Origin: a virus
Taxonomy: Duplodnaviria > Heunggongvirae > Uroviricota > Caudoviricetes
Direction: 5' to 3' (one strand)
Virus record (IMG/VR): IMGVR_UViG_3300027963_000034
Coordinates: 32,001 to 96,000 of that record
Length of the DNA: 64,000 bases
Below are positions 1 to 64,000 of the stretch, piece by piece. Positions within the stretch are counted from its first letter, which is position 1. Every line of letters starts with the position of its first letter. The translations under genes were made by a program, and so were the position numbers. A model generated the notes under the pieces. The model had not been told where the DNA came from, made no database searches, and was given only the letters and a program-made list of their open reading frames with translations.

Positions 1-134
1 ACTACTTTTTTTAAGTCACCAATTGCAGTTCTTGCATTCTTTTGAGATACTTTTGTTGTCTTGTTGTGTTCTTCTTCAAATTTATTCCACAATTCTTTCA
101 TTGTTTGGAATAGTTCTTCTTTTTTACTAGCCAT
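1..134 (-). CDS. Small basic protein resembling the histone H1-like (Hc1) family; 3'-truncated by the window edge
   Basis: Not in the ORF track. Manual translation from ATG at 134: MASKKEELFQTMKELWNKFEEEHNKTTKVSQKNARTAIGDLKKV..., similar to the Hc1 pattern (F..E......K....RAR.A...L.K). Confidence 0.55.
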   Translation of the reverse strand, partial: MASKKEELFQTMKELWNKFEEEHNKTTKVSQKNARTAIGDLKKV

Positions 135-160
135 AATTGCTGTTTTTGTTTGTTATTAAA

Positions 161-361
161 TTATCTTCCTCTTTTTTGACGAATTTCTAATTCTTTTAGG
201 TAGTGTGCTTTCCAATAATATTCAACTGAAACTGGTCCATTTCTGAATTTCTTTAAATCATACTTCCATATAGACTTTGATTCATCATCTTCAAATATGT
301 ATTCGAATTTTGTCGGTTTTTCCGTTTTACTTAAGTTTTCTTTAGAAGGTTTTGTAGACAT
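161..361 (-). CDS. Hypothetical protein (66 aa)
   Basis: Co-oriented ORF with AAGTTATG start context; no recognised motif. Confidence 0.6.
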   Translation of the reverse strand: MSTKPSKENLSKTEKPTKFEYIFEDDESKSIWKYDLKKFRNGPVSVEYYWKAHYLKELEIRQKRGR

Positions 362-377
362 AACTTATTTATTAAAA

Positions 378-701
378 CTAAAGTGCGAAAGACTCTCCAC
401 AACCACATGTACGACTTGCGTTGGGGTTTATAAACTGAAAACCCTTACCATTCAATCCGTCTGAAAAATCCAATTCGGTTCCAAAAAGATATAGTAGTGA
501 TTTGTTATCTATTAGTATTTTTACTCCCCTATTTTCTGCTAAAGTGTCAGATGGTTGTTGGTCGGTATCAAATGAAAGGTCATACGATAAACCACTACAT
601 CCACCACCTTTAACTGCCACTCTAACGAATGGAGTTTTGAATCCACTTTCTTCAATGAGTGAATTTAGTTTTTTTGCTGCACCTTCTGATACTGTTACCA
701 T
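378..701 (-). CDS. iscA: A-type Fe-S cluster carrier protein (IscA/HesB)
   Basis: GGGCSGLSY and C-terminal TCGCGESF signature motifs. Confidence 0.95.
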   Translation of the reverse strand: MVTVSEGAAKKLNSLIEESGFKTPFVRVAVKGGGCSGLSYDLSFDTDQQPSDTLAENRGVKILIDNKSLLYLFGTELDFSDGLNGKGFQFINPNASRTCGCGESFAL

Positions 702-1009
702 TATGCGTATTTTAGTCCGAAAAATTCGTAATTCTTATGTACTGATACTTCGTCACCTGCTTTTATTGCCAAATCTTCATCTTCGTAAATTGCATTGACA
801 GGACATTCCGGTTCACATGCACCACAATTGATACAAGTGTCTGGATTGATATACATCTGTCCACCTGGGAATGATGCTCTACCATCTCTTTCAATTTCAC
901 CACCCGACCCTTCTATATCAATCGGGCCGTGAATACAATCTACCGGACATACACTTGCACACGCAGTATCCATACAATCAACACAACTCTTCCCAATAAT
1001 ATAAGCCAT
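701..1009 (-). CDS. Dicluster (7Fe/8Fe-type) ferredoxin
   Basis: CVDCMDTACASVCPVDCIH and CINCGACEPECPV cluster motifs. Confidence 0.9.
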   Translation of the reverse strand: MAYIIGKSCVDCMDTACASVCPVDCIHGPIDIEGSGGEIERDGRASFPGGQMYINPDTCINCGACEPECPVNAIYEDEDLAIKAGDEVSVHKNYEFFGLKYA

Positions 1010-1019
1010 AATTTATTTT

Positions 1020-1430
1020 TTATATATGTGATTCTTCAAAGACTAATTGTTCCAATCCTTGTTTTTGTCTATAATCGTTTATTGCAGATTTGATAGCATC
1101 TTCTGCTAATACTGAACAATGGATTTTAACGGGAGGTAAGTTTAATTCCTCTACCAATTCCATATTGTCCATTTTTACTGCTTCTTCTAATGTCATACCT
1201 TTCAACCACTCCGTTGCTAATGAAGATGCTGCGATTGCAGAACCACAACCAAATGTTTTGAATTTTGCATCAGTTATGATATTGTCATTTACTTCTATTT
1301 GTAATCTCATTACATCACCACATTCTGGTGCTCCTACTAAACCTGTACCTACATTGGATTTTGATTTATCCAAAGTTCCTACATTTTTTGGGTTTTGGTA
1401 ATGGTCAATTACTTTTTCACTATAAGCCAT
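1020..1430 (-). CDS. iscU: Fe-S scaffold protein IscU
   Basis: YSEKVIDHY, GAPECGDVM, FGCGSAIA, LPPVKIHC motifs. Confidence 0.97.
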   Translation of the reverse strand: MAYSEKVIDHYQNPKNVGTLDKSKSNVGTGLVGAPECGDVMRLQIEVNDNIITDAKFKTFGCGSAIAASSLATEWLKGMTLEEAVKMDNMELVEELNLPPVKIHCSVLAEDAIKSAINDYRQKQGLEQLVFEESHI

Positions 1431-1452
1431 AATATATGATTTTGTTCATACA

Positions 1453-1484
1453 TAAATATACGACAAATTTATTACTTTACCAAA
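1453..1484 (-). promoter_or_regulatory. Bacteroidota-type -33/-7 promoter upstream of iscU
   Basis: Minus strand TTTG-N20-TATATTTA. Confidence 0.65.
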
Positions 1485-1487
1485 TCT

Positions 1488-2519
1488 TTATCCAATTTGC
1501 CAAGTCCTCATTCCAAATTTATTCCATGTAAATGGTTGGTGATATCCCATTTTTAATTTGTCTAATGCTTTTATAACATCATATTTTGTATTATTTGGAC
1601 AATAGAAAAACATAAATCCACCACCACCTGCTCCACTTATTTTACCGCCGGTTGCACCCGCTTTTAACGCAGTTTCGTATAATAATTCTATTTCAGGTGT
1701 ACTAATTCCTTTTGCTAATAACTTTTTTTGTTGAAATCCGTAATCCAATATTTCACCTAACCCATGTATGTTACCTTTTATCAAACAATCTTTAATCATT
1801 TTTGCTTGCTCTACTAATGCATGTAATGAAAGAATTGATGTGGTATTGTTTTCTTCCATTTTTTTAACCTGTTCAGTTAAAACATCAGAACTATTACGAG
1901 TAAAATTTGTAAAATAAAGAACTATGTTATTTTCCATTTCATCCTGAACTTTATCTTTTATTCTAATTGGATTTACAATTACATCATCTCCTTTAAATTC
2001 CATATAATTAAATCCACCAAATGCGGCTGCATATTGGTCTTGTTTTCCACCATTCTCTTTTAGTTCAACTCTTTCAATTTGTATTGCCATTTCTGCAATA
2101 TCATATTCACCCAATGGTAAATTAAATAATTCCATATAAACACCAATAAGAGAAACTATGAGAGTAGATGAAGTACCTAAACCACTACCCGTTGGAACAT
2201 CCTGATTTGATACAATATCATATCCAATTGGCTCTATCTTAAATCGTTTACAAATGTGATTATGAGTTGCTTTAAACAACTTTAATCCATATGAACAATC
2301 TAACTCACTACCAAACTCATGCTCCTCAAATTCGTTCTTATTTACCCATTTAAACGTAACCTTTGTATCATCTCTTAATTGTAAAGATGTATGAGTGAAT
2401 AAACGAATGGTGGTATTGATTACCGCTCCAATATGATTTTTTGAATATGATGGCATATCACTACCACCACCACCAAAACTAATCCTGAATGGGACTTTGC
2501 TCCTGTAAATTTTCTTCAT
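1488..2519 (-). CDS. hddA: GHMP sugar kinase, heptose-7-phosphate kinase (HddA)-like
   Basis: PFRISFGGGGSD, PTGSGLGTSS, GGKQDQYAAAFGG, GGKISGAGGGG motifs. Confidence 0.85.
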   Translation of the reverse strand: MKKIYRSKVPFRISFGGGGSDMPSYSKNHIGAVINTTIRLFTHTSLQLRDDTKVTFKWVNKNEFEEHEFGSELDCSYGLKLFKATHNHICKRFKIEPIGYDIVSNQDVPTGSGLGTSSTLIVSLIGVYMELFNLPLGEYDIAEMAIQIERVELKENGGKQDQYAAAFGGFNYMEFKGDDVIVNPIRIKDKVQDEMENNIVLYFTNFTRNSSDVLTEQVKKMEENNTTSILSLHALVEQAKMIKDCLIKGNIHGLGEILDYGFQQKKLLAKGISTPEIELLYETALKAGATGGKISGAGGGGFMFFYCPNNTKYDVIKALDKLKMGYHQPFTWNKFGMRTWQIG

Positions 2520-3078
2520 ATTCTGTGATTTGTCCTCCGTTTTCTGCGTACCAATTTTTTACATTTCTTTCTCCTACTAATAAGAAGAAACAATTGTAGC
2601 ACAGAGGTCTAATGTTATCTAATTTTCTATTATTTAAATTTCCATCAAGGAAGTCAATTAATAATGGCATTTTTCCATCGGTAATTCTCGCTTCACTAAA
2701 TCCACAACTACCACATACTTTTGGTATATACCCACTATCAAATAACTTATTTTTAAATTTGTGTAAAGGATAATGTAGATGTTTACCATCTATCAAATCA
2801 TCTATATGATATTTTTTATTACGAATCCCCTTTGCTCTTTCAATACCAATCCCATGTGGGTTTTTTAAATCTTCAAAAACACCATACATTTTGGCATATT
2901 TTTTGTAGGTATTATACGATATACCCAATGTTCTAGCCGCTTCAAATGCCGAACGGGATTTTTCTTGTGCTGCTCTAATTTGGGATTCTAAAATAGGTTT
3001 AGCTCCTAAACCTCGTTTTGTAATTCTACTATTTTCTAAATTGGGGAAGAAACCAGTTACTTCTTCTTGATTTTCCAT
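2479..3078 (-). CDS. HTH plus degenerate zinc-binding HNH-fold protein
   Basis: SAFEAARTLGISYNTYKKY (HTH-like); CGSCG...LLIDFLDGNLNN..LDNIRPLCYNC (HNH scaffold lacking the His residues). Confidence 0.65.
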   Translation of the reverse strand: MENQEEVTGFFPNLENSRITKRGLGAKPILESQIRAAQEKSRSAFEAARTLGISYNTYKKYAKMYGVFEDLKNPHGIGIERAKGIRNKKYHIDDLIDGKHLHYPLHKFKNKLFDSGYIPKVCGSCGFSEARITDGKMPLLIDFLDGNLNNRKLDNIRPLCYNCFFLLVGERNVKNWYAENGGQITEYEENLQEQSPIQD

Positions 3079-3111
3079 ACTAATAACTATTTAATTATAC
3101 CAATAAGTATA

Positions 3112-3558
3112 TCAAATAAGAATTTTTATGAGTTTGTTAAATGTGTTATCTGGATTATCTGATGTGTCTAAATCTACAAAAAATTCAATAGGTGGTTCAT
3201 AATCTAGTGCAAACTTATCTTCTCTACCTCTCATTTTTTTAGTATGACAATAAATTTCAGTAACCTTGCATTCTTCTTTAAATTTTTCTCTCAATTCTCT
3301 ATATGGTGAAACTAAACTAATTACAACATCATTACCAGAATTATCTAAATATTTTGCAATATCAAATGCTTTTTGAATATTTTTATATCTACCTTCTTTT
3401 GAATAATCTTGGTTTGGAAATAATTCTCTTAATTGGTCCCCGTCAATATGAAATACGGATTTTCTCCAATTCTTTTTGTCAGTTTGTAACCACATTTGTA
3501 ACTTCTTAGCCAATGTTGTTTTACCACTTCCTGGCTGACCTGTGAAAAGGTATATCAT
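3112..3558 (-). CDS. cysC: Adenylyl-sulfate (APS) kinase-like P-loop kinase
   Basis: FTGQPGSGKTT, IDGDQLR, ISLVSPY, YEPP motifs. Confidence 0.8.
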   Translation of the reverse strand: MIYLFTGQPGSGKTTLAKKLQMWLQTDKKNWRKSVFHIDGDQLRELFPNQDYSKEGRYKNIQKAFDIAKYLDNSGNDVVISLVSPYRELREKFKEECKVTEIYCHTKKMRGREDKFALDYEPPIEFFVDLDTSDNPDNTFNKLIKILI

Positions 3559-3561
3559 AAC

Positions 3562-4416
3562 TTATTTCTTTTTTAGTGCGAATTCCGCTGCTTTATGTGC
3601 TTTTGATGTTTTATCGTATTGTAATGCAGATTTGATTTTAATCATCTTACCCGTATCTGGATTTTTAATTTTCTTATTTAAATCCGTAGGTAATAATGAT
3701 TTCAATCTCATATCGATTGGAGTAGTTTGAGGTTTACCTGTGATTGTCTCTTTTTCTTTTTTGCTTATATCTTTCATATCAACTTGTTTTGGTGGGGCTG
3801 GTACTTCGTGTTTTACATGTTGTACTTTCATTTTGATATTTGGATATTTTTCTTTTAACTTTGATACAGCATCTACGTTTTTATGCGAATCATCTATAAA
3901 AAATACATCATTATATCCCTTTTTAATTTTATCTTCTATCCAATCTGCTTTATCTTGTGGGTCATTTGATGCCAATGCAACTACATATATTCTTTCTAAT
4001 CCAATATCATTTAAATAATCTTTAACAGGTTTGTATGCAGCTCTTGCTGTTAATATTACCACCTTTCTTTCACCTTCTGCCTTTGCAACTGTGTTTAATA
4101 ATTTTGTAACACCTTTAATTTCTTGTGGTTGTTTAACTTGCTCAAAATCTGAAAAATCATAATTGTCGCCATCTTTTGGTTCATACACCGCGTATTCTCC
4201 AGGAGTTAATTTTGATTTCTTACCATCACCATGTGTAATGTATATATGAGATTTTGTTTTAACCAGTGTATCGTCAAAATCGAATACTCTTAATTTTTTA
4301 TCAGAATCCGCTTCGTTGATTGATTTGAACGCATTAGCAAATGGATTTGAATATATTTTTCCAAATTCAACTTTCATTCCGTTCCACAACCCTTCTATGA
4401 ATCCGTTTTTACCCAT
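3562..4416 (-). CDS. HAD-superfamily phosphatase with basic C-terminal extension (start uncertain)
   Basis: HAD motifs DFDDT, LTAR, K(ADWI), FIDDS. Confidence 0.75.
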   Translation of the reverse strand: MGKNGFIEGLWNGMKVEFGKIYSNPFANAFKSINEADSDKKLRVFDFDDTLVKTKSHIYITHGDGKKSKLTPGEYAVYEPKDGDNYDFSDFEQVKQPQEIKGVTKLLNTVAKAEGERKVVILTARAAYKPVKDYLNDIGLERIYVVALASNDPQDKADWIEDKIKKGYNDVFFIDDSHKNVDAVSKLKEKYPNIKMKVQHVKHEVPAPPKQVDMKDISKKEKETITGKPQTTPIDMRLKSLLPTDLNKKIKNPDTGKMIKIKSALQYDKTSKAHKAAEFALKKK

Positions 4417-4723
4417 TCAATTGCTTTTTTATAGGCCTTGACTTTTTATGTAGTTCTTCGTTTTCTTTTGTAAGATATTCTACTTTAACACTCAATGCCG
4501 CTACTTCTTTTGTAAGAGCTAAAATCATATTACGAAGGTCATCTTTCTCTTTTCCAGCTGCTTCAAGTAATCCTTCTAATTTAGAAATACGGTCTTTGCA
4601 ATCGTGTCTTACAAAGTCTTCATCCTTTTCTCTTGCCAATGCTCTTTTTTCGTAATATCTCCAAGCTCCAGTTCCACCTAGGACAGTTATTGCGGTGATT
4701 AATACAGAATATAAATTTTCCAT
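4409..4723 (-). CDS. Membrane-anchored coiled-coil protein
   Basis: N-terminal hydrophobic helix (LYSVLITAITVLGGTGAW) followed by a heptad-rich region. Confidence 0.6.
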   Translation of the reverse strand: MENLYSVLITAITVLGGTGAWRYYEKRALAREKDEDFVRHDCKDRISKLEGLLEAAGKEKDDLRNMILALTKEVAALSVKVEYLTKENEELHKKSRPIKKQLNG

Positions 4724-5106
4724 TATGCGTCTTGTTTATCACCTAACTCATGATAGCCGGTGTTTGCTTGATTAATATAATTATGTGAGTTAGTGATGTG
4801 GTCTTGTATCCAACCTGGTAAATTCTTTTCGTTTGTTCCTATTTTACCTTTTAATTCATTTGCGGATTTAATTATACTATCTAATTGGCCCATAGCCATA
4901 GATACTTCGTGGTCTTGTGCAGGTGCTTCTTCTTGTATTTTATGTTTCAACAATTCTGTCATTTTGTTGAATACTTGCTCTCCACCATCTTCTCCTAAAC
5001 GATATGCTCCACCCAATTTTTCATAAACTTTAATTTTATGAGACATTGGAATATTTTTTTCATTTACTGCTTTCCAAGCTTTTGGATTGGTTACTTCAAA
5101 TTTCAT
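4723..5106 (-). CDS. Hypothetical protein, possible head-internal protein
   Basis: DHEVSMA..QL..I...A.EL......LPGWIQDHIT helical module of a type I recall from large phages; IQE site. Confidence 0.5.
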   Translation of the reverse strand: MKFEVTNPKAWKAVNEKNIPMSHKIKVYEKLGGAYRLGEDGGEQVFNKMTELLKHKIQEEAPAQDHEVSMAMGQLDSIIKSANELKGKIGTNEKNLPGWIQDHITNSHNYINQANTGYHELGDKQDA

Positions 5107-5768
5107 ATTAAATTCTTTTGTATATACGGATATAAATATTGAAAAAATTGTTTATGCCCATATTCTGAAAAGTGTCTATCATTATTTTTTTGCCACCACT
5201 CTGGAGTTTTATCTATAAATGGTTTAAACCACGCAGTTTCTCCATTTGGATTTGGTATATGGTGTTCTTTAAAATCTGCTTTTAATTTTGCAAAAGACGG
5301 ATTGGTTGTATCATCTAAACACCAAAAATAAAACTTTTTATTAGAATTTTTTAATGTTCTAAATAAAAAATGAAATTGTTCAAATTGTTGAGTTAAATAT
5401 ATCTGGAACCCTTCTTCATCAAGTAATCGTTTTGTATAAAATTCAATTTCATATTCATATATTCCTTTTTCCAATAATTGTTCTTTTGAATTATACATAA
5501 TATCTACACCTCCATTTTTATAGAAATCGTATATTCTATTAAAAAAAGTCATACCAAATATTATCAATTCGGAATCGGAAATGTTCAAATATCTATATAC
5601 CATTTGTAACATCCCCTGATTTGAAATTCCTGAATATGCATTATCAGCCAATTCAAGACCAAGTTTATTAGCTAGTAAATACGTCCACGTATCTTTTTCA
5701 TCTATTTTAATTTCCGTTGAAAAGTTTTTTGAAAAAGAATCTCCAAAAATATATAATTTTTTATTCAT
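5103..5768 (-). CDS. SGNH/GDSL-like hydrolase or acyltransferase (paralogue 1)
   Basis: IFGDSFS, G.SN block, C-terminal DRH...GH; start moved to ATG 5768. Confidence 0.65.
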   Translation of the reverse strand: MNKKLYIFGDSFSKNFSTEIKIDEKDTWTYLLANKLGLELADNAYSGISNQGMLQMVYRYLNISDSELIIFGMTFFNRIYDFYKNGGVDIMYNSKEQLLEKGIYEYEIEFYTKRLLDEEGFQIYLTQQFEQFHFLFRTLKNSNKKFYFWCLDDTTNPSFAKLKADFKEHHIPNPNGETAWFKPFIDKTPEWWQKNNDRHFSEYGHKQFFQYLYPYIQKNLI

Positions 5769-6459
5769 TTCCAACCAAAGTTATAAAAGATAATGCAGTA
5801 TATCGTTTTAAGTTACCAGTAACTTCCGTAACTTCATGTGCAATATCAAATCTATCCAAATCAATTATAGCAATGTTACCTAATTCAGGAATTACCTTTA
5901 AGTGATTATCTAAAATTAAATTACCACCATTGTTTTCATCATAATTTTCATTAAGATATGCTAAAACAACACATAGTCTACCCGTACCAATTCCGTCTTT
6001 ATGGTCTTTTAATAAACATCCTTTATCATACATTGTTAATTGTGGATTATGTTTAAATTTAGTATTATCATCTAAATCATACATGTATTTAACAATAGGT
6101 TCAAAATTTTTACAATAGTGATTTTCAATAGTTAAGGTAGAATTTCCATAGAAAAACCAAAATTGAAAAATATCTTCTTTTTTAAATTTGTTTAAAAAAT
6201 GGTTTTTGTATTCAGTTGCTTCTTCAAAATCTTTACAATCTTTAAAAAAATTATTGTTATTATTAAAGTATTCATCTGGCTGATATGCGGCATATGATTC
6301 ACCAAACACATCTGCTCTAATACCTTTCATATATTTTTCAAATCCTTCTGTAATTCTAAATTTATAAAATAAATTAAAATCGATATTTTCAAATTCTGCT
6401 AAATTAAAATAACAATATCCTTTATCTTTAAGATTTTGTTTTGCGTCTTGTAATTTCAT
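5761..6459 (-). CDS. 2OG-Fe(II) oxygenase (prolyl-hydroxylase-like)
   Basis: HKD...YLN...GGNL...HEV...R facial triad pattern. Confidence 0.85.
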   Translation of the reverse strand: MKLQDAKQNLKDKGYCYFNLAEFENIDFNLFYKFRITEGFEKYMKGIRADVFGESYAAYQPDEYFNNNNNFFKDCKDFEEATEYKNHFLNKFKKEDIFQFWFFYGNSTLTIENHYCKNFEPIVKYMYDLDDNTKFKHNPQLTMYDKGCLLKDHKDGIGTGRLCVVLAYLNENYDENNGGNLILDNHLKVIPELGNIAIIDLDRFDIAHEVTEVTGNLKRYTALSFITLVGNE

Positions 6460-6460
6460 T

Positions 6461-7156
6461 TTAATCTTGTTTATTTTTTTTATTAAATGGAAACGCTATT
6501 AAACAACATCTTTCTTTGTTATTTATAACCTTTTCAACTGCGTGATATATATCAAAATTTTGCAAGTCAATCATTGCAACCCTTCCAAATTCAGGAACTA
6601 CTTTATAATCAATTTTATCATCACCTCTCAATATTAAATTACCACCATCTTCTTGATTCCAATTTTCATTAAGATATATTAGAATTGAAGCATAGTTTTT
6701 AACAGGACTTTTCCCGTCAATATGGTCATGTAAAAAACATCTATCATTATATAGTGTAGATGATAATTCTATACTAAGCTCTTCCGAATCATCTAAATCA
6801 AAAAAATGTTTAGTAATTTTATCGTATACTTTTTTAAGATTGTTATCTGATACATTATGAAAAAGCCATATTTGAAACATATCTTTATTGGTATTTTTTA
6901 TTTCAGCCAATATTTCTTCTTTTTTATTATTAGCTGCTTCAAATGAACCCATGTCAGTATTAATGTTTCCGTAAATTTTAGTCCAATAATCTCCTGTAAA
7001 GTCAGCTCGGAGACTTGTATAATTTTCTTTTCTAGATAGTTCCGTAGATGATTTATATTTTTCTATGTATTTAAAAAGACTCTCATCAAAATCTTTTAAA
7101 TCAAAGGAGCAATATCCTTTTTTTTTTAAATGCTTTTTAGCTTCATCTATACTCAT
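6461..7156 (-). CDS. 2OG-Fe(II) oxygenase (tandem paralogue)
   Basis: HID...YLNENW...GGNL...HAV...R. Confidence 0.85.
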   Translation of the reverse strand: MSIDEAKKHLKKKGYCSFDLKDFDESLFKYIEKYKSSTELSRKENYTSLRADFTGDYWTKIYGNINTDMGSFEAANNKKEEILAEIKNTNKDMFQIWLFHNVSDNNLKKVYDKITKHFFDLDDSEELSIELSSTLYNDRCFLHDHIDGKSPVKNYASILIYLNENWNQEDGGNLILRGDDKIDYKVVPEFGRVAMIDLQNFDIYHAVEKVINNKERCCLIAFPFNKKNKQD

Positions 7157-7157
7157 C

Positions 7158-8048
7158 TTAAAACTTATTTAATTCATTATTGAAATTGCTTTCTGCTATT
7201 TTTCTAAACTCATCTTTTCTATTTATAAGTTTGATGTTATTTAAGTAATAGTCTCTATTTCTATAAATATAATCTTCGCAAACTATAAAATTATTTAATT
7301 TGAATTGATATATGTTTTTTCCATTTTTATTTAATTTATCAATAGCCCACATTATAAACGTATCTTCAACTCCATAGTGGCCAAATGATTCAGGTATATT
7401 TATAATATCTAATAATTTTTTTGATATACACGTAAACCATCCTCCTGCAAATTTAGAAGTTGGTTGGCCTAATACATTATTTTTTACCAATTGTATAGAA
7501 ATATCACCATATACGCCACAATCCATATATGGGTCATTTGTTTTATGATAATTTAAGGGTTTGTCTAAAAAAGTTTCATTAACTAAACAATCCCAAGTTG
7601 AGTCCCATATTTTAACTATTTCTGGAGTTAAAACATATTCATCAATATTTTCATCTTCAATTGCAGTTATCGCATTTTCCATATAAAAAAGAATTTGTTC
7701 ATCAAATACAACATCAGTATCTAACCATATAAAATGTGTGGCAGTTGGTGTTTCTAAATGTGCAAGTCTTCTAGATGATACACATCCCAATATATCTTCT
7801 CTAATTTGAAAAGTAGAATCAGTTGCCCAATCGGTTAATTTTTTTAAAGAATTAAATTTTTCTATAAAATATTCTTTATTTATTTTGGAATCTGACCAGT
7901 TTACTAAATAATCAGATAGCCCCATTGATATATTAAATGAATAATCTGCGTATAGTGCGAATTTTGATGCTCTTTTTAAACCAATAAGTATTCTTTCTAA
8001 ATCATCTATTTCATATGGTAGTATAAATGTTGTAAAAACTATTTTCAT
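7158..8048 (-). CDS. GT-A fold glycosyltransferase-like
   Basis: FIWLDTD (DxD), GGWF, YGVED motifs. Confidence 0.6.
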   Translation of the reverse strand: MKIVFTTFILPYEIDDLERILIGLKRASKFALYADYSFNISMGLSDYLVNWSDSKINKEYFIEKFNSLKKLTDWATDSTFQIREDILGCVSSRRLAHLETPTATHFIWLDTDVVFDEQILFYMENAITAIEDENIDEYVLTPEIVKIWDSTWDCLVNETFLDKPLNYHKTNDPYMDCGVYGDISIQLVKNNVLGQPTSKFAGGWFTCISKKLLDIINIPESFGHYGVEDTFIMWAIDKLNKNGKNIYQFKLNNFIVCEDYIYRNRDYYLNNIKLINRKDEFRKIAESNFNNELNKF

Positions 8049-8839
8049 TTGTATAATTCTTTTATTGTTTCTTTAATATATGTGTCTCTATCGTACTGAT
8101 GAACTATTGTAAACTCATCACCCTTTTGATTATAGAATTTTCCATCTTTATAAATAGGAGTTGGTTCTGTTATTGGAAGTTTACTCTTATTAATCCAAAC
8201 GGTCCCTAATTGAGTTGCAAATCCTCTTTCTTGTTCAATAAATTCCACACTATGTTTATAATGGTCTAATCTCAATAAAACATTAAATGCAGCTTGGTCG
8301 GATAATTGTTCTGGATTTGCAGTTGTTTTACTCCATCTATAAATGTCAATAAATAAATCTCTAATTGCTTCTCTTTTACCAACAATTGTTCCTGCACAAT
8401 AACTGATTTGGTCTTTCATTCCAAATTCCCATTCCATAGGAAATGTAGTTCCACTATTTACTACTGCCCATGGGTCATCTTTCAAACGGATACATTCACT
8501 AAATGCAAGTATGTCTCGTCTCATCCACTTATTTAACCAATCCGTTGGGTCTTTTTGAAATATTACATCTTTTACATCAGTCCAAATTATTACATCGGTT
8601 TCATATGATTGTAAAAAGGCATACATATCTCTAAATCTTTGTAGAATAATATGTTCTTGTAATTGAGATTGAACTATTAACCAATCCTTTTTGTGTAAAT
8701 ATTCAATAACTTCCTGTGATACATCGTATACCAACATTAACTTTTCACCTTTAAATCCACTTTGTTCAATTGATTCAACATATGGTTTTATGTCTTGTAC
8801 ATTATATTTGGTTATACATCCTACTATTGTGTATTTCAT
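8045..8839 (-). CDS. GT-A fold glycosyltransferase-like
   Basis: WTDVKDVIFQ.DP, CAGTIVG, DQAAFN, VHQYDR. Confidence 0.7.
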   Translation of the reverse strand: MKYTIVGCITKYNVQDIKPYVESIEQSGFKGEKLMLVYDVSQEVIEYLHKKDWLIVQSQLQEHIILQRFRDMYAFLQSYETDVIIWTDVKDVIFQKDPTDWLNKWMRRDILAFSECIRLKDDPWAVVNSGTTFPMEWEFGMKDQISYCAGTIVGKREAIRDLFIDIYRWSKTTANPEQLSDQAAFNVLLRLDHYKHSVEFIEQERGFATQLGTVWINKSKLPITEPTPIYKDGKFYNQKGDEFTIVHQYDRDTYIKETIKELYK

Positions 8840-9630
8840 TATAACTGTTTTATTATTTCAATATCTTTTACATAGTCCGCAATCTCATAATCTCTCCAAT
8901 CGGTATAGTTTGGATATAAGTCAGGTCTTTCGTGATACCAAGTTTGAACCATTTGTGGATTTTGAATAACTTCATAACCACCTGCCATAATGACTAATTG
9001 TGCCAAACAATCCGACCATCCAATTAATTTATTTTGACTGGCAATCATATCATAGTTTAGTTCTAATACGGGTCTAAATTTTTCCCAACTTATAATCCAT
9101 TTTTTACAATCAATTATAAATCCACCACCTGCACCATATCCTTTATTACCAAATAGGTTTGTAGGTATGTTTGTATTTCCACCAATTTGTTTAATAACAT
9201 CTAATAGAATTTCCGGCATTACATTTGTATTATATTCAAATCCTGCAATACCAAATTCACTACCTTTTATGATACTGATTGGTTTAAGAATAAAACTATC
9301 CTCTTCCAATATTATCATAAATTTAGAATCGGATTTTTTACATGCCCAATATATGTTGTCACACCAAAGCAATGCGTTATCCATTGGCCAACATTCTCTA
9401 CCAACATTGTGTTGTTGGTGATTTCCTGGATATCCTATTTGAAATGGATTCTTTGAACATTCGGCATCATACTTCTCAGCAACTTTTTTATAGTTTTCAA
9501 AATCACCATTATCATCTACTTTAATATAAATGTCTCCGTCAGGATAGAACTCTCTAAACTTACGAAATGAATGCTCTGCTGCTTCCCAATTCTTATAACC
9601 CCAAAGATATGCATTTAACCATTTAGTCAT
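8839..9630 (-). CDS. GT-A fold glycosyltransferase-like
   Basis: VDDNGD, ILEED, GAGGG; glyco-island context. Confidence 0.55.
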   Translation of the reverse strand: MTKWLNAYLWGYKNWEAAEHSFRKFREFYPDGDIYIKVDDNGDFENYKKVAEKYDAECSKNPFQIGYPGNHQQHNVGRECWPMDNALLWCDNIYWACKKSDSKFMIILEEDSFILKPISIIKGSEFGIAGFEYNTNVMPEILLDVIKQIGGNTNIPTNLFGNKGYGAGGGFIIDCKKWIISWEKFRPVLELNYDMIASQNKLIGWSDCLAQLVIMAGGYEVIQNPQMVQTWYHERPDLYPNYTDWRDYEIADYVKDIEIIKQL

Positions 9631-10303
9631 GTCTTGTTAATTTATACAAATCATTACTGATTGTGTTTTTGTAATCATCATCTAACCATTGAACTCCCAT
9701 TTCTCCAACTTGATTCACCATTGGCAGATATAAATTATGCATCGCCACACCACAACCTTTTGGTGGATTTGTTTCCATTTCTAATATTGCTTCTATTAAA
9801 TTATTGGTCATAAAATGTGGAAATACAATAAATGTATCGTTTACAATTGGTAAGTCTAAATATTCCGGTTCTCTCCAAAAGAAATTACATTTATCAAAAT
9901 CATATTCATATTCTTCAAATGGGTTTTTGAAAAAGTTAATATCAAATCTAGTTGAAATAACTAAATCCAAATCTTCTTCTAATAATCTATGTAAACTATT
10001 ACAATAAGTTGCTGACATTAATTTTACACCATTTGATAATTCATCACCACCACCATATTGATTTAAATTCACTTCTTGGGATACAAACATTGCCTTTTTA
10101 AGAGGCAAATATGTATTTATAATCTCTTCTTTTTTTGGGTTGTCATAAGTAAATATATAAAAGAATATATCATGCCCTTGCTCTTTTAAAGGATTTACTA
10201 CATATTTAAAAAAGTTATCTTTTGCATCTTCAAAATTTCTATATCTGCCACCATTTAACCCATCATTATAAGATACACCTACTAAATTGATTCCTATTTT
10301 CAT
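9623..10303 (-). CDS. Putative glycosyltransferase-like protein (paralogue of 12756..13457)
   Basis: MKIGINLVG...D.F.FTY...DLVISTRFD...ND pattern. Confidence 0.5.
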   Translation of the reverse strand: MKIGINLVGVSYNDGLNGGRYRNFEDAKDNFFKYVVNPLKEQGHDIFFYIFTYDNPKKEEIINTYLPLKKAMFVSQEVNLNQYGGGDELSNGVKLMSATYCNSLHRLLEEDLDLVISTRFDINFFKNPFEEYEYDFDKCNFFWREPEYLDLPIVNDTFIVFPHFMTNNLIEAILEMETNPPKGCGVAMHNLYLPMVNQVGEMGVQWLDDDYKNTISNDLYKLTRHD

Positions 10304-11523
10304 ATTGTTTGAATTGTTGGAAATAAAATAATAAAATTACCAGTATATCCATCGTTTCTTAAAGATTCAATAATAACATCTTTGAAATTATGTGCTAATA
10401 TTAAAATATAATCAACTTTGTTATTTTTTAAGTATTCTCTACTTTTAATTTGAATACCTGTTCCTGGTATAAACTTATCTTGTTTTAAATCGGTATCATC
10501 AATTACTACATCCAATATCGTATGGTCTATCTTTGCACTATTTAAAAATATGCATCCCTTTGCAGCTGCTCCAAATCCTATAATATTATTATTTGCATTT
10601 TTACAAGCTTGCAACATAATTTTACAATCCGATATATGTTCTTCAATTACTTCACCCCAATCTTTATAATATTCTTCATTTATAGATTGTTCTTCATCTA
10701 TTAATTTTTGAACACCATTACAAACATCCCAATCTCCTTTTTTAGAAATTAATAATCTCAATGTTCCACCATGAATAGGATATTTAACTGCTTTAATTAT
10801 TTCTAAACCAAACTTATCAAATAATTGTTTAAGTGGTTCTACCAAATAAAAATAAACATGCTCATGATATATTTGGTCAAATTGTAAAGTTTGCATGTTA
10901 GTTTTCCAATAAGGAAATTCCAAACACCAAATACCTTTATTATCTAAACTAATTGATATTGCTTCTGCAAAATCTGCAATAGGTGGTGTATGTTGAAATA
11001 CATTTGTTGATGTTATTAATTTAAATTTTTTGTTTAGTGTTTTTGCAGTTTTTACTCCCCAAAATTCATTTAATGCTGGGACACCTCTTTCTCTACTTAA
11101 TTTTGTAAGATTGGTTGATGCGTCTACATTTAATACATTCAAATATGGTTTCTTTTCCAAAAATGAATGTAATAGTGTTCCATCATTACCACCAATATCC
11201 AATATATTATCATTTTCTTTTAAATTCAAATAGGTATCAACAAACCAAAACATTTCTTTACAATGGTCTGCATATGCTTTTACAACACCTGATTTATATG
11301 AATATTGTGAAAACATTAAATTTGGGTCTACATTTTCGGTAAGACATGATAATTTACTTTTTTCAAAATATTGAACTGCTAATTTGTATTTTGGCGAATT
11401 AAACGAATCTTCTCTTGTATCAGATAAATTATTTACCAATGGCATTTCACCTAAATCAATATAGGTAAATCTTTCCGAATCATTTGTGATTGGACAATTT
11501 GTAACTTCTGTAACTTCTTTCAT
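10300..11523 (-). CDS. NDP-sugar C-methyltransferase
   Basis: DLGEMPLVN, DIGGNDG, FDQIYHEH, HGGTLR, GAAAKG, FIPGT motifs. Confidence 0.9.
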   Translation of the reverse strand: MKEVTEVTNCPITNDSERFTYIDLGEMPLVNNLSDTREDSFNSPKYKLAVQYFEKSKLSCLTENVDPNLMFSQYSYKSGVVKAYADHCKEMFWFVDTYLNLKENDNILDIGGNDGTLLHSFLEKKPYLNVLNVDASTNLTKLSRERGVPALNEFWGVKTAKTLNKKFKLITSTNVFQHTPPIADFAEAISISLDNKGIWCLEFPYWKTNMQTLQFDQIYHEHVYFYLVEPLKQLFDKFGLEIIKAVKYPIHGGTLRLLISKKGDWDVCNGVQKLIDEEQSINEEYYKDWGEVIEEHISDCKIMLQACKNANNNIIGFGAAAKGCIFLNSAKIDHTILDVVIDDTDLKQDKFIPGTGIQIKSREYLKNNKVDYILILAHNFKDVIIESLRNDGYTGNFIILFPTIQTI

Positions 11524-12189
11524 CTATTTTAAATATTCATTTATTAAAGTTTCTACTGCGTATGGTGCTTCATGTTTACATTCAAATATAGATTGTAAAT
11601 TTCCATTTGGATTTGAACCTATAAAAAATTCTACCGATAATGAATTTTGTGCACCTAACATTTCTTTGTTATAAAGGTAATCTTCATTTAATGTTCTTAT
11701 ATATTTTGATGTCGACCACCAATAAGTTCCACTAAAATGTGGATAATATCCAACATATGTATCTTTTCTTAAATTAGACCCAACTGCGTCTGCTCCACCA
11801 TCCAATAATTCAATACATTCTTTATGTCTATACATAAGATTATAATCCATACTCCATCTCCACAATGTGTTATTATATCCCGTATTGGATACTGCCTTTG
11901 TATGAAAATACATAACATATGCATCCTCTTCTTTACAAAAGTCCATAACATCTCTCATAGTAGATTTTTCAGCTTCGTTTGAATCGTGCACTCTAAATAC
12001 GCACTTTGGATATGAAATCAATAAATTAGTAAACCAGTTTGTGTTTTCTTCTGATGGTGATATTATACCAATGTATATTTTATCCACTTCATTATATAAT
12101 CCTGATGTTACCAATTTCATAAGTTGTTCTTGTACAACCAATTTGTATTCGTTAATCAGATATGTATGCCAAAAAATAACCTTACGCAT
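11524..12189 (-). CDS. Putative glycosyltransferase (YxHTK family)
   Basis: E..T, YFHTKA, HFSGTYWW; paralogue of 16849..17514. Confidence 0.55.
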   Translation of the reverse strand: MRKVIFWHTYLINEYKLVVQEQLMKLVTSGLYNEVDKIYIGIISPSEENTNWFTNLLISYPKCVFRVHDSNEAEKSTMRDVMDFCKEEDAYVMYFHTKAVSNTGYNNTLWRWSMDYNLMYRHKECIELLDGGADAVGSNLRKDTYVGYYPHFSGTYWWSTSKYIRTLNEDYLYNKEMLGAQNSLSVEFFIGSNPNGNLQSIFECKHEAPYAVETLINEYLK

Positions 12190-12766
12190 TTATAATATTC
12201 TTTATTTTATTATATTTTTCTTCCGATTTAGTTAAAATTCCTAATCCCGCAGAACCTGTATGTATTAATTTATATCCATCACAATCTGCAAAAAATACAC
12301 CAACTGTCTCAGGAAAAGATTCAACATCATGAAACAAAATAATTGCATCATCATTACAAAATCCTATCCAATTATCAAAATCACCTTTAACTGCTTCATA
12401 TGAATGAAATCCGTCAATGTGTAATATGTCAATTTTTTTATCCCAAGTTTTTGATGCTTCTGCAAAATCACTTTTAATAAATTCTATATTTGAAACACCA
12501 AAATTCTTTATGATATGTTGATACAAATCATCTACCAAATTTAATGTATCTCTATGGCCGGCATGGTCATCACCTTGAAACCAATCAATACCATATACGT
12601 TACCAATTTGTGGATATCCAAAACAAAATGTTGAAAAACCATAATCAACTCCCAAGTCTACTACAACTTCGGGATTAAATGTTTCTACTAATTCCATAGC
12701 CAATAATCCATGGCCTTTCCATGCTGAGTCATGTCTCAACAATGTTTCAATGTATCTATTTTTCAT
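12182..12766 (-). CDS. Class I SAM-dependent methyltransferase (Methyltransf_24-like)
   Basis: VDLGVDYGFS, GID.F.GD, LHIDGFHSYE, FHD. Confidence 0.85.
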   Translation of the reverse strand: MKNRYIETLLRHDSAWKGHGLLAMELVETFNPEVVVDLGVDYGFSTFCFGYPQIGNVYGIDWFQGDDHAGHRDTLNLVDDLYQHIIKNFGVSNIEFIKSDFAEASKTWDKKIDILHIDGFHSYEAVKGDFDNWIGFCNDDAIILFHDVESFPETVGVFFADCDGYKLIHTGSAGLGILTKSEEKYNKIKNIINA

Positions 12767-13457
12767 TTTCGTTTAATATTATTTCTTCTAATTTATATGG
12801 TATCAAAGAAAAATTCAATGGTTCCACTTTTACAACATTTTTACTTATGTTTAATGATTCAAACCAATTAAAGTGATTTGTTTCACCACCAGGAATTATC
12901 TTTGTACCATTTATATAATCAATTGTGTATTTAAAAAAATTCATATAAATTGATTTCATTCCACTTGCAGTACCTACCATAATATTATCATCAAATTTCA
13001 TATGTCCTTGCCAATGGTTTCCAGCTGCATATAATAAATTTGCATCCTTATCATTTTTTATAAAGTCTATAAACATATCAACATTATGTAACTCTATATC
13101 CATTCTTGCTTTTATAATCAAATCATAATCTGTTTTCAATGATTCCGAAAAAATTGTAATAGTTTGAAAACAACTTGTTACTGCATATGCCTGTTGCATT
13201 GCATGATATGATTGTGTTTCATATGTCACATCCGTTGGTACTAAATCAATAAATTTATGTGGATTTGATACTTTAATTTCTTTTGGTTGAAAGTCTTCAA
13301 TCAATGCATTTATATCAATAAAATTTCTACCTCTATCTTCACCATACCAAGTTTGAATAAACACATCCGCATTTAATTCTTTAATTACTTTTTGCCATTG
13401 GTCTAATACCTTTTTATACTTTCTAGGTTGACCATAAAAACATATTGCTACTCTCAT
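12756..13457 (-). CDS. Putative glycosyltransferase-like protein
   Basis: MRVAICFYGQPR, DVFIQTW, YDLIIKARMD, DD. Confidence 0.55.
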   Translation of the reverse strand: MRVAICFYGQPRKYKKVLDQWQKVIKELNADVFIQTWYGEDRGRNFIDINALIEDFQPKEIKVSNPHKFIDLVPTDVTYETQSYHAMQQAYAVTSCFQTITIFSESLKTDYDLIIKARMDIELHNVDMFIDFIKNDKDANLLYAAGNHWQGHMKFDDNIMVGTASGMKSIYMNFFKYTIDYINGTKIIPGGETNHFNWFESLNISKNVVKVEPLNFSLIPYKLEEIILNENEK

Positions 13458-13888
13458 TTATAATCGTTTATATAATCCGAACAAATTCCGATACATTCAT
13501 CTAAATTATCATTATGAATTTCAGGCATTACTGCGATACTTCCTTTAATTGGTTGTTTACCAGGATATGCCCAAACTACGTTCATTGACGTAAGTGTTAA
13601 TGCATCTTCTTCATGCCAAAAATAATGATAACTATTAAGCATATTAAACCATTCCACTGCTTCTATATTTTTACAATGAATCCACAAATGTTGTATTCTT
13701 TCACTAAACCAATGTTGTGAAACACCATATTGTGGTTTATCGTGTCCTAAAAATAAAACACCTTCAATCATCCATACATCTATTTCAACATCAAATCCTT
13801 CCGATATTGCTTTGTCGATGTATGCTGGTTCGTTTTCATATGATTCAAACTTTCCGTTTGTATTTCCTCTGTGTGATATTAATATCAT
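13454..13888 (-). CDS. Small GDPD/PLC-like phosphodiesterase-fold protein
   Basis: ISHRGN, EN, DVEID, LGHD, HCKN, GICSD. Confidence 0.7.
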   Translation of the reverse strand: MILISHRGNTNGKFESYENEPAYIDKAISEGFDVEIDVWMIEGVLFLGHDKPQYGVSQHWFSERIQHLWIHCKNIEAVEWFNMLNSYHYFWHEEDALTLTSMNVVWAYPGKQPIKGSIAVMPEIHNDNLDECIGICSDYINDYK

Positions 13889-15252
13889 TTCTTATTTTCT
13901 AAATAGTAATTTAAATCTTCTGGTGTACCCAATCCCCACATCTTATCAATGTTAAATGTTTTAATCTTTTTACCATCTGCAATTGCTTCGTTAAAAGTTG
14001 GACAAGTATAAAACTCATTGTTAGTTCTGATATTCTTTTCAATCATTTGCTCTGCGTATTTTACATAGTCTGAACCTTTAGCCCAATAGTAAACACCGAC
14101 TGTTGCTATATCTGAAATTGGATTTTTTTCTGCTACTTTGGTAACATATCCATATTCATCAACCTTAGCGAATGACCATTTTGGATGTGTTGCTTTAAAT
14201 GTTAAAATACCACCATCTACTTTTTGCTCAATCATCTTATACATAAACTCATTCGAATCCCATTCAACAAATTGGTCAGAGTTTGCCATAACTAATGGTG
14301 CATCGTTATCAATATATTCTTTTGCTAACAACGTAGTACAAGCTGCTCCTTCTGTAATCCCATCTACTTCCACAATTTTACAATTCGGTGTGATTAGATT
14401 TAATAAGGTATCTAAATTGTACTTCTCTCTATGTTCTTTTTGTACTACATAAATGTATGTAGCTTCTATGTTTAGATTATCCACTACAACTTGTATCATT
14501 GGTTTTCCATTAACATCAATTAATGGTTTTGGAAATGTATAACCAGCTTGCTGAAATCTACTTCCAGCTCCAGCCATTGGAATAAGAACATTCATCTTAC
14601 CACCTTGCCATTTTGGTATTTTCATATTTGTCGTTTGTTCTAATTTACTAATAATTTTTGATAATACCAAATCTTTTGGAGAATCTACTCTCAAAACATT
14701 TGCTCTACTTCTACTTGCTGCTAATAATCCGTGCGGAGAATCCTCTACGATTAAAGTTTCTTCCGGCAAAACTCCCATCATACTCATTGCCTTCCAATAC
14801 ATTTCAGGATGTGGTTTAGAGTTCTTTACATCCTCATTAGAGATGATTAAGTCCATATACTCAATTATACCTATCTTTGCTAACATAACCAATACAGACC
14901 TTCTAATTGAGTTTGAAGCACATGCTAACTTATATCCTTTATTTCTTAATTCTTTAAATAACTCAATCTTTTGTAAATCAGGTTGTAATTCTGAAATTGC
15001 TTCAATTGTAAGTTGTTGCTTTCTATTCCAAACCGTTTCGTATGTATCTCGATGTAAACCCTTATTTTGAGTAAGTAGTTCTAATTTTTGATTTGTTTTT
15101 AATCCATCGTAAATTGATAAATGTTCTGCTTCTGAAATAACATATTTTGTACTCTTTCCTATTTCCCACAAAGCTTTGTTCAATGTTTCAAAATGTATTT
15201 GTTTTGCTTCCACTAATACACCATCCAAATCAAATATAATTAATTTTGTCAT
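13885..15252 (-). CDS. HAD phosphatase fused to sugar-phosphate nucleotidyltransferase
   Basis: N-terminal FDLDGVL, ASN, KPHP, VEDS; C-terminal PMAGAGSRF..PKPL, NSDQ, EK, GTPEDL; start moved to ATG 15252 (TAATG coupling). Confidence 0.85.
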   Translation of the reverse strand: MTKLIIFDLDGVLVEAKQIHFETLNKALWEIGKSTKYVISEAEHLSIYDGLKTNQKLELLTQNKGLHRDTYETVWNRKQQLTIEAISELQPDLQKIELFKELRNKGYKLACASNSIRRSVLVMLAKIGIIEYMDLIISNEDVKNSKPHPEMYWKAMSMMGVLPEETLIVEDSPHGLLAASRSRANVLRVDSPKDLVLSKIISKLEQTTNMKIPKWQGGKMNVLIPMAGAGSRFQQAGYTFPKPLIDVNGKPMIQVVVDNLNIEATYIYVVQKEHREKYNLDTLLNLITPNCKIVEVDGITEGAACTTLLAKEYIDNDAPLVMANSDQFVEWDSNEFMYKMIEQKVDGGILTFKATHPKWSFAKVDEYGYVTKVAEKNPISDIATVGVYYWAKGSDYVKYAEQMIEKNIRTNNEFYTCPTFNEAIADGKKIKTFNIDKMWGLGTPEDLNYYLENKK

Positions 15253-15992
15253 TATTTTCCGTATTTTGCCCAATCGTTATGTCTAAATAAACCTTCGTTA
15301 TGTCCAACTTTATATTCCTGTTCTGCCCACCATTTGCTAATATTTCCTTCTAATCCAATACCTTCACCTGCAAATGGTCTAACTACATCTAAATAAAATT
15401 GTTTCTTATAAAGGCACGGGTTGTTTGTCCAATTACCATATCGAGATGTAGTCCAAAACATATCTTCCGATTTCTTTATCAAATCAGGAAATTCAATCGA
15501 TGGGTCTAACCAATGTATTGAATCTAATAAGTGTGGAGATTGACAACCAATTTCATCATCATAATAAGTCAATTCTTTACCTTTGTGTCTAAATGAAAAA
15601 TGTGGGTTACCTGGATTTACTCTATGTCTTAAACGAACAACATCCATCCCCATTTCAATTGCTTGATAGCTTCTTTTTAATGTGTTGTATGTGGTTTCGT
15701 TATCTTCAATCAAATTCCAATCATGTTCTAATACTAAAACATAATCCTCTTTTGCATTTTCAGTTAAACGGATAAATGCCTGTCCTATACCAATATTCTT
15801 TTGTAAACCTATGAAATCCAATCCAAAGTGTCTTGCAATTTCCATATCTTGTGGTGTCACTTCCTGAAATAGGATAGTCACATCGTTTACCATATCGAAT
15901 AAACCATTTTCGTAATATGTGGTTAAAGTATCTACTAATACTTGTCCACTATGCCAGGAAAGTATCCCTATGCTGATTGGTAGTTTTTCCAT
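15252..15992 (-). CDS. GT2-like glycosyltransferase
   Basis: SIGILSW, NIGIG, LVLEHDW, WTNNP. Confidence 0.65.
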   Translation of the reverse strand: MEKLPISIGILSWHSGQVLVDTLTTYYENGLFDMVNDVTILFQEVTPQDMEIARHFGLDFIGLQKNIGIGQAFIRLTENAKEDYVLVLEHDWNLIEDNETTYNTLKRSYQAIEMGMDVVRLRHRVNPGNPHFSFRHKGKELTYYDDEIGCQSPHLLDSIHWLDPSIEFPDLIKKSEDMFWTTSRYGNWTNNPCLYKKQFYLDVVRPFAGEGIGLEGNISKWWAEQEYKVGHNEGLFRHNDWAKYGK

Positions 15993-16852
15993 AATTCAAA
16001 TTTTTCTATTAATTTATCTACTCTTTGTATTTGTGTATGATTTGCGATAACTTTTGCCATTCCATTATATGCAATTCTTTCTCTCTCCTCTTCGTTTTCA
16101 TTATAGTAATTCATTTTTTCTATACAATCAAACATATCATCGTAATATACAATATCTTCACCATCTATAAACATATCTCTTAAACCAGTTTCCGGTGGTA
16201 GATTATCAGTCAATACTAATTTACCACATGCCATACCTTCAAATATTCTACGGGTTATTTCTTTCCATCTACTATTTTGAATAACCATTAATCCAGTATT
16301 CAAAAATTTTGTATGCTCTTCTGCATCCATTCCATTTCTATTTCCAATTGCCCCTTCTGCCCAATTTGTAAGATAATCTAAAAATTCCGAGCCACCTCTT
16401 CCTCTACTAGTTACGCCAACATATTGTGGTTCTAAATTCATAGGAAATTGAACGGCGGTATCTGCCCAATGTGGCACCCAATCCGCATTAATACCACATA
16501 TTCTATATTCTTCTGCTGATACTTTATCTGGTGTGATTGTATAATGAAATCTATTTGCTTTTGGATAATTTCTTTCAAAATTTTGTGGGTCATCTCCACT
16601 CTCTTGTATCCAAAATGAATTTGGTTTTAAATTCTTATCCAACCATTTGGAGTCAAACCTACCCCAATCCATAAATAATACTATATCCGTTGGCGTATCC
16701 TGTTGAATCCATAATTGTAATTGGGAATCATCACCATTTGGTATTGGAACTATTTCAGTTTCCCAGCCTCTCTCTTTAAATTCATTTAATAATGATAAAG
16801 GAGTTGACCATTTTTCATTTGGTTTATAGTCGTATATAAATGTTATTTTCAT
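15968..16852 (-). CDS. GT-B glycosyltransferase (CgeB-like)
   Basis: DDP, RRIFEGMACG, F.DGEDIVYY, ERIA.NG, HT..QR. Confidence 0.85.
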   Translation of the reverse strand: MKITFIYDYKPNEKWSTPLSLLNEFKERGWETEIVPIPNGDDSQLQLWIQQDTPTDIVLFMDWGRFDSKWLDKNLKPNSFWIQESGDDPQNFERNYPKANRFHYTITPDKVSAEEYRICGINADWVPHWADTAVQFPMNLEPQYVGVTSRGRGGSEFLDYLTNWAEGAIGNRNGMDAEEHTKFLNTGLMVIQNSRWKEITRRIFEGMACGKLVLTDNLPPETGLRDMFIDGEDIVYYDDMFDCIEKMNYYNENEEERERIAYNGMAKVIANHTQIQRVDKLIEKFELWKNYQSA

Positions 16853-17514
16853 AATCTATATTTTTCTTTTGGATATCGTTCATAATAATGATTTACACTA
16901 CTATTAAAAACACAATATGGTTTCCAATTTTCACCATTTTGTATAAATTCAAATTCCGCATCTACTCTAATATGTTTATCTGATTTTTTAAAATTTATAC
17001 TTTTTAAATAATCAGATTTTGCCCACCAAAAATTACCAAAATAAGCTAATTTATCAACATGCTGTGGTGAGTGGAAGTTGACACCATATGTATTAAATTC
17101 TGTTTTTTCAAATAATTTAAATACATTTTTCACATACTCTATATTAAAATAATTCATCAAATGTCGCCAATCTTCTAAATTAGAATAATAATCTTCATAT
17201 ATTTTTGATGCACCTTTCGTATGAATATACAAAATATAATCCGAATCACCAAATGTTTCCTTATCATTTTCTATCAAATCTAATGTTGTAAATTCATTAC
17301 CAAATGCTCTAACTTCTCTAATTATGTGATTTGGTTTATTAGATTTATAAAATTTTTCAATAATGGAAGATGTTGATTTATTTGGATTCGCAATAGAAAT
17401 CCCCACATTTAATATGTAGGGAAAATCAAAATGTTTTTGTATTAAAGAAAGTTGTTCATCTACTATTGATTCGACACCATCTATTGCGTATATGTGATAA
17501 TAGATGTGTACCAT
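16849..17514 (-). CDS. Putative glycosyltransferase (YxHTK family)
   Basis: E..TL, YIHTKG, WR..M, GNFWWA. Confidence 0.55.
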   Translation of the reverse strand: MVHIYYHIYAIDGVESIVDEQLSLIQKHFDFPYILNVGISIANPNKSTSSIIEKFYKSNKPNHIIREVRAFGNEFTTLDLIENDKETFGDSDYILYIHTKGASKIYEDYYSNLEDWRHLMNYFNIEYVKNVFKLFEKTEFNTYGVNFHSPQHVDKLAYFGNFWWAKSDYLKSINFKKSDKHIRVDAEFEFIQNGENWKPYCVFNSSVNHYYERYPKEKYRL

Positions 17515-18137
17515 TATAAAGTATCGTAGTAATTATTTTGCTTTTCTTGTCTTTCTATTGTTTTTGGATGCTTAATACAATACACTTCTTCCATTGGAAA
17601 ATTTGTATAGTTTTCAAATCCACCAATTCTTTCATGTACTTTACCACTCCATCCGATTGTTTCTTTATTTTTATAAATACGAGTTTGAACATCTGGAAAG
17701 TTTACCCATCCTTTATCATTAACCTGCCATCCCCATTTTTTAATATGTTCATCCGTTAATCCAACGACTGTATTAATTCTAGGTACTAATATCAAATCTT
17801 TGTCCACATTTGCATCTAATAGGGCCTCCATATTTACAATCAAATCAGGTTCTAAATATTCATCCGCATCTAATTGAAATATCCATTCACCTTTACATTG
17901 TGAGTTTAATAGATTTTTCCATTGAGCGAAATCGTTATCAAATTCGGATTCAATCAATGTAATATGGTCTGCCTTTCCTTGTAACTCTAAATATTCTACT
18001 AACTCTATTGGAGCTTTTGGTAAATCTAATAAGACTACTATTTCTGAATTTTCTTCTTTATAGTTTAATAATTGCCCTACTAATCTAATTGTTTCTTCGA
18101 CTTCATTACAAGCCGTTATTGCGTAACTTAATTTCAT
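17514..18137 (-). CDS. GT2 glycosyltransferase
   Basis: ITACNE, DFA..KN, WIFQLDADE, PD.Q.R, W.GKVHE. Confidence 0.85.
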   Translation of the reverse strand: MKLSYAITACNEVEETIRLVGQLLNYKEENSEIVVLLDLPKAPIELVEYLELQGKADHITLIESEFDNDFAQWKNLLNSQCKGEWIFQLDADEYLEPDLIVNMEALLDANVDKDLILVPRINTVVGLTDEHIKKWGWQVNDKGWVNFPDVQTRIYKNKETIGWSGKVHERIGGFENYTNFPMEEVYCIKHPKTIERQEKQNNYYDTL

Positions 18138-18517
18138 TAAAATATTTTTTCGTCAGTTGAATTTGTGTAACTCCATGCAGAACCACTTGGATATCCATAT
18201 GCAGTTGATGTTGTTCCAAATCCAAATGGTGGATTACCAATTGTAATTGAACCAACTCCTGGTGTTGTTGTAATTGTTGTTCCAGGTGTACAAGTTATTT
18301 TATATGGATTGTATGGGTCTGTTGGTGGTGGTGTAATAAATGGTGAACCATTTGGTACTCCAAAGGGAAAAGATGGTGTCGATTCAAGAACTAATACCTT
18401 ATCTTCTACTTCTGCTAACTTTTCTTTTAGTGTGTCCCATTGTTTTGGAGTAATGTTAAATTCATGTACTCCGTCTGTGAATCCTTTTAACCAAAGGACG
18501 AATTCTTTTGATGTCAT
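18137..18517 (-). CDS. Hypothetical protein with Pro/Thr/Gly-rich tail
   Basis: MT..EF..WL.GF N-terminus; low-complexity C-terminal half. Confidence 0.6.
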   Translation of the reverse strand: MTSKEFVLWLKGFTDGVHEFNITPKQWDTLKEKLAEVEDKVLVLESTPSFPFGVPNGSPFITPPPTDPYNPYKITCTPGTTITTTPGVGSITIGNPPFGFGTTSTAYGYPSGSAWSYTNSTDEKIF

Positions 18518-18520
18518 AAC

Positions 18521-19312
18521 CTATATTATATTTGATTTTTGTAAATGTTCGTATATTTTTTCTGCTATAATTTCATTTCCTTTTAAGGATATATGATTAT
18601 CTTGTACCAATTCATTCGTATCATCGTGAATTTGTAATTTATGTTTTATACAAAATTGTTTTAATGTTTTTCCTTCAAATTTTAAAACATTTTCTGCATA
18701 TTTTTCTACTGCATCCAATTCCATTTCATCTCCCATTTCCCAAGATGACCAAATTATTTTTGAATTTTTACTTTTTGCAAATATATCTAATAATTTTATT
18801 TGTTTAAAAACTCTTTGCATCTCATCTTCTTGTTTAAAGATTATTTCAAGATATTTTTTATAATGTTCGTTTAATGGTAAAAGTTCTTCTTCGTTATTAA
18901 AAGGTGATGCATCAAACTCAGTTCTATTTAAATTATACTTTTTTCCATTTAAATCATAATACCAATATCTTCTAGTTATCATAGTTAAAAATACAATATA
19001 TATTTCATTTGAATTTTTATCTATTACATCATATAACTTATCAAAAATATAATCATTGGAAGCCTGGGATACTGCTAAATTAATTATACTTGCATTATTT
19101 AATTTTTTTTCTAAAATTGTACTAAATCTATTTTCTACTTTATATTGTTCCAATTTATCAACAATAATATCTCTATGTTGCCATTGATAAGTAGTTTCAA
19201 ATTTTTCAGGAAAATATTCCAATTTATCTTCATTTAGAAAATTATAATAATTTATATTATCTAGACCACCTCCTTCGGTGAAGCTACATCCAAAAAATTT
19301 TAATTTCATCAT
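18521..19312 (-). CDS. SGNH-like protein (paralogue 2)
   Basis: FGCSFTEG, NLA..QASN, DNH.S..GN. Confidence 0.65.
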   Translation of the reverse strand: MMKLKFFGCSFTEGGGLDNINYYNFLNEDKLEYFPEKFETTYQWQHRDIIVDKLEQYKVENRFSTILEKKLNNASIINLAVSQASNDYIFDKLYDVIDKNSNEIYIVFLTMITRRYWYYDLNGKKYNLNRTEFDASPFNNEEELLPLNEHYKKYLEIIFKQEDEMQRVFKQIKLLDIFAKSKNSKIIWSSWEMGDEMELDAVEKYAENVLKFEGKTLKQFCIKHKLQIHDDTNELVQDNHISLKGNEIIAEKIYEHLQKSNII

Positions 19313-19785
19313 TTGTGTTGTTTTTGTATTCTTTCAGATATACCTGCTACTTCTTTATTTTTAGAAGTCATTTCATTAACATCCATTCCTAATTCAAATA
19401 CTGAATCTAATCCACTAAGTTTATAAGTTCTATAAGAATCTCTACTTACTATTGGTACTTTTTTTACATATTTGTCAAAATATCCTTTTGCACCACCTTT
19501 CATATCAATCAATTCGCTATCTTTATCAACCATTCTATCAAAAAACTTTTTTACTAATTTTGGATTTATAGTTGATACCTTTACAGCATGTACAATATCT
19601 TTTGATTTTGAAACAAATAAAGTAAATATAATTGGAGTATCTGATGATTTATATGAAACGCTATTTCCATCTACATATGTGTATTCTTTTACTATATAAA
19701 AAGTACCCGCTACCATTTTGGAAGGGGATACTTTTTGTTTTGAATCTATTAATCTCTTATATGTTGTAAAATAGCTTTTTATCAT
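19309..19785 (-). CDS. Hypothetical protein (weak resemblance to T4 gp2-like DNA end protector)
   Basis: G.FY....Y....P.IF and YRTY pattern; resemblance judged by eye only. Confidence 0.35.
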   Translation of the reverse strand: MIKSYFTTYKRLIDSKQKVSPSKMVAGTFYIVKEYTYVDGNSVSYKSSDTPIIFTLFVSKSKDIVHAVKVSTINPKLVKKFFDRMVDKDSELIDMKGGAKGYFDKYVKKVPIVSRDSYRTYKLSGLDSVFELGMDVNEMTSKNKEVAGISERIQKQHK

Positions 19786-21050
19786 TTATTTAACATTTTC
19801 AATTTTGGTAATTGTAATTGTTGAAATTTTGGTTGTATTTTAGTATAAATACCATATTGATTTAAAATTGCATCAAAGAATTTAGTCATTTTTGATAAGC
19901 TAAAATTTTGTTTGTTTTGCTTACCTAATTGAAATGATGCGATTTTATATTTGTCATAATTTTTGTAAACATCTTTGATTGCAATCAATGCTTTTGAAAT
20001 ATTTACATTGAACCATTGTGATTCTTTTAATAAGAATTGGTCAGCTGCGGATTCATGTACAGGTTTTAATTCACCCTCTAATAATACTGCACCTTGTTTT
20101 AAGAAATCTAATTGACCACTCCAGCCACTTACTAATATTGGTTTACCTGTTAAACTAAATTCTAATAAGGGTCTACCAAATCCTTCACCCTTTGTAAAAT
20201 TCAACATTGCTTTTACTTTTGGATGTTCATATAATCCATTCATTTCCGATGTAGTTAAATCACCATGTAATAAATAAATTGGAACTTTATTATAATCCGA
20301 ACCTAAAACATCTTTAATTTTTTTAATTGTAATTTCTCTGTCTATTACACTAAATCCAGCCGCTGATGTTTTTAGTACCAATGCTGGCTTTACTTTTTCG
20401 TTTTTGAATGCCATTGCGAATGTTTTAATCATCATTCCCACATTTTTTCTATCTTCACCCAAATCACCTCTTAACCAATGTCCTACAAATAAGAATGCAA
20501 AATCTTCTTTGATTGAATCTAATTCAGCAATGTGTGCAACATGTTCCGTTCCAAAATCTTCTTCATCAAACCCTTCAAAAAGGATTTCTACCGGTTTTTC
20601 AATTCTATGTTGTTTTATTAATTGTCCAGATTGTTTATCTGCTTCATTATATACACTATCTACTAAACTCTTTTTAGAATGTTCCGATGGTACAATAATT
20701 AAATCCATTCTATTACACCCATGTACCCAATCCAATGGTGAGTGTGTTGTTTCAATTGCAGCAGTAATTCCTATGTTATAATGTCCTACTGGTTGAAATT
20801 CATTTGGGACAGTAACTTGAATATAAATGTCAGGTTTTTCAGTAATTTGTGGAATAATGTTATCCACTACCCATTTATGAAATGGTTTATCATAATTAAG
20901 AGCATCCATTGGAGTATTGCCCCAACGAGTACTGATAACTTTAATTTCAAACTTATCTAATTTATAAAGAGAATGTAATAAATCTCTTGCGTGGTCACCA
21001 TATCCACTTCTAGTTGCTACTGGTGCCTGAAATACTAATGTTGGTTTCAT
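19782..21050 (-). CDS. GT-B (GT4-like) glycosyltransferase
   Basis: SGYG, VPS, F.FVG.W, RKN, GEGFGRPLLE. Confidence 0.85.
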   Translation of the reverse strand: MKPTLVFQAPVATRSGYGDHARDLLHSLYKLDKFEIKVISTRWGNTPMDALNYDKPFHKWVVDNIIPQITEKPDIYIQVTVPNEFQPVGHYNIGITAAIETTHSPLDWVHGCNRMDLIIVPSEHSKKSLVDSVYNEADKQSGQLIKQHRIEKPVEILFEGFDEEDFGTEHVAHIAELDSIKEDFAFLFVGHWLRGDLGEDRKNVGMMIKTFAMAFKNEKVKPALVLKTSAAGFSVIDREITIKKIKDVLGSDYNKVPIYLLHGDLTTSEMNGLYEHPKVKAMLNFTKGEGFGRPLLEFSLTGKPILVSGWSGQLDFLKQGAVLLEGELKPVHESAADQFLLKESQWFNVNISKALIAIKDVYKNYDKYKIASFQLGKQNKQNFSLSKMTKFFDAILNQYGIYTKIQPKFQQLQLPKLKMLNK

Positions 21051-21051
21051 A

Positions 21052-22434
21052 CTATAACTCTATTAATTTAAATTTTTCTTTTGGTTTCCAATTTGCAAAT
21101 GCACCTTCCATTCCTTCTACCAATGATTCACACATTGCTTCTCTACTCAATTTCCCTTCTCCTAAAAAGAATTTTCTACCTTTTAATCCAACCGATTCTC
21201 TATCTTCTTTTGGAGTTTTATACCAATCCATAATCAATGGAGTAATATCTTCAAAATCAACTCTATCATCGAAGATATATGGAGTAGGAACTGACCCGGT
21301 TGATGAACGAACAGGCCAAATTGGTTTAACCCAATCTCCCCAAACTACACCTGCTTTTTTATGTCTATCATGCAAAGAACCTATTTCAACATAATCTTCT
21401 GCTGTTAATAATTTACCCGTACCTCTTTCTCTAAATCCACATTGGTCTTGCAATCCACCAGTAACATTTACAATGATAGGCGTACCTGCCATTACCGATT
21501 CTGCGGTTGCTAATCCAAATCCTTCATTAGATGCCACATTTATTGTTACATCACCAATATTGTAAAGATAATTTAATTGTTCTTCCGAATATCTATTTGG
21601 TGCAAATACTACATTTGTTTCAGGTGAACAACATTCTGCAATTGTTCTCGGTAAATCGGTTCCATGTTCTTCCACAGGTTGAGTGTGCATTAATAAACAC
21701 ACTTTGCTTCTTTCCTCTGGTCTCAATGCTTCAACAAATTTGTCAAATGCTAAAATAACATCAATTGGTTGTTTTCTACGAATGTTTCTATTATTCCAAT
21801 ATAATACGAAATCATATTCTTTATCACCAAATATTTCTTTTTTAAATTCTTTTGGAACTTCAATTGGTTTGTATAAATCCGAATTGATACCATGCGGTAC
21901 ATAACTCACTTGCCAATCTTCTGGTTTAGTCCAATGTTTTTCTTTATCCCAACTCCAAACTCTACGGGTAATACCATAAGTTTGTTTTGAAATACATCCA
22001 ATCCAATCACAACTTTCGTAGTAATCTCTATTGTATTTTGGGTCTGGTAAATCATCCCAAATATGATAAAAGAATAAAGGAACTGATTGGCGAATTTCAT
22101 GCTCCATTTCATACAACCAAATCCAATATCTTGGGTCGGTAAAGTGTAGGATAGCATCAGGTTTTTCGGTCATTAAAAGTTGACGAATAACATCTGGATT
22201 ACCATATCCATCAAATGGTATAACTTTAACCGATGCATCGTTTACACCAGTTCTTTCTCTAACATCATCTGATAAATCTAATACCTTTCCCATTTCAGGG
22301 TGTTTAATTGCAGCTCCCAATTGTACCCAATCGTACTTATCAACCGTCCCTAATACTAATTGTTTGGAAACATTGGCAATACCACTTGCCATTCTTAAAT
22401 CATCTGATAACAACAGAATCTTCTTTTTTGCCAT
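21052..22434 (-). CDS. GT-B (GT4-like) glycosyltransferase
   Basis: SG.A, VPHG, NRNIRRK, NEGFGLATAES..AG.P. Confidence 0.85.
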   Translation of the reverse strand: MAKKKILLLSDDLRMASGIANVSKQLVLGTVDKYDWVQLGAAIKHPEMGKVLDLSDDVRERTGVNDASVKVIPFDGYGNPDVIRQLLMTEKPDAILHFTDPRYWIWLYEMEHEIRQSVPLFFYHIWDDLPDPKYNRDYYESCDWIGCISKQTYGITRRVWSWDKEKHWTKPEDWQVSYVPHGINSDLYKPIEVPKEFKKEIFGDKEYDFVLYWNNRNIRRKQPIDVILAFDKFVEALRPEERSKVCLLMHTQPVEEHGTDLPRTIAECCSPETNVVFAPNRYSEEQLNYLYNIGDVTINVASNEGFGLATAESVMAGTPIIVNVTGGLQDQCGFRERGTGKLLTAEDYVEIGSLHDRHKKAGVVWGDWVKPIWPVRSSTGSVPTPYIFDDRVDFEDITPLIMDWYKTPKEDRESVGLKGRKFFLGEGKLSREAMCESLVEGMEGAFANWKPKEKFKLIEL

Positions 22435-22459
22435 AACTTATTTTTAAAATATATATTGT

Positions 22460-23344
22460 TTAATTTAAATTTTTTAATCCTCTATCACATATTCCTCTAT
22501 CAAAAAACTCACACCATTCACATAGCTTGGTGGCATTTTTTGGAAATTCTATATCGGTTCTATAATTACCATCTTTGTCAAATACACTCTCTACAAACTC
22601 CGTAAAACCCTTCCAGGCTTTATTTACTGATACTTTACCATTTGCAGGTATATGTTTACTCATTCTATGTGTTGGGATATCTTCTCTTACTTCTACCTTT
22701 CTTTTCAATATAATAAATTCAACATCAATTACATCTTCTGAAATGTTTAGTAATTCTGCATAGAATTTTTTGTATAAAAGTATTTGTGCGTTTTTAACTG
22801 GGTCTGATTTTTGATATTTACTCCAACCTCTTGTAGAAGTTTTAAAGTCAATAATTCTATATCTACCATTAAAGGTATCTCTGATAATCAAATCTATAAA
22901 ACCCATAAAGTTTACATTCTCTGAAATCTTTGTGTTTATAGGTTGTTCAATTGCTACCAACTCATCGTGTTTTAACGAAAAGAATTTGTTAAAGTTTTTG
23001 GGTTTTTGAAACCAATCTAATAAGACATTTCCATCTTCTAAAAACTCTACCATTTCTTCTTTGGTGCATATTGTAGTATTGCCTATTTCACCTTCGGTTT
23101 CTTTAAGATACGCATCTCTCATTCTTTCTTTTAGATACTCCTTTAAGTCAATCATTTTGTCAGCTTGTGATTTTGATATTCTTAAACATTTCTCCAAATA
23201 GTTTTGAAGTGTTTCGTGCATTGCAGTTCCAAAGATTGAATGTATGTTAGAAGAGTTTTCTCCTAATTTATCTATGTATGCTAATTTGTATTGATGTGGA
23301 CAACTATGCCACATACTATACTGTGAAAATGATACTCTTGCCAT
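22460..23344 (-). CDS. PD-(D/E)XK exonuclease, Cas4/AddB-like with four-Cys Fe-S site
   Basis: SFSQ..CP, GTAMH, E, GFIDL, IIDFKT, C-terminal CEWC......C. Confidence 0.85.
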   Translation of the reverse strand: MARVSFSQYSMWHSCPHQYKLAYIDKLGENSSNIHSIFGTAMHETLQNYLEKCLRISKSQADKMIDLKEYLKERMRDAYLKETEGEIGNTTICTKEEMVEFLEDGNVLLDWFQKPKNFNKFFSLKHDELVAIEQPINTKISENVNFMGFIDLIIRDTFNGRYRIIDFKTSTRGWSKYQKSDPVKNAQILLYKKFYAELLNISEDVIDVEFIILKRKVEVREDIPTHRMSKHIPANGKVSVNKAWKGFTEFVESVFDKDGNYRTDIEFPKNATKLCEWCEFFDRGICDRGLKNLN

Positions 23345-23351
23345 AATACAT

Positions 23352-23383
23352 CTAATATACCCAATTTATTTGGATTTACCAAA
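23352..23383 (-). promoter_or_regulatory. Bacteroidota-type promoter upstream of the Cas4-like nuclease/glyco block
   Basis: TTTG-N20-TATATTAG. Confidence 0.6.
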
Positions 23384-24229
23384 TAATTCTTCTATAATTG
23401 GTTGTATATGGTCTGCCCAAAGTTTTGACCCTAATTCGTTTGGATGGTTATCATTTCCAATATGATATTCTTTGTTTAAATTTATAAATTCATTTAAAGT
23501 AAATCCATTATAATAGTTTGGATTTTCTTTCATTGATTTTATTAGTCTATTATGGATAAGTGGGTGATGGGTATTATGAAAAAAACTAATGTCATCTTCT
23601 ACTTCGTTTGAAACCGCTAACTCATATCTTGGATTCCCATGTGAGTCTTTTAAATACCATTGACCATTTGATTCGTTTAAAACAGGTATATGGTTATTTA
23701 TACCATCAAATATTAAAAATTTATAACCATTTGCTTTACAAAAATTTGTAAAATTTATAATATTATGATACGTTTTTATTAAAGAAAATGTTATATTTGT
23801 ATATAATTGAGATATTTCGTATCTATTTTTATAAATCCACGAATTTAAAGGAAATTCATTATCCCATCCTTCAAACCCATCCGCAGTTATTTTACGACTA
23901 CCTTGTTTATCTAGAAATTGTAAAGGAGTAAGATGCCAATATAATGAACCATTGCTTTTTTCATCAAATGAATCCCAACAAATTAAAAATCTTAAACACT
24001 CTGATAATTGTATTACAAATAAACTATCTTTTGCTATTTCTGGATTTAATGTAGCGTAGTTTATTACATTTTGAGTTATTACTTCGTTTCCAATCCCACC
24101 TTTAGCTATATTAATTAATTCTAAATTATTATTTTCTGCTAAATATTTTGCCCAAGATGCAGTTTTTCCAATTAAATGTCCTTCGGTGAAAGAACAACCG
24201 GATGTTATTAAATATTTTGTATCAATCAT
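23366..24229 (-). CDS. SGNH-like protein (paralogue 3)
   Basis: SGCSFTEG, NIA.GG.GN, DNHPN..G. Confidence 0.65.
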   Translation of the reverse strand: MIDTKYLITSGCSFTEGHLIGKTASWAKYLAENNNLELINIAKGGIGNEVITQNVINYATLNPEIAKDSLFVIQLSECLRFLICWDSFDEKSNGSLYWHLTPLQFLDKQGSRKITADGFEGWDNEFPLNSWIYKNRYEISQLYTNITFSLIKTYHNIINFTNFCKANGYKFLIFDGINNHIPVLNESNGQWYLKDSHGNPRYELAVSNEVEDDISFFHNTHHPLIHNRLIKSMKENPNYYNGFTLNEFINLNKEYHIGNDNHPNELGSKLWADHIQPIIEELFGKSK

Positions 24230-25413
24230 AAATATTTTTTTAGGTATTCCAATTCTTTTGGTATATGTGTTTTATTAAAATCATTTCCAAAATTCATATA
24301 AGTTTTAAACATATCTTTTGAGTTTTTTGGATGATTTATATTTGTTTTTAAATATATCACAAAATTTTTAATTTCTGTTTTTAAATCATTATAATTAAAT
24401 GCTTTATCAAGTCTTGTATATAATTCTATTATATCAGTTTTTTCTTCAAAATTAGAAACATTTAACCAATACGGGTGTTCTGCAAATCCAAATCTAATTT
24501 GAGAATCCGAATCAATATATCCCATATGATACATAGATTTTCTAAAATTTGGAAAATCAAAACAATTTAATATAGAACAAGTATATTGAAATACGTGTTT
24601 AATATTTCCATATTTATTTTTGGCTTCGTTTAATAAATTCATATTATTTATGAAATTATTTGTATTAAACCCCGTTCTTACAAATTCACCAACATTACCT
24701 ATACCATCGCAAGATATTCCAAAATTTATACTTTTAAATTGAGAAAAAAATTCAAATATATCTCTATTATTAAATTTAACTAAACTGAAATTTGTATTTA
24801 AATGTATTTCTATTTTATCTTTATTGTCCAGTTTAGAAAGAAATTCATACATCTCTTTCATATATAAAGGTTCTCCACCTGCAAAATATATGTGTTCTAA
24901 ACTTTTTATATATCGTTTATCAATATCAAAATTTGTTATGTTTATTTCATTTTTATTAGAATCAATCGCGATTCCCATAAATTTTTTAAAAGCATTTTGT
25001 TCTTCAATCCAAGTTGAAGAATATTCTGATGTGCAACTTCTACATTTAAAATTACAAATATTGGAAGGTCGTAAATCTAGTCTAACAAAATCAGGATAAT
25101 TATATCCATCCTTTCTTGTTTTATTTTTGTATTTTTGAATTAGATGAGAATAATACCCATTCCACTTTGTTCTATAACTTTCAGCCCCCTCATCATCCAT
25201 TTTATAACAAACATCACAAAATTTTGGTTTATCACCATTTAACATATCCAATCGTATTTGCTTATATTCATCTGAATTAAAGGCATCCGATATTGAATCG
25301 TTTTCCAAATTTGTATTTTCTAAAAAAGTTTGTGAATAACAACAAACTTTTAATTTTTTATCTGGATAGGCATTAATATGTAAAAATGGTAATATACAAA
25401 ATGTATCTGACAT
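24226..25413 (-). CDS. Radical SAM protein with N-terminal SPASM/twitch-like domain
   Basis: CNFKCRSC (CxxxCxxC), AGGEP, NTN, S.DG; N-terminal CILPF..CC..C..C. Confidence 0.88.
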   Translation of the reverse strand: MSDTFCILPFLHINAYPDKKLKVCCYSQTFLENTNLENDSISDAFNSDEYKQIRLDMLNGDKPKFCDVCYKMDDEGAESYRTKWNGYYSHLIQKYKNKTRKDGYNYPDFVRLDLRPSNICNFKCRSCTSEYSSTWIEEQNAFKKFMGIAIDSNKNEINITNFDIDKRYIKSLEHIYFAGGEPLYMKEMYEFLSKLDNKDKIEIHLNTNFSLVKFNNRDIFEFFSQFKSINFGISCDGIGNVGEFVRTGFNTNNFINNMNLLNEAKNKYGNIKHVFQYTCSILNCFDFPNFRKSMYHMGYIDSDSQIRFGFAEHPYWLNVSNFEEKTDIIELYTRLDKAFNYNDLKTEIKNFVIYLKTNINHPKNSKDMFKTYMNFGNDFNKTHIPKELEYLKKYL

Positions 25414-25865
25414 TAAATTTTTAATTTCAATTTTGTAATTTGTTTTTTATCTACTCCGTATTTTTCACAAACATATTTTAAATATTCTCTACCTTCTCTT
25501 GTTGCGTATAATACTTCTATATAATCGTTTGCTTGTCTTTCCGAACAATCATATTCTTTTTTTAATAACTCTACAATAAATTCTTCGTATTTTTCTTCTC
25601 CCTTACCTTTGATGTATTTTAGATAATGTTTTCCTTTTGGAATTACACTAATATATAACTTATACATTTCCTTTGGTTGTAAAGTTTGTGTCAAAGGTAA
25701 TAGAGTAGCAATCAATTCCACCCATTCAGGCTTCATTGAAAGAAAACGATTAATCATAAAGTTACTCCAAGATTTGATATCTTCTTCTGAAAGTTTATCA
25801 AAATACTTCGGGTCTTGCTCCGTAGTTATTGCGTTTATATGGTCAAATAACTTTTTGGCAGCCAT
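25413..25865 (-). CDS. Clamp loader small subunit (gp62-like)
   Basis: LFDHINAI, FMINRFLSM, KYIK pattern; next to the gp44-like gene. Confidence 0.65.
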   Translation of the reverse strand: MAAKKLFDHINAITTEQDPKYFDKLSEEDIKSWSNFMINRFLSMKPEWVELIATLLPLTQTLQPKEMYKLYISVIPKGKHYLKYIKGKGEEKYEEFIVELLKKEYDCSERQANDYIEVLYATREGREYLKYVCEKYGVDKKQITKLKLKI

Positions 25866-26107
25866 TATTCTATAATTTTTGTTTCTTGTAATTCCTGTGG
25901 AAGTAACTCATTTAAAGGTTTTCCACAACTCGCACATACATACAATTCAATCGGCATTACCGAATCTTTTGGTGCGCCCGTTAATAATCTACTAATCTTT
26001 TTGAATCTATAACCTGGTAAGAAAATTTTTCCACCACATTCACAATCCATATCTCTCGCGTCATTTAAATTAAAATTCGGCGGTAATTGGTTCATTTGTT
26101 GTTCCAT
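25865..26107 (-). CDS. Small Zn-ribbon protein
   Basis: CECG...CASCG. Confidence 0.65.
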   Translation of the reverse strand: MEQQMNQLPPNFNLNDARDMDCECGGKIFLPGYRFKKISRLLTGAPKDSVMPIELYVCASCGKPLNELLPQELQETKIIE

Positions 26108-27054
26108 TATTTTATAATATTTAAAATTTGAATAATTGTACTCATAAATACGATTTCTTTATCTACTACTAAAGCATCTTTGGATAATCCATCGGCTATT
26201 GTCATAATTGTATTTGCTACATTTCCCGTTGCATATTCATCAACCTTATCGTATAACATTGTATACATTTCTGAATAATCATTTAATCTGTTATCTGCAA
26301 CAGCTTGTCTTATTTTTAAGAAAAGATTGCGTTTATCATCTTGTGATTTTAAAAGTTCTATTAACTTTGATTGAAAATTAGATTCAACCATTATTTTATG
26401 GTCTACTTTTAATTCTCCTTTTGCTGATTGTAATTGGCAAGTATTAAGTATTCTTCTAATATCTGGGTAATAAGAACTAATTACATCTGCAACATTTTTA
26501 ATATCATATTTGATATTTTCATAATCTAATATCTTTGCTACTTGAATTGCTACATCCTTTTTAGTTGGAGGTGTGATTGCAAATGATTGGCACCTACTTT
26601 GTATCGGGTCAATAATCTTCTCAATGTAATTACAAGTCAAAATGAATCTACAATGTTTAGAGAATGTTTCCATTAAGTTACGAAGGATTGCCTGTGCGTT
26701 TGGGGTCATATAATCAAACTCATCTAAAATGATAATTTTGAAACCTGCAAAACCAACTGATGATGCGAAATTTTTAACTTTTGTTCTGACGGTATCCACA
26801 TTATTTTCATCTGATGCATTGATAATCATACTATCACATTTAATTGTATTTACTATTAGTTTAGCAAGTGTGGTCTTACCAGTGCCTGCTTTACCATAAA
26901 ACAACAAATGGGGAATATCATTTGTATCTAAATATTGTTGAATAGTTTCTTTTACCACTTCATTTCCAACATAATCTGCTAAAGTTTGTGGGCGGTATTT
27001 TTCCACCCACAAGCTATGCTCTTTTTTATTATTTTCGTTTGCGAAAAAACTCAT
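26107..27054 (-). CDS. Clamp loader AAA+ subunit (gp44/RFC-small-like)
   Basis: WVEKYRP, GKAGTGKT, INASD, LDEFD, SRC; start moved to ATG 27054. Confidence 0.95.
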   Translation of the reverse strand: MSFFANENNKKEHSLWVEKYRPQTLADYVGNEVVKETIQQYLDTNDIPHLLFYGKAGTGKTTLAKLIVNTIKCDSMIINASDENNVDTVRTKVKNFASSVGFAGFKIIILDEFDYMTPNAQAILRNLMETFSKHCRFILTCNYIEKIIDPIQSRCQSFAITPPTKKDVAIQVAKILDYENIKYDIKNVADVISSYYPDIRRILNTCQLQSAKGELKVDHKIMVESNFQSKLIELLKSQDDKRNLFLKIRQAVADNRLNDYSEMYTMLYDKVDEYATGNVANTIMTIADGLSKDALVVDKEIVFMSTIIQILNIIK

Positions 27055-27055
27055 A

Positions 27056-27478
27056 TTATATATATTTTCCAGTTGAGCCGAATCCACCTTCGCCTCTTTC
27101 TGTATTAGATAATTCTTCTACCTCTTCAAAATCAATTTCAGGATAAGGTATAATCATAAGTTGTGCACCTCTTTCTCCGATATTGTATTTATTTAAACCA
27201 GATTTTTTAAATGTAGCTTGTAACTCACCTCTATATCCACTATCAATTACACCAACGGAATTACTAAGTGTTAAATCGGTTTTACGAATGGAAGATCGTG
27301 GAAATACTAATCCTACAAATCCTTTTGGAATTTCAATTGCAATACCAAATCCATATGTAATATCATATGTATTTTCTAATTTGATATCCGTTATAACCAA
27401 ATCCATACCCGCATCTCCATCTTTTGCATATGATGGAATTATTGCGTTTTTATTAAGCTTCTTTATTTTTACTTTCAT
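27056..27478 (-). CDS. dut: Trimeric dUTPase
   Basis: AGMDL, PRSS, GVIDSGYRGE, RGAQ, RGEGGFGSTG; start moved to ATG 27478. Confidence 0.95.
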   Translation of the reverse strand: MKVKIKKLNKNAIIPSYAKDGDAGMDLVITDIKLENTYDITYGFGIAIEIPKGFVGLVFPRSSIRKTDLTLSNSVGVIDSGYRGELQATFKKSGLNKYNIGERGAQLMIIPYPEIDFEEVEELSNTERGEGGFGSTGKYI

Positions 27479-27758
27479 TTTGTTCTGCTCTTTGTTTTTT
27501 TGTTTCTTCTGTAATTTGTCTTGGGAAGATTCTAAATACCATTTCATTTTGTTGGAAATTCAATCCTTCACCTTGATTTGGTTCTAATTGTAAAGTCAAA
27601 GGACTAGGTTCTTCACCTTCATTTGACCATGCAAATACAATTGGTTCGTTGTTAAAAAATTGGAAACACCATTCTGCATCTGCAATAGGTTGTGCTTCTG
27701 GAATATTTACCTCTTGTTGTAATTCCTCTTGTGGGAATAATTCTAATTGTTCACTCAT
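27453..27758 (-). CDS. Hypothetical acidic protein
   Basis: Co-oriented ORF downstream of a promoter. Confidence 0.6.
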   Translation of the reverse strand: MSEQLELFPQEELQQEVNIPEAQPIADAEWCFQFFNNEPIVFAWSNEGEEPSPLTLQLEPNQGEGLNFQQNEMVFRIFPRQITEETKKQRAEQNESKNKEA

Positions 27759-27773
27759 TTTTATTTATTTTAT

Positions 27774-27805
27774 TTAATATACGATTATTTTTTTAAAATA
27801 CCAAG
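27774..27805 (-). promoter_or_regulatory. Bacteroidota-type promoter upstream of the dut/clamp-loader block
   Basis: CTTG-N20-TATATTAA. Confidence 0.5.
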
Positions 27806-28537
27806 CTTTTCTATGTGATTATACAATCTTTGAGCATATTCTTTATTTTCTAAATATGTTGCGTGTTGGTGTGTATCTTTTAGGGGAGGATAATTTCCAT
27901 CGAATCTATTTTCATCTTTATAATCAGTTCCCACAAATGTCCCATTCCATAAAAATGGTATACCCATATCTTTTAAATAATATGTAATTAATAAATGGTT
28001 TTTATACCAATTCATTAAATCATTTTGTTCGTTTGAAGAACTTACGATACCAGCCCATTCTAGTCTACCTTCTCTATCTTCATCAAAATATCCCCAAGGG
28101 TTTGGATGATATGGTTCTATTCCACCATTTTCAGTATAATATTCCTTTTTATTTGGGTAAGTATACATAATTAAAATCAAATCTGGTTTAAATTCATTTG
28201 CGTATGTTAAAACACTTCTAGCTATATAATCATTACTCCTACCACTAATTCCTAAATTAATATCAACAGAATTGGATATTAATGATGATAATTGCGCCGG
28301 CCAGGTTTGGTGGTCATATACATCTATACCTTCGGTATGAGAACAGCCAACACTCATTATTTTAAATCCTTTCTTTTTTGGAGAAGCTCCCCTAAATCCT
28401 AATTCATTAAAATTATATGTAGCCTTTCCTTTATCGGAGCCATTTCCAATAAATTCTTTATTTCTTCTTTCATGTAACCTCCATTTGAATGTTGCAATAT
28501 CAAATGTTAATGGTTTCCAAAACTTTAATCCTTTCAT
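27785..28537 (-). CDS. SGNH-like protein (paralogue 4)
   Basis: YNFNELGFR, VGCSHTEG, NLG.SG.SND, C-terminal His. Confidence 0.65.
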   Translation of the reverse strand: MKGLKFWKPLTFDIATFKWRLHERRNKEFIGNGSDKGKATYNFNELGFRGASPKKKGFKIMSVGCSHTEGIDVYDHQTWPAQLSSLISNSVDINLGISGRSNDYIARSVLTYANEFKPDLILIMYTYPNKKEYYTENGGIEPYHPNPWGYFDEDREGRLEWAGIVSSSNEQNDLMNWYKNHLLITYYLKDMGIPFLWNGTFVGTDYKDENRFDGNYPPLKDTHQHATYLENKEYAQRLYNHIEKLGILKK

Positions 28538-28539
28538 AA

Positions 28540-31095
28540 TTAAAAACTAAAAAACTTTTTTGCAGTTTGAGCTTCAGTTGATGCTTTTTCCCATTTTAAT
28601 GCGGTATAAAAATCATCTAACTTATTTTCTAATTCTGCTTTAAATATCATATCTCTATCAATATATTTTTCAATAAAATCCATAATCTCATTAGGGTCAT
28701 TATAATCTTTAAAAGCCAACCCTTCTAATCCTAATGGGTTATTTCTTAAATATACCCACTTAACTTTATCACCATCTCTAATTGGTTCATTCTTAAATGG
28801 ACAATTAAAGAATTTTAATAATCGGTTATATGCAATTCCGGCTTTAACATGGGCAGGTGTTCCTTTCTCAAATAACCCAACAGGCTTACCTCTTTCCCAT
28901 TTACCATTATCATACTTACTTAATTCTTTGATTGCTCCACTCTTTGCTATTTTGTTTACAGGCAAAGTAATCATACTCTTTTTGAACTCTAATAATTTTG
29001 TATCAACATATTCATTATCTTTACCCATAAGAATATCTTTCAACATACCACTCATATAATCTTGGAATGCTTTGGGAAATGATGAACGAACTACATCTAA
29101 ACCTTTAACATCTAACTTATCACATTTGATGCCATTCTTTAATACCATCCATTGTGCATATCTTTTCTTTGCTACCCAAAATCCCGCTTTACTGATATAT
29201 TCCTTTTTGATTTCAAATCTATGTTTTTCTTTTGGTATAAAAAAGAATCTTTCAGCAAGTATATCATAAAATTTATTTAAAAAAGATTGAGTTTCTTCTG
29301 CTATTATATTAACTTCCTGTGCCATTCTTTCTTCATCAAATTCTTTATATTCTGGGTATCTATGCTTTACCAATGGTTCTGCCATCATATAAATTGAATC
29401 AGTGTCAATATACACATTGTAATCTTCTTTTGTATTTAATTCTTTCCAATATTTTATATTAGCCATTTCAGCCGTTTTTTTAATAACCGTCTGACCGGTA
29501 ATAGTAACTGCTTCGGCGTTATCTATATCATAAAAACGAAATGCCGGTAAACCTAACACACCATACATTGAGTTCAATAGAATTTTTTGTACCAATTGTC
29601 TTTTTGCGTAAAAATCATATTTTTCAGTATCACCTGCTTCTCCGTATTTTTTTTCTAACTTACGGAATTCAACTCTTTGTTTAAACCATGTATCTAAAAT
29701 ATCTGCAATCAATCCGGGTTTGTCTTGTGTATAAAGAACTCCGTTTGCAGCTACACCCAAATTACTATCTTTAATAACTTCTTTTAGTTCCTGAGTCGTA
29801 TATTCGTATTTATCACCATCCTTGCCAATTAACTTATAAGTTGTATCTAATCCTTTGATGTTTGCCTCTGCGTCCCAATTTTCAATCTTACCAACCTTTG
29901 TTTCAGGTGAGATGTTTAGAGTCATAATAATTGATGGATATAGTGATGTTAAATCCAAATCATAAATCCAATCATACTTTCCAACAATCGGTTCTTTTAC
30001 ATATGCACCGATAAACTTCTCCTGGTCGTTATCTCTCAATGCTTGCATTCTTTCTTTTCTATCCTTTGGTTTATTTGGGGCTACTAATCCTTTTTTCTTG
30101 AGATATGCTAAACAAGCTCCTTCTAAATATTTTGAAGAGTATATATAATCCTCGTATGGTACAAATCCGGCGTGACAAATCGCTCTACACAAATCTACGA
30201 ATTGAAGTTTTTCATCCATTGCTACAACTAAGTCTACATCGACAATATTATATTCAATAAACTTTTCTAAGTCATTTTCAAACAAATCATCCAAACTTCC
30301 TTCATACTCAATCTTACCTCTACCCAATTCTTTTGTTGCGATGTGGTTCAATGTATATGAACTTTCTAAACCATAATTATAGTTTTTATATAAGTTGATA
30401 TAATCTAAAATAGATACACCACCAAAACTCCATTTATTTCTATAAGGTGAATAAAAGGTTTGACCTATTGGAGATAATCTTTTTGCATGACCTTCGCCAC
30501 ATACATTTTTGATACGATTGTAAAGATATGGGATATCAAAGAAATCTATATTCCATCCTGTAAGAATAGACGGGTTAATTTCTTCGTAATAGTTAAGAAA
30601 TGCAAGTAATAAATTTTTCTCGTTATCGTAAATGTGAACAGCAACTTCTCTCCCATCTTTACTAAATGTTTTTCCATTATTTTTAATTTTTTTAGTTTTA
30701 TCTAAAACAAATACATCAAATAATTTTGTAGCCCCATCGTGAGATGCGATGGCTGTTATTTCATTTTCTGCTTTTTCGGTACTTGGTAGTCCTGATATCA
30801 TTTCTACCTCAATATCAAAAGTCATTACTCTATGACCTGTTGATGGTAAATCCGAATCATACATATCAACTAATACTCTCGTTGTTTCAGGAACATCAGA
30901 TTCAAATAAATCTTCTGCGTCATCTTTTTCCCATTTACTAATTCTAGTTAAACGGTCACCATTCATTGAAAGGTGTTGACCCGATTGGTCTTTCTTATAC
31001 GCATACTTTCGGTATGGTAATGTAAAATATCCCTTCGTGTCGTCCCATAAATGAATTAAATTCTTCTGCCTCTCGTAAAATATATTTTGATACAT
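28540..31095 (-). CDS. Family B DNA polymerase (gp43-like)
   Basis: FDIE (ExoI), GWN..FD, DLTSLYPS, KILLNSMYG, YIDTDS, KKRY. Confidence 0.98.
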   Translation of the reverse strand: MYQNIFYERQKNLIHLWDDTKGYFTLPYRKYAYKKDQSGQHLSMNGDRLTRISKWEKDDAEDLFESDVPETTRVLVDMYDSDLPSTGHRVMTFDIEVEMISGLPSTEKAENEITAIASHDGATKLFDVFVLDKTKKIKNNGKTFSKDGREVAVHIYDNEKNLLLAFLNYYEEINPSILTGWNIDFFDIPYLYNRIKNVCGEGHAKRLSPIGQTFYSPYRNKWSFGGVSILDYINLYKNYNYGLESSYTLNHIATKELGRGKIEYEGSLDDLFENDLEKFIEYNIVDVDLVVAMDEKLQFVDLCRAICHAGFVPYEDYIYSSKYLEGACLAYLKKKGLVAPNKPKDRKERMQALRDNDQEKFIGAYVKEPIVGKYDWIYDLDLTSLYPSIIMTLNISPETKVGKIENWDAEANIKGLDTTYKLIGKDGDKYEYTTQELKEVIKDSNLGVAANGVLYTQDKPGLIADILDTWFKQRVEFRKLEKKYGEAGDTEKYDFYAKRQLVQKILLNSMYGVLGLPAFRFYDIDNAEAVTITGQTVIKKTAEMANIKYWKELNTKEDYNVYIDTDSIYMMAEPLVKHRYPEYKEFDEERMAQEVNIIAEETQSFLNKFYDILAERFFFIPKEKHRFEIKKEYISKAGFWVAKKRYAQWMVLKNGIKCDKLDVKGLDVVRSSFPKAFQDYMSGMLKDILMGKDNEYVDTKLLEFKKSMITLPVNKIAKSGAIKELSKYDNGKWERGKPVGLFEKGTPAHVKAGIAYNRLLKFFNCPFKNEPIRDGDKVKWVYLRNNPLGLEGLAFKDYNDPNEIMDFIEKYIDRDMIFKAELENKLDDFYTALKWEKASTEAQTAKKFFSF

Positions 31096-31103
31096 ACATT
31101 GTT

Positions 31104-32675
31104 TTATGGTTTATAAAATATAAAGATTGGTTCGTATTTATACGATTGCCCTTCTATCTTCATACTATTCTTTGCTTTTGATAAATCCATCCCCGTCATT
31201 GGACTCATTGTCATTCTTAATTTTCCTTTATATTCACATCCTAATTCAGTTAGGATATCGATACTATCTTGCTCCAAAGTAAAAAATTTATCAGGTCCTA
31301 CTTTTATATCAGCAATATTCCAGCAAATGTATCTATCATTTTTAAGATATTCAAATGCGGTTGTTAGAGTAGGTCTTAAAAAGCCATCTCTCCAACTTTC
31401 ATATGAATTAAATTTCTTAAAAGATTGCGTTTCATCATCCGAATATCTTTCTCTATCAAAATATGGTGGTGAAGTAAATACAAAATCTAATTTACCTTTA
31501 TACTTTTGGAATCTTTCATCTAAATGAATAATTTCCGAACCTGTTGTAAAAATTTCATAACTATTTGCATGTCCCCAAAATGGGTTTGATGCTCCAGGTA
31601 CTTTATTATTAAAAAATTCTGCAAGATATTCGTATCTAGTTTTACCAATTTCAGGTATTTGATTTTCTGTATTAGGGTCATTTCCTATGTAATGTATATT
31701 CCTATCATCGACACTTAATGCACCTAAAATTCTCCCACCCCATCCAGCCGATGGGTCGTAAATATTAATCTGCTTTTGGTCTTTAATATGATTTGTAAAT
31801 CTTTGATAAAGATATTTTGCAGTTAATGGTGGAAAATTTACTGCTGCTTGCGTTCCCATACCAATACGGAATGCCGCAGTAGCTTCAGGAAATATAGTTT
31901 GTCCTAATGGGTAGATTTTAATTTGAATTGGTTGTTTTGTAATCTCATATAAATTATCAATATTTTCACCCCAATCTGCGGTTTTAAGTGACGATATATT
32001 TTCATATTTTAATATTCCCGCTTTATAAAGGTCTTTAACTTCTTGCGCGGTTATTGGTGGTGAAGGAACTTTACTATCAGCCTGTGATAAACAAAATGAA
32101 TGTCCTTCCAAATTATCACCTTCTACCCACTTTTCAATCCACTCTTTACCACTTTGTATATGTGAATTATGAAATTCAGGATTACCCAAATGTAATGTTT
32201 TAGAAAAACGATACATACCATCTTGCCTAGTTAACCTATTCATTTGTTTGATAAATTCGGGAAGATACGCATCATTCGAAAACACATCGTAAATAGATGG
32301 TTTTGGTTTATCGTAAGTAGAACCACCGATTCCTGTTTTATACATTGCAGGAAAGAATTGATTTACAGGAGTAGCAAATTTATTAAAGTTAAAGATGACT
32401 TCATTTCCTTCGTCATCTTTTTCTTCAAATTCATTTACCTTATAAGTTTGCAGTCTAGAAAATTGTTCAATCATTTCACTTTCATCAACCCCAATTCTTG
32501 GAGGTGCTCCGGTTTCATTCCATTTTCTAACTGCTAATTCACGAAAGAATGCCACCCACTCTCCAAACTTTGGAAATGGCATTTTAAGAACATCCTCGTA
32601 TTTTAAGTTTACTTCTGGAGAGTAAATCCAATCGTTCTTTTCGTAAAAATATTTTTTAGGATAATTAAAACTCAT
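31104..32675 (-). CDS. SAM-dependent DNA amino-methyltransferase-like protein 1
   Basis: Motif I YDPSAGWGGR, motif IV FTSPPYF, NIAD, EPIF. Confidence 0.8.
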   Translation of the reverse strand: MSFNYPKKYFYEKNDWIYSPEVNLKYEDVLKMPFPKFGEWVAFFRELAVRKWNETGAPPRIGVDESEMIEQFSRLQTYKVNEFEEKDDEGNEVIFNFNKFATPVNQFFPAMYKTGIGGSTYDKPKPSIYDVFSNDAYLPEFIKQMNRLTRQDGMYRFSKTLHLGNPEFHNSHIQSGKEWIEKWVEGDNLEGHSFCLSQADSKVPSPPITAQEVKDLYKAGILKYENISSLKTADWGENIDNLYEITKQPIQIKIYPLGQTIFPEATAAFRIGMGTQAAVNFPPLTAKYLYQRFTNHIKDQKQINIYDPSAGWGGRILGALSVDDRNIHYIGNDPNTENQIPEIGKTRYEYLAEFFNNKVPGASNPFWGHANSYEIFTTGSEIIHLDERFQKYKGKLDFVFTSPPYFDRERYSDDETQSFKKFNSYESWRDGFLRPTLTTAFEYLKNDRYICWNIADIKVGPDKFFTLEQDSIDILTELGCEYKGKLRMTMSPMTGMDLSKAKNSMKIEGQSYKYEPIFIFYKP

Positions 32676-33394
32676 TATGCAGTTAATTGTACTTCAACTA
32701 AATAATATTTTGCAGTAAAGTCATCAATTTTAAATTCAACGTGGGCTAGGCCAGATGTTGAAACTTTCAATACAACCGATGTTGCTTCTTTATTTGCTGT
32801 TAAAATTTCTTTTAAGTATTTTGCTGAAAAAGAAATTGGTTTAATTTCGTTTGTAAAACTCTTATCAACTGAAAATACAATTCTATTTGAGTTTACATTT
32901 GAATAACCTAATACAATTTTTAATTCACCATTCTCGGTTAAGACAGTAAATGTATCAACTTCGCTTAATGCGTTTTTAGCTTTGATGAACTTTTCAATAA
33001 ACTTACCATCAAATCCAATGTTTACATCGAAATCAGGAAGTTTTTTCAAATCCGGAACCGAAGGGATTACTGCTAAATCCGCTAATTGAAATTGTAATTT
33101 AGTGTCATCACTTTTAATTACTAAATTAACCGATTTGCCATCAATTTGTTGAGTTTCTAATTCAATATCATCACCGGCTACCGATAATAACTTTGATAAC
33201 GCAGATGTGGTATACACACCCAATTCTGGAGATGTAAATGTGAAATTATCTAATTCAATTTCACCTAAAACTGTCTTATCATCAGAGATAAAACGAGTTA
33301 TTAATTTGTTATCACCTGCTTTCCAAGCAACTGATTCTACTAATCCTGCCAAACTATACTTTTGGATGAATCGTGTAACTTTTGTTTTGTTCAT
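32675..33394 (-). CDS. Sliding clamp (gp45/PCNA-like)
   Basis: 239 aa beta-rich protein, ISFSAKYLKEIL, G...V.F......YYL terminus; position upstream of polB. Confidence 0.8.
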   Translation of the reverse strand: MNKTKVTRFIQKYSLAGLVESVAWKAGDNKLITRFISDDKTVLGEIELDNFTFTSPELGVYTTSALSKLLSVAGDDIELETQQIDGKSVNLVIKSDDTKLQFQLADLAVIPSVPDLKKLPDFDVNIGFDGKFIEKFIKAKNALSEVDTFTVLTENGELKIVLGYSNVNSNRIVFSVDKSFTNEIKPISFSAKYLKEILTANKEATSVVLKVSTSGLAHVEFKIDDFTAKYYLVEVQLTA

Positions 33395-33422
33395 ATTTTT
33401 TTGTTTTAAATTTTATGTTTGT

Positions 33423-33454
33423 TAAATATACTACTTTTTTTTTATAATACCAAA
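33423..33454 (-). promoter_or_regulatory. Bacteroidota-type promoter upstream of clamp/MTase/polB
   Basis: TTTG-N20-TATATTTA. Confidence 0.65.
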
Positions 33455-34672
33455 TTATATTTTTTTCCAAATCCAAATGGGTTCACCAAATGCATTATTT
33501 TTATTGAGTTCTGTTTTTTCTTTAAGTTCTTCTGCAAAATATTCAGATTTAGCATTTCCTGCACCGCCGGAATTAAACCTTTTTGTCATTTCCATTCCAA
33601 TACAACCCATATATTCTAATCCCTCTGATTTAATAAAGTCATTCATAGCATTTACAATATCAACATACCCCTTATCTGGTGCTGAAAATACATCTGCAAT
33701 ATTAACGGCTAATAACCCACCCTTCTTTAAGGTAGGGATTATTTTTTTAATTGTTTTATGTAGGAAATTAGTATTCCAGTCATCTATCTTTTTATAGCGT
33801 AAATAACTTTGAGTATCATGTGTGGAATACTTTTCAGTATTGAAGTATGGAGGTGAAGTGAAGATTGTATCAAAAAAGTTTTCATATTTGGAATAATCCA
33901 CATCTTCTGCCGGTAACTTTATTAGTTCCACAGTTTTAGGATTTTCAAAAAATGTTTTGTGTTTCTGATAAAATTCTATTTGGTTTTCATAATTTGGGTG
34001 ATTATCTAAATTAGGGTCAATGCCCACATAATGTTTACCCGTTTCACTTGCAAAGAACCCACATAACCTATCACCCCAACCTGCGGAAAAATCTAATACA
34101 TTCTCACTCTGAAATCTGTCATAAAATGCTTTAGCGATTACAGGTTTAAATTGGGATGCTACATACTTTCTTAATGTAGTAGCCATCTTTAGTGTTTCCT
34201 TATTTACATCAGTTAGGACTTGTTCCAATGTGAAGAATGCCCGAACTATGGTTTTTATACCATTAACTGTCTGCCATGTCTTCCAACCTGATGGTGTTCT
34301 TGACCAATCTACCTTCCATCGATTTTCTATGTGGAATGGATTAGATGCGTTATTACCAACATTCGTTCTTTTAAAATAGTAATTACTACTATCAAATGTA
34401 AGTGGATATGTAGATTCCCTTTCATTACGCGGAAACCATTCTCCTTCCACTAAAATATCCGGCCACCAAGTACCCTTTAACTTTTTATATGCATCAATAG
34501 TTTCTTGTTCTGTAATAATAGGAATAGGTGGTGGATAAGTATGTAATACTTCTGATAATGTTTCTACTATCTCTTCCTTTTCAAATGTATTTAGTATATG
34601 TTTCCACTCCTCCTTATCAATATTGATATAGGGGGTCATTCCATAAAACTTTTTGAAATATTCTTTTATCAT
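33455..34672 (-). CDS. DNA amino-methyltransferase-like protein 2
   Basis: SQFKP..AK, LDFSAGWGDR, GIDP, TSPPYF, NIAD, EPIW; start moved to ATG 34672. Confidence 0.8.
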   Translation of the reverse strand: MIKEYFKKFYGMTPYINIDKEEWKHILNTFEKEEIVETLSEVLHTYPPPIPIITEQETIDAYKKLKGTWWPDILVEGEWFPRNERESTYPLTFDSSNYYFKRTNVGNNASNPFHIENRWKVDWSRTPSGWKTWQTVNGIKTIVRAFFTLEQVLTDVNKETLKMATTLRKYVASQFKPVIAKAFYDRFQSENVLDFSAGWGDRLCGFFASETGKHYVGIDPNLDNHPNYENQIEFYQKHKTFFENPKTVELIKLPAEDVDYSKYENFFDTIFTSPPYFNTEKYSTHDTQSYLRYKKIDDWNTNFLHKTIKKIIPTLKKGGLLAVNIADVFSAPDKGYVDIVNAMNDFIKSEGLEYMGCIGMEMTKRFNSGGAGNAKSEYFAEELKEKTELNKNNAFGEPIWIWKKI

Positions 34673-34676
34673 TAAA

Positions 34677-35906
34677 TTATATTTTTCTCCAAATCCAAAC
34701 CGGTTCACAAAATGTTTTATCTGCAGCTTCTCTTGCTTTTTCTAAAGCCTCTTCGGTATATCTTCCTTCATCACCTTCTATTATTGAGGCAGCTCCTGCA
34801 CTACCAGGTCTTTTGGCCATTTCCATACCCAAACATCCTTCATATTCAGCGCCTAATGTTGAAATAAAATCATTCATTGGGTTACATATTTCTTTATATC
34901 CCTTACCATCTCCTTGTGAACTAGCGTATACATCTGCTATATTAATGGCTAGATATCCTCCTTTCTTGATTGTTGGCCAAACATTTGAAATTGCTTTATG
35001 TAAAAATAATTTATTCCAATCATCTATATTTTTATATCTTACCCAACTTTGAGTATCATCATATGAGTATCGTTCTACATTAAAATATGGAGGTGAACTG
35101 AATACAATATCAAAATGCTCATTATACATTGATAAATCGGCATCTTCCGCCGGTGATTCTATAAAATCAGCTTTCTTTTCAGTTTCAAAAAATCCATTAT
35201 GTTTTGTATAAAACTCAGCCTGTTGTTTATAAATTGGATGATTTTCTTTTCTAGGGTCTATCCCAACATAGTGTTTGCCCTTTTCACTGGCAAAAAACCC
35301 ACACATCCTATCTCCCCAACCTGCCGATATGTCTAATACATTTTCACATTCTAAATAATCATATAAAGCTTTCGCAACATTAGGTTTAAATTGAGAACAT
35401 ATATACTTTCTCAAACTTAAACATACTCTCAAAGCTGCTTTATCTATTTTATCAAATTTAAGAGTATATAATCCACCCATTAAAGTTGTCATGAATTCTT
35501 TACTTTCCCAAGTTCTTTTAGGACCTGGAGAAACTGTCCCATCAACACTCCAACGATTTGCTTGTTGAAAAAAATTAGATGCTTCATTTCCAGTATTTAA
35601 TCTTCTAACATATTGTTGTTTACCTCTAAATGATAGAGGATAATTACTTTCTGATGCTTTTCTTGGAAACCATTCACCTTCGGTAAATAATTCATGCCAT
35701 CTCGTTCCTTTTAATTTAAGATATTCTTTTCTGGCTTCATCCTCGGTTATTTCAGCATATGGTAAAGAATATTCCATACAAACATCAGATAGTGAATCTT
35801 TTACATCTTCCCTATTAAATGTTTCTTTTATATATGACCACTCACTCTCATTTATATGAAGGTATGGTGTCATATTTTTAAATTTATCAAAATATTCTAA
35901 ATACAT
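34677..35906 (-). CDS. DNA amino-methyltransferase-like protein 3 (tandem paralogue of protein 2)
   Basis: SQFKP..AK, LDISAGWGDR, GIDP, SSPPYF, NIAD, EPVW. Confidence 0.8.
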   Translation of the reverse strand: MYLEYFDKFKNMTPYLHINESEWSYIKETFNREDVKDSLSDVCMEYSLPYAEITEDEARKEYLKLKGTRWHELFTEGEWFPRKASESNYPLSFRGKQQYVRRLNTGNEASNFFQQANRWSVDGTVSPGPKRTWESKEFMTTLMGGLYTLKFDKIDKAALRVCLSLRKYICSQFKPNVAKALYDYLECENVLDISAGWGDRMCGFFASEKGKHYVGIDPRKENHPIYKQQAEFYTKHNGFFETEKKADFIESPAEDADLSMYNEHFDIVFSSPPYFNVERYSYDDTQSWVRYKNIDDWNKLFLHKAISNVWPTIKKGGYLAINIADVYASSQGDGKGYKEICNPMNDFISTLGAEYEGCLGMEMAKRPGSAGAASIIEGDEGRYTEEALEKAREAADKTFCEPVWIWRKI

Positions 35907-36418
35907 ACTGTCTCAATATTTTTATCAGCAACCAATCTTAATCTAAAAACTATTCCAGGAATAACTCCATCTTTTTTACTTGTCCAAAATATATCAGAAT
36001 CTTTTACAAATCCATTTCTATAATAGAAATTAACTGCTTTATCATTATACTTCCTAACCGTCAAAAACAAATTTTCTGCATGTTGTGATTTACAATATTG
36101 TATAAAATCATTTAAAACTATTTTAGCGTTTCCATTGTGTTGGTCTATATTCGCAATTTGATGCAATATATAATCTCCTTTCTTTTTATAAGTAGTAGCG
36201 TTTCTACTCATTTTACCATTACTACCATATCTACCAAAGGTAACCACAACACCATCTTGTAGTATTAATCCACCTTTTTCAATATATTTTTCCAGCTTAA
36301 AACTTTGTTTATACAAGTGTGGAAATATTTCTGGATACAAATCAATAATTGTAGAGGCTTGATTTAATGCCTCTATCATTTCAGTTGTACCTTTTTCTGC
36401 TTTTATAAAATTAAGCAT
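35897..36418 (-). CDS. GNAT-family acyltransferase
   Basis: LHQIA....NGNA and LTVR..N.KA..FY.RNGF motifs; start moved to ATG 36418. Confidence 0.8.
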   Translation of the reverse strand: MLNFIKAEKGTTEMIEALNQASTIIDLYPEIFPHLYKQSFKLEKYIEKGGLILQDGVVVTFGRYGSNGKMSRNATTYKKKGDYILHQIANIDQHNGNAKIVLNDFIQYCKSQHAENLFLTVRKYNDKAVNFYYRNGFVKDSDIFWTSKKDGVIPGIVFRLRLVADKNIETVCI

Positions 36419-37868
36419 ATTCAAAAAATTTATTTAAGTTTAATTTGTCTTTATACAAATATAAGGAATTTAATTGAGATTTCAAAATATCTTTTCTAGC
36501 TTCCATCATATCACCAGTTCTTGCACCTTTTGCAAAAAATACTTTTGGTCTATATAATAATTCATCGGAAATCTCACCTTTGAATGCTGCTCTTAATAAT
36601 GGTTTCATATGACCATTTTCTTTCTGATATAAAGGTGGAATGTTTAAAGTATATTCTACAAATGGTCTCCAACTATATGGTGTACGAACCTCAACAGTCC
36701 CACCCCACATGATAGATTGATTTGTAGTTAAGAAATTTGTTTTATGAACATCTTCTACTAATTTTCTTCTAGCTTTATCATAATCTTCCGGTCTCCAATG
36801 GAACGCTTGAATATGTCCGTAACTTCCCCAAATTTCATCGGATAAATCACCGCTAAATACAACTTTGAATCCTAATTCATTTATTTTTTTACCCAATGCA
36901 ATTTGAGCTATAGCAGAACCTACATTTTGCCAACGAGATTGTTCAATAACATAAAGAGTTTCATCAATCGAATCTAATACATCTTGTTCGGTTAGTATAA
37001 TTTCATGCAATTTTACACCGAATTCTTTTGCAGCAATTCTGGCGTATTTAATGTCGTCGTTCTTTGTATCACCATCTCCCATTGAAACCACAAATGCTTC
37101 AATATTAGGGTTTATTTTTGAAAGTATATAAGTTGTTATCACCGAATCAATACCCCCACTTAAAATGGTGCAAATTGGGACATCAGATATCATTTTAACT
37201 TTAACCGCTTCCTCTAATAATTTTCTTATATTCTTAACAATAGTGTCTCTATCATCATTTATAATTTCATTTGGAAGTTTATAATAAGTTTTAATTGAAT
37301 GTTCTAATGTTTTATAATTGTATTCTATATAAGTTCCAGGATAAACTGCTTTAACTTGTTTTTCATACAATTCCGATATTGGTAATCCTTTCTTTTCCGA
37401 ACAAAACACCAATTTACCAGTATTATCAATTGCATACCATAATGGTAATTCTCCAACATAATCTCTAACAACAAATACTTTATTAATCTTACTATCAACT
37501 ATACAAAATGAAAACATACCATCCAATAGTTCAAATGATTTAGTTCCCAATTCACAATACGCATTTAATATAATTTCCGTATCTGATTTTGTTATAAATT
37601 TTGTTTTTAGTGATTTTTTTAATTCAGTTGTTTCGGTACTATCCCAAAGTTCACCATTATAAACAATACAAACGGTTTTATCTTCGTTCCACATTGGTTG
37701 ATTTGCAGCCGAAGATAAGTCCTGTATTGATAATCTATTATGTCCAACAAAGACACTATCTATTTCATCTACAATAGAAGCATCTCTACCTCTATGAATT
37801 ATTTTATTTAATTGGGTATGGGTTTGCTCAAAAGAAGTAAACCAATTACCACCTATTATTCCACACAT
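36411..37868 (-). CDS. Asparagine synthetase B-like glutamine amidotransferase/ATP-dependent amide ligase
   Basis: Ntn Cys2 (MCGI), HRG.D, RLSI.D, NGE, SDTE; SGGIDS PP-loop; variant SGDLSDE; EVR.P. Confidence 0.9.
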   Translation of the reverse strand: MCGIIGGNWFTSFEQTHTQLNKIIHRGRDASIVDEIDSVFVGHNRLSIQDLSSAANQPMWNEDKTVCIVYNGELWDSTETTELKKSLKTKFITKSDTEIILNAYCELGTKSFELLDGMFSFCIVDSKINKVFVVRDYVGELPLWYAIDNTGKLVFCSEKKGLPISELYEKQVKAVYPGTYIEYNYKTLEHSIKTYYKLPNEIINDDRDTIVKNIRKLLEEAVKVKMISDVPICTILSGGIDSVITTYILSKINPNIEAFVVSMGDGDTKNDDIKYARIAAKEFGVKLHEIILTEQDVLDSIDETLYVIEQSRWQNVGSAIAQIALGKKINELGFKVVFSGDLSDEIWGSYGHIQAFHWRPEDYDKARRKLVEDVHKTNFLTTNQSIMWGGTVEVRTPYSWRPFVEYTLNIPPLYQKENGHMKPLLRAAFKGEISDELLYRPKVFFAKGARTGDMMEARKDILKSQLNSLYLYKDKLNLNKFFEYA

Positions 37869-37872
37869 ATAA

Positions 37873-37904
37873 CTAATTTACGAAAAATAATTGGATTTAC
37901 CAAC
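37873..37904 (-). promoter_or_regulatory. Bacteroidota-type promoter of the asnB-like operon
   Basis: GTTG-N20-TAAATTAG, 4 nt before the ATG. Confidence 0.55.
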
Positions 37905-38167
37905 TATTTAATTGCTTCATTTATCGCATTTACATACGCTATTTTAGATGAAAGACCACTAAATCTTTGTAACTCAATTCCATTTTTTTCAATTATCACA
38001 GTCGGTACTGAACGAACTCCGTATTGTTCCGTTACTTCACTATACTCATCAATATCGTATTCTTCAAATTTTACATTTGAAAAATTACCTTTAATTTCAT
38101 TCATTACCGGTGCTAATGCTCTACAAGGACCACACCATACTGCGCTAAACTTTTTGACTGTTACCAT
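37904..38167 (-). CDS. trxA: Thioredoxin
   Basis: WCGPC, VRSVPT. Confidence 0.93.
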   Translation of the reverse strand: MVTVKKFSAVWCGPCRALAPVMNEIKGNFSNVKFEEYDIDEYSEVTEQYGVRSVPTVIIEKNGIELQRFSGLSSKIAYVNAINEAIK

Positions 38168-38336
38168 TTTCTTTTTGTTTTATATTTTTATTTTCTTTTA
38201 TATGTTTTGGTTCATAAGGACAATGACGGCACTTATTACCACAACAATAACCTCTTGCCATATGATACTCTGGTGTAAATACCACTTTACCATTTTCCAA
38301 ATAGTATAATGTTTCATCTTTATTATTTAACTTCAC
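38145..38336 (-). CDS. Small Cys-rich protein (DUF5522-like); start uncertain
   Basis: YY.ENG.VVFT..YH..RGYCCGNKCRHCPY. Confidence 0.7.
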   Translation of the reverse strand: MKLNNKDETLYYLENGKVVFTPEYHMARGYCCGNKCRHCPYEPKHIKENKNIKQKENGNSQKV

Positions 38337-40179
38337 ACGCACCTCCAGCACAAGCTACTTCTCCTGATAAATCGGTGTTATCTTCAAGTTCAATAACTTT
38401 ACTTAAGTCAACATCATTTAATGTTTTCATTAGTTCATCATACTTTTCTTTTGTACAATCTTCAAATGGTGCTTGAATGTAAGTTCCACCGTCGTAAGGT
38501 AATACCGAAAGTCCGTTGTAATATTCTTTATTTTCCCACATCCACGCGCCAACTGCATCCCATTCATGTTCTCTAATAGAAATAGTTGCAGATACATTAT
38601 GAGAGTTATTTCCAGTTCTATGACCTGGTTTAATCCATTCACCATGTACTCTTTTAACTCTTTCCAATAATTGGATAGGTGATTCGGTTCTAAAAATTGC
38701 GTTATCTGGTGCTTTTTGTGGAATACCAATTACTGCCGTATCATGTGGTCTAAAATATTCATCTTCTACTAATTCTGGATGATTTAATAATAAGTGAGAA
38801 TATATTGATTCATTTTTACCAACTCTAACTCTTCTAATATAAAAATCATTATGCCAAGCGTGAATACCACTACTAGTCCCCAATGTTAAAGATGTAGTTC
38901 CAGCTGGTTTAACTGTCGTAGTTCTTGCGGAATGGTTAATTCCCATTATATCCGCTAATCTTTTATTTTCTTCTTTAACTACCTTTGCTGCATCTTTCAT
39001 ATTTAATTTCAATACTGCGCCGCTTCCGATGCCTGTCATAGATACACCAATAAGTGCATCCTTTTCAGTTGTTCTTTGCCAGATTGGACGAAGGTAATGG
39101 AAATCGGTATAACCTGCTTGTAATGTTCCGATGAATGATGCTGCTTTAACTCTTGCATTCAAATCATCCTGGTCAACTACATCACTTACATTCACTTCAC
39201 ATAAGTTACAAAATTGGAAAGGTCTTAATGCAATCTCACAACAAGGATTAGTTCCCCAATCTTTATCATTTGATAAATAGATACCAGGTTCACCTGCACC
39301 ACTTGCTTCAATTCGTTTCCAAAGGTCTAAAAAATATGTTTTTGTAATTTTATGTCTCATCAAAACTGCTGAATTATTTGCTCTACCTCTTTGTGGATTT
39401 GTTTCCCACCATGCACCACTCTTACAACTAATCATTTGTTCGTCATTTGCAGAGAACAATGAAATTAATGCAGCTCTACGGATACCACCTGCTAATACTG
39501 CATCTGCAATATGACAAATGATATCATGCACTTCAATCGGTTTTAATTTATCACCGTCTTTGTGTGAATCAAATATACCTTCAATCTTAATCAAGCATTC
39601 TTTTAATGGTTGAGGTCCTGGTGCTTTACCACCTGATGTAATCAATCTTGCACCCTTTGCTCTAATATCTCTAAAATCAAATTGAGGTTTGCTCCCGCCA
39701 AAGAAATACGCTTTAATCAATACCGAAACTGCATCAGCCCATCCTTCGATAGAATCTCCAATAAGGAATCTTCTTGTTTTATCTGGATTTGGTTTTCTAA
39801 TTTCAGGAAGTGCATCAACGTGATGTTTTTGTACTGAATAACCAACACCTGTTCCGCCTAAAAGTAAGAACATGATTTCAGAGAATACTCTCCAATCATC
39901 GGCAGGTGCAAATGCACAATTGTAAATTCTATTTGGACTAATTTCAATTGGTTTACCTGCAAACTGCATTGAACGCATTGATGGTAATACCTTTTTATCA
40001 TATACAAATTTATAATTCTCTCTAATTTCTTCTTCTAATTGTGGGTACTTTTTAATATGCATATCCATATTACGGGTAACCAACTCTTCCCATGTTTCTC
40101 TTCTTTTTAATTCCGGCCTGAATTTCGCGTACTTCATATAGACCGTAATGTCAGATAAAATTCTTTGTGAAATGTCCAT
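38323..40179 (-). CDS. nrdJ: Class II (adenosylcobalamin-dependent) ribonucleotide reductase
   Basis: KYA...RRETW.E, YNC, TNPCCEI, FCNL, TVKPAGT, C-terminal ACAGGACE; no small subunit nearby. Confidence 0.9.
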   Translation of the reverse strand: MDISQRILSDITVYMKYAKFRPELKRRETWEELVTRNMDMHIKKYPQLEEEIRENYKFVYDKKVLPSMRSMQFAGKPIEISPNRIYNCAFAPADDWRVFSEIMFLLLGGTGVGYSVQKHHVDALPEIRKPNPDKTRRFLIGDSIEGWADAVSVLIKAYFFGGSKPQFDFRDIRAKGARLITSGGKAPGPQPLKECLIKIEGIFDSHKDGDKLKPIEVHDIICHIADAVLAGGIRRAALISLFSANDEQMISCKSGAWWETNPQRGRANNSAVLMRHKITKTYFLDLWKRIEASGAGEPGIYLSNDKDWGTNPCCEIALRPFQFCNLCEVNVSDVVDQDDLNARVKAASFIGTLQAGYTDFHYLRPIWQRTTEKDALIGVSMTGIGSGAVLKLNMKDAAKVVKEENKRLADIMGINHSARTTTVKPAGTTSLTLGTSSGIHAWHNDFYIRRVRVGKNESIYSHLLLNHPELVEDEYFRPHDTAVIGIPQKAPDNAIFRTESPIQLLERVKRVHGEWIKPGHRTGNNSHNVSATISIREHEWDAVGAWMWENKEYYNGLSVLPYDGGTYIQAPFEDCTKEKYDELMKTLNDVDLSKVIELEDNTDLSGEVACAGGACEVK

Positions 40180-40343
40180 TGTTTTGTGTAAATTTTTAAT
40201 TTTTGTGAATAAATATTTTCCCTAAAAAAGTGGGAAATGTAAAGATATATATGGAGTCTACCCCCATTATGCTTCAATTTCTTTAGTTAATTTTAGGTTT
40301 TTTTTAAAAATATTTATTAACACTTTTTTTATTTTTTTAATAC

Positions 40344-41702
40344 TTATCCCATATTCTCTACATACTTCTTATGTAGTAATTTTTTCTCTAATCCTTCTCC
40401 ATTTTTACTATCTCTAGTTGATGCCATACCATCTATTGATGTCGCTGCAAACACATCCATTGTACCTGTAAATGTATCAATTTTTGCAGGGAATGTTAAA
40501 CCATCAGGACCAAATCTATTTTTAACGATGTGAATACGGCCTGTGTTTGATAATTTATCTTTAGTCTTTCTACTCACACTCATAATGAAATCTGCAGTTT
40601 GTACTTTCTTATATGAATCACCTACCGAATCCGCTCCAATAACTTCGTGGTCTATTGCTGCTCTATTCGTTTGTGTTGCTGTCCAAACCGGGATAAGTGT
40701 TTCACCACTCAAACCTCTTAACTCCTCATATATCCCACCTAATTCAGCATAAAGACCATCCCTGTTGCCATTTCCACTCTTTAATAAATCCGCGTAATCA
40801 ATAATGATAAGTTTTGGTTTAAATCCGGTTTGTTTTATCTTTTCAATATGAGCTGCAATTGTTTTAGCAGATGCAAATTGTGGTGGATAATACTTAATAC
40901 GAACTCTACCTGGAACTTGCTTTACCTTTCTGATAATCTCATCCTTTCTATCTTTTTGGTCAGTTGTTGGGATACCTGTTAAGATTGTAATGTATCTTTG
41001 TCCTACATAACTTTCTGATAATTCCAATGTATAATGTAATACATCAATACCTCTTTCCAATGCAGAACAAGCTATTTTAGATAAGAACCAACTTTTACCG
41101 ATACCCGATGGAGCCATTACTACTCCCAATTCACCGGGGCCTAAACCGCCATCCATTAATTCATCAATTACTTTCCATCCAGTAGGACAAGAATCTCTTT
41201 TAACATTTTCTAATATAGTTTCAAAATTTTCAATAAAATCCAAACCTAAATCAGATTCAACACCCACTTTGGATGCCTTCATCATTGTATCTATAATTTG
41301 TTCGTATTGTCCGTTTTTAAGTAAGTCTACCGATTTGAATAATGCTTCTTTAACCTTTTGGTTTTTACAAAATGTTAAATACTCCTTTTTTACATACGGC
41401 ATATCTTCTGCACCAACCTGTAAATAAACATTCTTTAATTGTTCTACTACCGTCTGTTTTAATCCCTTATCCTCTATTCCCCCAACTTTAATTTTAAACA
41501 CTTCCATTGTAGGAACTGCTCTATACTCATCAAAGTAATGTTGGACTTCACCTATAATCCATTGGTTTGCTTGAGATTCAAAAAATGCAGGTTTTGTAAT
41601 TTCACCGACTTGTTCTAAAAATTTAACATCCGTGATAAGTGCAGCTACAACTTTAGATTGATAACTCTGGCCATATTTGACGAGTGTATCTACTTCTTGC
41701 AT
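40344..41702 (-). CDS. Replicative helicase (gp41/DnaB-like)
   Basis: GGL..GEL, APSGIGKS, TLEL, IIDYAD, TATQ.NR, KNRFG. Confidence 0.95.
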   Translation of the reverse strand: MQEVDTLVKYGQSYQSKVVAALITDVKFLEQVGEITKPAFFESQANQWIIGEVQHYFDEYRAVPTMEVFKIKVGGIEDKGLKQTVVEQLKNVYLQVGAEDMPYVKKEYLTFCKNQKVKEALFKSVDLLKNGQYEQIIDTMMKASKVGVESDLGLDFIENFETILENVKRDSCPTGWKVIDELMDGGLGPGELGVVMAPSGIGKSWFLSKIACSALERGIDVLHYTLELSESYVGQRYITILTGIPTTDQKDRKDEIIRKVKQVPGRVRIKYYPPQFASAKTIAAHIEKIKQTGFKPKLIIIDYADLLKSGNGNRDGLYAELGGIYEELRGLSGETLIPVWTATQTNRAAIDHEVIGADSVGDSYKKVQTADFIMSVSRKTKDKLSNTGRIHIVKNRFGPDGLTFPAKIDTFTGTMDVFAATSIDGMASTRDSKNGEGLEKKLLHKKYVENMG

Positions 41703-41911
41703 TACTTATCTTTTTTCTTTTTGCTTAATTGTTTTTCTGCGATTGTTTTTTCTTGTACTTCTACAACTATTTCTACTTCTTTTTTAGCAGGCCTTCTATC
41801 TGCTTTCCACTCACTTTTTGGAATAAACTTCCATTCACTTGTTGCGTTGTAAGCTTCTTTATCACTTACTCTAATAATGTTTCCTGTTTTTGTACTTTTA
41901 AGACACTTCAT
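41702..41911 (-). CDS. Hypothetical basic protein
   Basis: TG.IIRV...A......W....KSEWK; TAATG-coupled to the helicase gene. Confidence 0.65.
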   Translation of the reverse strand: MKCLKSTKTGNIIRVSDKEAYNATSEWKFIPKSEWKADRRPAKKEVEIVVEVQEKTIAEKQLSKKKKDK

Positions 41912-41933
41912 TGTTGACCTCCATGTTTTTATG

Positions 41934-42260
41934 TTATCTAATAACCATTAATAATTCTGATTCTCTTAATAGAAGGTATTTATTACCACCTACTTTAATT
42001 TCTACTCCCTGATGATATGGTGGAAGAATTACCTCATCACCTACTTTTACACTCATTGGAATTGCTACACCAGCTTGTGTGAATAATCCATCACCAACTG
42101 CTTCTACTTTTGCTCTTTTTACATCTTCTGATTTTGCACTATCCGGAATAATAATTCCATATGCAGTTGTTGAAGCTTCTGCTTCGATTTCCGTTAGAAG
42201 AACTCTATCTCCTAGTGGTTTTGCTAACTTGTCTGCCACGCTTTCTGTTACTTTTGCCAT
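41934..42260 (-). CDS. groES: Co-chaperonin GroES
   Basis: KPLGDRVL, GIIIPD, AVG.G, VKVGD, LLRESE. Confidence 0.93.
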   Translation of the reverse strand: MAKVTESVADKLAKPLGDRVLLTEIEAEASTTAYGIIIPDSAKSEDVKRAKVEAVGDGLFTQAGVAIPMSVKVGDEVILPPYHQGVEIKVGGNKYLLLRESELLMVIR

Positions 42261-42267
42261 AACTTTT

Positions 42268-43326
42268 TTAAAATTTATTTATATGTGAAAATGTTGATTG
42301 TAACCAATCATTTATATCTTTAAACCCATCTAAAACTCCATTTTTTAAACTCGTTTTTAAGAAACTTTGTTTATCAAACTTTGCAGTTGGTTCGTTATAT
42401 CTATCCATAATTTTCATTCGAAGATTACCACTAAATGTTGGTTCTGCTAACTGCATCAATTTACGATTTCTTTCGCAAATTTCCAAATTATTTAAGAATA
42501 ATTCATGTGCTTTTGATTTTTTAGGTAATGTATTTACATAATTAACCATATCGGTAGTATCAACTAATTGGTGTTCTACTAACATTGGAAATGCTTTTAT
42601 AATTGATTTAATACCTAACCCGTTAATACCTGCAACATTGTCGGATTTATCTCCGTCAATCATTCTGAAATTTATAAAATTATGTGGATGAATACCAAAT
42701 TCCTCAACTACTTCTGGAATATTATATATTTTCTTCTTTGATGGTGAATATACACTTACATCTTTATTTACTAATTGAAGAAAATCCTTATCAGAGCTCA
42801 TTATTACAACCTTTTCGTTTTCTTGTCGTAGGGTTGTAGCAATATAAGCCATAACATCGTCTGCTTCAATTCCATCATAAATCATAATGGAAACGGGTAA
42901 TGATGAAAGTAGTTCACCCAATGCAGACATTTGTCTTTTCATTGAGGCACTCTCTTCTTCTGGATTCATTTCAATAGTTGCAGCTCGATTCAATCTCATT
43001 TTGATTTTGTTCTTACCTCTCTCCGATTTGTAACCAGAATATATGTCTTGTCTGCTTTTGTTTCCACCCTTACCATCGAATACTATTACAACTCGTGTTG
43101 GGTTAATTGTACGGATTGCAAAGCCGATACTTTTTAAAGTACCGACTATGCCTCCAATATGGTCACCATTATCGTTAAGATTTGGTGCTGTTGACCAAGA
43201 ACGAATGAAGGTATTAAGACCATCAATAACTAAAGTTTTTGAATTTCTTTGCAAATCTCCAAATCCTTTATGTTCTTCATCTATTTGTTTTAGTATATCT
43301 AAATACTTCTTATTAATCTGACTCAT
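42268..43326 (-). CDS. 5'-3' exonuclease / RNase H (T4 Rnh/FEN-like)
   Basis: IDG.N, VFDG, YK..R, EADD, SSDKD, GDKSDN..G. Confidence 0.93.
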   Translation of the reverse strand: MSQINKKYLDILKQIDEEHKGFGDLQRNSKTLVIDGLNTFIRSWSTAPNLNDNGDHIGGIVGTLKSIGFAIRTINPTRVVIVFDGKGGNKSRQDIYSGYKSERGKNKIKMRLNRAATIEMNPEEESASMKRQMSALGELLSSLPVSIMIYDGIEADDVMAYIATTLRQENEKVVIMSSDKDFLQLVNKDVSVYSPSKKKIYNIPEVVEEFGIHPHNFINFRMIDGDKSDNVAGINGLGIKSIIKAFPMLVEHQLVDTTDMVNYVNTLPKKSKAHELFLNNLEICERNRKLMQLAEPTFSGNLRMKIMDRYNEPTAKFDKQSFLKTSLKNGVLDGFKDINDWLQSTFSHINKF

Positions 43327-44419
43327 TTGCTTCGTCCGTTGTTACTTCAACTTCATCCGAATTGGAATTGTTCTTGTATAATAATATTGTTGCCTCACAA
43401 ATCCTTACATAGATTTGGTCTTTTAGTTCTTGATTTTCAAGCATCTTTGGAAAATCCTTTGATTGAAACTTCATAACTTCGCCACTATCAATGTCGATGT
43501 ATTCATACCAAGCTCCTGCTTGCTTTACAATTTTGGCGTCTTTCATTACTGCTAACCATCCACCATAATTGTCAATACCTCTATCAAAGAAAATGTCAAA
43601 GTCTGCATGTCGTAATGGTGGGCCCATTCGGTTTTTAATAACCTGACAACGAACTTTGATACCTACGATTCTATCACCGGCTTTAAGTTGGCCCATATTC
43701 TTTAATCTCAATCTAACCGAAGCATGAAATGCAAGTGCTTTACCACCGGATGTTGTCCAAGGGTCACCGAACATTGCGTTCATTTTCTGTCTTAATTGAT
43801 TTGTGAATACTAATGCAATTGATTGACGACCAATCATATTGGTAATCTTTCTCATTGCTTTTGAAATGATAATTGCCTTATCAGTTGCGTAACCATCTTT
43901 ATCGTAATCGGCTTCCATCTCTTTCTTTGAAGATGCTGCTGCTACTGAATCGACTACAATTGTAACTAATCTATCTTTGTCTCCTGTTCTAACCTTTTCA
44001 ATAATTGTTTCACATGCTTCAAAAATACCTTCGACGGTGTCAACTGAAACATATAATAGTTTTGAAATATCTACTCCGATTGCTTCTAAATATTCTCTAC
44101 TTACCGCAGTTTCGGTATCAATCAATACGGCTACTCCACCTTTACGTTGTGTTTCCGCAAGAATATGAGCGGAGAGCAGAGATTTTCCACTCTGCTCTAA
44201 ACCCGTAATCTCACATATACGTCCAACCGGGAAGCCACCATAAGGTCTATTAGAGATTGCAACATCCAACATAGCATTACCAGTTGAAATCCAATCTTTA
44301 ACATTGGTAGGAGCATCACCACCTTCATCAGTTAGAAAGTAGGCAATCTTACCATCCTTATTTTGTTTGTTTAATGAATCAGCAAGAATACTTGCTAAAT
44401 CCTCTTCTCTTTTGGCCAT
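43313..44419 (-). CDS. recA: RecA/UvsX recombinase
   Basis: ISTG...LD, G.EQSGKS, IDTE, VDSVAA, FTNQLR, TSGGKAL, KNR. Confidence 0.95.
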   Translation of the reverse strand: MAKREEDLASILADSLNKQNKDGKIAYFLTDEGGDAPTNVKDWISTGNAMLDVAISNRPYGGFPVGRICEITGLEQSGKSLLSAHILAETQRKGGVAVLIDTETAVSREYLEAIGVDISKLLYVSVDTVEGIFEACETIIEKVRTGDKDRLVTIVVDSVAAASSKKEMEADYDKDGYATDKAIIISKAMRKITNMIGRQSIALVFTNQLRQKMNAMFGDPWTTSGGKALAFHASVRLRLKNMGQLKAGDRIVGIKVRCQVIKNRMGPPLRHADFDIFFDRGIDNYGGWLAVMKDAKIVKQAGAWYEYIDIDSGEVMKFQSKDFPKMLENQELKDQIYVRICEATILLYKNNSNSDEVEVTTDEANESD

Positions 44420-44432
44420 TGTAACCTAATTA

Positions 44433-45281
44433 TTAATTGTTAAATAAATCATCAAATGCTGATGCTACATCATCCTTTGCTTTTGGAGCTTCATCCTTTT
44501 CCCAAGGTAAGTCACCAATTTCCTGAGTACCACCTAAATCAGTTGATACCGATGATTGCTTTTGTGCAACTGGTTGTGCTTTTGGTTTCGGTGCTTCTAA
44601 TTCTTCAACAATATCATCGCTTCCAATTGCTGCTGATGGGTTTAACCAATTTTCTAAAACTGACTTTAATTCTGCGTAAGATAACTCCTGATATAATTCA
44701 GTAATTTCTTTTTGACCATCTAACAATTGTTGGATAGCTTCTGGAGAATCTGCTAATTTAGATGTTGCAGGTTTAACTCTGATTGTTGTTGTTGGATAAG
44801 ATGCGTTAGACTCTTCTGCTGACATTACTTCCAATACGATATCTCTACCTGTGTTTGGGTCTGTAATATCTCCGTAATCAGGGTCTGCAATATATCCTAA
44901 AATATCTTGATAAACTGTCTTACCGAATCCCCAGAATTTTACTCCTTCCGATTCTTTACCTCTTACTATAACTGGTACAAAAGTTCTTAACTTTGGTTCC
45001 ATTTTCTTACCTGCTTTCCAATCATCGGTATCACCTGTTCTTTTAAGTTTTTCTGCAAACTCAACGATAGGGTCAGGTCTACCAAATGACATAGGACTCA
45101 AATAAGTTTTGTTGTTAATGTTGTAGTGAAAGTAAAGTTCAATGAAAGGAATGTCTTTGTTGAACTTGTAAGGAACGATTCTCACTTGAGATTTTCCGTT
45201 AGCCGGTTTGTAGATTGAATCCGACTTTTTAGTGTTGTTTTGTAAAGAGCTAAATCTCTTTAATGCCAATGAAATGTCCAT
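44433..45281 (-). CDS. Single-stranded DNA-binding protein (gp32-like)
   Basis: VRIVP, FHY, DPI, FWGFGK.VY, DITD...GRD, acidic FDDLF tail. Confidence 0.88.
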   Translation of the reverse strand: MDISLALKRFSSLQNNTKKSDSIYKPANGKSQVRIVPYKFNKDIPFIELYFHYNINNKTYLSPMSFGRPDPIVEFAEKLKRTGDTDDWKAGKKMEPKLRTFVPVIVRGKESEGVKFWGFGKTVYQDILGYIADPDYGDITDPNTGRDIVLEVMSAEESNASYPTTTIRVKPATSKLADSPEAIQQLLDGQKEITELYQELSYAELKSVLENWLNPSAAIGSDDIVEELEAPKPKAQPVAQKQSSVSTDLGGTQEIGDLPWEKDEAPKAKDDVASAFDDLFNN

Positions 45282-45380
45282 TGTTTTTTTGTTTTTAAGG
45301 TTTAAAATTTGTTTTTAAAGTTGAGGTTTATATCGCGATATTCCTATATCTAAATATAACTTTTTCATCTTTTATTACTA

Positions 45381-45412
45381 TAAATATACAACTATTTTTC
45401 CACTTTTCCAAA
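45381..45412 (-). promoter_or_regulatory. Bacteroidota-type promoter upstream of ssb
   Basis: TTTG-N20-TATATTTA. Confidence 0.65.
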
Positions 45413-45413
45413 T

Positions 45414-45638
45414 TTATTTTTGGAGGTTTTCTACCTTGCGATTTAGATAAAATATAGCTTTTTTTAAGTCTTCCAGTTCTTTTTTGGGGTCTTTTTTACC
45501 TGCTCTTGCCACATATTTAACGACATTGAACAAATATGCATCTTTATCCAATCCCCATGCTTCGCATACTTTAATTACTTCGTATGGATTGTCTACTCCC
45601 CCATAATGTTGAGGGCCGTTAACCATTTCTGCTGCCAT
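45414..45638 (-). CDS. DUF3310-like protein (putative nucleotide kinase family)
   Basis: VN.P.HY, NVVKY..RAGKK, EDLKKA.FYL. Confidence 0.85.
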   Translation of the reverse strand: MAAEMVNGPQHYGGVDNPYEVIKVCEAWGLDKDAYLFNVVKYVARAGKKDPKKELEDLKKAIFYLNRKVENLQK

Positions 45639-46303
45639 TATATTAAATCTTTTATACTACTATTTAAATTTGAAGGTCCTTCAATTCTTTGTAAAATTAC
45701 AATTGAGCCAACATTTCCTCTAATATTACTATATGAATAAAATCTATATTCATCATGATTTTTTAAAAATTCAAAAACTGCTAATTGCATATCTTTTAAC
45801 ATATAAAAATCATCAACCATTATAAATTTTGGTTTCATTTGAGCGGTGATTTTCATTTCATTATAAAGGTACTCAAATGTATGTGTACTATCTAGCCAAA
45901 TTAAATCCCATTCAATATTAGCCTGTTTACATTCGTTCAAATGTTCTAAACTATGTATATTTCTATAAATAACTTTATTATCATCATAATAATCATTTAT
46001 AAATCCAACACATCTTGCAGAGTGGTTATCTTGATGGTTATCACAAGTGTATAATCTAAAATCATCTAAACTTTCATAACAAGTATAACTAAATGAACCA
46101 TAGTTTGTTCCTGTTTCTAAAATGTTATATGGTTTAACTTCCATCAAAAATTCTCTAATAAAAACATTACCTCTTTTTGAATTTTCTAAATCACCTTCGG
46201 TATATCCATCTATACTACCAGCGTTACCACCCCATCCCATCCTATTATTAAGTGATTCGTTTATTAAAAAATCATAAACAGGTCCTTGAAATATATTTTT
46301 CAT
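45638..46303 (-). CDS. Class I SAM-dependent methyltransferase-like
   Basis: ILETGTNYGSFS, D..WLDS.H, VDD; start moved to ATG 46303. Confidence 0.7.
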   Translation of the reverse strand: MKNIFQGPVYDFLINESLNNRMGWGGNAGSIDGYTEGDLENSKRGNVFIREFLMEVKPYNILETGTNYGSFSYTCYESLDDFRLYTCDNHQDNHSARCVGFINDYYDDNKVIYRNIHSLEHLNECKQANIEWDLIWLDSTHTFEYLYNEMKITAQMKPKFIMVDDFYMLKDMQLAVFEFLKNHDEYRFYSYSNIRGNVGSIVILQRIEGPSNLNSSIKDLI

Positions 46304-46308
46304 ATTAT

Positions 46309-46611
46309 TTATTTTTTCCATATTTGATACCATTTTTTCTTTTTAACATCTGGTTTAGCAAATGGTTGGGTATTATCCCATACATTCACTATGCCACCAT
46401 ATCTAACCATCATCATTTGACAAAATAGCTGATGATATTCGGGTGGTATTTTATCAAAGTCAGCTTTAATTGATATATCCAAATTTACACTTTTGCCATC
46501 TTCAACCAATAATTTTAGTTGGTCTCTCATTTCAATAATCGTACTAGATTTCATTGTTAGATAACTTGTATCCCCAATGTAATATTCTCCTTCTTTTTGT
46601 TTTGGTGCCAT
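46309..46611 (-). CDS. Hypothetical protein
   Basis: Co-oriented ORF; KKKWYQIWK terminus. Confidence 0.6.
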   Translation of the reverse strand: MAPKQKEGEYYIGDTSYLTMKSSTIIEMRDQLKLLVEDGKSVNLDISIKADFDKIPPEYHQLFCQMMMVRYGGIVNVWDNTQPFAKPDVKKKKWYQIWKK

Positions 46612-46614
46612 AAC

Positions 46615-46920
46615 TTATTTTTTATTATTCCAATACATTTCTCTAACTTTTGCTCCTAATTCGGAATCATTAGGTGTATCTAATATTGTTCTACCTTCTA
46701 TTGTTATTAAATTTCTATTTTCTCCTATATAACATTCTCTACATAATTGACCAGCTCCCTCTACATACCCATATCTAAAATCAATATGAGTAGTTTTTAA
46801 TGTAGTAGTTTCTCCACCACACATAACACAGGTTTCATAAAGGTTATTTGTTTTTTCTTTTCCTACTGATGTAACTAATCCATTTTCATCAATTGTAAGT
46901 GGTACATGGTGCTCTCCCAT
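46615..46920 (-). CDS. Small Zn-finger protein
   Basis: CVMCG...HID.R..YVEGAGQLCRECY. Confidence 0.65.
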   Translation of the reverse strand: MGEHHVPLTIDENGLVTSVGKEKTNNLYETCVMCGGETTTLKTTHIDFRYGYVEGAGQLCRECYIGENRNLITIEGRTILDTPNDSELGAKVREMYWNNKK

Positions 46921-46923
46921 AAT

Positions 46924-47238
46924 TTATTCTTTTATTGTTTCTAATTTATTTTTTAATTTTAAGACTAATGCGCAAGTTTCATACTCTTCAAAATCAATTA
47001 GTGTTTGTAGATTTTCGTCTAATAAATCGGTAAATTCTCTACTATCAATAGATAATGTAATAACAAGTATCTCTTTAATTATTACTTGTGCAAAATCAAC
47101 TCTTTTCTTTTTGTATTTAATACCATAATCAATACCTTGAATTATAGCTTTAGATATTTGCATCCTATGTGATTGGAATACATCATTCGGTTCTTCCGCA
47201 AATATTTGTATTGGTTCAAATTTTCTTTTTCTTCCCAT
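46924..47238 (-). CDS. Hypothetical protein with UVR-like C-terminal helix
   Basis: L......EEYE.CA.V..L motif. Confidence 0.6.
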   Translation of the reverse strand: MGRKRKFEPIQIFAEEPNDVFQSHRMQISKAIIQGIDYGIKYKKKRVDFAQVIIKEILVITLSIDSREFTDLLDENLQTLIDFEEYETCALVLKLKNKLETIKE

Positions 47239-47242
47239 AAAT

Positions 47243-47274
47243 CAAATATAGGAAAAATAATTTAATTCTCCAAA
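47243..47274 (-). promoter_or_regulatory. Consensus Bacteroidota -33/-7 promoter
   Basis: TTTG-N20-TATATTTG (exact TAnnTTTG), 4 nt before the ATG. Confidence 0.75.
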
Positions 47275-47669
47275 TTTTGAGTATTAAAAGATTTTAATAC
47301 TTTTGTTGGAATTTTTTTGTAGCCGGTATTGGATGTAGTTAGAATACAATTTCTAAATTCTTCCCAATCAATCATATAAGAATTATCCAACATACCACCT
47401 GTTTTTGACTTAACTACTTCATTTAAAGCGTTAATAGTGTATATTGAATTAGATTGTTTCTTTCTATGTACTAAAATAGTTTTCCATTCGGAAGGGATTG
47501 CATTAGAACCCTTTTCAACATTAAAAGTAATAAATGCTTCTTCAGGTCTTATTTTACTTTCTAAAATAAAAACATTTGGATTGGTCAGAGTATAGTTTGT
47601 TAATATAAAATTAACTGATTTATCTAACTCATCCTTTGTCGTAAATAGGCAAAGTAGTTGTGTGTTCAT
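47262..47669 (-). CDS. Phage hypothetical protein
   Basis: QLLC.F, TILVHRKK..N..YTINALN. Confidence 0.65.
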   Translation of the reverse strand: MNTQLLCLFTTKDELDKSVNFILTNYTLTNPNVFILESKIRPEEAFITFNVEKGSNAIPSEWKTILVHRKKQSNSIYTINALNEVVKSKTGGMLDNSYMIDWEEFRNCILTTSNTGYKKIPTKVLKSFNTQNLEN

Positions 47670-50110
47670 TATGCTTCATCATCGTTTGTATCATCGCTAG
47701 ATGATTGTTTTCTTTTTTCTCCTGCAGCTTTTCTTTGTGCTAATTGGTCCGCCTTTCTAGAGTTTGCTCCGGATGTATCACCATTCTTTTTATTAGCTTC
47801 TGCACATTGTCTTACAAATTCATCATTACATAAAATTTCAAACCCAACAGTCCCTTCAAATCCTTTACCTTTTTGTCTAGCATCAACATATCCAACGGGG
47901 ATTTGTTTTTTACCACCCGCACTAAATACTAATAATGCATCTCCATTTGAATCTTCAACAACTGTCAAACCTTTATTCAATTCATCATAACTATTAACAC
48001 CAAATACGGTCTGTAATGTTTTTGTAGTAACATGTACACCATCTATTAACATAAATTCCGTTCCATCCATACAAACTTTTAATGGAAATGCTTCTGCTAA
48101 TTTTTGCATTACACCTCCTAATAATTCTGGACTATTTGGAATTGCTTTAATTAAAGCATTTCCGGCTTCTTTTGCTATACTATAATGTTGTTCTAATTGT
48201 TTATCAACATCATATCCAGCAGCCTTTGCAACTTCTGCAGCTGCAACACATGCCTTACTTACATATTTAGTTCCTGCTTTTTTAGGATTTAATTTTGTTA
48301 ACCCAGCTGCTACACATTCTTGTGTAACTTCACCATTTGCTTTACCACATTGTTTTACAATTTGATGAGCAGCGGTTGCGAATTTTCTATCAGCTGATGT
48401 TTTATACAAACTATTAACTGCGTTTTCTAATTCTTTTGGTTTTAAATCTACCGATGCATAATATCCTAATTTAAGTGCGGATTTAGTTTGTTTATCGTTA
48501 AACTCTCTAATAGCAGTTACGGCTCGTTTAACATCATCTGGTGCTTTATTAAATGCTTTATCTCTAATAGCTTTAGATTCTTCCGAAACCATTTGAGCAC
48601 CTTGCTGCCAGGTTTTAGCTCCAGTTAATTTTAATATAGTATCTCTAGCCGCTAATCTTTCTTCTTTATTTTTATTACCATCCTGTGCTTTACTCCATAA
48701 TGATTCCAATGCTCTTGTTCTACCTCTCTCACTATCAGTTACATAGTTTAATATAAAATTTTCAACTTCATTTACAGAACCATTAAAGAACATAATATTT
48801 TCATCTTTCTTCAATGAACATCTTTGAGCTTGGGCAGGACCGGCAGGTTTACCATTTTTCAAAGGTTGTACTCTTAAAAGAACATCCGTTGAAAATCCTT
48901 TTTGTGCATATGGTAATCCCAATGCTTCAATATCTTCTCTCTTATCCCAAGCAGCTCCCTGAAATTGCCATCCACCTTTACCATATTTTTCATCCATAGC
49001 CGCATCAAACGATTCACCATGTGATAGGGATGCATCCACCCAACTATCAGTTGCAATTGCAGTATCGGCTGCCAATGCTTTTTTCAAAGCTTTAGGGTCT
49101 TTTGATAATTTATTAAATGCCGCGGCACCCATACTTTGTTTTAACAAATCTAATTTAGTTTCTTGAATTTGTTGTTTTATTACATTTGCTAACGCGAATC
49201 TTTGACGAGGGTCTCTTAATGACATGAAAGCCATTGCCATAACTTCACCAAATTGTGATTGAATTTGTCCTGCACCACCTTGTTTAATTAACTCTGTTAC
49301 AGGTGGTTGTTTACCATCTACTTCGGTATTGATACATCTTTCCAAAAACTTAATGTATTCTTCTGGAAAACCCGCATTTGTTAAATCGTTATGTAATGAT
49401 TTATCAAATATAAATGGCTCGGTTCTTACTCTGGTAGAATGCCCCTCCCCATTTGAACCTCTTTTTGAATAATATTCTTTATCGGAATAACCTTCGGCCA
49501 TATCTTTTTTAGGATATTTTGGATTAGGATTTCCCATATCTGCACTATCACCACTATTTTGTTTTACATATTCTTGCTCAACTTGTCTTAATACTTTATC
49601 ATCTAATTTTCCCAAAACTTGAGGAGCTCTTTTTTCAGGCTGTGTAGGTTCTCCACTTCTTTTTTGTGCTCTGCCATCATCTTTTGGTTGATTGTCGTTT
49701 CCTGGGAATACTTTAGCTCCACCACCGGTTACACCAAATGCGTTTGGTCCTTGTTGTTTAGGTTTATCTGCTGGTTCTTCTGACGAAAGAGTACCACTAG
49801 CTTTTGCAGCCGATAGTTCTTTATCCGTTGGAATATCATGAACTGCAGTATCTACTTTACCAACCGCATATATTGCTCCACTTTGTTTATTTTTTACCCA
49901 AGTTTTACCAGTTGGTGGTGCAACTCTTTCTTCTTTTAAGAATGAATAATATACTCTTGCTTTCTGTGCTATTTCATTTGCATCGGAAATACCATTTTCT
50001 CTTAAAATTTGTTTTAATGTTGTAACTTGTTCCTCATTTGTTAAATCAATAATACCAGTTTTAACTCGGTATTCTAATTCTTTTAGGATTTCTTGAAAAT
50101 TTATTGACAT
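47669..50110 (-). CDS. Large protein (813 aa), possible head-internal protein with restriction-endonuclease-like core
   Basis: Helical N-terminus ending FLKEE, Pro/Gly linker, then QFGE...STD...SLKK. Confidence 0.5.
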   Translation of the reverse strand: MSINFQEILKELEYRVKTGIIDLTNEEQVTTLKQILRENGISDANEIAQKARVYYSFLKEERVAPPTGKTWVKNKQSGAIYAVGKVDTAVHDIPTDKELSAAKASGTLSSEEPADKPKQQGPNAFGVTGGGAKVFPGNDNQPKDDGRAQKRSGEPTQPEKRAPQVLGKLDDKVLRQVEQEYVKQNSGDSADMGNPNPKYPKKDMAEGYSDKEYYSKRGSNGEGHSTRVRTEPFIFDKSLHNDLTNAGFPEEYIKFLERCINTEVDGKQPPVTELIKQGGAGQIQSQFGEVMAMAFMSLRDPRQRFALANVIKQQIQETKLDLLKQSMGAAAFNKLSKDPKALKKALAADTAIATDSWVDASLSHGESFDAAMDEKYGKGGWQFQGAAWDKREDIEALGLPYAQKGFSTDVLLRVQPLKNGKPAGPAQAQRCSLKKDENIMFFNGSVNEVENFILNYVTDSERGRTRALESLWSKAQDGNKNKEERLAARDTILKLTGAKTWQQGAQMVSEESKAIRDKAFNKAPDDVKRAVTAIREFNDKQTKSALKLGYYASVDLKPKELENAVNSLYKTSADRKFATAAHQIVKQCGKANGEVTQECVAAGLTKLNPKKAGTKYVSKACVAAAEVAKAAGYDVDKQLEQHYSIAKEAGNALIKAIPNSPELLGGVMQKLAEAFPLKVCMDGTEFMLIDGVHVTTKTLQTVFGVNSYDELNKGLTVVEDSNGDALLVFSAGGKKQIPVGYVDARQKGKGFEGTVGFEILCNDEFVRQCAEANKKNGDTSGANSRKADQLAQRKAAGEKRKQSSSDDTNDDEA

Positions 50111-50123
50111 CTTTTATCTTTTA

Positions 50124-50426
50124 TTAAAATGAATCACTTACTAATGTATAATCTTTATTTGTTAGAGATTTTTTTGCTTGCTTTAACAAATCATCAACCA
50201 TCTTATCTCTCTTCTTTGCATCTTCTGGAGAAATACTACCATCCTTATCGTGCTGTTTTTTAATTTGTTGTAACTTACGAACGGCATCTTTGTCATCCAT
50301 ATAGATTGCCAATTCAACTGCCGCAGAAGAATGGTCATTATTATCGGTCATTCTACTTACTTTTTTATTAAAAGCTTCGGCTGGGTTATAATATTCTTTT
50401 AAAGGAATAAGGTCTACTAATCTCAT
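50124..50426 (-). CDS. Hypothetical protein, possible head-internal protein
   Basis: MRLVDLIPLKE N-terminus; downstream of an ATATTTATA motif. Confidence 0.55.
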   Translation of the reverse strand: MRLVDLIPLKEYYNPAEAFNKKVSRMTDNNDHSSAAVELAIYMDDKDAVRKLQQIKKQHDKDGSISPEDAKKRDKMVDDLLKQAKKSLTNKDYTLVSDSF

Positions 50427-50459
50427 ACTAACATAATTATATGATATAAATATAAATTT

Positions 50460-51731
50460 TTAACTTATAACCTTTAAATTGTTATAATTCTCTCCTTCTT
50501 CTATTCGTACCGGAAATCCACCCAACTCCATAATGTCGTTTACGGATTTTAAAATCTCATCTCTTTCAATTGGGTGTGTATCAATAAGAAACGCATCATA
50601 GGTATACAAAATCATTTTACTCATCTTACTACTCAATACTTCCAATACCTCTCTAATTTTGATGTAATTCACTTCAGTCTCTATTGCTTGTAATAAGTAA
50701 GAGAATACTTTTTGTTCGGTTGGAGATTCAATTCTATCAAAGTTAATTTTTCGTTTGTATAAGGGAGTTTCCAAATACCCATTTATAACGAATCTATTAT
50801 ATTGAGATGTTATATATTCCTCAACCTTTTTAAAAAATGGAATCTCTCTCGCCATTTCATCCAAACCACCATATAGATAACGGAATGTCAATAGTTTCGC
50901 TTCTTCCGTTGGTAATCCATAATATTGAGCAAGGTGTTGGTGTGCCGAAATATCCGTTGGAAATTTATAGCCAACTAATCCTCCAATTAAACGAACGTGG
51001 TATGACTCAAAATCAAATTGTAATAAAGTACCATTTGGATGTCTACTAACAAAACATTCTCTACTACCATCCGATTTGTTAAGAGCAGAGTAGTTCACAT
51101 TAAGATGTCTGTTAGATGGTCTACCTGTTATTGTATATGGGTTGTATTGTGTGTAAACAATATCATTTTTTTTGATGTATTTCTCGTCAAAGCTAAAACT
51201 ATCAATAAATTTTTCTCTATCGACTTTTACCCCAGCCCCTTCTAGTTTTCCCAAAGTATTGATTGCGTTTGTATATTTACGATACGATTCATCCGTATTA
51301 CTGATGTTTGGGATTGTCTTTAAGATTTCATACCACTTCATTAAAGGTACACAATCATTCAACTCTTTAAAGTCGTTTCTATACCCTCTATAAACCCCAG
51401 CAACGAACTCATTAAAGATAAATGGTTTACCATACTCTTCAAAATGTGCCCACTCATAATCCAATCCTATTGTGTTTAAATACCTATTACCTAAAACTAA
51501 TGTATTTGAATGAATTATTTTCGATATATCAAATTCATTTAATTTTTTAGCATCTATATGATTTAAATTTATTATACCATCATCACCATTTACATGCCTA
51601 AAATATATAAAGGACAAACGAGTACCAAACGGATGTGCTCTATGTGAGCTCCATACTGGAATAATAAGGTCAATATTTACATTACCCCCTAAAAAAGAAA
51701 ATAGGGTATGTTTATCTTCTATTAGATTCAT
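50460..51731 (-). CDS. Divergent family A DNA polymerase-like protein
   Basis: TGRPSN, motif A DFESYHVR, motif B AK..TF..LYGG, YLLQ, motif C YTYDAF. Confidence 0.8.
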   Translation of the reverse strand: MNLIEDKHTLFSFLGGNVNIDLIIPVWSSHRAHPFGTRLSFIYFRHVNGDDGIINLNHIDAKKLNEFDISKIIHSNTLVLGNRYLNTIGLDYEWAHFEEYGKPFIFNEFVAGVYRGYRNDFKELNDCVPLMKWYEILKTIPNISNTDESYRKYTNAINTLGKLEGAGVKVDREKFIDSFSFDEKYIKKNDIVYTQYNPYTITGRPSNRHLNVNYSALNKSDGSRECFVSRHPNGTLLQFDFESYHVRLIGGLVGYKFPTDISAHQHLAQYYGLPTEEAKLLTFRYLYGGLDEMAREIPFFKKVEEYITSQYNRFVINGYLETPLYKRKINFDRIESPTEQKVFSYLLQAIETEVNYIKIREVLEVLSSKMSKMILYTYDAFLIDTHPIERDEILKSVNDIMELGGFPVRIEEGENYNNLKVIS

Positions 51732-51736
51732 ACCCT

Positions 51737-51767
51737 ACAATATACTAAAAATATCTGAATTTACAAA
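51737..51767 (-). promoter_or_regulatory. Bacteroidota-type promoter upstream of the PolA-like gene
   Basis: TTTG-N19-TATATTGT, 5 nt before the ATG. Confidence 0.5.
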
Positions 51768-51768
51768 A

Positions 51769-52530
51769 TTATTCTTTCCAATGTTTGTCTCTAATTTCAT
51801 ATACATCTATTGGTTGTCTTTTCATATGTTCTCCTTGTCGAAGATATCCACCCTTTAACATATACCCACTTAATATAGAACGTCTAAATGCGTTTCCATT
51901 ATTTGTATCCGAACCATGTACTAAATGTGAATGTATTAAAAATGCTTGGCCCTTTTTAAGTGTTGCATAAATTTTTGGAAAATTATGCCCTTCTGGCATT
52001 TTACTAGCTTTGCCTCTTTCATTTTTCCAATGACCAGGATTTGAATTAACTCTATTTTCATCAACTTCAATATCTAACAAAGGTAAATAATGAGAACCCT
52101 CAAACGCCCATAGGCCTCCATTACTTTCATCCGATTCGTCTAACGATATAGAAATATTTGCTATCTTATTCCAACCCGCCTGCGAATAAAATCCATCTTG
52201 GTGAGCATCTCTACCTAATTCTCCAGGTGGTTTGAAATATGCCCAAGTTTGTACCCCTTGTATTTCGGAATCCAAAAGTAATTCCATACATTCAATTGCT
52301 TTTGGATGTGCCAATATTTTTTCTACTAATTCCGATTCTTTATGAGGATGCATGTAAGGTTCATACTCTCCCCAAGTTTCTTCCGATTGGTTTCTATTAA
52401 TTCTTAATTTATCCAATTCAGCAATAACATTATCCACTTCAGATTCGGTTAAAATATCAACAATCACGTAACCTTTGTATTTCCAGTCATGCAGCAGTTG
52501 TTCTTTTTCTATTTGTGTAAGATGTTTCAT
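51769..52530 (-). CDS. PhyH-family 2OG-Fe(II) dioxygenase
   Basis: KPPG, HQD, ISLD...NGGL, GSH, HGS..N...R; start moved to ATG 52530. Confidence 0.9.
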   Translation of the reverse strand: MKHLTQIEKEQLLHDWKYKGYVIVDILTESEVDNVIAELDKLRINRNQSEETWGEYEPYMHPHKESELVEKILAHPKAIECMELLLDSEIQGVQTWAYFKPPGELGRDAHQDGFYSQAGWNKIANISISLDESDESNGGLWAFEGSHYLPLLDIEVDENRVNSNPGHWKNERGKASKMPEGHNFPKIYATLKKGQAFLIHSHLVHGSDTNNGNAFRRSILSGYMLKGGYLRQGEHMKRQPIDVYEIRDKHWKE

Positions 52531-52535
52531 ATAAT

Positions 52536-52566
52536 TAAATATACAACTTATTTTCAAATTTACAAA
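52536..52566 (-). promoter_or_regulatory. Bacteroidota-type promoter upstream of the PhyH gene
   Basis: TTTG-N19-TATATTTA, 5 nt before the ATG. Confidence 0.6.
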
Positions 52567-52584
52567 AATAAAATATGATTTTTA

Positions 52585-52965
52585 TCAACCTTTATGAAAT
52601 TGTAAAATGTTTGGTAAATAAAGTCCTATGTTTTTTAATTTAGCAGATGCTATGTTTATGGAAGCCGTGTTTGAATTATATACTCCTATATCTTCTATAC
52701 TTCCATCATTCTTGTAAACAACTTCTTTTGGTCCTTCAATTCTCCAAAATAATTCAACACCTTTCCAATAAGGATTATGTAAATATGTTTCGTATGTATC
52801 TTTTTTTACTTCAAATATATGACCATGATCGTCATTTGATTTTTGAACAAAATATCTTTTGATAATACCATTAGTATAATCAATTTCATTTGGAGTTGGT
52901 ACAATTGTTTCGGGTATTACAATTGTATGTATTATTTTTTCTTTTATTAAATCATTATATGCCAT
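52585..52965 (-). CDS. Hypothetical protein at the end of the baseplate module
   Basis: P.P...DY..G.I.RYF, W.I.GP, L..YL....QF; start moved to ATG 52965. Confidence 0.6.
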   Translation of the reverse strand: MAYNDLIKEKIIHTIVIPETIVPTPNEIDYTNGIIKRYFVQKSNDDHGHIFEVKKDTYETYLHNPYWKGVELFWRIEGPKEVVYKNDGSIEDIGVYNSNTASINIASAKLKNIGLYLPNILQFHKG

Positions 52966-52970
52966 AAAAA

Positions 52971-55355
52971 TTATTTTATATCCAATACTCTCCATCTAGC
53001 ATCTAGAGTAGTATACCAACCATCTGGATTAATTGCATGTTTCACATTTTCAATTTGAAATGCACCAATTATATTATGTATTTCAGGAACACCATCACAT
53101 AAAAAAAACTCACCACAACTTATACCACTTATACCATCTATAACTAAACTAATTTCTATTGGAGTTAATAAACTTTTATTTTTTTCATAAAAGGCTTTAC
53201 TAACAATATTACCTATAAATTTTTCATCAGTAAAAATTAAAACTTTTTCAGTTCCACCAAGCTTAAATTTTTTAGAGTTGGCATTTATAGTTAATGAAAC
53301 ATCCTGTGGAGCTTGGCTGTTTGTCCCTTTTTGTAATCCTTTTGCAGCATCTTGTGCCGCTTTTTTCATAGTTTTTTCAACCGCTTTTACATCAACATAA
53401 TTTAAACTATAAAATCCGTCTGCATTTTGAGTTGTATAAAAATCAACACTCTCATATGCATTTTTTGGAATACCTAATAAAGAATCGTCTACCGAGCCTG
53501 ATTGTGCGCTTTTAACTTGTGCTATATGTGCATATGCATTAAATAATGTTCTACCTGCAATTGCATCACTCATATTAAATTCATATGTAAATTCCTTAAC
53601 AATTGATTGGACAGTTGTAGGTTTAAATCTATATGGGCCGTCTTTATCAGTTTTTATAGCCTGTGATAGTATATTTGTTCCTTGTTTTAATTTACCATCT
53701 ACAATAAATGATTCCGATTTTCCACCTTCTAATGAACCTATGATAAGCTTCATCATACCAAATGAATTATCGTTTACCATAGCCAATATTGATTCTAAAA
53801 AATCTATATTTGTATATGCTCTTTGCCAAATTTCTTTTACTTTTTCATATGATAAAAATACATTTAATGCGTTTCCTAAAATAACATTATCATTTTTTTC
53901 ATATACTTTTATAAATTTTTCACCAGGGTTTTTTTTATTTGAATCATTATATTTTTCATTTTCAATATATAATTCATCGACTTTTAAATTAAATTGTAAT
54001 CCATTAATAGTACAATCCGTCTTTTCAATATTACCTTTACTATCTGTTGATAATACAATTGTATTATTTTTTACATTTTTTATAATTTTAGGTAATTGTC
54101 CAGGAAATATAATATTTTCATTTGCAGATATCAAATTATTAGAAGAATTTGCCAATATTATTGAACTTTTACCACCACCTTTATTATCGGTATAAAATTG
54201 TTGTTTACCTATATCTAAAAATTTGCTATCAACTATTGAAGGTTTTGTTTTAGATATATAGTTTAAAATCTTATCAATTACAAATCCTAATGTAATATAT
54301 GGTTTTTTTGATAAAGATTCATATGCTTTATTATCGTTTGTAATACCCCAATTAAAAAAATGCTTTTCATCATCTTTTTTTGTAACAATTGTAGATAAAT
54401 CTGGTAAATTAAAATCAGATTCTATTTGATTTATCCAGGTATCAAACATCATAGGATTAATTGTCGGTCCTTTTGTTTTACTATTAGTTGAAGTTGTAGA
54501 TTTTGGAATGGCTCTTGAAACCTCATTACCTGCAGTTATTTTAAAACTAACAACATACGTTCCATTATCTTGAATAGAATATGTATAATCTAAAACTTTT
54601 CCTGCAATTTGTTCATATGTTCCTCTAGATTCTTCAACTCTTTTGTAATATTTTCTAAGTGATTCAATATCACCAACAGACAAATCTGCAAAATTTGTAC
54701 AAAATGTATCATATTTTGATTTATCTATAATTACATTTGCTAATGATATATCAGTTTGCGCTCCTATACTTTGCTGATATGTTGAATTGTTACCATATCT
54801 TAAATCTACATATTCTTTTCTTATATTTGCGTATAAAGATTGATTATTTCCAAATTCTAATAAAATATTCATTCCAGGTTTCAAATAAAACAATTCAAAC
54901 ATTTCTAGTTGTTTTAATGAAAATAATCTAACATTAATAGTTGCAATTTTTAATGCGTTTCCAACACCATCGGTATCAATTTCTATATTTTCGATTATTG
55001 GATTTGGTATTCCTCTATTACTCTCACCACTAACTAATATTTTTTTACCAGTAAAGTCTGTACCAATGTAAGATGGGCCAGTTGTTGCGTATGCATTTTC
55101 AGGTGTTTGTACTTCGTTTGTAATTATACACCCCTGATATCCTTTTGATGCATCTGGATTTTTTATAATATCATCAAAAATATCAGCTCTTTCTTTTAGG
55201 CTTAATTTTTTATTATCAGTTTGCTGTACTACAAGAGCCGGAGAGGTTAGTATAACCCATGGAGTTTTAAACATAGCACTTTCTACTAGTTTTTCTCTAT
55301 TTAAAAATATTTCTTTAACCCAACTTTTTAAATCAGATATAAATAATCCCGCCAT
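52971..55355 (-). CDS. Baseplate hub-like tail protein
   Basis: LY.KPG.NILLEFG; C-terminal P.EISL.IDGISGI..G..F, F.I..V.H.I....W.T; follows the gp53/LysM-like gene. Confidence 0.6.
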   Translation of the reverse strand: MAGLFISDLKSWVKEIFLNREKLVESAMFKTPWVILTSPALVVQQTDNKKLSLKERADIFDDIIKNPDASKGYQGCIITNEVQTPENAYATTGPSYIGTDFTGKKILVSGESNRGIPNPIIENIEIDTDGVGNALKIATINVRLFSLKQLEMFELFYLKPGMNILLEFGNNQSLYANIRKEYVDLRYGNNSTYQQSIGAQTDISLANVIIDKSKYDTFCTNFADLSVGDIESLRKYYKRVEESRGTYEQIAGKVLDYTYSIQDNGTYVVSFKITAGNEVSRAIPKSTTSTNSKTKGPTINPMMFDTWINQIESDFNLPDLSTIVTKKDDEKHFFNWGITNDNKAYESLSKKPYITLGFVIDKILNYISKTKPSIVDSKFLDIGKQQFYTDNKGGGKSSIILANSSNNLISANENIIFPGQLPKIIKNVKNNTIVLSTDSKGNIEKTDCTINGLQFNLKVDELYIENEKYNDSNKKNPGEKFIKVYEKNDNVILGNALNVFLSYEKVKEIWQRAYTNIDFLESILAMVNDNSFGMMKLIIGSLEGGKSESFIVDGKLKQGTNILSQAIKTDKDGPYRFKPTTVQSIVKEFTYEFNMSDAIAGRTLFNAYAHIAQVKSAQSGSVDDSLLGIPKNAYESVDFYTTQNADGFYSLNYVDVKAVEKTMKKAAQDAAKGLQKGTNSQAPQDVSLTINANSKKFKLGGTEKVLIFTDEKFIGNIVSKAFYEKNKSLLTPIEISLVIDGISGISCGEFFLCDGVPEIHNIIGAFQIENVKHAINPDGWYTTLDARWRVLDIK

Positions 55356-55358
55356 AAC

Positions 55359-55661
55359 CTATGAATTTATTTTGTCAAAATCACTTAAAATTTTAGATAA
55401 GTCTCCAGGTATTCTAATTTGAATTCCAGGAGTCATATTTAAAGATGCTTCATTTAAATTATTAGCAACTGCTATTACCCACCAATACGAAATATCACCA
55501 TAATATGTTTGAGATAATAAATCTAATCTATCCGATGATTCTGTTATTAAATAAGTGTCAGCATCGGACGGTTTTATTTTTGGGTATATAGTAGATTCCA
55601 TATACTTTTTTTTAGTATCTTTTTTTTCTAAAACTTTTCTATTTTGATATCTACTTGTCAT
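55359..55661 (-). CDS. Baseplate wedge protein (gp53/LysM-like)
   Basis: DRLDLLS..YYGD..YWWVIA.AN, PG.QIRIP. Confidence 0.8.
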   Translation of the reverse strand: MTSRYQNRKVLEKKDTKKKYMESTIYPKIKPSDADTYLITESSDRLDLLSQTYYGDISYWWVIAVANNLNEASLNMTPGIQIRIPGDLSKILSDFDKINS

Positions 55662-55677
55662 TTATAAAATATTGATA

Positions 55678-57666
55678 TTAGTTGCCAGTTGCACCATCAT
55701 TTAATTTCTTTTTTGCTATTGCAGCATCTTCTTCTGCTTTAGCTTTTGCCAGGTTTGCTTTAAAGTCTTGCCAAGTTCTTCCATTAACAAGATTATTTAT
55801 AAATAATGGATTCTTATTATACGCATCCTTTCCTAACGTATATAAAGTTGTTATAGGAAATACCGCGTTTGTTAATGGATTAGTAGCAACTTTATCTAAT
55901 GTTGTTAAAGTTGCACTTACTAATTTTCCTAATGATTTTGGATTTTTATTAGATTTTTTACCTGTTGGGGCTTTTGTTACTTTATTGGTGTCAGTAGATG
56001 TTTGAGTAGCTACTACCGGTGTTTCTTCTCTTTTGGTTGGTTCTTCTGGAACAAATGTAACAGATGGTCTAGATGGATACTTGTTTTGCATTATAGTACT
56101 GGATAGTCCAAAACCCATACCATCTAAATTATAATTATATTTAACTTTACTACCATTTTGTTGTAATTCCGCATGTGGATTTTCTATAACTTTAAAAGTT
56201 ACCGAAATATCAACATTTGATGGAAATATAGTATTAACTAAAAAATTTCCCCAAAATTTTTTATCCATTCCCTTTGGTGGGGTTGATGAATCTGAAAACT
56301 CCATATTAGAATTTGTTGATGGCCAAGTTGCATCATCTGGAATATTTACACTTAAATTTTCTACAAATCCAAATAATTTTTTAGAATAACCATGTATTGT
56401 TAATTCTAAAAATTGAGGTCTATAAAATAATTGGTCAGAAGAACCTAAACTGCCAGTTGGTGAGTTTTTATATTTTGCAATTGATATATCTGAAGAAGGG
56501 AAACATAATTGTTTTAAATATTCAATTTGTTGTTTTATTCTCCATATTTGACCTTGGTCATGCCAATATAATTTTATATTAAATTGCAAAGTTCTTTCTA
56601 CTCCATTGTATTTATATGAATTAAATGGTGAACCAATATATTTGTATGTTTCCCAATTGGGTTGAACATCTTCATTTAATCCTGATATTGTACCAGGTAC
56701 AAACATTGGTTCAAATCCTAATGGATGAAATTTAACCCAAGGAATCAATGATTCTTCTGGAACTATACCTTTTGGAAATACTCCCGCGATTAAATAATCT
56801 ATCATTCTATCACTATGATGCTTATATTCTTCCGGGTCTCTTTCTTTTAAAGTTTTAATTGCACCATTTGAAGCACGAACACCATTAAACGCCATTGCAT
56901 CCGCTTTCTTTAAATAATATTCTTTAAATTTAAAAAATGTTTTTGGGCCTTCTTCTCCATTATTCGTTCCCTTTTTACCACCGATTCTTCCATCCAAATT
57001 TAAATCAAACGATGCTGGGTGATACGAGGATTCAATGTATGTATCATCAAGTGTTATTTTACTTTTTCTACCCATTGACCTCCCTAGATTTAATCCTGCT
57101 TGCAATGCTTCTTGTTTTGCACTTCGTAAATCTCCTTGTATTGCAGACCTTGCAGCTCCTCCTAATATTTCAGCTCCAGGTTTAAAGACCGTTTTAACAA
57201 AATATGGTTTATTTTTTTCAATATCTTTTTCGCCTCTGGCCGCATTTTGAGGTTGTAATAGTATATTACTTATTGGTCCAGGTTTATTTTTTTCTGGAAA
57301 TATAGTATCTGCTATTCTAATTCTTTGTTTTAATATCGAACCAGCTAATGCTAAAGTTTGTTTTAATACTTCGCCACCTATTGTATCTGCTTGAAATTTT
57401 TCAGTTAATATTGTTGTTCTATACGGATTTATGATGCCTCTAGTATCCATCATCAGCCTATCCGCCTTATCAAACATATTTTGTATATCTAATGGATTTT
57501 TTAATGATTTTTTTAAAACTTTTTCTAAAGATGTATCTTTTGATTCGTATTTACCAACATCTGAATTTAAAGAATCTGTATCCGTAATAGGCAAATAAGT
57601 AGTATCGCCGTAGGCTACTACTTTATCTTTTTTTGCTCTATCTAATAATTCTAATAATGATGGCAT
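55678..57666 (-). CDS. Baseplate / tail-tube-initiator-like protein
   Basis: W..YKYIG..F..Y.Y.G.ERT..F, L..LC.P, L.I......GF...L tube-like fold pattern; position after the tape measure gene. Confidence 0.55.
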   Translation of the reverse strand: MPSLLELLDRAKKDKVVAYGDTTYLPITDTDSLNSDVGKYESKDTSLEKVLKKSLKNPLDIQNMFDKADRLMMDTRGIINPYRTTILTEKFQADTIGGEVLKQTLALAGSILKQRIRIADTIFPEKNKPGPISNILLQPQNAARGEKDIEKNKPYFVKTVFKPGAEILGGAARSAIQGDLRSAKQEALQAGLNLGRSMGRKSKITLDDTYIESSYHPASFDLNLDGRIGGKKGTNNGEEGPKTFFKFKEYYLKKADAMAFNGVRASNGAIKTLKERDPEEYKHHSDRMIDYLIAGVFPKGIVPEESLIPWVKFHPLGFEPMFVPGTISGLNEDVQPNWETYKYIGSPFNSYKYNGVERTLQFNIKLYWHDQGQIWRIKQQIEYLKQLCFPSSDISIAKYKNSPTGSLGSSDQLFYRPQFLELTIHGYSKKLFGFVENLSVNIPDDATWPSTNSNMEFSDSSTPPKGMDKKFWGNFLVNTIFPSNVDISVTFKVIENPHAELQQNGSKVKYNYNLDGMGFGLSSTIMQNKYPSRPSVTFVPEEPTKREETPVVATQTSTDTNKVTKAPTGKKSNKNPKSLGKLVSATLTTLDKVATNPLTNAVFPITTLYTLGKDAYNKNPLFINNLVNGRTWQDFKANLAKAKAEEDAAIAKKKLNDGATGN

Positions 57667-57714
57667 TTAATTCTTTTGATTTTTATAATAAATATCTCTT
57701 TATAGTATTTAAAT

Positions 57715-60657
57715 CTATTTTACAACATACATAGCTCTAGTAGCCCTTACGGAATCTCTAAGTCCATCATTTATAAGTTTAGAATCTAAATAAACCTTAT
57801 CACCACCACTTGCTTGTTTTGACCATGCTTCTAATAGTGAATATATTTTAATACTCATATTTGAAGTTATTTCCGAATTCACATCCCACACCGCAGTAGC
57901 TTTAATAGAACCCGCTACCGGGCCCGTATTTACTGGTGCCGCACCAGTAGATGCACCCGTACTAGTTGCTGCAGTTGTAACACTTGTTAATGCAGTTTTT
58001 GTCATATCGGTTATAGATTTACTAGTATCACCAATTATTTTACTATTTGTCGATTTTGACTTATTCATTGCTTCTGTTGCCTGTCTTTCAATGTCATCAA
58101 TTGAAGAAATTGCTGTTTGTTTAATTTCTTGTTGTACACCAGTTGCAGTAGTTGTTACTGCGGTTTGGAATGGAGTATTAATACTATATAATCCATCTTG
58201 TACTGCTTTTTGTAAATCCGCAACATCTGAACCCAATCCACCTTCTATCAATTTTTGAGCATTTGCAGCTGTCCATTCTGCTAATTTTTGATTTGACTCA
58301 CTTCCTACTCCAATTTGGCCAACATCTTGACGATATGCACCTCTAAGATGTTCAAGTTGTCTAATACTAATTCCAGGTATAGTAGTTCCCGTTGCGTTTG
58401 AAAGTGCTTTAATTCCACCGAATGTTGCCAAATTCGCAACATTCATAAAATCCGCACCTACACCGGCTACATAGTTACCAGTAGTTTGATAACCATTACC
58501 TCTTAATGCTTTTTTATCATATATGTCATAAGCCGCTTGGCCTAATGAAAATATACCCGCGGCACCGGCCGCATATGCACCGGCTGTTGCTGCGCTCATT
58601 CCACCTGCTCCACCGGCTACGGAACTTACTCCTCCTCCTGAAATCATTTTCCAAGCTCCACTTAAAATTTGTGGTAAAAATGATGTTAAACCACCAATTA
58701 TACCACTTAATAACATTCCAGGAAGTTCCGTTCCCAATGTTCTTAAAAACGCTAAATTAGCTTTAAGTTGTAAATAATCGTTATCAATCATTACATCATT
58801 TAATGACTTTTGATTTTGTATTTGTTGTTGTGCTATTTGAGCCTGCGCTTGTATTGATGCCGCATTCATTGCTTTTGTTTCAGCAATGTTATATTCTAAA
58901 TTTAATTTTTGATTATTTGTTTGTTGAATACTCGCTTTAATGACTGCCTTTGAAGATTTATCTATTCCAGCATCTAAATCTTTTGTATTTTTAGCTATTT
59001 CTCCATATTGACTTTTTCCAACTCTTGCAATTTCTTCAAAATCCATTCCACCCAATGCTTGTGATATTGCATCTTTACTAAAAAAATCCAATGAAGATAA
59101 ATCAACGCCTCCCAATTCATCTTGTAAAGCTTTAACTGCTTCTGGTATTTGACCGGATGCAAATTTAGCTCTTACTTCTGAAAGATTTATAGATTTTCCA
59201 AGCATTGCAGATAATTCCATTTCGGCTTTGATACTATCTTTATAGTTCAATACCATATTTCTACCAGCCGCTGCTATTTTATTAAAATTACCACCCATTG
59301 CTTTTACAGCAATCACTTGTTTTTGTAATTCTTTGCCAGACCTAAAATTATATTGTGCAATTTCTTTTGTAGAATCCGCCATATCTTTCATCACATCACC
59401 AGGATTCAATCCCATCATAATAGCCATTTGACGAGTTCCTTCCAACATATTTAATGCAGATTCAGCGTTTGAATTATCAATTATACGAAAATTAGCCGCT
59501 AAATCAGTTGCCTGGTCTGCACCTATTCCCATATATTTCGAGAATACTGCAACTTCTTTACCTAATATTTGTGAATTAGCCGCACCTGCACCTAAATTTC
59601 CTGCAACACTTAAACTTGCCTCAGCTATATCTTTTGCACTAAAACCTGCTTTAGCTAACATATTAGCCGCTTTTGAACCCAATTGAGTTAATGCTTCACC
59701 AAAAAATGCATTTCTCATTTCTTGTTTAAAATCAGAAGCTGCGGTTTCCATTTGTGCACTAAATTGAATACCTGCTTCTTGTATTGCAAAACTTGCAGAA
59801 TTTTGTGCTTTTTTAAGTGCTATTTCATTTTCAACAATTTGGTCTTTCATATTGAAAGATGCAACCTTACCAAAATAATCACCCAACATACCTTGTTTAT
59901 ATGCAAGATATGTAGCTGCACCTGCTAATGCACCAATTGCAGCTTTTATACCGGCTCCACCATTACCCAACGATTTAAACACATTACCAATCTCACTTGC
60001 CAATGGGACAGAACCTTCCATATTACTTAGGAATGATTCCATAAATCCATCTGCTTTTTGCATATTTTTGGTAAAATCCATAGCACCATCGGAGGTAGCT
60101 TCTAATGATTTTTGTATTTGTTTTCCGGATTCAGAAGTTGCTTCAAACCCATCAACTACTTTTGAATAATTTTTAGCAGCCGCTTCGGTATATTTATTAA
60201 ATTGTTGTTCAGTAATTGCTTTATTTTTAAGCAATTTTCCTAATCTTTTTTCCTCTGAAAAGAATTTATTTTTAGCAGAATCTACTTTTTTAAGGTATTT
60301 TACTTCATTTATTGTTAAATCATTTTGCTTACCAAGTGCAGTACCTATACTTTTACTACTCGCTTTAATGGTTTCTGCAAATTTTGCAAATGTTTTAAAT
60401 CCTTTATTATTTTTATCAATTCCCTGTCCAATACTTTTAACCGAATCATCAATATTTGATACATCCTCAAACATATCTTTGGCTTCTTTTCTTGCCTCTA
60501 AAAGAGACTTAGCCATTTTTTCGGAATTTTTTGCCGCTTTATCATCAACAATTGGTGGAGGAGCATTAGTAGGTTGTGCAGCTGGTTTAGGCGCGGCGTT
60601 TTTTAATCTATTTTTTAGATTATTATTTTTATTAGTAGGTTTTTTGCCTTTTGCCAT
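57715..60657 (-). CDS. Tail tape measure protein
   Basis: 980 aa, Ala/Gly-rich and helical, hydrophobic Gly/Ala segments, SI.AEME.SAMLGK.INL; downstream of tube and chaperones. Confidence 0.8.
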   Translation of the reverse strand: MAKGKKPTNKNNNLKNRLKNAAPKPAAQPTNAPPPIVDDKAAKNSEKMAKSLLEARKEAKDMFEDVSNIDDSVKSIGQGIDKNNKGFKTFAKFAETIKASSKSIGTALGKQNDLTINEVKYLKKVDSAKNKFFSEEKRLGKLLKNKAITEQQFNKYTEAAAKNYSKVVDGFEATSESGKQIQKSLEATSDGAMDFTKNMQKADGFMESFLSNMEGSVPLASEIGNVFKSLGNGGAGIKAAIGALAGAATYLAYKQGMLGDYFGKVASFNMKDQIVENEIALKKAQNSASFAIQEAGIQFSAQMETAASDFKQEMRNAFFGEALTQLGSKAANMLAKAGFSAKDIAEASLSVAGNLGAGAANSQILGKEVAVFSKYMGIGADQATDLAANFRIIDNSNAESALNMLEGTRQMAIMMGLNPGDVMKDMADSTKEIAQYNFRSGKELQKQVIAVKAMGGNFNKIAAAGRNMVLNYKDSIKAEMELSAMLGKSINLSEVRAKFASGQIPEAVKALQDELGGVDLSSLDFFSKDAISQALGGMDFEEIARVGKSQYGEIAKNTKDLDAGIDKSSKAVIKASIQQTNNQKLNLEYNIAETKAMNAASIQAQAQIAQQQIQNQKSLNDVMIDNDYLQLKANLAFLRTLGTELPGMLLSGIIGGLTSFLPQILSGAWKMISGGGVSSVAGGAGGMSAATAGAYAAGAAGIFSLGQAAYDIYDKKALRGNGYQTTGNYVAGVGADFMNVANLATFGGIKALSNATGTTIPGISIRQLEHLRGAYRQDVGQIGVGSESNQKLAEWTAANAQKLIEGGLGSDVADLQKAVQDGLYSINTPFQTAVTTTATGVQQEIKQTAISSIDDIERQATEAMNKSKSTNSKIIGDTSKSITDMTKTALTSVTTAATSTGASTGAAPVNTGPVAGSIKATAVWDVNSEITSNMSIKIYSLLEAWSKQASGGDKVYLDSKLINDGLRDSVRATRAMYVVK

Positions 60658-60665
60658 TGATTAAA

Positions 60666-60896
60666 TTAGTTTAAATCGGAAAAGTCAATATCTTTGAACT
60701 TGGAATTATATTTGTTCAATTTATCAGTAGAAGCATTTATTCTAGAATTTATATCATCAAATGCTTTCCATACATCTTCATCTGAATTTTTAATTTTATT
60801 CAAAAATGCACCTTCTTTATTTTTAGATTTTGCTGTAAAAAATAAATTAAGTAATTTAGAAAATACATTTATTTCAACTAATTTTTGCTTCGCCAT
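60666..60896 (-). CDS. Hypothetical protein (76 aa)
   Basis: Co-oriented ORF between the chaperone genes and the tape measure gene. Confidence 0.6.
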   Translation of the reverse strand: MAKQKLVEINVFSKLLNLFFTAKSKNKEGAFLNKIKNSDEDVWKAFDDINSRINASTDKLNKYNSKFKDIDFSDLN

Positions 60897-60927
60897 ATTC
60901 GTGTTTGTATATAAATATAAATCAATA

Positions 60928-61153
60928 CTATTTTCGTCTAACTTTAGAACTTGCTCCTTTTGATTTATTTACTTGCTCTATTTGTTCTGATTCGGATTTT
61001 TTAACTCTAACCAATTCGTTCCAATAAAATTCTCTTAATTTAATTGACATATAATATACGTCATTCCATGTGAAACCACCATTGGAATTATATATTAATT
61101 GAAAAATCTTTTGATGTAAAGCTATGCTATAATCAGTCGATAGGATAAAAAAA
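60928..61153 (-). CDS. gp51-like tail chaperone C-terminal module, probably expressed by frameshift
   Basis: Y...LH..IF.L.Y...GGFTW.DVY.M...LR.FY; no ATG before the family-like part; overlaps the upstream gene at a T7 run. Confidence 0.6.
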
Positions 61154-61954
61154 GTCAACCCCGAATGGGATTCTGAGAGCCTCCTCCTCACCACTAGCAG
61201 TTGTATATTTGAATGTTAGGTTCAAATCAGGAGTTATTGAATTTGCATATTTTCGAAGTGCTTTAGAATCACCTGCCAATAAACCATTTGTAACAAAATT
61301 GCTTATATGGCCGTAATCTCTAATACCATTTACTTCAACAATCTGTCTCCTATATCTTGCAGTAATTTCACCGGATGTTTTTGTTATTTTTTCAATAGCC
61401 TCAACATCCTTACTGATTGCAATTTCATCACCATGTGATAAGAATTTAAATTTAATAGGAGTTTTTGAAATAGGTAAAACAAATTCATATTCATTTTTTC
61501 TATTTAAAATTTCCTTATTTAATTCTTTTGTTTGTATTTGTGAAAGGTCAATTTTAACATGAGTTGGTTCGCCTGTTTCTGGGTCATCAATCGTTACATC
61601 ATATTCTGCACCAAAAGCCAACATACGAGATGCTACTAATATTGCATTCTTATCACCTACTAAAATATCATTTATATTAACTCCAGGCTCTACTACGATA
61701 GATTCCAACATTTTATTTATATGTTCGTTTCTTCTTATTAGATTTATAGAAGTTAAAATATCTTCTTCTTTTGCAGTTAATAACTTTATTTCAATACTAC
61801 CTTTTGATAAAGGATGATTTTCTGGATAACATAATCCTTCCGATGGAAGTGAAATTATCTCTGTTGCAAATGGGAATGTTTTTGGTAATGCAGTTGGATA
61901 TGCAGTTGGTGTGATACCACCTCTTGTAACTTGTTGTTCAATGTTTTGTTCCAT
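61133..61954 (-). CDS. gp26-like baseplate hub / tail assembly chaperone
   Basis: LPSEG..YP, TAKEEDIL, GD.NAIL..SR...FG..Y, ends DFFYP. Confidence 0.8.
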   Translation of the reverse strand: MEQNIEQQVTRGGITPTAYPTALPKTFPFATEIISLPSEGLCYPENHPLSKGSIEIKLLTAKEEDILTSINLIRRNEHINKMLESIVVEPGVNINDILVGDKNAILVASRMLAFGAEYDVTIDDPETGEPTHVKIDLSQIQTKELNKEILNRKNEYEFVLPISKTPIKFKFLSHGDEIAISKDVEAIEKITKTSGEITARYRRQIVEVNGIRDYGHISNFVTNGLLAGDSKALRKYANSITPDLNLTFKYTTASGEEEALRIPFGVDFFYPID

Positions 61955-61994
61955 AATATATAACTATTGTGTTTATTATATATATTATGTTTTT

Positions 61995-62033
61995 AAAAAA
62001 ATAAAAAGGGGATAACATTTCTGCATCCCCTTC
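61995..62033 (-). terminator. Intrinsic terminator after the tail tube gene
   Basis: Minus strand GGGGATGC-AGAAAT-GTTATCCCC hairpin followed by TTTTTATTTTTTT. Confidence 0.75.
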
Positions 62034-62054
62034 TTTTTTATAATTTGAATATTA

Positions 62055-62546
62055 TTAGTATTCTAATATTGCGTAATCGTAAGAAATTGTTAATTCGATA
62101 GATACAGGGTCAGTTGTGTTTGACCAATCTAATTCACCGAAATTAGCTTGAGAAATAAATGCTCCAACTAATGACCATTCTTCTACAACATCACCTACTG
62201 GTCCTAATAATTGGAATGTAAGTTGTTTTTTGTAGAAAGCAGAATAACCATCTCTACCTGTCAATGATTCGTGTGATTGTCTAATCCACTCCATTACTTG
62301 TTGTGCTCCAGATGGAACAATTGGGTCATAAAGTGTAATTGTTATATCATCCCAAGTTGATTTACCTTTAATCTTTCTCTTTACGTTTATATGGTCTAAT
62401 TCAACTACTTCCGATGTGAAAGTTGGTCTACTTGCTGTTTTGATGATGTAAGATTCGATACCATCAACTGTCATAATAAATCTATTCTGAAGTTTTGGTT
62501 CAAACTCTTTGTAAAACATCTTGTCAAATCCTAATATTGTTGGCAT
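62055..62546 (-). CDS. Tail tube protein (gp19-like)
   Basis: FEPK..NRF, RP, W.DITITLYDPI, W...GAF.....FG.LDW, L.ISYDYA. Confidence 0.9.
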   Translation of the reverse strand: MPTILGFDKMFYKEFEPKLQNRFIMTVDGIESYIIKTASRPTFTSEVVELDHINVKRKIKGKSTWDDITITLYDPIVPSGAQQVMEWIRQSHESLTGRDGYSAFYKKQLTFQLLGPVGDVVEEWSLVGAFISQANFGELDWSNTTDPVSIELTISYDYAILEY

Positions 62547-62592
62547 CTTTGTTTATATTTTATTGTTCTTTTATAAATATCTATTTTTTAAA

Positions 62593-64000
62593 TTATCCGT
62601 TAAAACTTGCGCCAGTTGGTAAGATGTTGAAATCAATTTGAATAAATTCCGCTGTCTTTGTTGGTTGTAAGTAGATAGCTCCTTTTAAAATGTTTCTATC
62701 AATTACATCTGGTGTGTTGTTTGAATCGTCCATAATTACTTTGAAAGCGTATAAACCTTGTCTACTTTGTATTCCACTTAAATAAGGGTTTACAATGTTT
62801 AAGAATTTAGTTCTAGTTTCTGCTGAATTTTGTTCGAATACTAAATATCTTGATGTAGATGCGATGTACTTTCTAACAGTCAATAATAATCTTCTTACGT
62901 TGATTCTATCTAATGCAGATGGTTTATCTTGTAATGTTTTTTGTCCAAATACCACAATACCTTGTCCTGGGAATTGTACAATTGGATTTACTTTACCTTC
63001 ATATAAATCATCTTTTTCAGATTGAGATAATCTATCTAATACACTAACTGCTCCTACTAATCCACCTCTATTCAAACCTGCTGGTGCGAACCATTCTCCT
63101 GCAACATTGTCGTTTGCCGCAAATACTCCAGGTAATAATACTGATGGTGGGACTGTTATTAATTTGTTTGTGTTTAAATCAATTGTTTTAATCCAAGGAT
63201 AGTAAACTGCTGCGTAGTTTGAATCAACTCCTTGTGCTTGTGTAATAGTTGCTGATAATGATGTTGTTGAGTTACCTGCATCTCCAATGAAGAATGCATC
63301 TGCTCTTTGTTCAACCATATCTAATATTGAAGTCCAAACTGAACTATGGTCAGCTCTATTAACATGCGGTGCAATTACCATATTGATATCATATTCATCA
63401 GCGTTTGATAATGCTGCAATATGTTTTTGATATGCCGCCTTACCTGCTGTTGTAGCTGGGTCTAAATCCGCTGCATTATTGTTTGGTGCAAACCCGTCAA
63501 ATCCTTCTTGGAATGCTACAACAAATTGTCTTTTTGAAACATCAGTTGATACATTTGAAGTTAAACTTAATCCGCAAATAGTATCTAATGAGAATACTGC
63601 ATTTGAACCATTACCTGCAGATGCTGGAATTGGTTTCATATAGATTTTGTTATCTTCATTGTTGTCTAAATCAATACCACTATATTTTGTAGAATCCGTT
63701 ACTGAACCCGTTGAGAATGTTACTCTTGGAACCAAATTTGCGTAAGTTGTTGCAGTTACTGCTTCCGATTGTCCTGCTGCTCTTATTGGTAATTTGTATG
63801 CTGCGTGTGCAAATGGTACTGCTTGAACTGGTGCTTGTTCGTTTAAGTTTGTAATTCTAATATATTTTGAATTATTAACCCAATCTCCAATTTCTGTAAT
63901 TTTACCAGTTGTTGCGTTGATTGTTCTTTTTCTATCACCAATTACTCTACTAATATAGTTTGGAGAATTAGGGTCTAAATTTACGTTTGCAAATGTTTCA
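62593..64000 (-). CDS. Tail sheath protein (gp18-like); 5'-truncated by the window edge
   Basis: Frame is open to the window end (ETFANVNLDPNSPNYISRVIGD); YYPW, WFAPAGLNRG, GQKTL, RINVRRL, FEQN, P.KTAEFI. Confidence 0.95.
   Translation of the reverse strand, partial: ETFANVNLDPNSPNYISRVIGDRKRTINATTGKITEIGDWVNNSKYIRITNLNEQAPVQAVPFAHAAYKLPIRAAGQSEAVTATTYANLVPRVTFSTGSVTDSTKYSGIDLDNNEDNKIYMKPIPASAGNGSNAVFSLDTICGLSLTSNVSTDVSKRQFVVAFQEGFDGFAPNNNAADLDPATTAGKAAYQKHIAALSNADEYDINMVIAPHVNRADHSSVWTSILDMVEQRADAFFIGDAGNSTTSLSATITQAQGVDSNYAAVYYPWIKTIDLNTNKLITVPPSVLLPGVFAANDNVAGEWFAPAGLNRGGLVGAVSVLDRLSQSEKDDLYEGKVNPIVQFPGQGIVVFGQKTLQDKPSALDRINVRRLLLTVRKYIASTSRYLVFEQNSAETRTKFLNIVNPYLSGIQSRQGLYAFKVIMDDSNNTPDVIDRNILKGAIYLQPTKTAEFIQIDFNILPTGASFNG

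What the first reader, a model, noticed from the sequence alone, without database searches (positions are those of the whole stretch)
28540..37904. Candidate replication-coupled DNA hypermodification operon: AsnB-like amidotransferase + GNAT + three SPPY methyltransferase-like genes inside the replisome cluster
Seen in sequence: one promoter (37873-37904) precedes asnB-like, GNAT, MTase-like 3 and MTase-like 2, which overlap or abut. A second promoter precedes clamp, MTase-like 1 and polB. The amidotransferase keeps Cys2 and SGGxDS but has SGDLSDE where AsnB typically has SGEG(S/A)DE. Established: SPPY is the catalytic motif of N4mC/N6mA DNA methyltransferases; AsnB-family enzymes amidate carboxylates via an acyl-adenylate; phage Mu Mom is a GNAT-fold enzyme that modifies adenine N6. 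Inference: a SAM-fold enzyme installs a group on an exocyclic amine (methyl, or a carboxy-bearing group such as carboxymethyl or aminocarboxypropyl), which the AsnB-like enzyme amidates and/or the GNAT acylates, giving an anti-restriction base. Plain asparagine synthesis makes little sense between thioredoxin and the clamp.
Basis: partly seen in the sequence, partly recalled or inferred. Interest (0 to 1): 0.9.

Follow-up and report, generated by a model that had tools for sequence, protein, structure and literature searches.

The report
Candidate phage DNA hypermodification gene cassette
A large uncultured lake phage carries, inside its DNA-replication operon, an asparagine-synthetase-like amidotransferase, a small acetyltransferase and three related methyltransferase-like enzymes that most likely build an undescribed amide-bearing decoration on the phage's DNA bases. 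No chemical proof exists.

Summary
On the minus strand lie Trx, an AsnB-like gene, a GNAT, MT3, MT2, the clamp, MT1 and PolB, overlapping or abutting. All three MTs carry SAGWG[DG]R followed by SPPY. A recurring promoter-like motif precedes the AsnB-like gene and the clamp gene.

New evidence for a DNA-linked role:
- The AsnB-like gene is followed directly by the GNAT in 71 of 71 related contigs, and MT3 lies downstream in 61 of 63.
- The AsnB-like protein lacks residues that true asparagine synthetases conserve (E348D, D384N, R387T, TTIR loop).
- Its closest homologue in a cultured phage sits in a CmoX/CmoA carboxymethyl-cytosine cassette.
- The AsnB-like protein, and the GNAT in marine relatives, end in the same KFF tail as PolB. 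This suggests docking on the sliding clamp.
- Sister phages hold other tailoring sets at the same slot (PLP enzyme, 2-hydroxyacid dehydrogenase, TS-like enzyme, dioxygenase), each next to an MT paralogue.

Evidence against: the MTs also occur without the AsnB-like gene and GNAT, and no CmoA was found in five relatives searched, three of them complete. The GNAT resembles RimI, not Mom. The chemistry is unknown.

Best reading (about 0.5): SPPY transferases install a carboxyl-bearing, probably amino-acid-like, group on DNA bases. The AsnB-like enzyme amidates it and the GNAT acetylates its amine. This scan noted sister cassettes earlier on other genomes; the AsnB+GNAT version and the clamp tails are new here.

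The parts
37875..37903 (-). Promoter-like motif TTGGTA-N17-TAAATT directly upstream of the AsnB-like start codon
   Evidence: the motif occurs 10 times, all on the minus strand, against 2.1 expected (0 of 100 shuffles reach 10). The sequence was read.
36411..37868 (-). AsnB-family glutamine amidotransferase (485 aa). The glutaminase and PP-loop parts are intact and the acceptor pocket is altered.
   Evidence: Cys2, N75-G76-E77, SGGIDS and K449 are kept. E348 is D, G349 is L, D384 is N, R387 is T, and TTIR reads QNVG. It scores 284.6 on TIGR01536 (cut-off 267.1) and 283 on the AsnB equivalog NF006949 (cut-off 499).
36411..36446 (-). C-terminal tail KLNLNKFFEYA of the AsnB-like protein, a predicted sliding-clamp docking peptide
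   Evidence: KF[FW] is kept in 30 of 30 distinct orthologue tails. Among 77 window ORFs only PolB and the AsnB-like protein end in KFF. E. coli AsnB has no such tail.
35897..36424 (-). Small GNAT N-acetyltransferase (175 aa, RimI/NAT/PaiA-like), found only in this phage clade
   Evidence: The model has pLDDT 92. The best match is 9mto (Z 16.6, rmsd 2.2, 135 residues aligned). There are 58 homologues, all from this phage clade.
34677..35906 (-). MT3, an SPPY amino-methyltransferase-fold protein (409 aa) with a helical N-terminal domain
   Evidence: The model has pLDDT 94. Invariant or near-invariant residues include D192, G196, W197, G198, D199, R200, D217 and S271-P-P-Y-F.
33455..34708 (-). 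MT2, a paralogue of MT3 (51% identity). It is present in some close relatives and absent in others.
   Evidence: In one search an X7 contig joins 33455 to 34677, which removes MT2 exactly.
33425..33453 (-). Second copy of the promoter-like motif, upstream of the clamp gene
32675..33394 (-). Sliding clamp (gp45/PCNA-like, 239 aa)
   Evidence: PCNA_C E 3.4e-4; phrog_12062. Its position beside PolB and the clamp-loader genes is shown.
31104..32675 (-). MT1, a longer SPPY paralogue (523 aa; 30-32% identical to MT2 and MT3 over the catalytic domain)
   Evidence: Its orthologues flank tailoring cassettes in G008 and L149.
28540..31095 (-). Family B replicative DNA polymerase, ending in AQTAKKFFSF

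Best explanation
This is the AsnB+GNAT version of a swappable DNA base-hypermodification module carried by a large clade of uncultured aquatic phages with T4-like replication genes.

Proposed mechanism, with the status of each step:
1. Inferred: one or more of the SPPY SAM-fold transferases (MT1-3) place a carboxyl-bearing group on an exocyclic amine of a DNA base. The most likely group is amino-acid-like, such as the 3-amino-3-carboxypropyl group of SAM. The alternative is carboxymethyl from host-made Cx-SAM.
2. Inferred from family chemistry and from the Cmo precedent: the AsnB-like enzyme adenylates that carboxylate and converts it to a carboxamide, using ammonia from glutamine.
3. Inferred: the RimI-like GNAT acetylates the free amine, which gives a neutral, bulky adduct.
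4. Suggested by sequence only: the AsnB-like enzyme, and in marine relatives the GNAT, are brought to newly made DNA through a PolB-like C-terminal KFF tail that docks on the phage sliding clamp.

The likely purpose is protection of phage DNA from host nucleases, or telling phage DNA from host DNA.

Shown here: gene content, motifs, synteny, altered active-site residues, shared tails and alternative cassettes. Not shown: any substrate, any product, or binding to the clamp.
For: Linkage:
- The GNAT follows the AsnB-like gene directly in 71 of 71 contigs. MT3 lies downstream in 61 of 63, and within 55 nt in 49 of them.
- The larger gaps hold an inserted HNH endonuclease.
- The block AsnB-like/GNAT/MT3 keeps together in three different flanking arrangements.

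Not a plain asparagine synthetase:
- E348 is D, D384 is N, R387 is T and the TTIR loop is lost, while the glutaminase residues, the PP-loop and K449 are kept.
- PMC6748925 names Glu-364, Asp-367, Asp-400, Arg-403 and Lys-466 (AsnB E348, D351, D384, R387, K449) as conserved site residues.
- The protein fails the AsnB equivalog cut-off.

Precedent and kinship:
- CmoY, an AsnB homologue, ligates an amine to 5-carboxymethyl-cytosine in DNA. A glutaminase-bearing ligase cluster is predicted to amidate it (PMC12783734).
- The closest cultured-phage homologue is Streptomyces phage TurkishDelight gp124 (30.5% identity, E 7e-47). It lies between a C5-MTase and a CmoA-like gene, next to ParB-like genes.
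- The AsnB-like gene of Achromobacter phage Motura sits between QueC and a DpdA-type transglycosylase.
- The D384N change is shared by five of the six phage AsnB-likes aligned, all except Motura's; in TurkishDelight the neighbouring genes are a Cmo-type cassette.

Clamp tails:
- PolB ends in ..KKFFSF and the AsnB-like protein in ..LNKFFEYA. KF[FW] is kept in 30 of 30 distinct AsnB-like tails.
- Marine GNATs end in EKFFQF, as marine PolB ends in EKFFSF.
- Only PolB and the AsnB-like protein, among 77 window ORFs, end in KFF.

Alternative cassettes at the same slot or beside MT paralogues:
- AsnB', 2-hydroxyacid dehydrogenase, PLP enzyme and a 756-aa protein (L080).
- PLP enzyme and a 600-aa protein (L091).
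- MazG, TS-like enzyme, AsnB'' and PLP enzyme (L116).
- MT1 orthologue, TS-like enzyme, AsnB'', PLP enzyme and HD protein, 80 kb from the replisome genes (G008).
- MTA/SAH-nucleosidase-like protein, MT1, GNAT and an Asp/Asn-hydroxylase-like protein (L149).
All of these enzymes act on amino-acid-like groups.

The MT family:
- It was seen only in viruses.
- It is fused in some proteins to beta-class DNA MTase domains, HTH domains and LAGLIDADG domains.
- MT2 (70-72% identity) and MT3 (58-69%) are more conserved than PolB (46-53%) and the clamp (42-49%).

Expression: contigs of a lake RNA library match MT1, the clamp and the GNAT/AsnB-like genes at 100% identity. This is weak evidence, because DNA carry-over is possible.
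Against: - MT3 and MT2 occur in many marine relatives with no AsnB-like gene or GNAT within 10 kb. Three such contigs, 55-74% complete, have no AsnB homologue at all. The MTs therefore do not need the cassette and may be ordinary methylases.
- No CmoA (TIGR00740) was found in five relatives searched, three of them complete, and no TS homologue in three of the five complete or near-complete relatives searched. No enzyme that makes a carboxyl handle has been identified.
- Fold searches put MT3 closest to the tRNA m2G enzymes TrmN, Trm11 and Trm14 (Z 16.2, rmsd 2.6-3.0, 175-180 residues aligned). This is only marginally above generic methyltransferases at Z about 15.5, so a DNA substrate is not shown.
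- The GNAT looks like an ordinary acetyl-CoA enzyme and not like Mom.
- The AsnB-like protein passes the broad TIGR01536 cut-off and keeps the acidic D/D/E cluster, so asparagine synthesis is not excluded.
- The freshwater GNAT of this window has no KFF tail.
- Clamp binding is inferred from sequence alone.
Confidence: 0.5

Rival explanations
1. The genes have unrelated functions that happen to share an operon. The three MTs are ordinary orphan N4-cytosine or N6-adenine DNA methyltransferases used against restriction. The AsnB-like enzyme is an auxiliary metabolic gene that makes asparagine, which is in high demand for the proteome of a 30% GC phage. The GNAT acetylates some protein or polyamine.
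For: - The MTs occur without the AsnB-like gene and GNAT in marine relatives.
- SPPY is the classic N4-cytosine methylase motif, and PF01555 is just passed by MT1 and MT2.
- The AsnB-like protein passes TIGR01536 and aligns end to end with E. coli AsnB at E 6e-48.
- The GNAT resembles RimI and PaiA.
- Window GC is about 30%.
Against: - The GNAT is adjacent to the AsnB-like gene in 71 of 71 contigs, and the linkage to MT3 is near-constant across rearranged flanks.
- D384, R387 and the TTIR loop, conserved in true asparagine synthetases, are lost.
- The conserved PolB-like C-terminal tail has no role in a metabolic enzyme.
- The nearest cultured homologue is in a DNA-modification cassette.
- The same slot holds other tailoring enzymes in sister phages.
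Confidence: 0.2
2. The AsnB-like enzyme and the GNAT do tailor phage DNA or its precursors, but the handle is not made by the SPPY MTs. It would be a C5-pyrimidine, deazapurine or sugar substituent made by other genes. Candidates are the 15-kb glycosyltransferase island at about 7158-22434 or the radical SAM gene at 24226-25413. The MTs would methylate DNA independently.
For: - In sister phages AsnB paralogues travel with a TS-like enzyme.
- In Motura the AsnB-like gene lies with 7-deazaguanine genes.
- In Synechococcus phage S-SCSM1 it lies inside a glycosyltransferase cluster.
- The window holds a GT4 glycosyltransferase and a radical SAM/SPASM gene nearby.
Against: - No TS-like gene was found in the complete close relatives G001 and G002.
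- The AsnB-like gene and GNAT are about 14 kb from the glycan island but directly coupled to MT3.
- No uronic-acid or amino-sugar genes were seen among the ORFs scanned. The island itself was not fully scanned.
Confidence: 0.15
3. The MT family acts on RNA or protein, for example tRNA or rRNA m2G/m6A, or glutamine methylation of release factors. The module would then reprogram translation and not modify DNA.
For: - The best structural matches of MT3 are TrmN, Trm11, Trm14, METTL5 and PrmC.
- JGI names some members RsmD-like.
- The nearest named Atlas clusters are of the TRM11 family, with scores near 0.8, which is only a lead.
Against: - These Z scores are barely above those of generic methyltransferases.
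- The family was seen only in viruses and lies in replication operons next to the clamp and PolB across the clade.
- Some members are fused to beta-class DNA methylase and HTH domains.
- There is no THUMP or other RNA-binding domain; the N-terminal domain is helical.
Confidence: 0.1

Closest known systems
CmoA/CmoX/CmoY pathway of Synechococcus phage S-B43 (5-carboxymethylcytosine and its glycine amide; Yang et al., Nat Commun 2025, PMC12783734), including its uncharacterised cluster of glutaminase-bearing ligases
   Same: - An AsnB-family ATP-dependent enzyme is encoded next to methyltransferase-fold genes in a phage.
- The proposed logic is the same: a SAM-family transferase installs a carboxyl handle on a DNA base and the AsnB-like enzyme turns it into an amide.
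- The closest cultured homologue of the window's protein (TurkishDelight gp124) lies in such a cassette, between a C5-MTase and a CmoA-like gene.
   Different: - No CmoA was found in five relatives searched, three of them complete.
- The transferases are SPPY amino-methyltransferase-type proteins, not SPPC C5-methyltransferases. The authors state that they found no N6/N4 carboxymethyltransferase candidates.
- A GNAT is added.
- The genes sit inside the replisome operon, and the AsnB-like protein carries a PolB-like tail.
Asparagine synthetase B (E. coli AsnB, PDB 1CT9; human ASNS, 6GQ3)
   Same: Two-domain architecture, the Cys nucleophile, the glutaminase residues, the SGGxDS PP-loop and K449. 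The alignment runs end to end at E 6e-48.
   Different: E348 is D, G349 is L, D384 is N, R387 is T and the TTIR loop is replaced. The C-terminal region is replaced by a short KFF tail. The score is below the AsnB equivalog cut-off.
Thymidine hypermodification pathways of phages M6 and ViI (Lee et al., PMC5889632, PMC8989533)
   Same: Multi-enzyme tailoring after replication of an appendage on DNA bases. Sister cassettes of this clade use PLP enzymes and a TS-like enzyme, as those pathways do.
   Different: The window has no dUMP hydroxymethylase, 5-HMUDK kinase or aGPT-Pplase. The amidotransferase and GNAT have no counterpart there.
Phage Mu Mom (GNAT-fold, glycyl-tRNA-dependent N6-carbamoylmethyl-adenine; PMC13219725)
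   Same: A GNAT-fold enzyme in a phage DNA-modification setting. Mom's end product is also an amide-bearing N-linked adduct.
   Different: The window's GNAT matches RimI, Ard1, Naa and PaiA best, and Mom does not appear among the top 50 rows of either fold search. Mom works alone, without an amidotransferase.
Diphthamide and wybutosine chemistry (SAM-derived 3-amino-3-carboxypropyl transfer by Dph2 or TYW2; amidation by the PP-loop enzyme Dph6). Cited from general knowledge, not tested here.
   Same: It offers a chemical logic for an appendage that has both a carboxylate, which is amidated by an ATP-pyrophosphatase-type enzyme, and an amine. TYW2 shows that a methyltransferase fold can transfer this group.
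   Different: Those systems act on protein or tRNA. No sequence relationship to them was shown here.

Membership tests
Asparagine synthetase B (true AsnB/ASNS) | N-terminal Cys nucleophile and glutaminase residues (Arg, Asn-Gly-Glu, Asp) | tested here: met
   Cys2, R31, N75-G76-E77 and D99 are kept (alignments A1 and A4).
Asparagine synthetase B (true AsnB/ASNS) | PP-loop SGGxDS and catalytic Lys-449 | tested here: met
   SGGIDS is present, and K aligns with K449 (reported as K450 in A4).
Asparagine synthetase B (true AsnB/ASNS) | Conserved aspartate/aspartyl-AMP pocket: E348, D351, E352, D384, R387 and the T322-T323-R325 loop | tested here: not met
   D351 and E352 are kept. E348 is D, D384 is N, R387 is T and TTIR reads QNVG. 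The roles of these residues are taken from PMC6748925.
Asparagine synthetase B (true AsnB/ASNS) | Curated model cut-offs | tested here: inconclusive
   TIGR01536 scores 284.6 against a cut-off of 267.1 (pass). NF006949, the AsnB equivalog, scores 282.7 against 499 (fail).
Asparagine synthetase B (true AsnB/ASNS) | Makes asparagine from aspartate | not testable with these tools
   This needs an enzyme assay or complementation of an asnA asnB mutant.
Cmo-type carboxymethyl-cytosine system (CmoA/CmoX/CmoY) | [quoted passage not shown] | tested here: not met
   No TIGR00740 match was found in five related records, three of them 100% complete. The ORFs scanned in the window showed none, but the window was not scanned in full.
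Cmo-type carboxymethyl-cytosine system (CmoA/CmoX/CmoY) | C5-cytosine methyltransferase homologue with an SPPC motif and Arg-350 | tested here: not met
   The adjacent transferases carry SPPY and match PF01555 and Eco57I-type models, not PF00145.
Cmo-type carboxymethyl-cytosine system (CmoA/CmoX/CmoY) | AsnB-family AMP-forming ligase or amidotransferase encoded beside the transferase | tested here: met
   The AsnB-like gene is one gene away from MT3. Its nearest cultured homologue, TurkishDelight gp124, lies between a C5-MTase and a CmoA-like gene.
N4-cytosine/N6-adenine DNA amino-methyltransferases | SAM-binding motif I and catalytic motif IV (S/D/N)PP(Y/F) | tested here: met
   DxSAGWG(D/G)R and SPPYF are present in all three paralogues and near-invariant across 89 family members.
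N4-cytosine/N6-adenine DNA amino-methyltransferases | Beta-class motif order (IV before I), as in Pfam PF01555 | tested here: not met
   Motif I precedes motif IV by about 80 residues, a gamma-like order. Only the motif IV half of PF01555 matches, at 27-28 bits against a cut-off of 26.7.
N4-cytosine/N6-adenine DNA amino-methyltransferases | DNA is the substrate and methyl is the group transferred | not testable with these tools
   Fold searches give tRNA m2G enzymes at Z 16.2 and generic methyltransferases at Z about 15.5, which does not discriminate.
GNAT acetyltransferase superfamily | GNAT fold with the beta4-alpha3 and beta5-alpha4 core | tested here: met
   PF00583 scores 25.9 against 20.7. 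The model has pLDDT 92, and the best match is 9mto at Z 16.6, rmsd 2.2, 135 residues aligned.
Mom-type tRNA-dependent DNA-modifying GNAT | Specific similarity to Mom (fold and catalytic R111/S124 context) | tested here: inconclusive
   Mom is not among the 50 rows listed by Foldseek or VIA-align, which are led by RimI, Ard1, Naa and PaiA. Whether the library holds the Mom structure was not checked.
T4-type clamp-binding C-terminal peptide | Extreme C-terminal hydrophobic motif shared with the replicative polymerase | tested here: met
   PolB ends in ..KKFFSF and the AsnB-like protein in ..LNKFFEYA. The motif is conserved in 30 of 30 tails. Marine GNATs end in EKFFQF, like marine PolB EKFFSF.
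T4-type clamp-binding C-terminal peptide | Physical binding to the sliding clamp | not testable with these tools
   No tool for complex prediction or binding assay was available.

The most novel reading that the evidence does not exclude
An abundant clade of aquatic phages uses SPPY amino-methyltransferase-fold enzymes to attach an amino-acid-like group from SAM (3-amino-3-carboxypropyl), or a carboxymethyl group from Cx-SAM, to exocyclic amines of DNA bases. This would be N-linked, not C5-linked. Clamp-tethered tailoring enzymes then neutralise the group: here amidation by the AsnB-like enzyme and N-acetylation by the GNAT, and in sister phages deamination, reduction or hydroxylation. This would be a new class of replication-coupled, cassette-diversified DNA hypermodification.
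Probability: 0.3. Interest if true: 0.9.

Novelty: new variant of a known kind. Interest (0 to 1): 0.72.

Why it matters
If the reading is right, four things follow.
- Phage DNA chemistry would extend from C5-pyrimidine and 7-deazapurine handles to N-linked, amino-acid-like adducts made by amino-methyltransferase-fold enzymes. The authors of the Cmo paper looked for this class and did not find it.
- Tailoring enzymes would be shown to ride the sliding clamp.
- It would explain why a virus-only methyltransferase family is more conserved than the polymerase in abundant lake and ocean phages.
- It would supply new enzymes for putting functional groups on DNA.

Because the slot holds interchangeable cassettes, it also offers a natural experiment on how phages diversify their DNA chemistry under pressure from host nucleases.

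Tried and rejected
- Megablast of the 9.4-kb region against 50,697 phage records gave no match. There is therefore no close cultured relative to look up.
- No whole genome is held for the window. I searched related IMG/VR records instead.
- CmoA was sought in five relatives and not found. Thymidylate-synthase-like genes were absent from G001, G002 and G011.
- Foldseek of MT3 against the PDB gave only generic class I methyltransferases with TM about 0.3. VIA-align could not separate RNA m2G enzymes from O-methyltransferases. I could not search the N-terminal domain on its own because no fold jobs remained.
- A phmmer search of MT3 against PDB sequences gave nothing.
- The unknown 543-, 600- and 756-aa proteins of the sister cassettes have no Pfam or PHROG match (no NCBIfam family match either for the 600- and 756-aa ones), the 756- and 600-aa ones do not resemble each other, and none resembles MT1. 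The one tried in the ESM Atlas, the 543-aa protein, had no usable hit.
- The feature search of the ESM Atlas with MT3 gave only scores near 0.8, which are leads at best.
- All 24 sequencing runs that hold the region are kept as assembled contigs. No raw long reads were available to look for base-calling or kinetic signs of modification. The laid contigs cannot show transcript ends.
- The generic sigma-70 promoter scan and the terminator scan were not above chance.
- I considered the MT C-terminal ends (EPxWIWxK) as clamp tails and rejected the idea. In the model they form the last beta strand of the fold.
- The 'glutathione synthase' name of a Satyrvirus protein that matches MT3 structurally could not be checked, because that sequence was not retrievable.

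Full report
**What is in the window**

The window is about 30% GC and almost every gene lies on the minus strand. The region is the replication module of a phage with T4-like replication genes. Read in the direction of transcription it holds:
- gp32-like protein, UvsX/RecA, FEN, GroES;
- DnaB-like helicase, ribonucleotide reductase, thioredoxin;
- AsnB-like amidotransferase (36411-37868), GNAT (35897-36424), MT3 (34677-35906), MT2 (33455-34708);
- sliding clamp (32675-33394), MT1 (31104-32675), family B polymerase (28540-31095);
- dUTPase, clamp-loader subunits, a radical SAM/SPASM protein, a PD-(D/E)XK nuclease and glycosyltransferases.

No cultured phage is close at the DNA level. The best PolB match is Microcystis phage Mel-JY01 at 49% identity. 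IMG/VR holds many relatives, some on contigs of 200-274 kb rated complete. The runs that hold the sequence are freshwater lake metagenomes.

The translations show Cys2, SGGIDS and SGDLSDE in the AsnB-like protein. All three MTs carry DxSAGWG(D/G)R followed about 80 residues later by SPPYF. The genes overlap or abut.

A generic promoter scan is not above chance. The specific motif TTGGTA-N16-18-TAWWWT, however, occurs ten times, always on the coding strand, against 2.1 expected. It sits directly upstream of the AsnB-like gene and of the clamp gene.

**The gene set is a conserved unit**

- I mapped the window's proteins onto 160 related loci. Among contigs that carry this type of AsnB-like gene, 71 of 71 have the GNAT immediately downstream.
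- MT3 lies downstream in 61 of 63 evaluable contigs, and within 55 nt in 49 of them. Where the gap is 1.7-3.7 kb, it holds an HNH endonuclease in the one contig examined (L050), which looks like a mobile insertion.
- The block AsnB-like/GNAT/MT3 stays together in three different flanking arrangements.
- MT2 is optional: a contig from another lake deletes it exactly, joining 33455 to 34677.
- MT2 (70-72% identity) and MT3 (58-69%) are more conserved across the clade than PolB (46-53%), the clamp (42-49%) or the helicase (43%) over full length.

**The AsnB-like enzyme**

It aligns end to end with E. coli AsnB (E 6e-48) and keeps the glutaminase residues, the PP-loop and K449. It therefore very probably hydrolyses glutamine, adenylates a carboxylate and makes a carboxamide.

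The whole clade has changed several residues that PMC6748925 describes as conserved in the synthetase site. E348 is D, G349 is L, D384 is N, R387 is T, and the TTIR loop is replaced. The protein passes the broad TIGR01536 cut-off but falls far short of the AsnB equivalog cut-off.

AsnB homologues are already known in phage DNA chemistry:
- CmoY ligates glycine to 5-carboxymethyl-cytosine in DNA. A second ligase cluster with a glutaminase domain is predicted to amidate it (PMC12783734).
- The best cultured-phage match of the window's protein is Streptomyces phage TurkishDelight gp124. It lies between a C5-methyltransferase and a CmoA-like gene, next to ParB-like genes.
- In Achromobacter phage Motura an AsnB-like gene sits between QueC and a DpdA-type transglycosylase.
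- The D384N change is shared by five of the six phage AsnB-likes I aligned; Motura's is the exception.
- A counter-example exists: the AsnB-like gene of Synechococcus phage S-SCSM1 lies in a glycosyltransferase cluster.

**A shared C-terminal tail**

- PolB of this clade ends in ..(K/E)KFFxF.
- The AsnB-like protein has a short C-terminal extension, absent from E. coli AsnB, that ends in ..LNKFFEYA. KF[FW] is kept in all 30 distinct orthologue tails while the neighbouring residues vary.
- In the marine relatives the GNAT ends in EKFFQF, almost the same as their PolB tail EKFFSF.
- In the window only PolB and the AsnB-like protein, among 77 ORFs, end in KFF. The looser motif [KRQEDN]F[FW] occurs in 1.3% of 10-residue windows.
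- In T4-family phages the polymerase docks on the clamp through its extreme C-terminus (established knowledge). The simplest reading is that these tailoring enzymes are recruited to the clamp and so to DNA.
- This is inference from sequence. The freshwater GNAT of this window lacks the tail.

**The GNAT**

It is restricted to this phage clade: 58 homologues, all at 48% identity or more. Its model (pLDDT 92) matches RimI, Ard1/Naa N-terminal acetyltransferases and PaiA best (Z 16.6-15). Mom does not appear in the top 50 rows. It therefore looks like an acetyl-CoA enzyme that acts on a primary amine, typically an alpha-amine.

**The MT family**

- The MT3 model is very confident (pLDDT 94). It has a helical N-terminal domain and a class I SAM fold.
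- The best PDB matches are the (D/N)PPY-type m2G tRNA enzymes TrmN, Trm11 and Trm14, then METTL5 and PrmC. They score only marginally above generic methyltransferases, so the substrate cannot be read from the fold.
- The family is large: 4,511 representatives at E 1e-3 or better. In the structure libraries it appears only in viruses, including Pithovirus-like giant viruses and a salmon gill poxvirus.
- Some members are fused to beta-class DNA methylase, HTH or LAGLIDADG domains. This favours DNA as the substrate.

**Alternative cassettes in sister phages**

Between thioredoxin and MT3, or next to an MT1 orthologue, other clade members carry different tailoring sets:
- L080: AsnB' (42% identity), a 2-hydroxyacid dehydrogenase, a fold-II PLP enzyme and a 756-aa unknown protein.
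- L091: a PLP enzyme and a 600-aa unknown protein.
- L116: MazG, a TS-like enzyme, AsnB'' and a PLP enzyme.
- G008: an MT1 orthologue, a TS-like enzyme, AsnB'', a PLP enzyme and an HD protein. This set lies 80 kb from the polymerase.
- L149: an MTA/SAH-nucleosidase-like protein, MT1, a GNAT and an Asp/Asn-beta-hydroxylase-like dioxygenase.

MT paralogues are thus repeatedly coupled to enzymes that act on amino-acid-like groups: amine acetylation, PLP chemistry, keto/hydroxy-acid reduction, beta-hydroxylation and carboxylate amidation. Earlier notes of this scan described some of these sister cassettes on other genomes. I treated those notes as leads and re-derived the same gene sets from my own loci.

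**Interpretation**

The most economical model has three steps:
1. A SAM-fold SPPY transferase puts a carboxyl-bearing group on an exocyclic amine of a DNA base.
2. The AsnB-like enzyme amidates the carboxylate.
3. The GNAT acetylates an amine.

An appendage with both an amine and a carboxylate explains why the AsnB-like gene and the GNAT always travel together, and why the sister cassettes use PLP and 2-hydroxyacid enzymes. The 3-amino-3-carboxypropyl group of SAM fits this description. Carboxymethyl from host Cx-SAM is the alternative, but it gives the GNAT no amine to act on. The chemistry is entirely inferred.

**What weakens the model**

- The MTs are core genes that occur without the cassette.
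- No enzyme that makes a carboxyl handle has been identified.
- The MT substrate is not established.
- The AsnB-like protein could still make asparagine.
- An RNA library contains 100%-identical contigs over MT1, the clamp and the GNAT/AsnB-like genes. This shows at most that the region is transcribed.

**Verdict**

This is best classed as a new variant of phage DNA hypermodification systems. It works most like the Cmo carboxyl-handle pathway, but it fails that family's defining features (no CmoA, no C5-type CmoX). My confidence in the DNA-hypermodification reading is about 0.5, and about 0.3 in the specific N-linked, amino-acid-like, clamp-coupled version.

Noticed in passing
window 33455-34677: MT2 is present in some close relatives and absent in others. 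A contig from another lake metagenome (X7) joins 33455 directly to 34677 and so removes MT2 exactly. IMG/VR relatives L001, L003 and L004 also lack it.
   Followed up: partly
window 1455-1483, 23354-23382, 27776-27804, 33425-33453, 37875-37903 and five more: The promoter-like motif TTGGTA-N16-18-TAWWWT occurs 10 times, all on the coding strand, against 2.1 expected by chance. At least five copies lie directly upstream of start codons. It is probably an early or middle promoter class of this phage.
   Followed up: partly
window 23366-25413: A radical SAM protein with a SPASM-like N-terminal region (395 aa) and an unknown 287-aa protein sit between the clamp-loader genes and a PD-(D/E)XK nuclease. 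They could be another nucleic-acid-modifying pair.
   Followed up: no
L149:3180-9607: A marine relative carries an MTA/SAH-nucleosidase-like protein, an MT1 orthologue, a GNAT (35% identity), an Asp/Asn-beta-hydroxylase-like dioxygenase, a 608-aa unknown protein and an HD protein. All lie directly upstream of MT3 and MT2, with no AsnB-like gene.
   Followed up: partly
L165:5752-11233 (G008): An MT1 orthologue (42% identity), a TS-like enzyme, AsnB'', a PLP-like enzyme and an HD protein form a block about 80 kb from the polB-clamp-MT3 locus of the same contig.
   Followed up: partly
L050:12602-14140: A 512-aa HNH endonuclease is inserted between the GNAT and MT3 in marine relatives. LAGLIDADG endonucleases are fused to other members of the MT family (P0252, P0262).
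   Followed up: partly
BFVD hits to model m3aac4af4070c: Full-length structural relatives of MT3 occur in giant eukaryotic viruses (Pithovirus-like LCPAC viruses) and in salmon gill poxvirus. A 699-aa Satyrvirus protein is named 'glutathione synthase'; if that name is right it would be a fusion with an ATP-grasp ligase. I could not check this.
   Followed up: no
L169:5395-8699 (Achromobacter phage Motura): An AsnB-like gene lies between QueC and a DpdA-type transglycosylase in a 7-deazaguanine cluster. This suggests that a free-standing amidotransferase makes the 7-amido-7-deazaguanine form.
   Followed up: no
L016 and similar loci compared with the window: Conservation is mosaic. The AsnB-like protein is 89% identical, while the GNAT is 48%, PolB 60% and the clamp 60% in the same contig. 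This suggests recombination or exchange of single cassette genes within the clade.
   Followed up: no
window 38323-40179 compared with L080:7749-9530: The ribonucleotide reductase next to the cassette differs between close relatives. The window has a 618-aa protein with weak class II-like matches, and L080 has a 593-aa protein with a strong Ribonuc_red_lgC match.
   Followed up: no

Follow-up and report, generated by a model that had tools for sequence, protein, structure and literature searches.

Why should an AsnB-like glutamine-dependent amidotransferase of a tailed phage end in the same kind of peptide as the DNA polymerase of that phage? The stretch of DNA analysed here (the window) comprises 64,000 nucleotides, positions 32,001 to 96,000 of IMG/VR record IMGVR_UViG_3300027963_000034. 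It has a G+C content of 31%, bears nearly every gene on the minus strand and forms part of a large tailed phage genome. The sequencing runs matching the window best were from freshwater and lake metagenomes. Of annotated phages, Microcystis phage Mel-JY01 comes nearest, with identities of 49% for the family B DNA polymerase (PolB) and 31% for the clamp. Complete relatives of the window phage in IMG/VR measure 202-274 kb each; four of them (988 ORFs) served as the comparative set. In reading order, the replication block consists of ribonucleotide reductase (RNR), thioredoxin, the AsnB-like gene, a GNAT, MT3, MT2, the clamp, MT1 and PolB, with both clamp-loader subunits further on. A promoter scan gave 58 matches where 68.9 were expected, which is at or below chance, and RNA runs yielded only short pieces of 150-230 nt, one of them across the AsnB tail, which do not amount to expression evidence.

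Table 1. Features of the window that bear on the C-terminal tail of the AsnB-like protein (positions within the window)
Feature	Position	Strand	Basis or remark
AsnB-like glutamine-dependent amidotransferase, 485 aa	36411..37868	-	Pfam Asn_synthase and GATase_6/7; TIGR01536 above cut-off; AF2 model; acceptor-site comparison
AsnB-like C-terminal tail, residues 475-485 and stop	36411..36446	-	Putative clamp-binding core L478-x-K-F-F482 at 36423-36437
Family B DNA polymerase (PolB), 851 aa	28540..31095	-	Pfam and PHROG matches; closest annotated phage Mel-JY01, 49%
PolB C-terminal clamp-binding-type tail, reference motif	28543..28572	-	Kept in related PolBs
Putative PCNA-like sliding clamp, 239 aa	32675..33394	-	Weak PCNA profile matches, synteny, predicted fold
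Clamp loader subunits, gp44-like (26107-27087) and gp62-like (25413-25865)	25413..27087	-	PHROG 168 and 225; Pfam Phage_clamp_A
GNAT acyltransferase; start overlaps AsnB stop	35897..36424	-	Window copy without tail
SPPY amino-methyltransferase-fold protein MT3, third cassette gene; candidate primary DNA transferase	34677..35906	-	Usually right after GNAT
SPPY amino-methyltransferase paralogue MT2, accessory	33455..34708	-	
SPPY amino-methyltransferase paralogue MT1, flanked by the clamp and PolB genes	31104..32675	-	

The AsnB-like protein ends in KLNLNKFFEYA (residues 475-485, positions 36414-36446, with the stop codon at 36411-36413) and PolB in AQTAKKFFSF, so that the core L478-N-K-F-F482 of the former faces A-K-K-F-F in the latter. 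Both tails are present as quoted in the preliminary description, which had drawn attention to a shared [L/A]xKFF, and a contig from another sample (run X3, record 11) is identical to the window over 35678-37101 with zero differences, tail included. The motif is near-terminal and not terminal, FF being followed by three residues in AsnB and by two in PolB; the GNAT start codon lies across the final AsnB codons, and the residues after FF are variable. Known peptides of this kind are the C-terminal clamp-binding epitopes of T4/RB69 gp43, gp55 and gp33 and the PIP boxes of PCNA partners (PMC2988020, PMC6212786, PMC3201878), in which a short near-terminal hydrophobic-x-x-aromatic-aromatic peptide is common to the polymerase and other clients. 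The window tail has this arrangement and lies outside the catalytic core, as gp43- and PIP-type peptides do. It differs from them in being basic (xKFF) instead of acidic, in having an amidotransferase as the client and in lacking the PIP glutamine: position 1 of the canonical PCNA PIP box (QxxLxxFF) is Lys475 in the window and is variable in homologues, which rules out a canonical PIP box.

Assignment of the clamp loader is clear from Pfam and PHROG, and clamp and loader are both encoded, so the gene content is that expected where a clamp-binding peptide is to function. The clamp itself is putative, and its identity is a caveat to the reading of the tail as a clamp-binding peptide: the protein gave a PCNA_C match (E 3e-4), its family profile found a single match in the PDB, a sliding clamp, at E 0.16, and PCNA_N was present in 19-29% of the members of its Atlas neighbours. 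The gene is syntenic with those of PolB and the clamp loader, and the chains reach a pLDDT of 91-92 in the three-copy complex prediction. The window clamp is PCNA-like and, unlike T4 gp45, has no gp45 Pfam match.

The comparison of tails between phage and other AsnB homologues, suggested in the preliminary description, did not bear out the lack of conservation that would have spoken against its proposal. All 54 distinct full-length close phage homologues (65-96% identity) have K-F-[F/W] no more than five residues from the C-terminus, as do 119 of 120 database matches, the lone exception being a partial protein. Lys480 and Phe481 are invariant and residue 482 is Phe or Trp among the 54 homologues; residues 450-476 show a mean modal frequency of 0.68. 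By contrast, none of 134 distant representatives of the AsnB family ends in [KQE]F[FW], and just two of the 134 have any FF-like or LF-like end. Tail-less homologues, among them the Cmo-cluster enzyme of phage TurkishDelight, stop at a helix matching residues 459-472 (core end at about 472), from which it follows that the tail is an appendage to the AsnB core. The last ten residues would be a lineage-specific clamp-binding peptide, of the form small or hydrophobic-x-K-F-F/W, added to that core.

Conservation could instead be a DNA- or RNA-level by-product of the overlap with the GNAT translation start region, as the GNAT ATG lies inside the last AsnB codons and KFF about 10-16 nt upstream of it. 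However, codons change while residues hold: Lys480 is encoded by AAA (16) or AAG (18), Phe481 by TTT (24) or TTC (10) and the second aromatic residue by TTT (21), TTC (3) or TGG (10), and the spacing from tail to next ATG varies among homologues, which indicates that it is the peptide that is under constraint, rather than the start region with which its codons overlap. The overlap accounts for the variable residues after FF, but not for KFF, and other tightly packed genes end differently. An origin of KFF in translation-start requirements is largely refuted by this synonymous variation, and we regard it as extremely improbable.

About 0.3% of ORFs should by chance have [KQE]F[FW] no more than five residues from the C-terminus. 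In the 988 ORFs of the four complete relatives this pattern was found in PolB (4), AsnB (3) and a family of 100-aa proteins ending in WYQFW (2), and in nothing else. When a six-position profile was trained on PolB tails alone, AsnB ranked second of 200 (G001), 307 (G003), 280 (G002) and 81 (window) ORFs, and third of 201 ORFs in G004. In the wider set of loci of the window lineage (1558 distinct ORFs; repeating the search of viral sequences with an alignment of AsnB recovered a nearly identical set of 80 loci), nine families carried the pattern: PolB (84), AsnB (55), the neighbouring GNAT (20), two N6/N4 DNA methyltransferase families (8 and 2), Mom-like proteins (7), the WYQFW protein (4), a GIY-YIG-like protein (2) and an ABC-ATPase-like protein encoded between polB and the clamp gene (1). 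Ends of the type [KQ]FF occur in 18 of 46 distinct GNAT homologues. RNR, thioredoxin, dUTPase, helicase, RecA and the loaders were never tail-bearing in these loci. DNA is the target of those tail carriers whose function is established.

A search with the divergent AsnB of locus L080 (42%) led to a second phage lineage, which has gp45-type clamps (PF09116) and tails of the acidic type: PolB ends in TLEDFF or SLDNFF and AsnB in PLESFF or SLEEFM. In this lineage the neighbouring SPPY methyltransferase, a homologue of MT3, has an appended SLEGFF-type tail, which the window MT3 lacks. With two profiles built from PolB tails only, the window-type profile was preferred by 20/22 AsnB tails of the window lineage and by 0/10 of the gp45 lineage. 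In the complete gp45-type genome G006, the ranking placed PolB, the SPPY methyltransferase, AsnB and another methyltransferase in the first four ranks, a further methyltransferase sixth and the late sigma factor eighth of 180 ORFs; a late sigma factor is a known type of clamp client, and T4 clamps also serve late transcription (PMC2988020). A quick tree placed the AsnB of L080 within a clade associated with dehydrogenase and PLP enzyme, yet its end, TLKKF, is basic, as is that of the PolB of L080. The GNAT-associated AsnB of L131, on a contig without polB, has an acidic tail and branches as the sister of the window clade with an SH-aLRT support of 97%. This suggests, at the level of sequence comparison and with few independent events, that tail type follows the replisome and not AsnB ancestry; a Fisher P of 1e-6 for tail type is inflated by relatedness and is not a real P, as the data comprise two clades plus one crossover (L080). 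A longer AsnB clade (541-571 aa) is tail-less, although some of its members occur in phages with a KFF-type PolB, and hence the tail is dispensable for the AsnB family. The AsnB homologue P0122 ends in a T4-type tail (TLEDLF); its search matched no viral contigs and hence offered no polymerase to pair with this tail. A search with P0124 gave no real match among GTDB genomes, and that with L165 matched only L165.

The AF2 model of the AsnB-like protein has a pLDDT of 92.9 and superimposes with a TM score of 0.82 on E. coli AsnB (1CT9), and of 0.82-0.85 across E. coli AsnB and human ASNS. Residues 473-482 are modelled as a terminal helix, with pLDDT of about 86-88 for 461-480 and about 60 for the last five residues. 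The short linker and the fairly confident helix would allow intramolecular packing and count against docking on the clamp. They are also what one would expect if the tail were a structural or membrane-targeting amphipathic helix, or bound another partner such as GNAT or MT3, and resembled PolB by convergence; basic-aromatic C-termini on the 100-aa protein of unknown function point the same way. We consider this improbable, because the switch of the tail from basic to acidic coincides exactly with that of PolB, because homologues can have an intact core and no tail, and because the tail is appended to unrelated folds (GNAT, methyltransferase, Mom, PolB).

Complex prediction adds to this. The clamp trimer with AsnB residues 450-485 scored 0.43 against 0.01 for the best control, and 0.00 once an unrelated protein replaced the clamp; runs agreed in at least 85% of contacts, with a partner pLDDT of 60-67. 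In calibration the mark was reached by 58/80 solved and 2/110 mismatched pairs; of the pairs that reached it, however, those at 0.60 or below comprised only 7 of the 80 solved pairs and both mismatches, and the present job, with its own alignments, was unlike the calibration. The result may also reflect memory of PCNA-PIP or gp45-peptide structures. The check proposed in the preliminary description, made here with the AsnB tail, thus gave weak support, a small addition to the comparative evidence. Taken together, conservation of the tail in all close homologues, its switching with PolB type, the DNA-acting nature of its carriers and, weakly, the docking prediction support the proposal that the amidotransferase rides the clamp. 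Physical binding is probable, and the tail would dock in the pocket that receives the PolB tail on the phage's own PCNA-like clamp.

What the tethered enzyme acts on was approached through its active sites. Retention of the N-terminal glutaminase Cys, the SGGxDS loop, the DE pair and the C-terminal catalytic Lys, with an Ntn glutaminase and a synthetase domain, makes the protein a class II amidotransferase. The TT(I/V)RAS motif of canonical AsnB is present in the canonical-type homologues P0143, P0180 and P0192 and replaced in the window clade, and the Glu of GEGxDE is changed to Asp. Since these residues (TT(I/V)RAS and the Glu of GEGxDE) form what we take to be the aspartate-binding site of canonical AsnB, a different acceptor is likely, and identity as a true asparagine synthetase B is rejected on the aspartate-site motif. 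A literature search on AsnB Arg-325 returned nothing relevant. The JGI annotation and the TIGR01536 match would fit an asparagine synthetase of the ordinary auxiliary kind, its tail having arisen by chance; the missing acceptor motif, a tail far above chance and a GNAT neighbour in 75 of 80 loci make this highly unlikely.

In those 75 loci GNAT follows AsnB within 80 nt and MT3 is usually next. Four of the remaining five are broken or cut by the contig end, and in L080 a 2-hydroxyacid dehydrogenase and a PLP enzyme take the place of GNAT. The slot between thioredoxin and PolB is filled by interchangeable cassettes for DNA modification: AsnB, GNAT and MT3, or AsnB, dehydrogenase, PLP enzyme and MT3, or, in sister phages, a Mom-like pair that is itself tail-bearing; in some phages MT3 stands beside a distant PLP-enzyme homologue and AsnB is absent. 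A bacterial integrative element combines an SPPY methyltransferase, two weakly GNAT/Fem-like genes, a tail-less AsnB and a D12 methyltransferase. For the window GNAT, no annotated phage relative was found, a fold search returned generic acetyltransferases only, and there was no match to the Mom PHROG.

DNA is quite probably the substrate of the AsnB-like enzyme. Counted against this is the slightly acidic character of the protein (pI 5.8), and a known source of a DNA carboxylate, which amidation would use, was not found. Alternatively, the tail might bind the clamp and only concentrate the enzyme at the fork, in a complex for dNTP or cofactor supply, the substrate being a small molecule (a nucleotide, a SAM derivative or an amino acid). 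The position of the gene directly after RNR and thioredoxin, the negative net charge and a fold closest to small-molecule amidotransferases, with TIGR01536 above cut-off, speak for such a role. However, RNR, thioredoxin and dUTPase of window-lineage phages do not bear the tail, identified carriers act on polymeric DNA, and related AsnBs adjoin a C5 or SPPY DNA methyltransferase in TurkishDelight and in the bacterial integrative element, so that we regard a small-molecule substrate as unlikely. The best reading, and a probable one, is that the clamp tethers a glutamine-dependent amidotransferase that takes part in a new DNA hypermodification. Such an enzyme would hydrolyse glutamine and adenylate a carboxylate borne on a DNA base, converting it to an amide, and would not make asparagine; the clamp would keep it at newly replicated phage DNA and off that of the host. 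Action on nascent DNA is what we infer, with two reservations from T4: its clamps also have a part in late transcription (PMC2988020), and clamp binding by its alpha-glucosyltransferase has a limited bearing on modification (see below).

A precedent exists for the chemistry. CmoY, an asparagine-synthetase homologue, amidates carboxymethyl-cytosine in DNA in an ATP-dependent reaction (PMC12783734), and the earlier statement that action on DNA would be unexpected for this family was overstated. The CmoA/CmoX/CmoY pathway is that of Synechococcus phage S-B43, with an uncharacterised glutaminase-bearing cluster that is predicted to use ammonia (PMC12783734). In both systems a gene of the DNA methyltransferase fold adjoins that of an AsnB homologue. 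Among annotated phage proteins, gp124 of TurkishDelight is closest to the window AsnB (30%) and belongs to a cluster of the glutaminase-bearing kind, where it is encoded between an SPPC C5-methyltransferase and a CmoA-like gene; it lacks a tail, unlike the window AsnB, and PMC12783734 makes no mention of a clamp. The neighbours in the window are GNAT and SPPY amino-methyltransferases, in contrast to the C5-methyltransferase and CmoA of the Cmo system. CmoX (PF00145, SPPC C5-methyltransferase) was found in 0/5 relatives, four of them complete, and CmoA (TIGR00740) in none of the related genomes searched, with controls detected in both cases. Judged by these related genomes, membership of the Cmo pathway is rejected, although the host might provide a CmoA, and the lack of CmoA and CmoX in complete relatives means that the substrate probably differs from that of Cmo.

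Other known routes were also considered. ADDT and HMUDK_hel gave no match in related genomes, a result for which no positive control was detected either; thymidylate-synthase-family genes are absent from 4/5 genomes, with one in G003 only. The 7-deazaguanine TGT-family transglycosylase (PF01702) was found in 0/5 genomes with controls detected, a search that a divergent DpdA could escape. In phages M6, ViI and PaMx11, GNAT and PLP enzymes tailor amino-acid adducts on DNA in thymidine hypermodification (PMC8989533), and the window lineage resembles these and Mu Mom (PMC13219725) in its GNAT/PLP tailoring, its swappable cassettes and the Mom-like genes that fill the slot in sister phages.

As a tentative guess, MT3 might move the 3-amino-3-carboxypropyl group of SAM to adenine N6 or cytosine N4, after which GNAT would acylate the amine and AsnB amidate the carboxyl. 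An alpha-amino-acid adduct made by an SPPY enzyme is the simplest guess, since it gives GNAT, PLP enzyme, hydroxyacid dehydrogenase and AsnB a common substrate. To our knowledge, 3-amino-3-carboxypropyl transfer has so far been described on RNA, proteins and small molecules; a literature search for aminocarboxypropyl transfer to phage DNA gave nothing relevant. Against such special chemistry, MT3 resembles ordinary N4/N6 methyltransferases in the PDB. Alternatively, the group might be a carboxymethyl derived from Cx-SAM of the host, or GNAT might deliver a dicarboxylic acyl or an aminoacyl group. A broader picture, which we hold to be somewhat doubtful, is that large aquatic phages possess a clamp-mounted assembly line for a DNA hypermodification so far undescribed. 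An SPPY enzyme would attach the SAM amino-acid group to DNA at an exocyclic amine, interchangeable sets of tailoring enzymes (AsnB with GNAT; AsnB with PLP enzyme and 2-hydroxyacid dehydrogenase; or PLP enzyme alone) would finish it, and a retunable tail would dock the enzymes on the clamp of each lineage.

Association of a phage DNA-modifying enzyme with the clamp is already known, as the T4 alpha-glucosyltransferase associates with gp45 (Sommer 2004; confirmed in PMC13216743), although its share of modification in vivo does not depend chiefly on clamp binding (PMC13216743). Both cases would concern a phage DNA hypermodification enzyme on the sliding clamp and differ in enzyme class and chemistry; the accessible part of PMC13216743 names no polymerase-like tail for clamp binding, unlike what is seen in the window AsnB. 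No paper was found on a clamp-binding AsnB or on the AsnB/GNAT/MT3 cassette.

By analogy, the AsnB-like tail would work like that of a gp43- or PIP-type clamp client and the enzyme like CmoY. If this is true, an AsnB-fold glutamine amidotransferase is a sliding-clamp client, and widespread freshwater and marine phages, represented by hundreds of IMG/VR contigs, would bear a DNA base modification that is made by none of the known routes (Cmo, hmdU, Mom and deazaguanine). Where the tail of the resident PolB is known, it may serve as a sequence tag with which DNA-acting proteins can be recognised among phage genes that lack annotation. It also makes testable a standing question: by what means post-replicative modifiers get to new phage DNA ahead of nucleases, and how the host genome is spared.

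In sister phages, the interval between the thioredoxin and polB genes is occupied by one or two Mom-like genes (phrog_1384) in place of the cassette formed by the AsnB-like amidotransferase, a GNAT and the SPPY methyltransferase-fold protein MT3, and the product of the downstream Mom-like gene ends in xKFW. A KFFG or RFFG end was found on a 390-aa ABC-ATPase-like protein in two related loci, and in certain GNAT homologues an extended basic-aromatic C-terminal helix takes the place of the KFF tail, the putative clamp-binding peptide. The longer AsnB homologues (related loci L143-L164, L183, and L185) have another conserved C-terminal extension instead of this tail. Many of the 2-hydroxyacid dehydrogenases adjoining them end in NxWF, which may be a clamp motif that has moved there.

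Among other C-termini in the window, the INKF end of the 5'-3' exonuclease-like protein is not conserved in homologues, and the acidic C-terminal tail of the gp32-like SSB, FDDLF, resembles that of T4 gp32. A 100-aa protein ends in a Lys-rich WYQ(I/F)WKK motif, which is kept in relatives but unlike the clamp tail and might be a membrane-binding end.

Cassette composition also varies. A 255-aa protein of L245 and L254 is a distant homologue (22%) of the PLP enzyme of the related locus L080; in L254 it is encoded immediately upstream of MT3, AsnB is absent, and this combination is a third cassette type. One cassette type has an insertion between dehydrogenase and PLP enzyme, a cupin protein that is Asp/Asn beta-hydroxylase-like. 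Between PLP enzyme and MT3, L080 encodes a 756-aa protein which has homologues in L159 and L163 and gave no Pfam or PHROG match.

In L070-L072 and L076, polB is split into several ORFs by inserted sequences, probably introns or inteins. Where the window has a single-gene RNR, many relatives instead have two genes, for 337 and 593 aa, which together resemble a class I RNR.

Coordinates of features in the window and related loci
Feature	Location	Also in	Remark
RNR, single gene	window 38323-40179		
5'-3' exonuclease-like protein	window 42268-43326		
gp32-like SSB	window 44433-45281		
100-aa protein	window 46309-46611		
Mom-like gene(s)	L238 466-1269	L252, L257, L259, L265, L266, L268, L271	phrog_1384
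ABC-ATPase-like protein	L229 4746-5918	L234	phrog_11143; inserted between polB and clamp
GNAT homologues, extended helix	L010 11454-12029	L014, L035, L037	
Distant PLP-enzyme homologue	L245 11953-12720; L254 8389-9156		
Cupin protein	L145 12499-13701		
756-aa protein	L080 13309-15579		
Bacterial integrase-flanked island	L133 2391-13262		GCA_054685795.1

The bacterial island contains an SPPY MTase, two weakly GNAT/Fem-like genes, an AsnB without the tail and a D12 MTase; it may be a relative of the phage cassette that serves as a cellular module for DNA modification or defence.

Follow-up and report, generated by a model that had tools for sequence, protein, structure and literature searches.

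The 423-residue protein P0001 is a short family A DNA polymerase of the divPolA1 type, a kind of protein that has already been published, and the active-site substitutions that set it apart are fixed across a large family of phage proteins. It is encoded in a 64,000-nucleotide stretch of DNA (positions 32,001 to 96,000 of IMG/VR record IMGVR_UViG_3300027963_000034), which as a whole we call the window (Table 1). The passages on this family in Chase, Yutin, Koonin et al. (2024, Virol J 21:200) describe divPolA1 as a divergent PolA that accompanies a regular polymerase, which may be of family A, B, or C, with gene 1 of Flavobacterium phage vB_FspM_immuto as the type, and list 14 phages that carry it. 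According to the same passages, the conserved replication context belongs to divPolA1 and not to the regular polymerase, which varies in both family (A, B, C) and context among related phages.

P0001 matched immuto gene 1 in both translated and protein searches (tblastn, E = 6e-36; BLASTP, E = 7e-44, 33% identity over 315 amino acids), and the immuto protein carries the corresponding motifs DFDGYHLR, AKQINF..YG, and YTYDAF. The two proteins have in common a length of about 420 to 440 amino acids, a truncated thumb, replaced exonuclease acidic residues (including the aspartates), intact palm catalytic aspartates, a GroES gene nearby, a position upstream of an SSB-RecA-FEN-DnaB-RNR array, and coexistence with a regular polymerase, which in the window is PolB. 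With regard to the chaperonin gene expected near the regular polymerase, GroES lies about 11 kb from PolB, inside the module on the divPolA1 side. Unlike immuto, the window represents a different lineage with larger genomes (contigs of its relatives reach about 245 kb), and two genes are inserted after its divPolA1. The nearest cultured relative is Microcystis phage Mel-JY01 (PolB 49% identical), on which our literature search found no paper.

Table 1. Features of the window discussed in the text, by position, with the evidence for each.
Feature	Position	Strand	Evidence or note
Radical SAM enzyme	24226..25413	-	
Full-length proofreading family B DNA polymerase (PolB), presumed replicase	28540..31095	-	Pfam DNA_pol_B 1.7e-35, exo1 2.7e-24; phrog_262 1.3e-180
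Two or three N6/N4 DNA methyltransferase-like proteins	31104..32675, 33455..34708, 34677..35906	-	
GNAT	35897..36424	-	
Asparagine-synthase-type amidotransferase	36411..37868	-	
RNR	38323..40179		Part of replication array
DnaB helicase	40344..41702	-	Pfam
Replication/recombination array downstream of divPolA1	40344..45281	-	Pfam and synteny
GroES, between FEN and DnaB	41934..42260	-	Cpn10, E = 5e-23
FEN 5'-3' exonuclease	42268..43326	-	Pfam
RecA	43313..44419	-	Pfam
gp32 SSB	44433..45281	-	Pfam
Conserved ~130-aa protein (135 aa here), candidate divPolA1 partner	47262..47669	-	Linkage and homology
Two inserted genes (813 aa, 100 aa) between divPolA1 and the small gene	47669..50426	-	Variable spacing
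divPolA1-type short family A polymerase, 423 aa (P0001)	50460..51731	-	ORF and homology
Motif C, YTYDA: catalytic D379; Y378 for His881; A380 for Glu883	50592..50606	-	Y378 and D379 130/130; position 380 Ser 107, Ala 19, Gly 4
Motif 6 region, KVFSYLLQAIETE: Q348 (=Q849) and family-specific E351, E353	50673..50711	-	Q348 129/130, E351 130/130, E353 124/130
Motif B/O-helix, TEEAKLLTFRYLYG: K279, F283, Y287, G288 kept; R754 position = T275	50868..50909	-	K279 130/130, F283 126, Y287 128; position 275 Tyr 92/130
Motif A, DFESYHVR: catalytic D240, His245 at steric-gate position (codon 50997..50999)	50991..51014	-	D240 130/130, H245 128/130
TGRPS motif (Klenow TGRLS; R668 = R204)	51114..51128	-	R204 130/130
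Thumb stub, 17 residues (171-187) for ~100 Klenow residues	51171..51221	-	87 Klenow residues within 559-661 without counterpart
N-terminal exonuclease-like domain, residues ~1-145, catalytic ligands replaced	51297..51731	-	Klenow alignment
Promoter-like TTGTAA-N16-TATATT, just upstream of divPolA1 start codon	51739..51766	-	Motif match
PhyH-type 2-oxoglutarate/Fe(II) dioxygenase, directly upstream of divPolA1, this clade only	51769..52557	-	Pfam 5.3e-19
136-aa protein, conserved just upstream of divPolA1 in Mel-JY01, L077, L079	52585..52995	-	E = 1e-9 to 1e-13
T4 baseplate protein	61133..61954		Tail/baseplate module
Tail sheath	62593..63735		Tail/baseplate module

As a lone sequence, P0001 is barely recognizable as a polymerase. 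Its Pfam match to DNA_pol_A (PF00476) scored 24.5 bits, below the gathering cutoff of 34.3, and phmmer of the single sequence against the PDB returned no match; phrog_17 ("DNA polymerase") was matched at an E value of 1e-9, and a precomputed PF00476 hit is present in many relatives. Only the family profile reached Klenow, with a profile search finding the Klenow fragment at an E value of 1.6e-12 and a global hhalign of the profile against the reference, translated from E. coli polA, giving a probability of 98.2% (E = 3e-13). The motifs named in the original prediction were re-read exactly in the 423-residue open reading frame: DFESYHVR at residues 240 to 247, TEEAKLLTFRYLYG at 275 to 288, and the YDA of motif C within YTYDA at 376 to 380. 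Its by-eye equivalences to Pol I (Glu710 replaced by His, Arg754 lost, the Lys, Phe, and YG of motif B kept, and HDE changed to YDA) were likewise upheld, since the profile alignment pairs E710 with H245, R754 with T275, K758 with K279, F762 with F283, Y766 with Y287, and the motif C residues H881-D882-E883 with Y378-D379-A380. The same map equates H734 with H264, R668 with R204, and Q849 with Q348, and places E351 at the position of Ala852.

P0001 thus combines a family A framework, namely the Klenow fold, the motif A and motif C aspartates, the TGR arginine, and the O-helix Lys and Tyr, with the loss of three canonical features: Glu at the steric gate (position A2), the O-helix arginine R754, and the His-Asp-Glu of motif C. 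Glu710 in family A polymerases excludes ribonucleotides, and R754 and Glu883 are both important to Klenow catalysis. His and Glu are similar in size, and discrimination by a His245 gate could be kept, loosened, or altered.

The substitutions are not peculiar to this copy. Homologs of P0001 numbered 1,031 among 90%-identity clusters; at 50% identity, 982 clusters hold homologs, 509 of them with E values below 1e-30. They are carried on phage-like contigs, the largest about 245 kb, from freshwater and marine sources. Conservation was scored in 130 full-length representatives that are 30 to 45% identical to the query. D240, K279, Y378, D379, R204, and E351 were invariant in this set, which bears out the earlier claim that both catalytic aspartates are retained, and the steric-gate His was nearly so (128 of 130). 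At the R754 position Tyr occurred in 92 representatives, and none of the four most frequent residues there was Arg. Between close relatives, pairwise dN/dS had a median of 0.158 and did not exceed 0.20, and nearly all homologs are 420 to 460 amino acids long. Decay of the gene, which would have undone the original prediction, is ruled out by this low dN/dS together with the conserved length; the odd residues are fixed features under purifying selection. We also rejected the idea that the protein is a split or fused piece of a larger PolA, given that homologs are uniformly 420 to 460 amino acids long in a set where "longer" and "shorter" length classes had no separate search.

The pocket that results, with a His gate, Tyr or Thr in place of the O-helix Arg, a YD[S/A] motif C, and an invariant Glu351, is unlike that of any classified PolA. 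The 2023 reclassification of family A (PMC10201439) labels gate position A2 as highly conserved in all 19 subfamilies and B3 as the most variable position, and none of its clusters corresponds to divPolA1. The words "steric gate" do not occur in the text of Chase et al. (2024), and in its divPolA1 passages neither the gate, nor the lost O-helix Arg, nor a linked small gene is discussed. The combination of a fixed His gate with Tyr at the O-helix Arg position, the size of the family (about two orders of magnitude above the 14 genomes reported), and the linked gene of about 130 codons described below appear to be unreported.

Outside the palm, the enzyme is a reduced Klenow. Compared with Klenow/Pol I, divPolA1 lacks about 87 thumb residues and the exonuclease metal ligands, its fingers are shorter by about 35 residues, and it carries Glu710 to His, Arg754 to Thr/Tyr, His881 to Tyr, and Glu883 to Ala/Ser changes as well as the new invariant Glu at the Ala852 position. 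The original prediction had seen no exonuclease motifs. This stands for the catalytic ligands, as D355 is replaced by P25 (Pro in 96 of 130), E357 by W27, D424 by G81, and D501 by I140, but an exonuclease-like N-terminal domain of about 145 residues is present and aligns to Klenow. DnaQ-type exonucleases were still matched by this domain, the D424 position is Asp or Asn in many relatives, and the position of Klenow Y497 is I136. At the other end, the protein terminates like Klenow, and no clamp-binding tail is visible there.

A predicted structural model of the protein agrees with this assignment. When superposed on Klenow, 411 residues aligned with a root mean square deviation of 3.3 Å (model residues 1 to 420 versus chain residues 330 to 928). 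In the structural ranking, the leading scores went to M. smegmatis Pol1 (23.3), Klenow (22.7), DpoZ (22.4), and G20c Pol I (22.3), followed by Pol nu (21.6), T7 DNA polymerase (20.2), and Pol theta (18.7); RNA polymerases scored far lower (yeast mitochondrial RNA polymerase, 9.8; T7 RNA polymerase, 8.2; N4 RNAPII, 8.0). A T7-like single-subunit RNA polymerase fits poorly: the structure is nearer to DNA polymerases, and an N-terminal promoter-handling domain was not found. The modeled ranking and the retained Phe283/Tyr287 pair thus disfavor a role as an RNA polymerase. The eukaryotic family A repair enzymes Pol nu and Pol theta, unlike divPolA1, have a full thumb with insertions and keep the gate Glu and the O-helix Arg; Pol theta met the divPolA1 profile at E values of only 0.01 to 0.05, and there is no close sequence relationship. 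Another parallel is divPolA2 of the barbaviruses, in the account of Chase et al. (2024) likewise a second, divergent PolA beside PolB without a normal thumb.

The gene sits at the head of a replication and recombination array. The order gp32-RecA-FEN-DnaB-RNR is common to immuto, Mel-JY01, and a metagenomic locus (L077) whose divPolA1 is only 37% identical. A full PolB had also been claimed for this phage, and we confirmed it (Table 1); gp44-like and gp62-like clamp-loader subunits, a PCNA-like protein, and a dUTPase are encoded in the window as well. PolB is present in Mel-JY01, whereas immuto lacks it and has a second PolA of 777 amino acids that adjoins GroES/GroEL, so the short enzyme is constant and the replicase variable. 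On the upstream side, the annotated TTG start of the PhyH-type gene overlaps a promoter-like motif, and its true start is therefore probably an internal ATG (MKHLTQ...). The 136-aa gene beyond PhyH comes after large genes that are probably structural; with it the tail/baseplate module ends. Elsewhere, modification-type genes are dense at positions 1..25413 and 31104..37868 (minus strand). Besides those in Table 1, they include several glycosyltransferases, a GHMP kinase, a HAD/nucleotidyl-transferase fusion, and a C-methyltransferase, and the set may serve modification of DNA or of surface sugars.

A second conserved element of the module is a small gene downstream of divPolA1. Its 135-aa product is homologous (E = 1e-17 to 1e-30) to the product of the gene that directly follows divPolA1 in immuto, Mel-JY01, and three further loci (L059, L060, and L080), and in L077 a homolog lies 2.2 kb downstream. 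In the examined loci with enough downstream DNA, the small gene was always there and on the same strand as divPolA1. We found 905 homologs with an invariant core, VHRKK-SN-YTINALN (VHRKK..YTINALN), and the protein matched neither a Pfam nor a PHROG family, nor did any fold match prove informative. The structure predicted for it (pLDDT 89) has an alpha+beta fold containing two beta-alpha-beta-beta units, and lacks an OB barrel. Prediction of a complex between the two proteins gave an ipSAE of 0.00 in two runs made without controls, which speaks neither for nor against an interaction. The spacing between the genes is 1.7 to 4.3 kb in close relatives versus 48 to 101 bp in distant lineages. The 813-aa and 100-aa genes that fill the interval here have no Pfam or PHROG hits, and a 733-aa gene occupies the same place in L077; this interval looks like a variable slot within a conserved module. 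One related record, IMGVR_UViG_3300027756_001334, has a divPolA1 match confined to the first 82 residues (79% identity), and the small gene was not found in its 10 kb of downstream DNA; this copy of divPolA1 may be rearranged or truncated.

With up to one mismatch, the motif TTGTAA-N16-TATATT that precedes divPolA1 occurs 14 times in the window, against 3.7 sites expected (0 of 100 shuffles). Minus-strand sites are at 1455, 23354, 36458, 45353, 51739, and 52538, and the motif also precedes gp32, PhyH, and a PD-(D/E)XK nuclease gene. It is a candidate early or middle phage promoter, and this shared motif match hints that divPolA1 is expressed together with genes of replication and repair and not with the late genes. 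Generic sigma-70 and terminator searches around divPolA1 found no enrichment relative to shuffles, and the T4 late-promoter word TATAAATA was not enriched in the window (22 sites versus 19.8 expected).

What the enzyme does is best explained, in a judgment that lies only a little above even, as short-patch synthesis by an accessory, non-proofreading, distributive DNA polymerase working beside PolB. Accessory status follows what is encoded: a regular, proofreading polymerase is present in the same window. divPolA1 is very probably catalytically active, as a Klenow-fold enzyme whose proofreading domain is reduced to an inactive scaffold and its thumb to a stub, with the two-aspartate palm intact and the nucleotide pocket rewired in a manner that is fixed across the family. 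It would act with low processivity within the SSB-RecA-FEN-DnaB module, perhaps filling gaps after the separate Pol I-type FEN in Okazaki-fragment maturation, extending recombination intermediates made by RecA, or carrying out lesion-tolerant synthesis. The functional equivalent would be a Pol I that is split and free of proofreading, or an enzyme resembling Pol nu/theta. Fold, dead exonuclease domain, expected distributivity, and the constant company of SSB, RecA, FEN, and DnaB all fit this reading; the distributivity is expected from thumb-truncated Pol I (Minnick 1996, as cited in PMC10061031). Some observations count against it. Loss of the R754 and Glu883 equivalents could leave activity weak or altered, and plain gap filling leaves the invariant gate His unexplained. 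T4-type replisomes normally leave the filling of primer gaps to the replicase, which makes it hard to see why a separate enzyme would be required. The conserved replication context that Chase et al. (2024) assign in their divPolA1 passages to this polymerase also leaves room for a more central role.

One such role would be priming. divPolA1, perhaps with its small neighbor, might start DNA or RNA chains for DnaB at origins or D-loops, in the manner of the CCPol-MP/PolA-SSB primases of Bacillota mobile elements (Bebel 2020; Rice 2023), although we judge this improbable. In SCCmec and other Bacillota elements, CCPol is likewise a truncated PolA with a shortened thumb, followed by a small protein encoded just downstream and then a helicase; it gains de novo priming from that small OB-fold protein (PMC10061031), and Rice (2023, PMC10061031) argues that a shortened last thumb helix makes room for the initiating triphosphate. 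The divPolA1 thumb is cut by about 87 residues, the small gene is tightly linked (directly downstream in the ancestral arrangement), and DnaB belongs to the same array. The resemblance weakens on closer comparison: the exonuclease-like domain of divPolA1 is complete in fold, the small neighbor is predicted to be alpha+beta with no OB fold, and the helicase is DnaB-type and at least four genes away, with no adjoining D5/COG3378 helicase. Moreover, DnaG-type primases coexist with divPolA1 in immuto (gene 179), in Mel-JY01 (182020-183003), and in a close relative (G002, divPolA1 76% identical to that of the window), where a 313-aa open reading frame has the Zn ribbon, DNAG_N, and Toprim domains. 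No primase gene was found in the 64-kb window, about a quarter of the genome, and the AEP/Prim-Pol primase family PF09250 had no match in five related records. The DnaG-type primases of relatives and the poor RNA polymerase matches together disfavor a role as primase or RNA polymerase. The original prediction of a specialized nucleotidyltransferase rather than a replicase is thus partly supported, in that it holds for an accessory polymerase but is weakened in its primer-synthesis part. A bolder proposal joins divPolA1 and its neighbor of about 130 residues into a two-subunit enzyme with pocket chemistry foreign to characterized family A DNA polymerases, such as making ribonucleotide or mixed-sugar chains, or starting chains de novo on recombination or origin structures. 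We regard it as unlikely; if true, phages would have evolved their own equivalent of the CCPol-MP primase-polymerases independently, and it would be widespread in aquatic myophages.

The pocket itself raises the question of selectivity. The motif C of divPolA1 is YD[S/A], and that of T7 RNA polymerase is HDS. A His gate combined with the lost O-helix Arg and Glu883 might admit ribonucleotides, or modified nucleotides that are poor substrates for the replicase, an explanation we judge improbable even though His245 is fixed where all 19 classified PolA subfamilies keep a highly conserved, labeled residue (PMC10201439). DNA-modification genes do occur in carriers, with a 7-deazaguanine pathway in immuto and several methyltransferases, a radical SAM enzyme, and glycosyltransferases in the window. 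It is more improbable still that divPolA1 is the true replicative polymerase, using other processivity partners, while the swappable regular polymerase does something else. The constant replication-gene context of divPolA1, set against the varying family and context of the regular polymerase in the passages of Chase et al. (2024), would suit that role, but an enzyme with no proofreading, almost no thumb, and no visible clamp-binding tail is a poor candidate for genomes of about 160 to 245 kb, and PolB in the window is accompanied by a clamp loader and a clamp-like gene. Least probable of all, to a degree that we scarcely credit it, is a catalytically inert scaffold that keeps the polymerase fold only to bind DNA or protein. 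Loss of the R754 and E883 equivalents and the subthreshold Pfam score would be in keeping with inertness; the metal-binding Asp pair, O-helix Lys, TGR Arg, Tyr287, and Gln348, however, are kept in all or nearly all members despite deep divergence, as catalysis predicts and a scaffold role does not.

For this window the outcome is mainly one of clarification, with a real finding and a protein kind that was already in the literature. For enzymology, the fixed gate His and lost O-helix Arg amount to a naturally altered form of an active site that has been studied in great depth; as a small, thumbless, exonuclease-free polymerase divPolA1 is possibly a useful scaffold. The linked small gene is a concrete candidate for its partner. 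For the biology of large aquatic phages, divPolA1 is an abundant polymerase family, and because it stays while the main replicase is swapped among families A, B, and C, it is a fixed component of their replication and recombination module.
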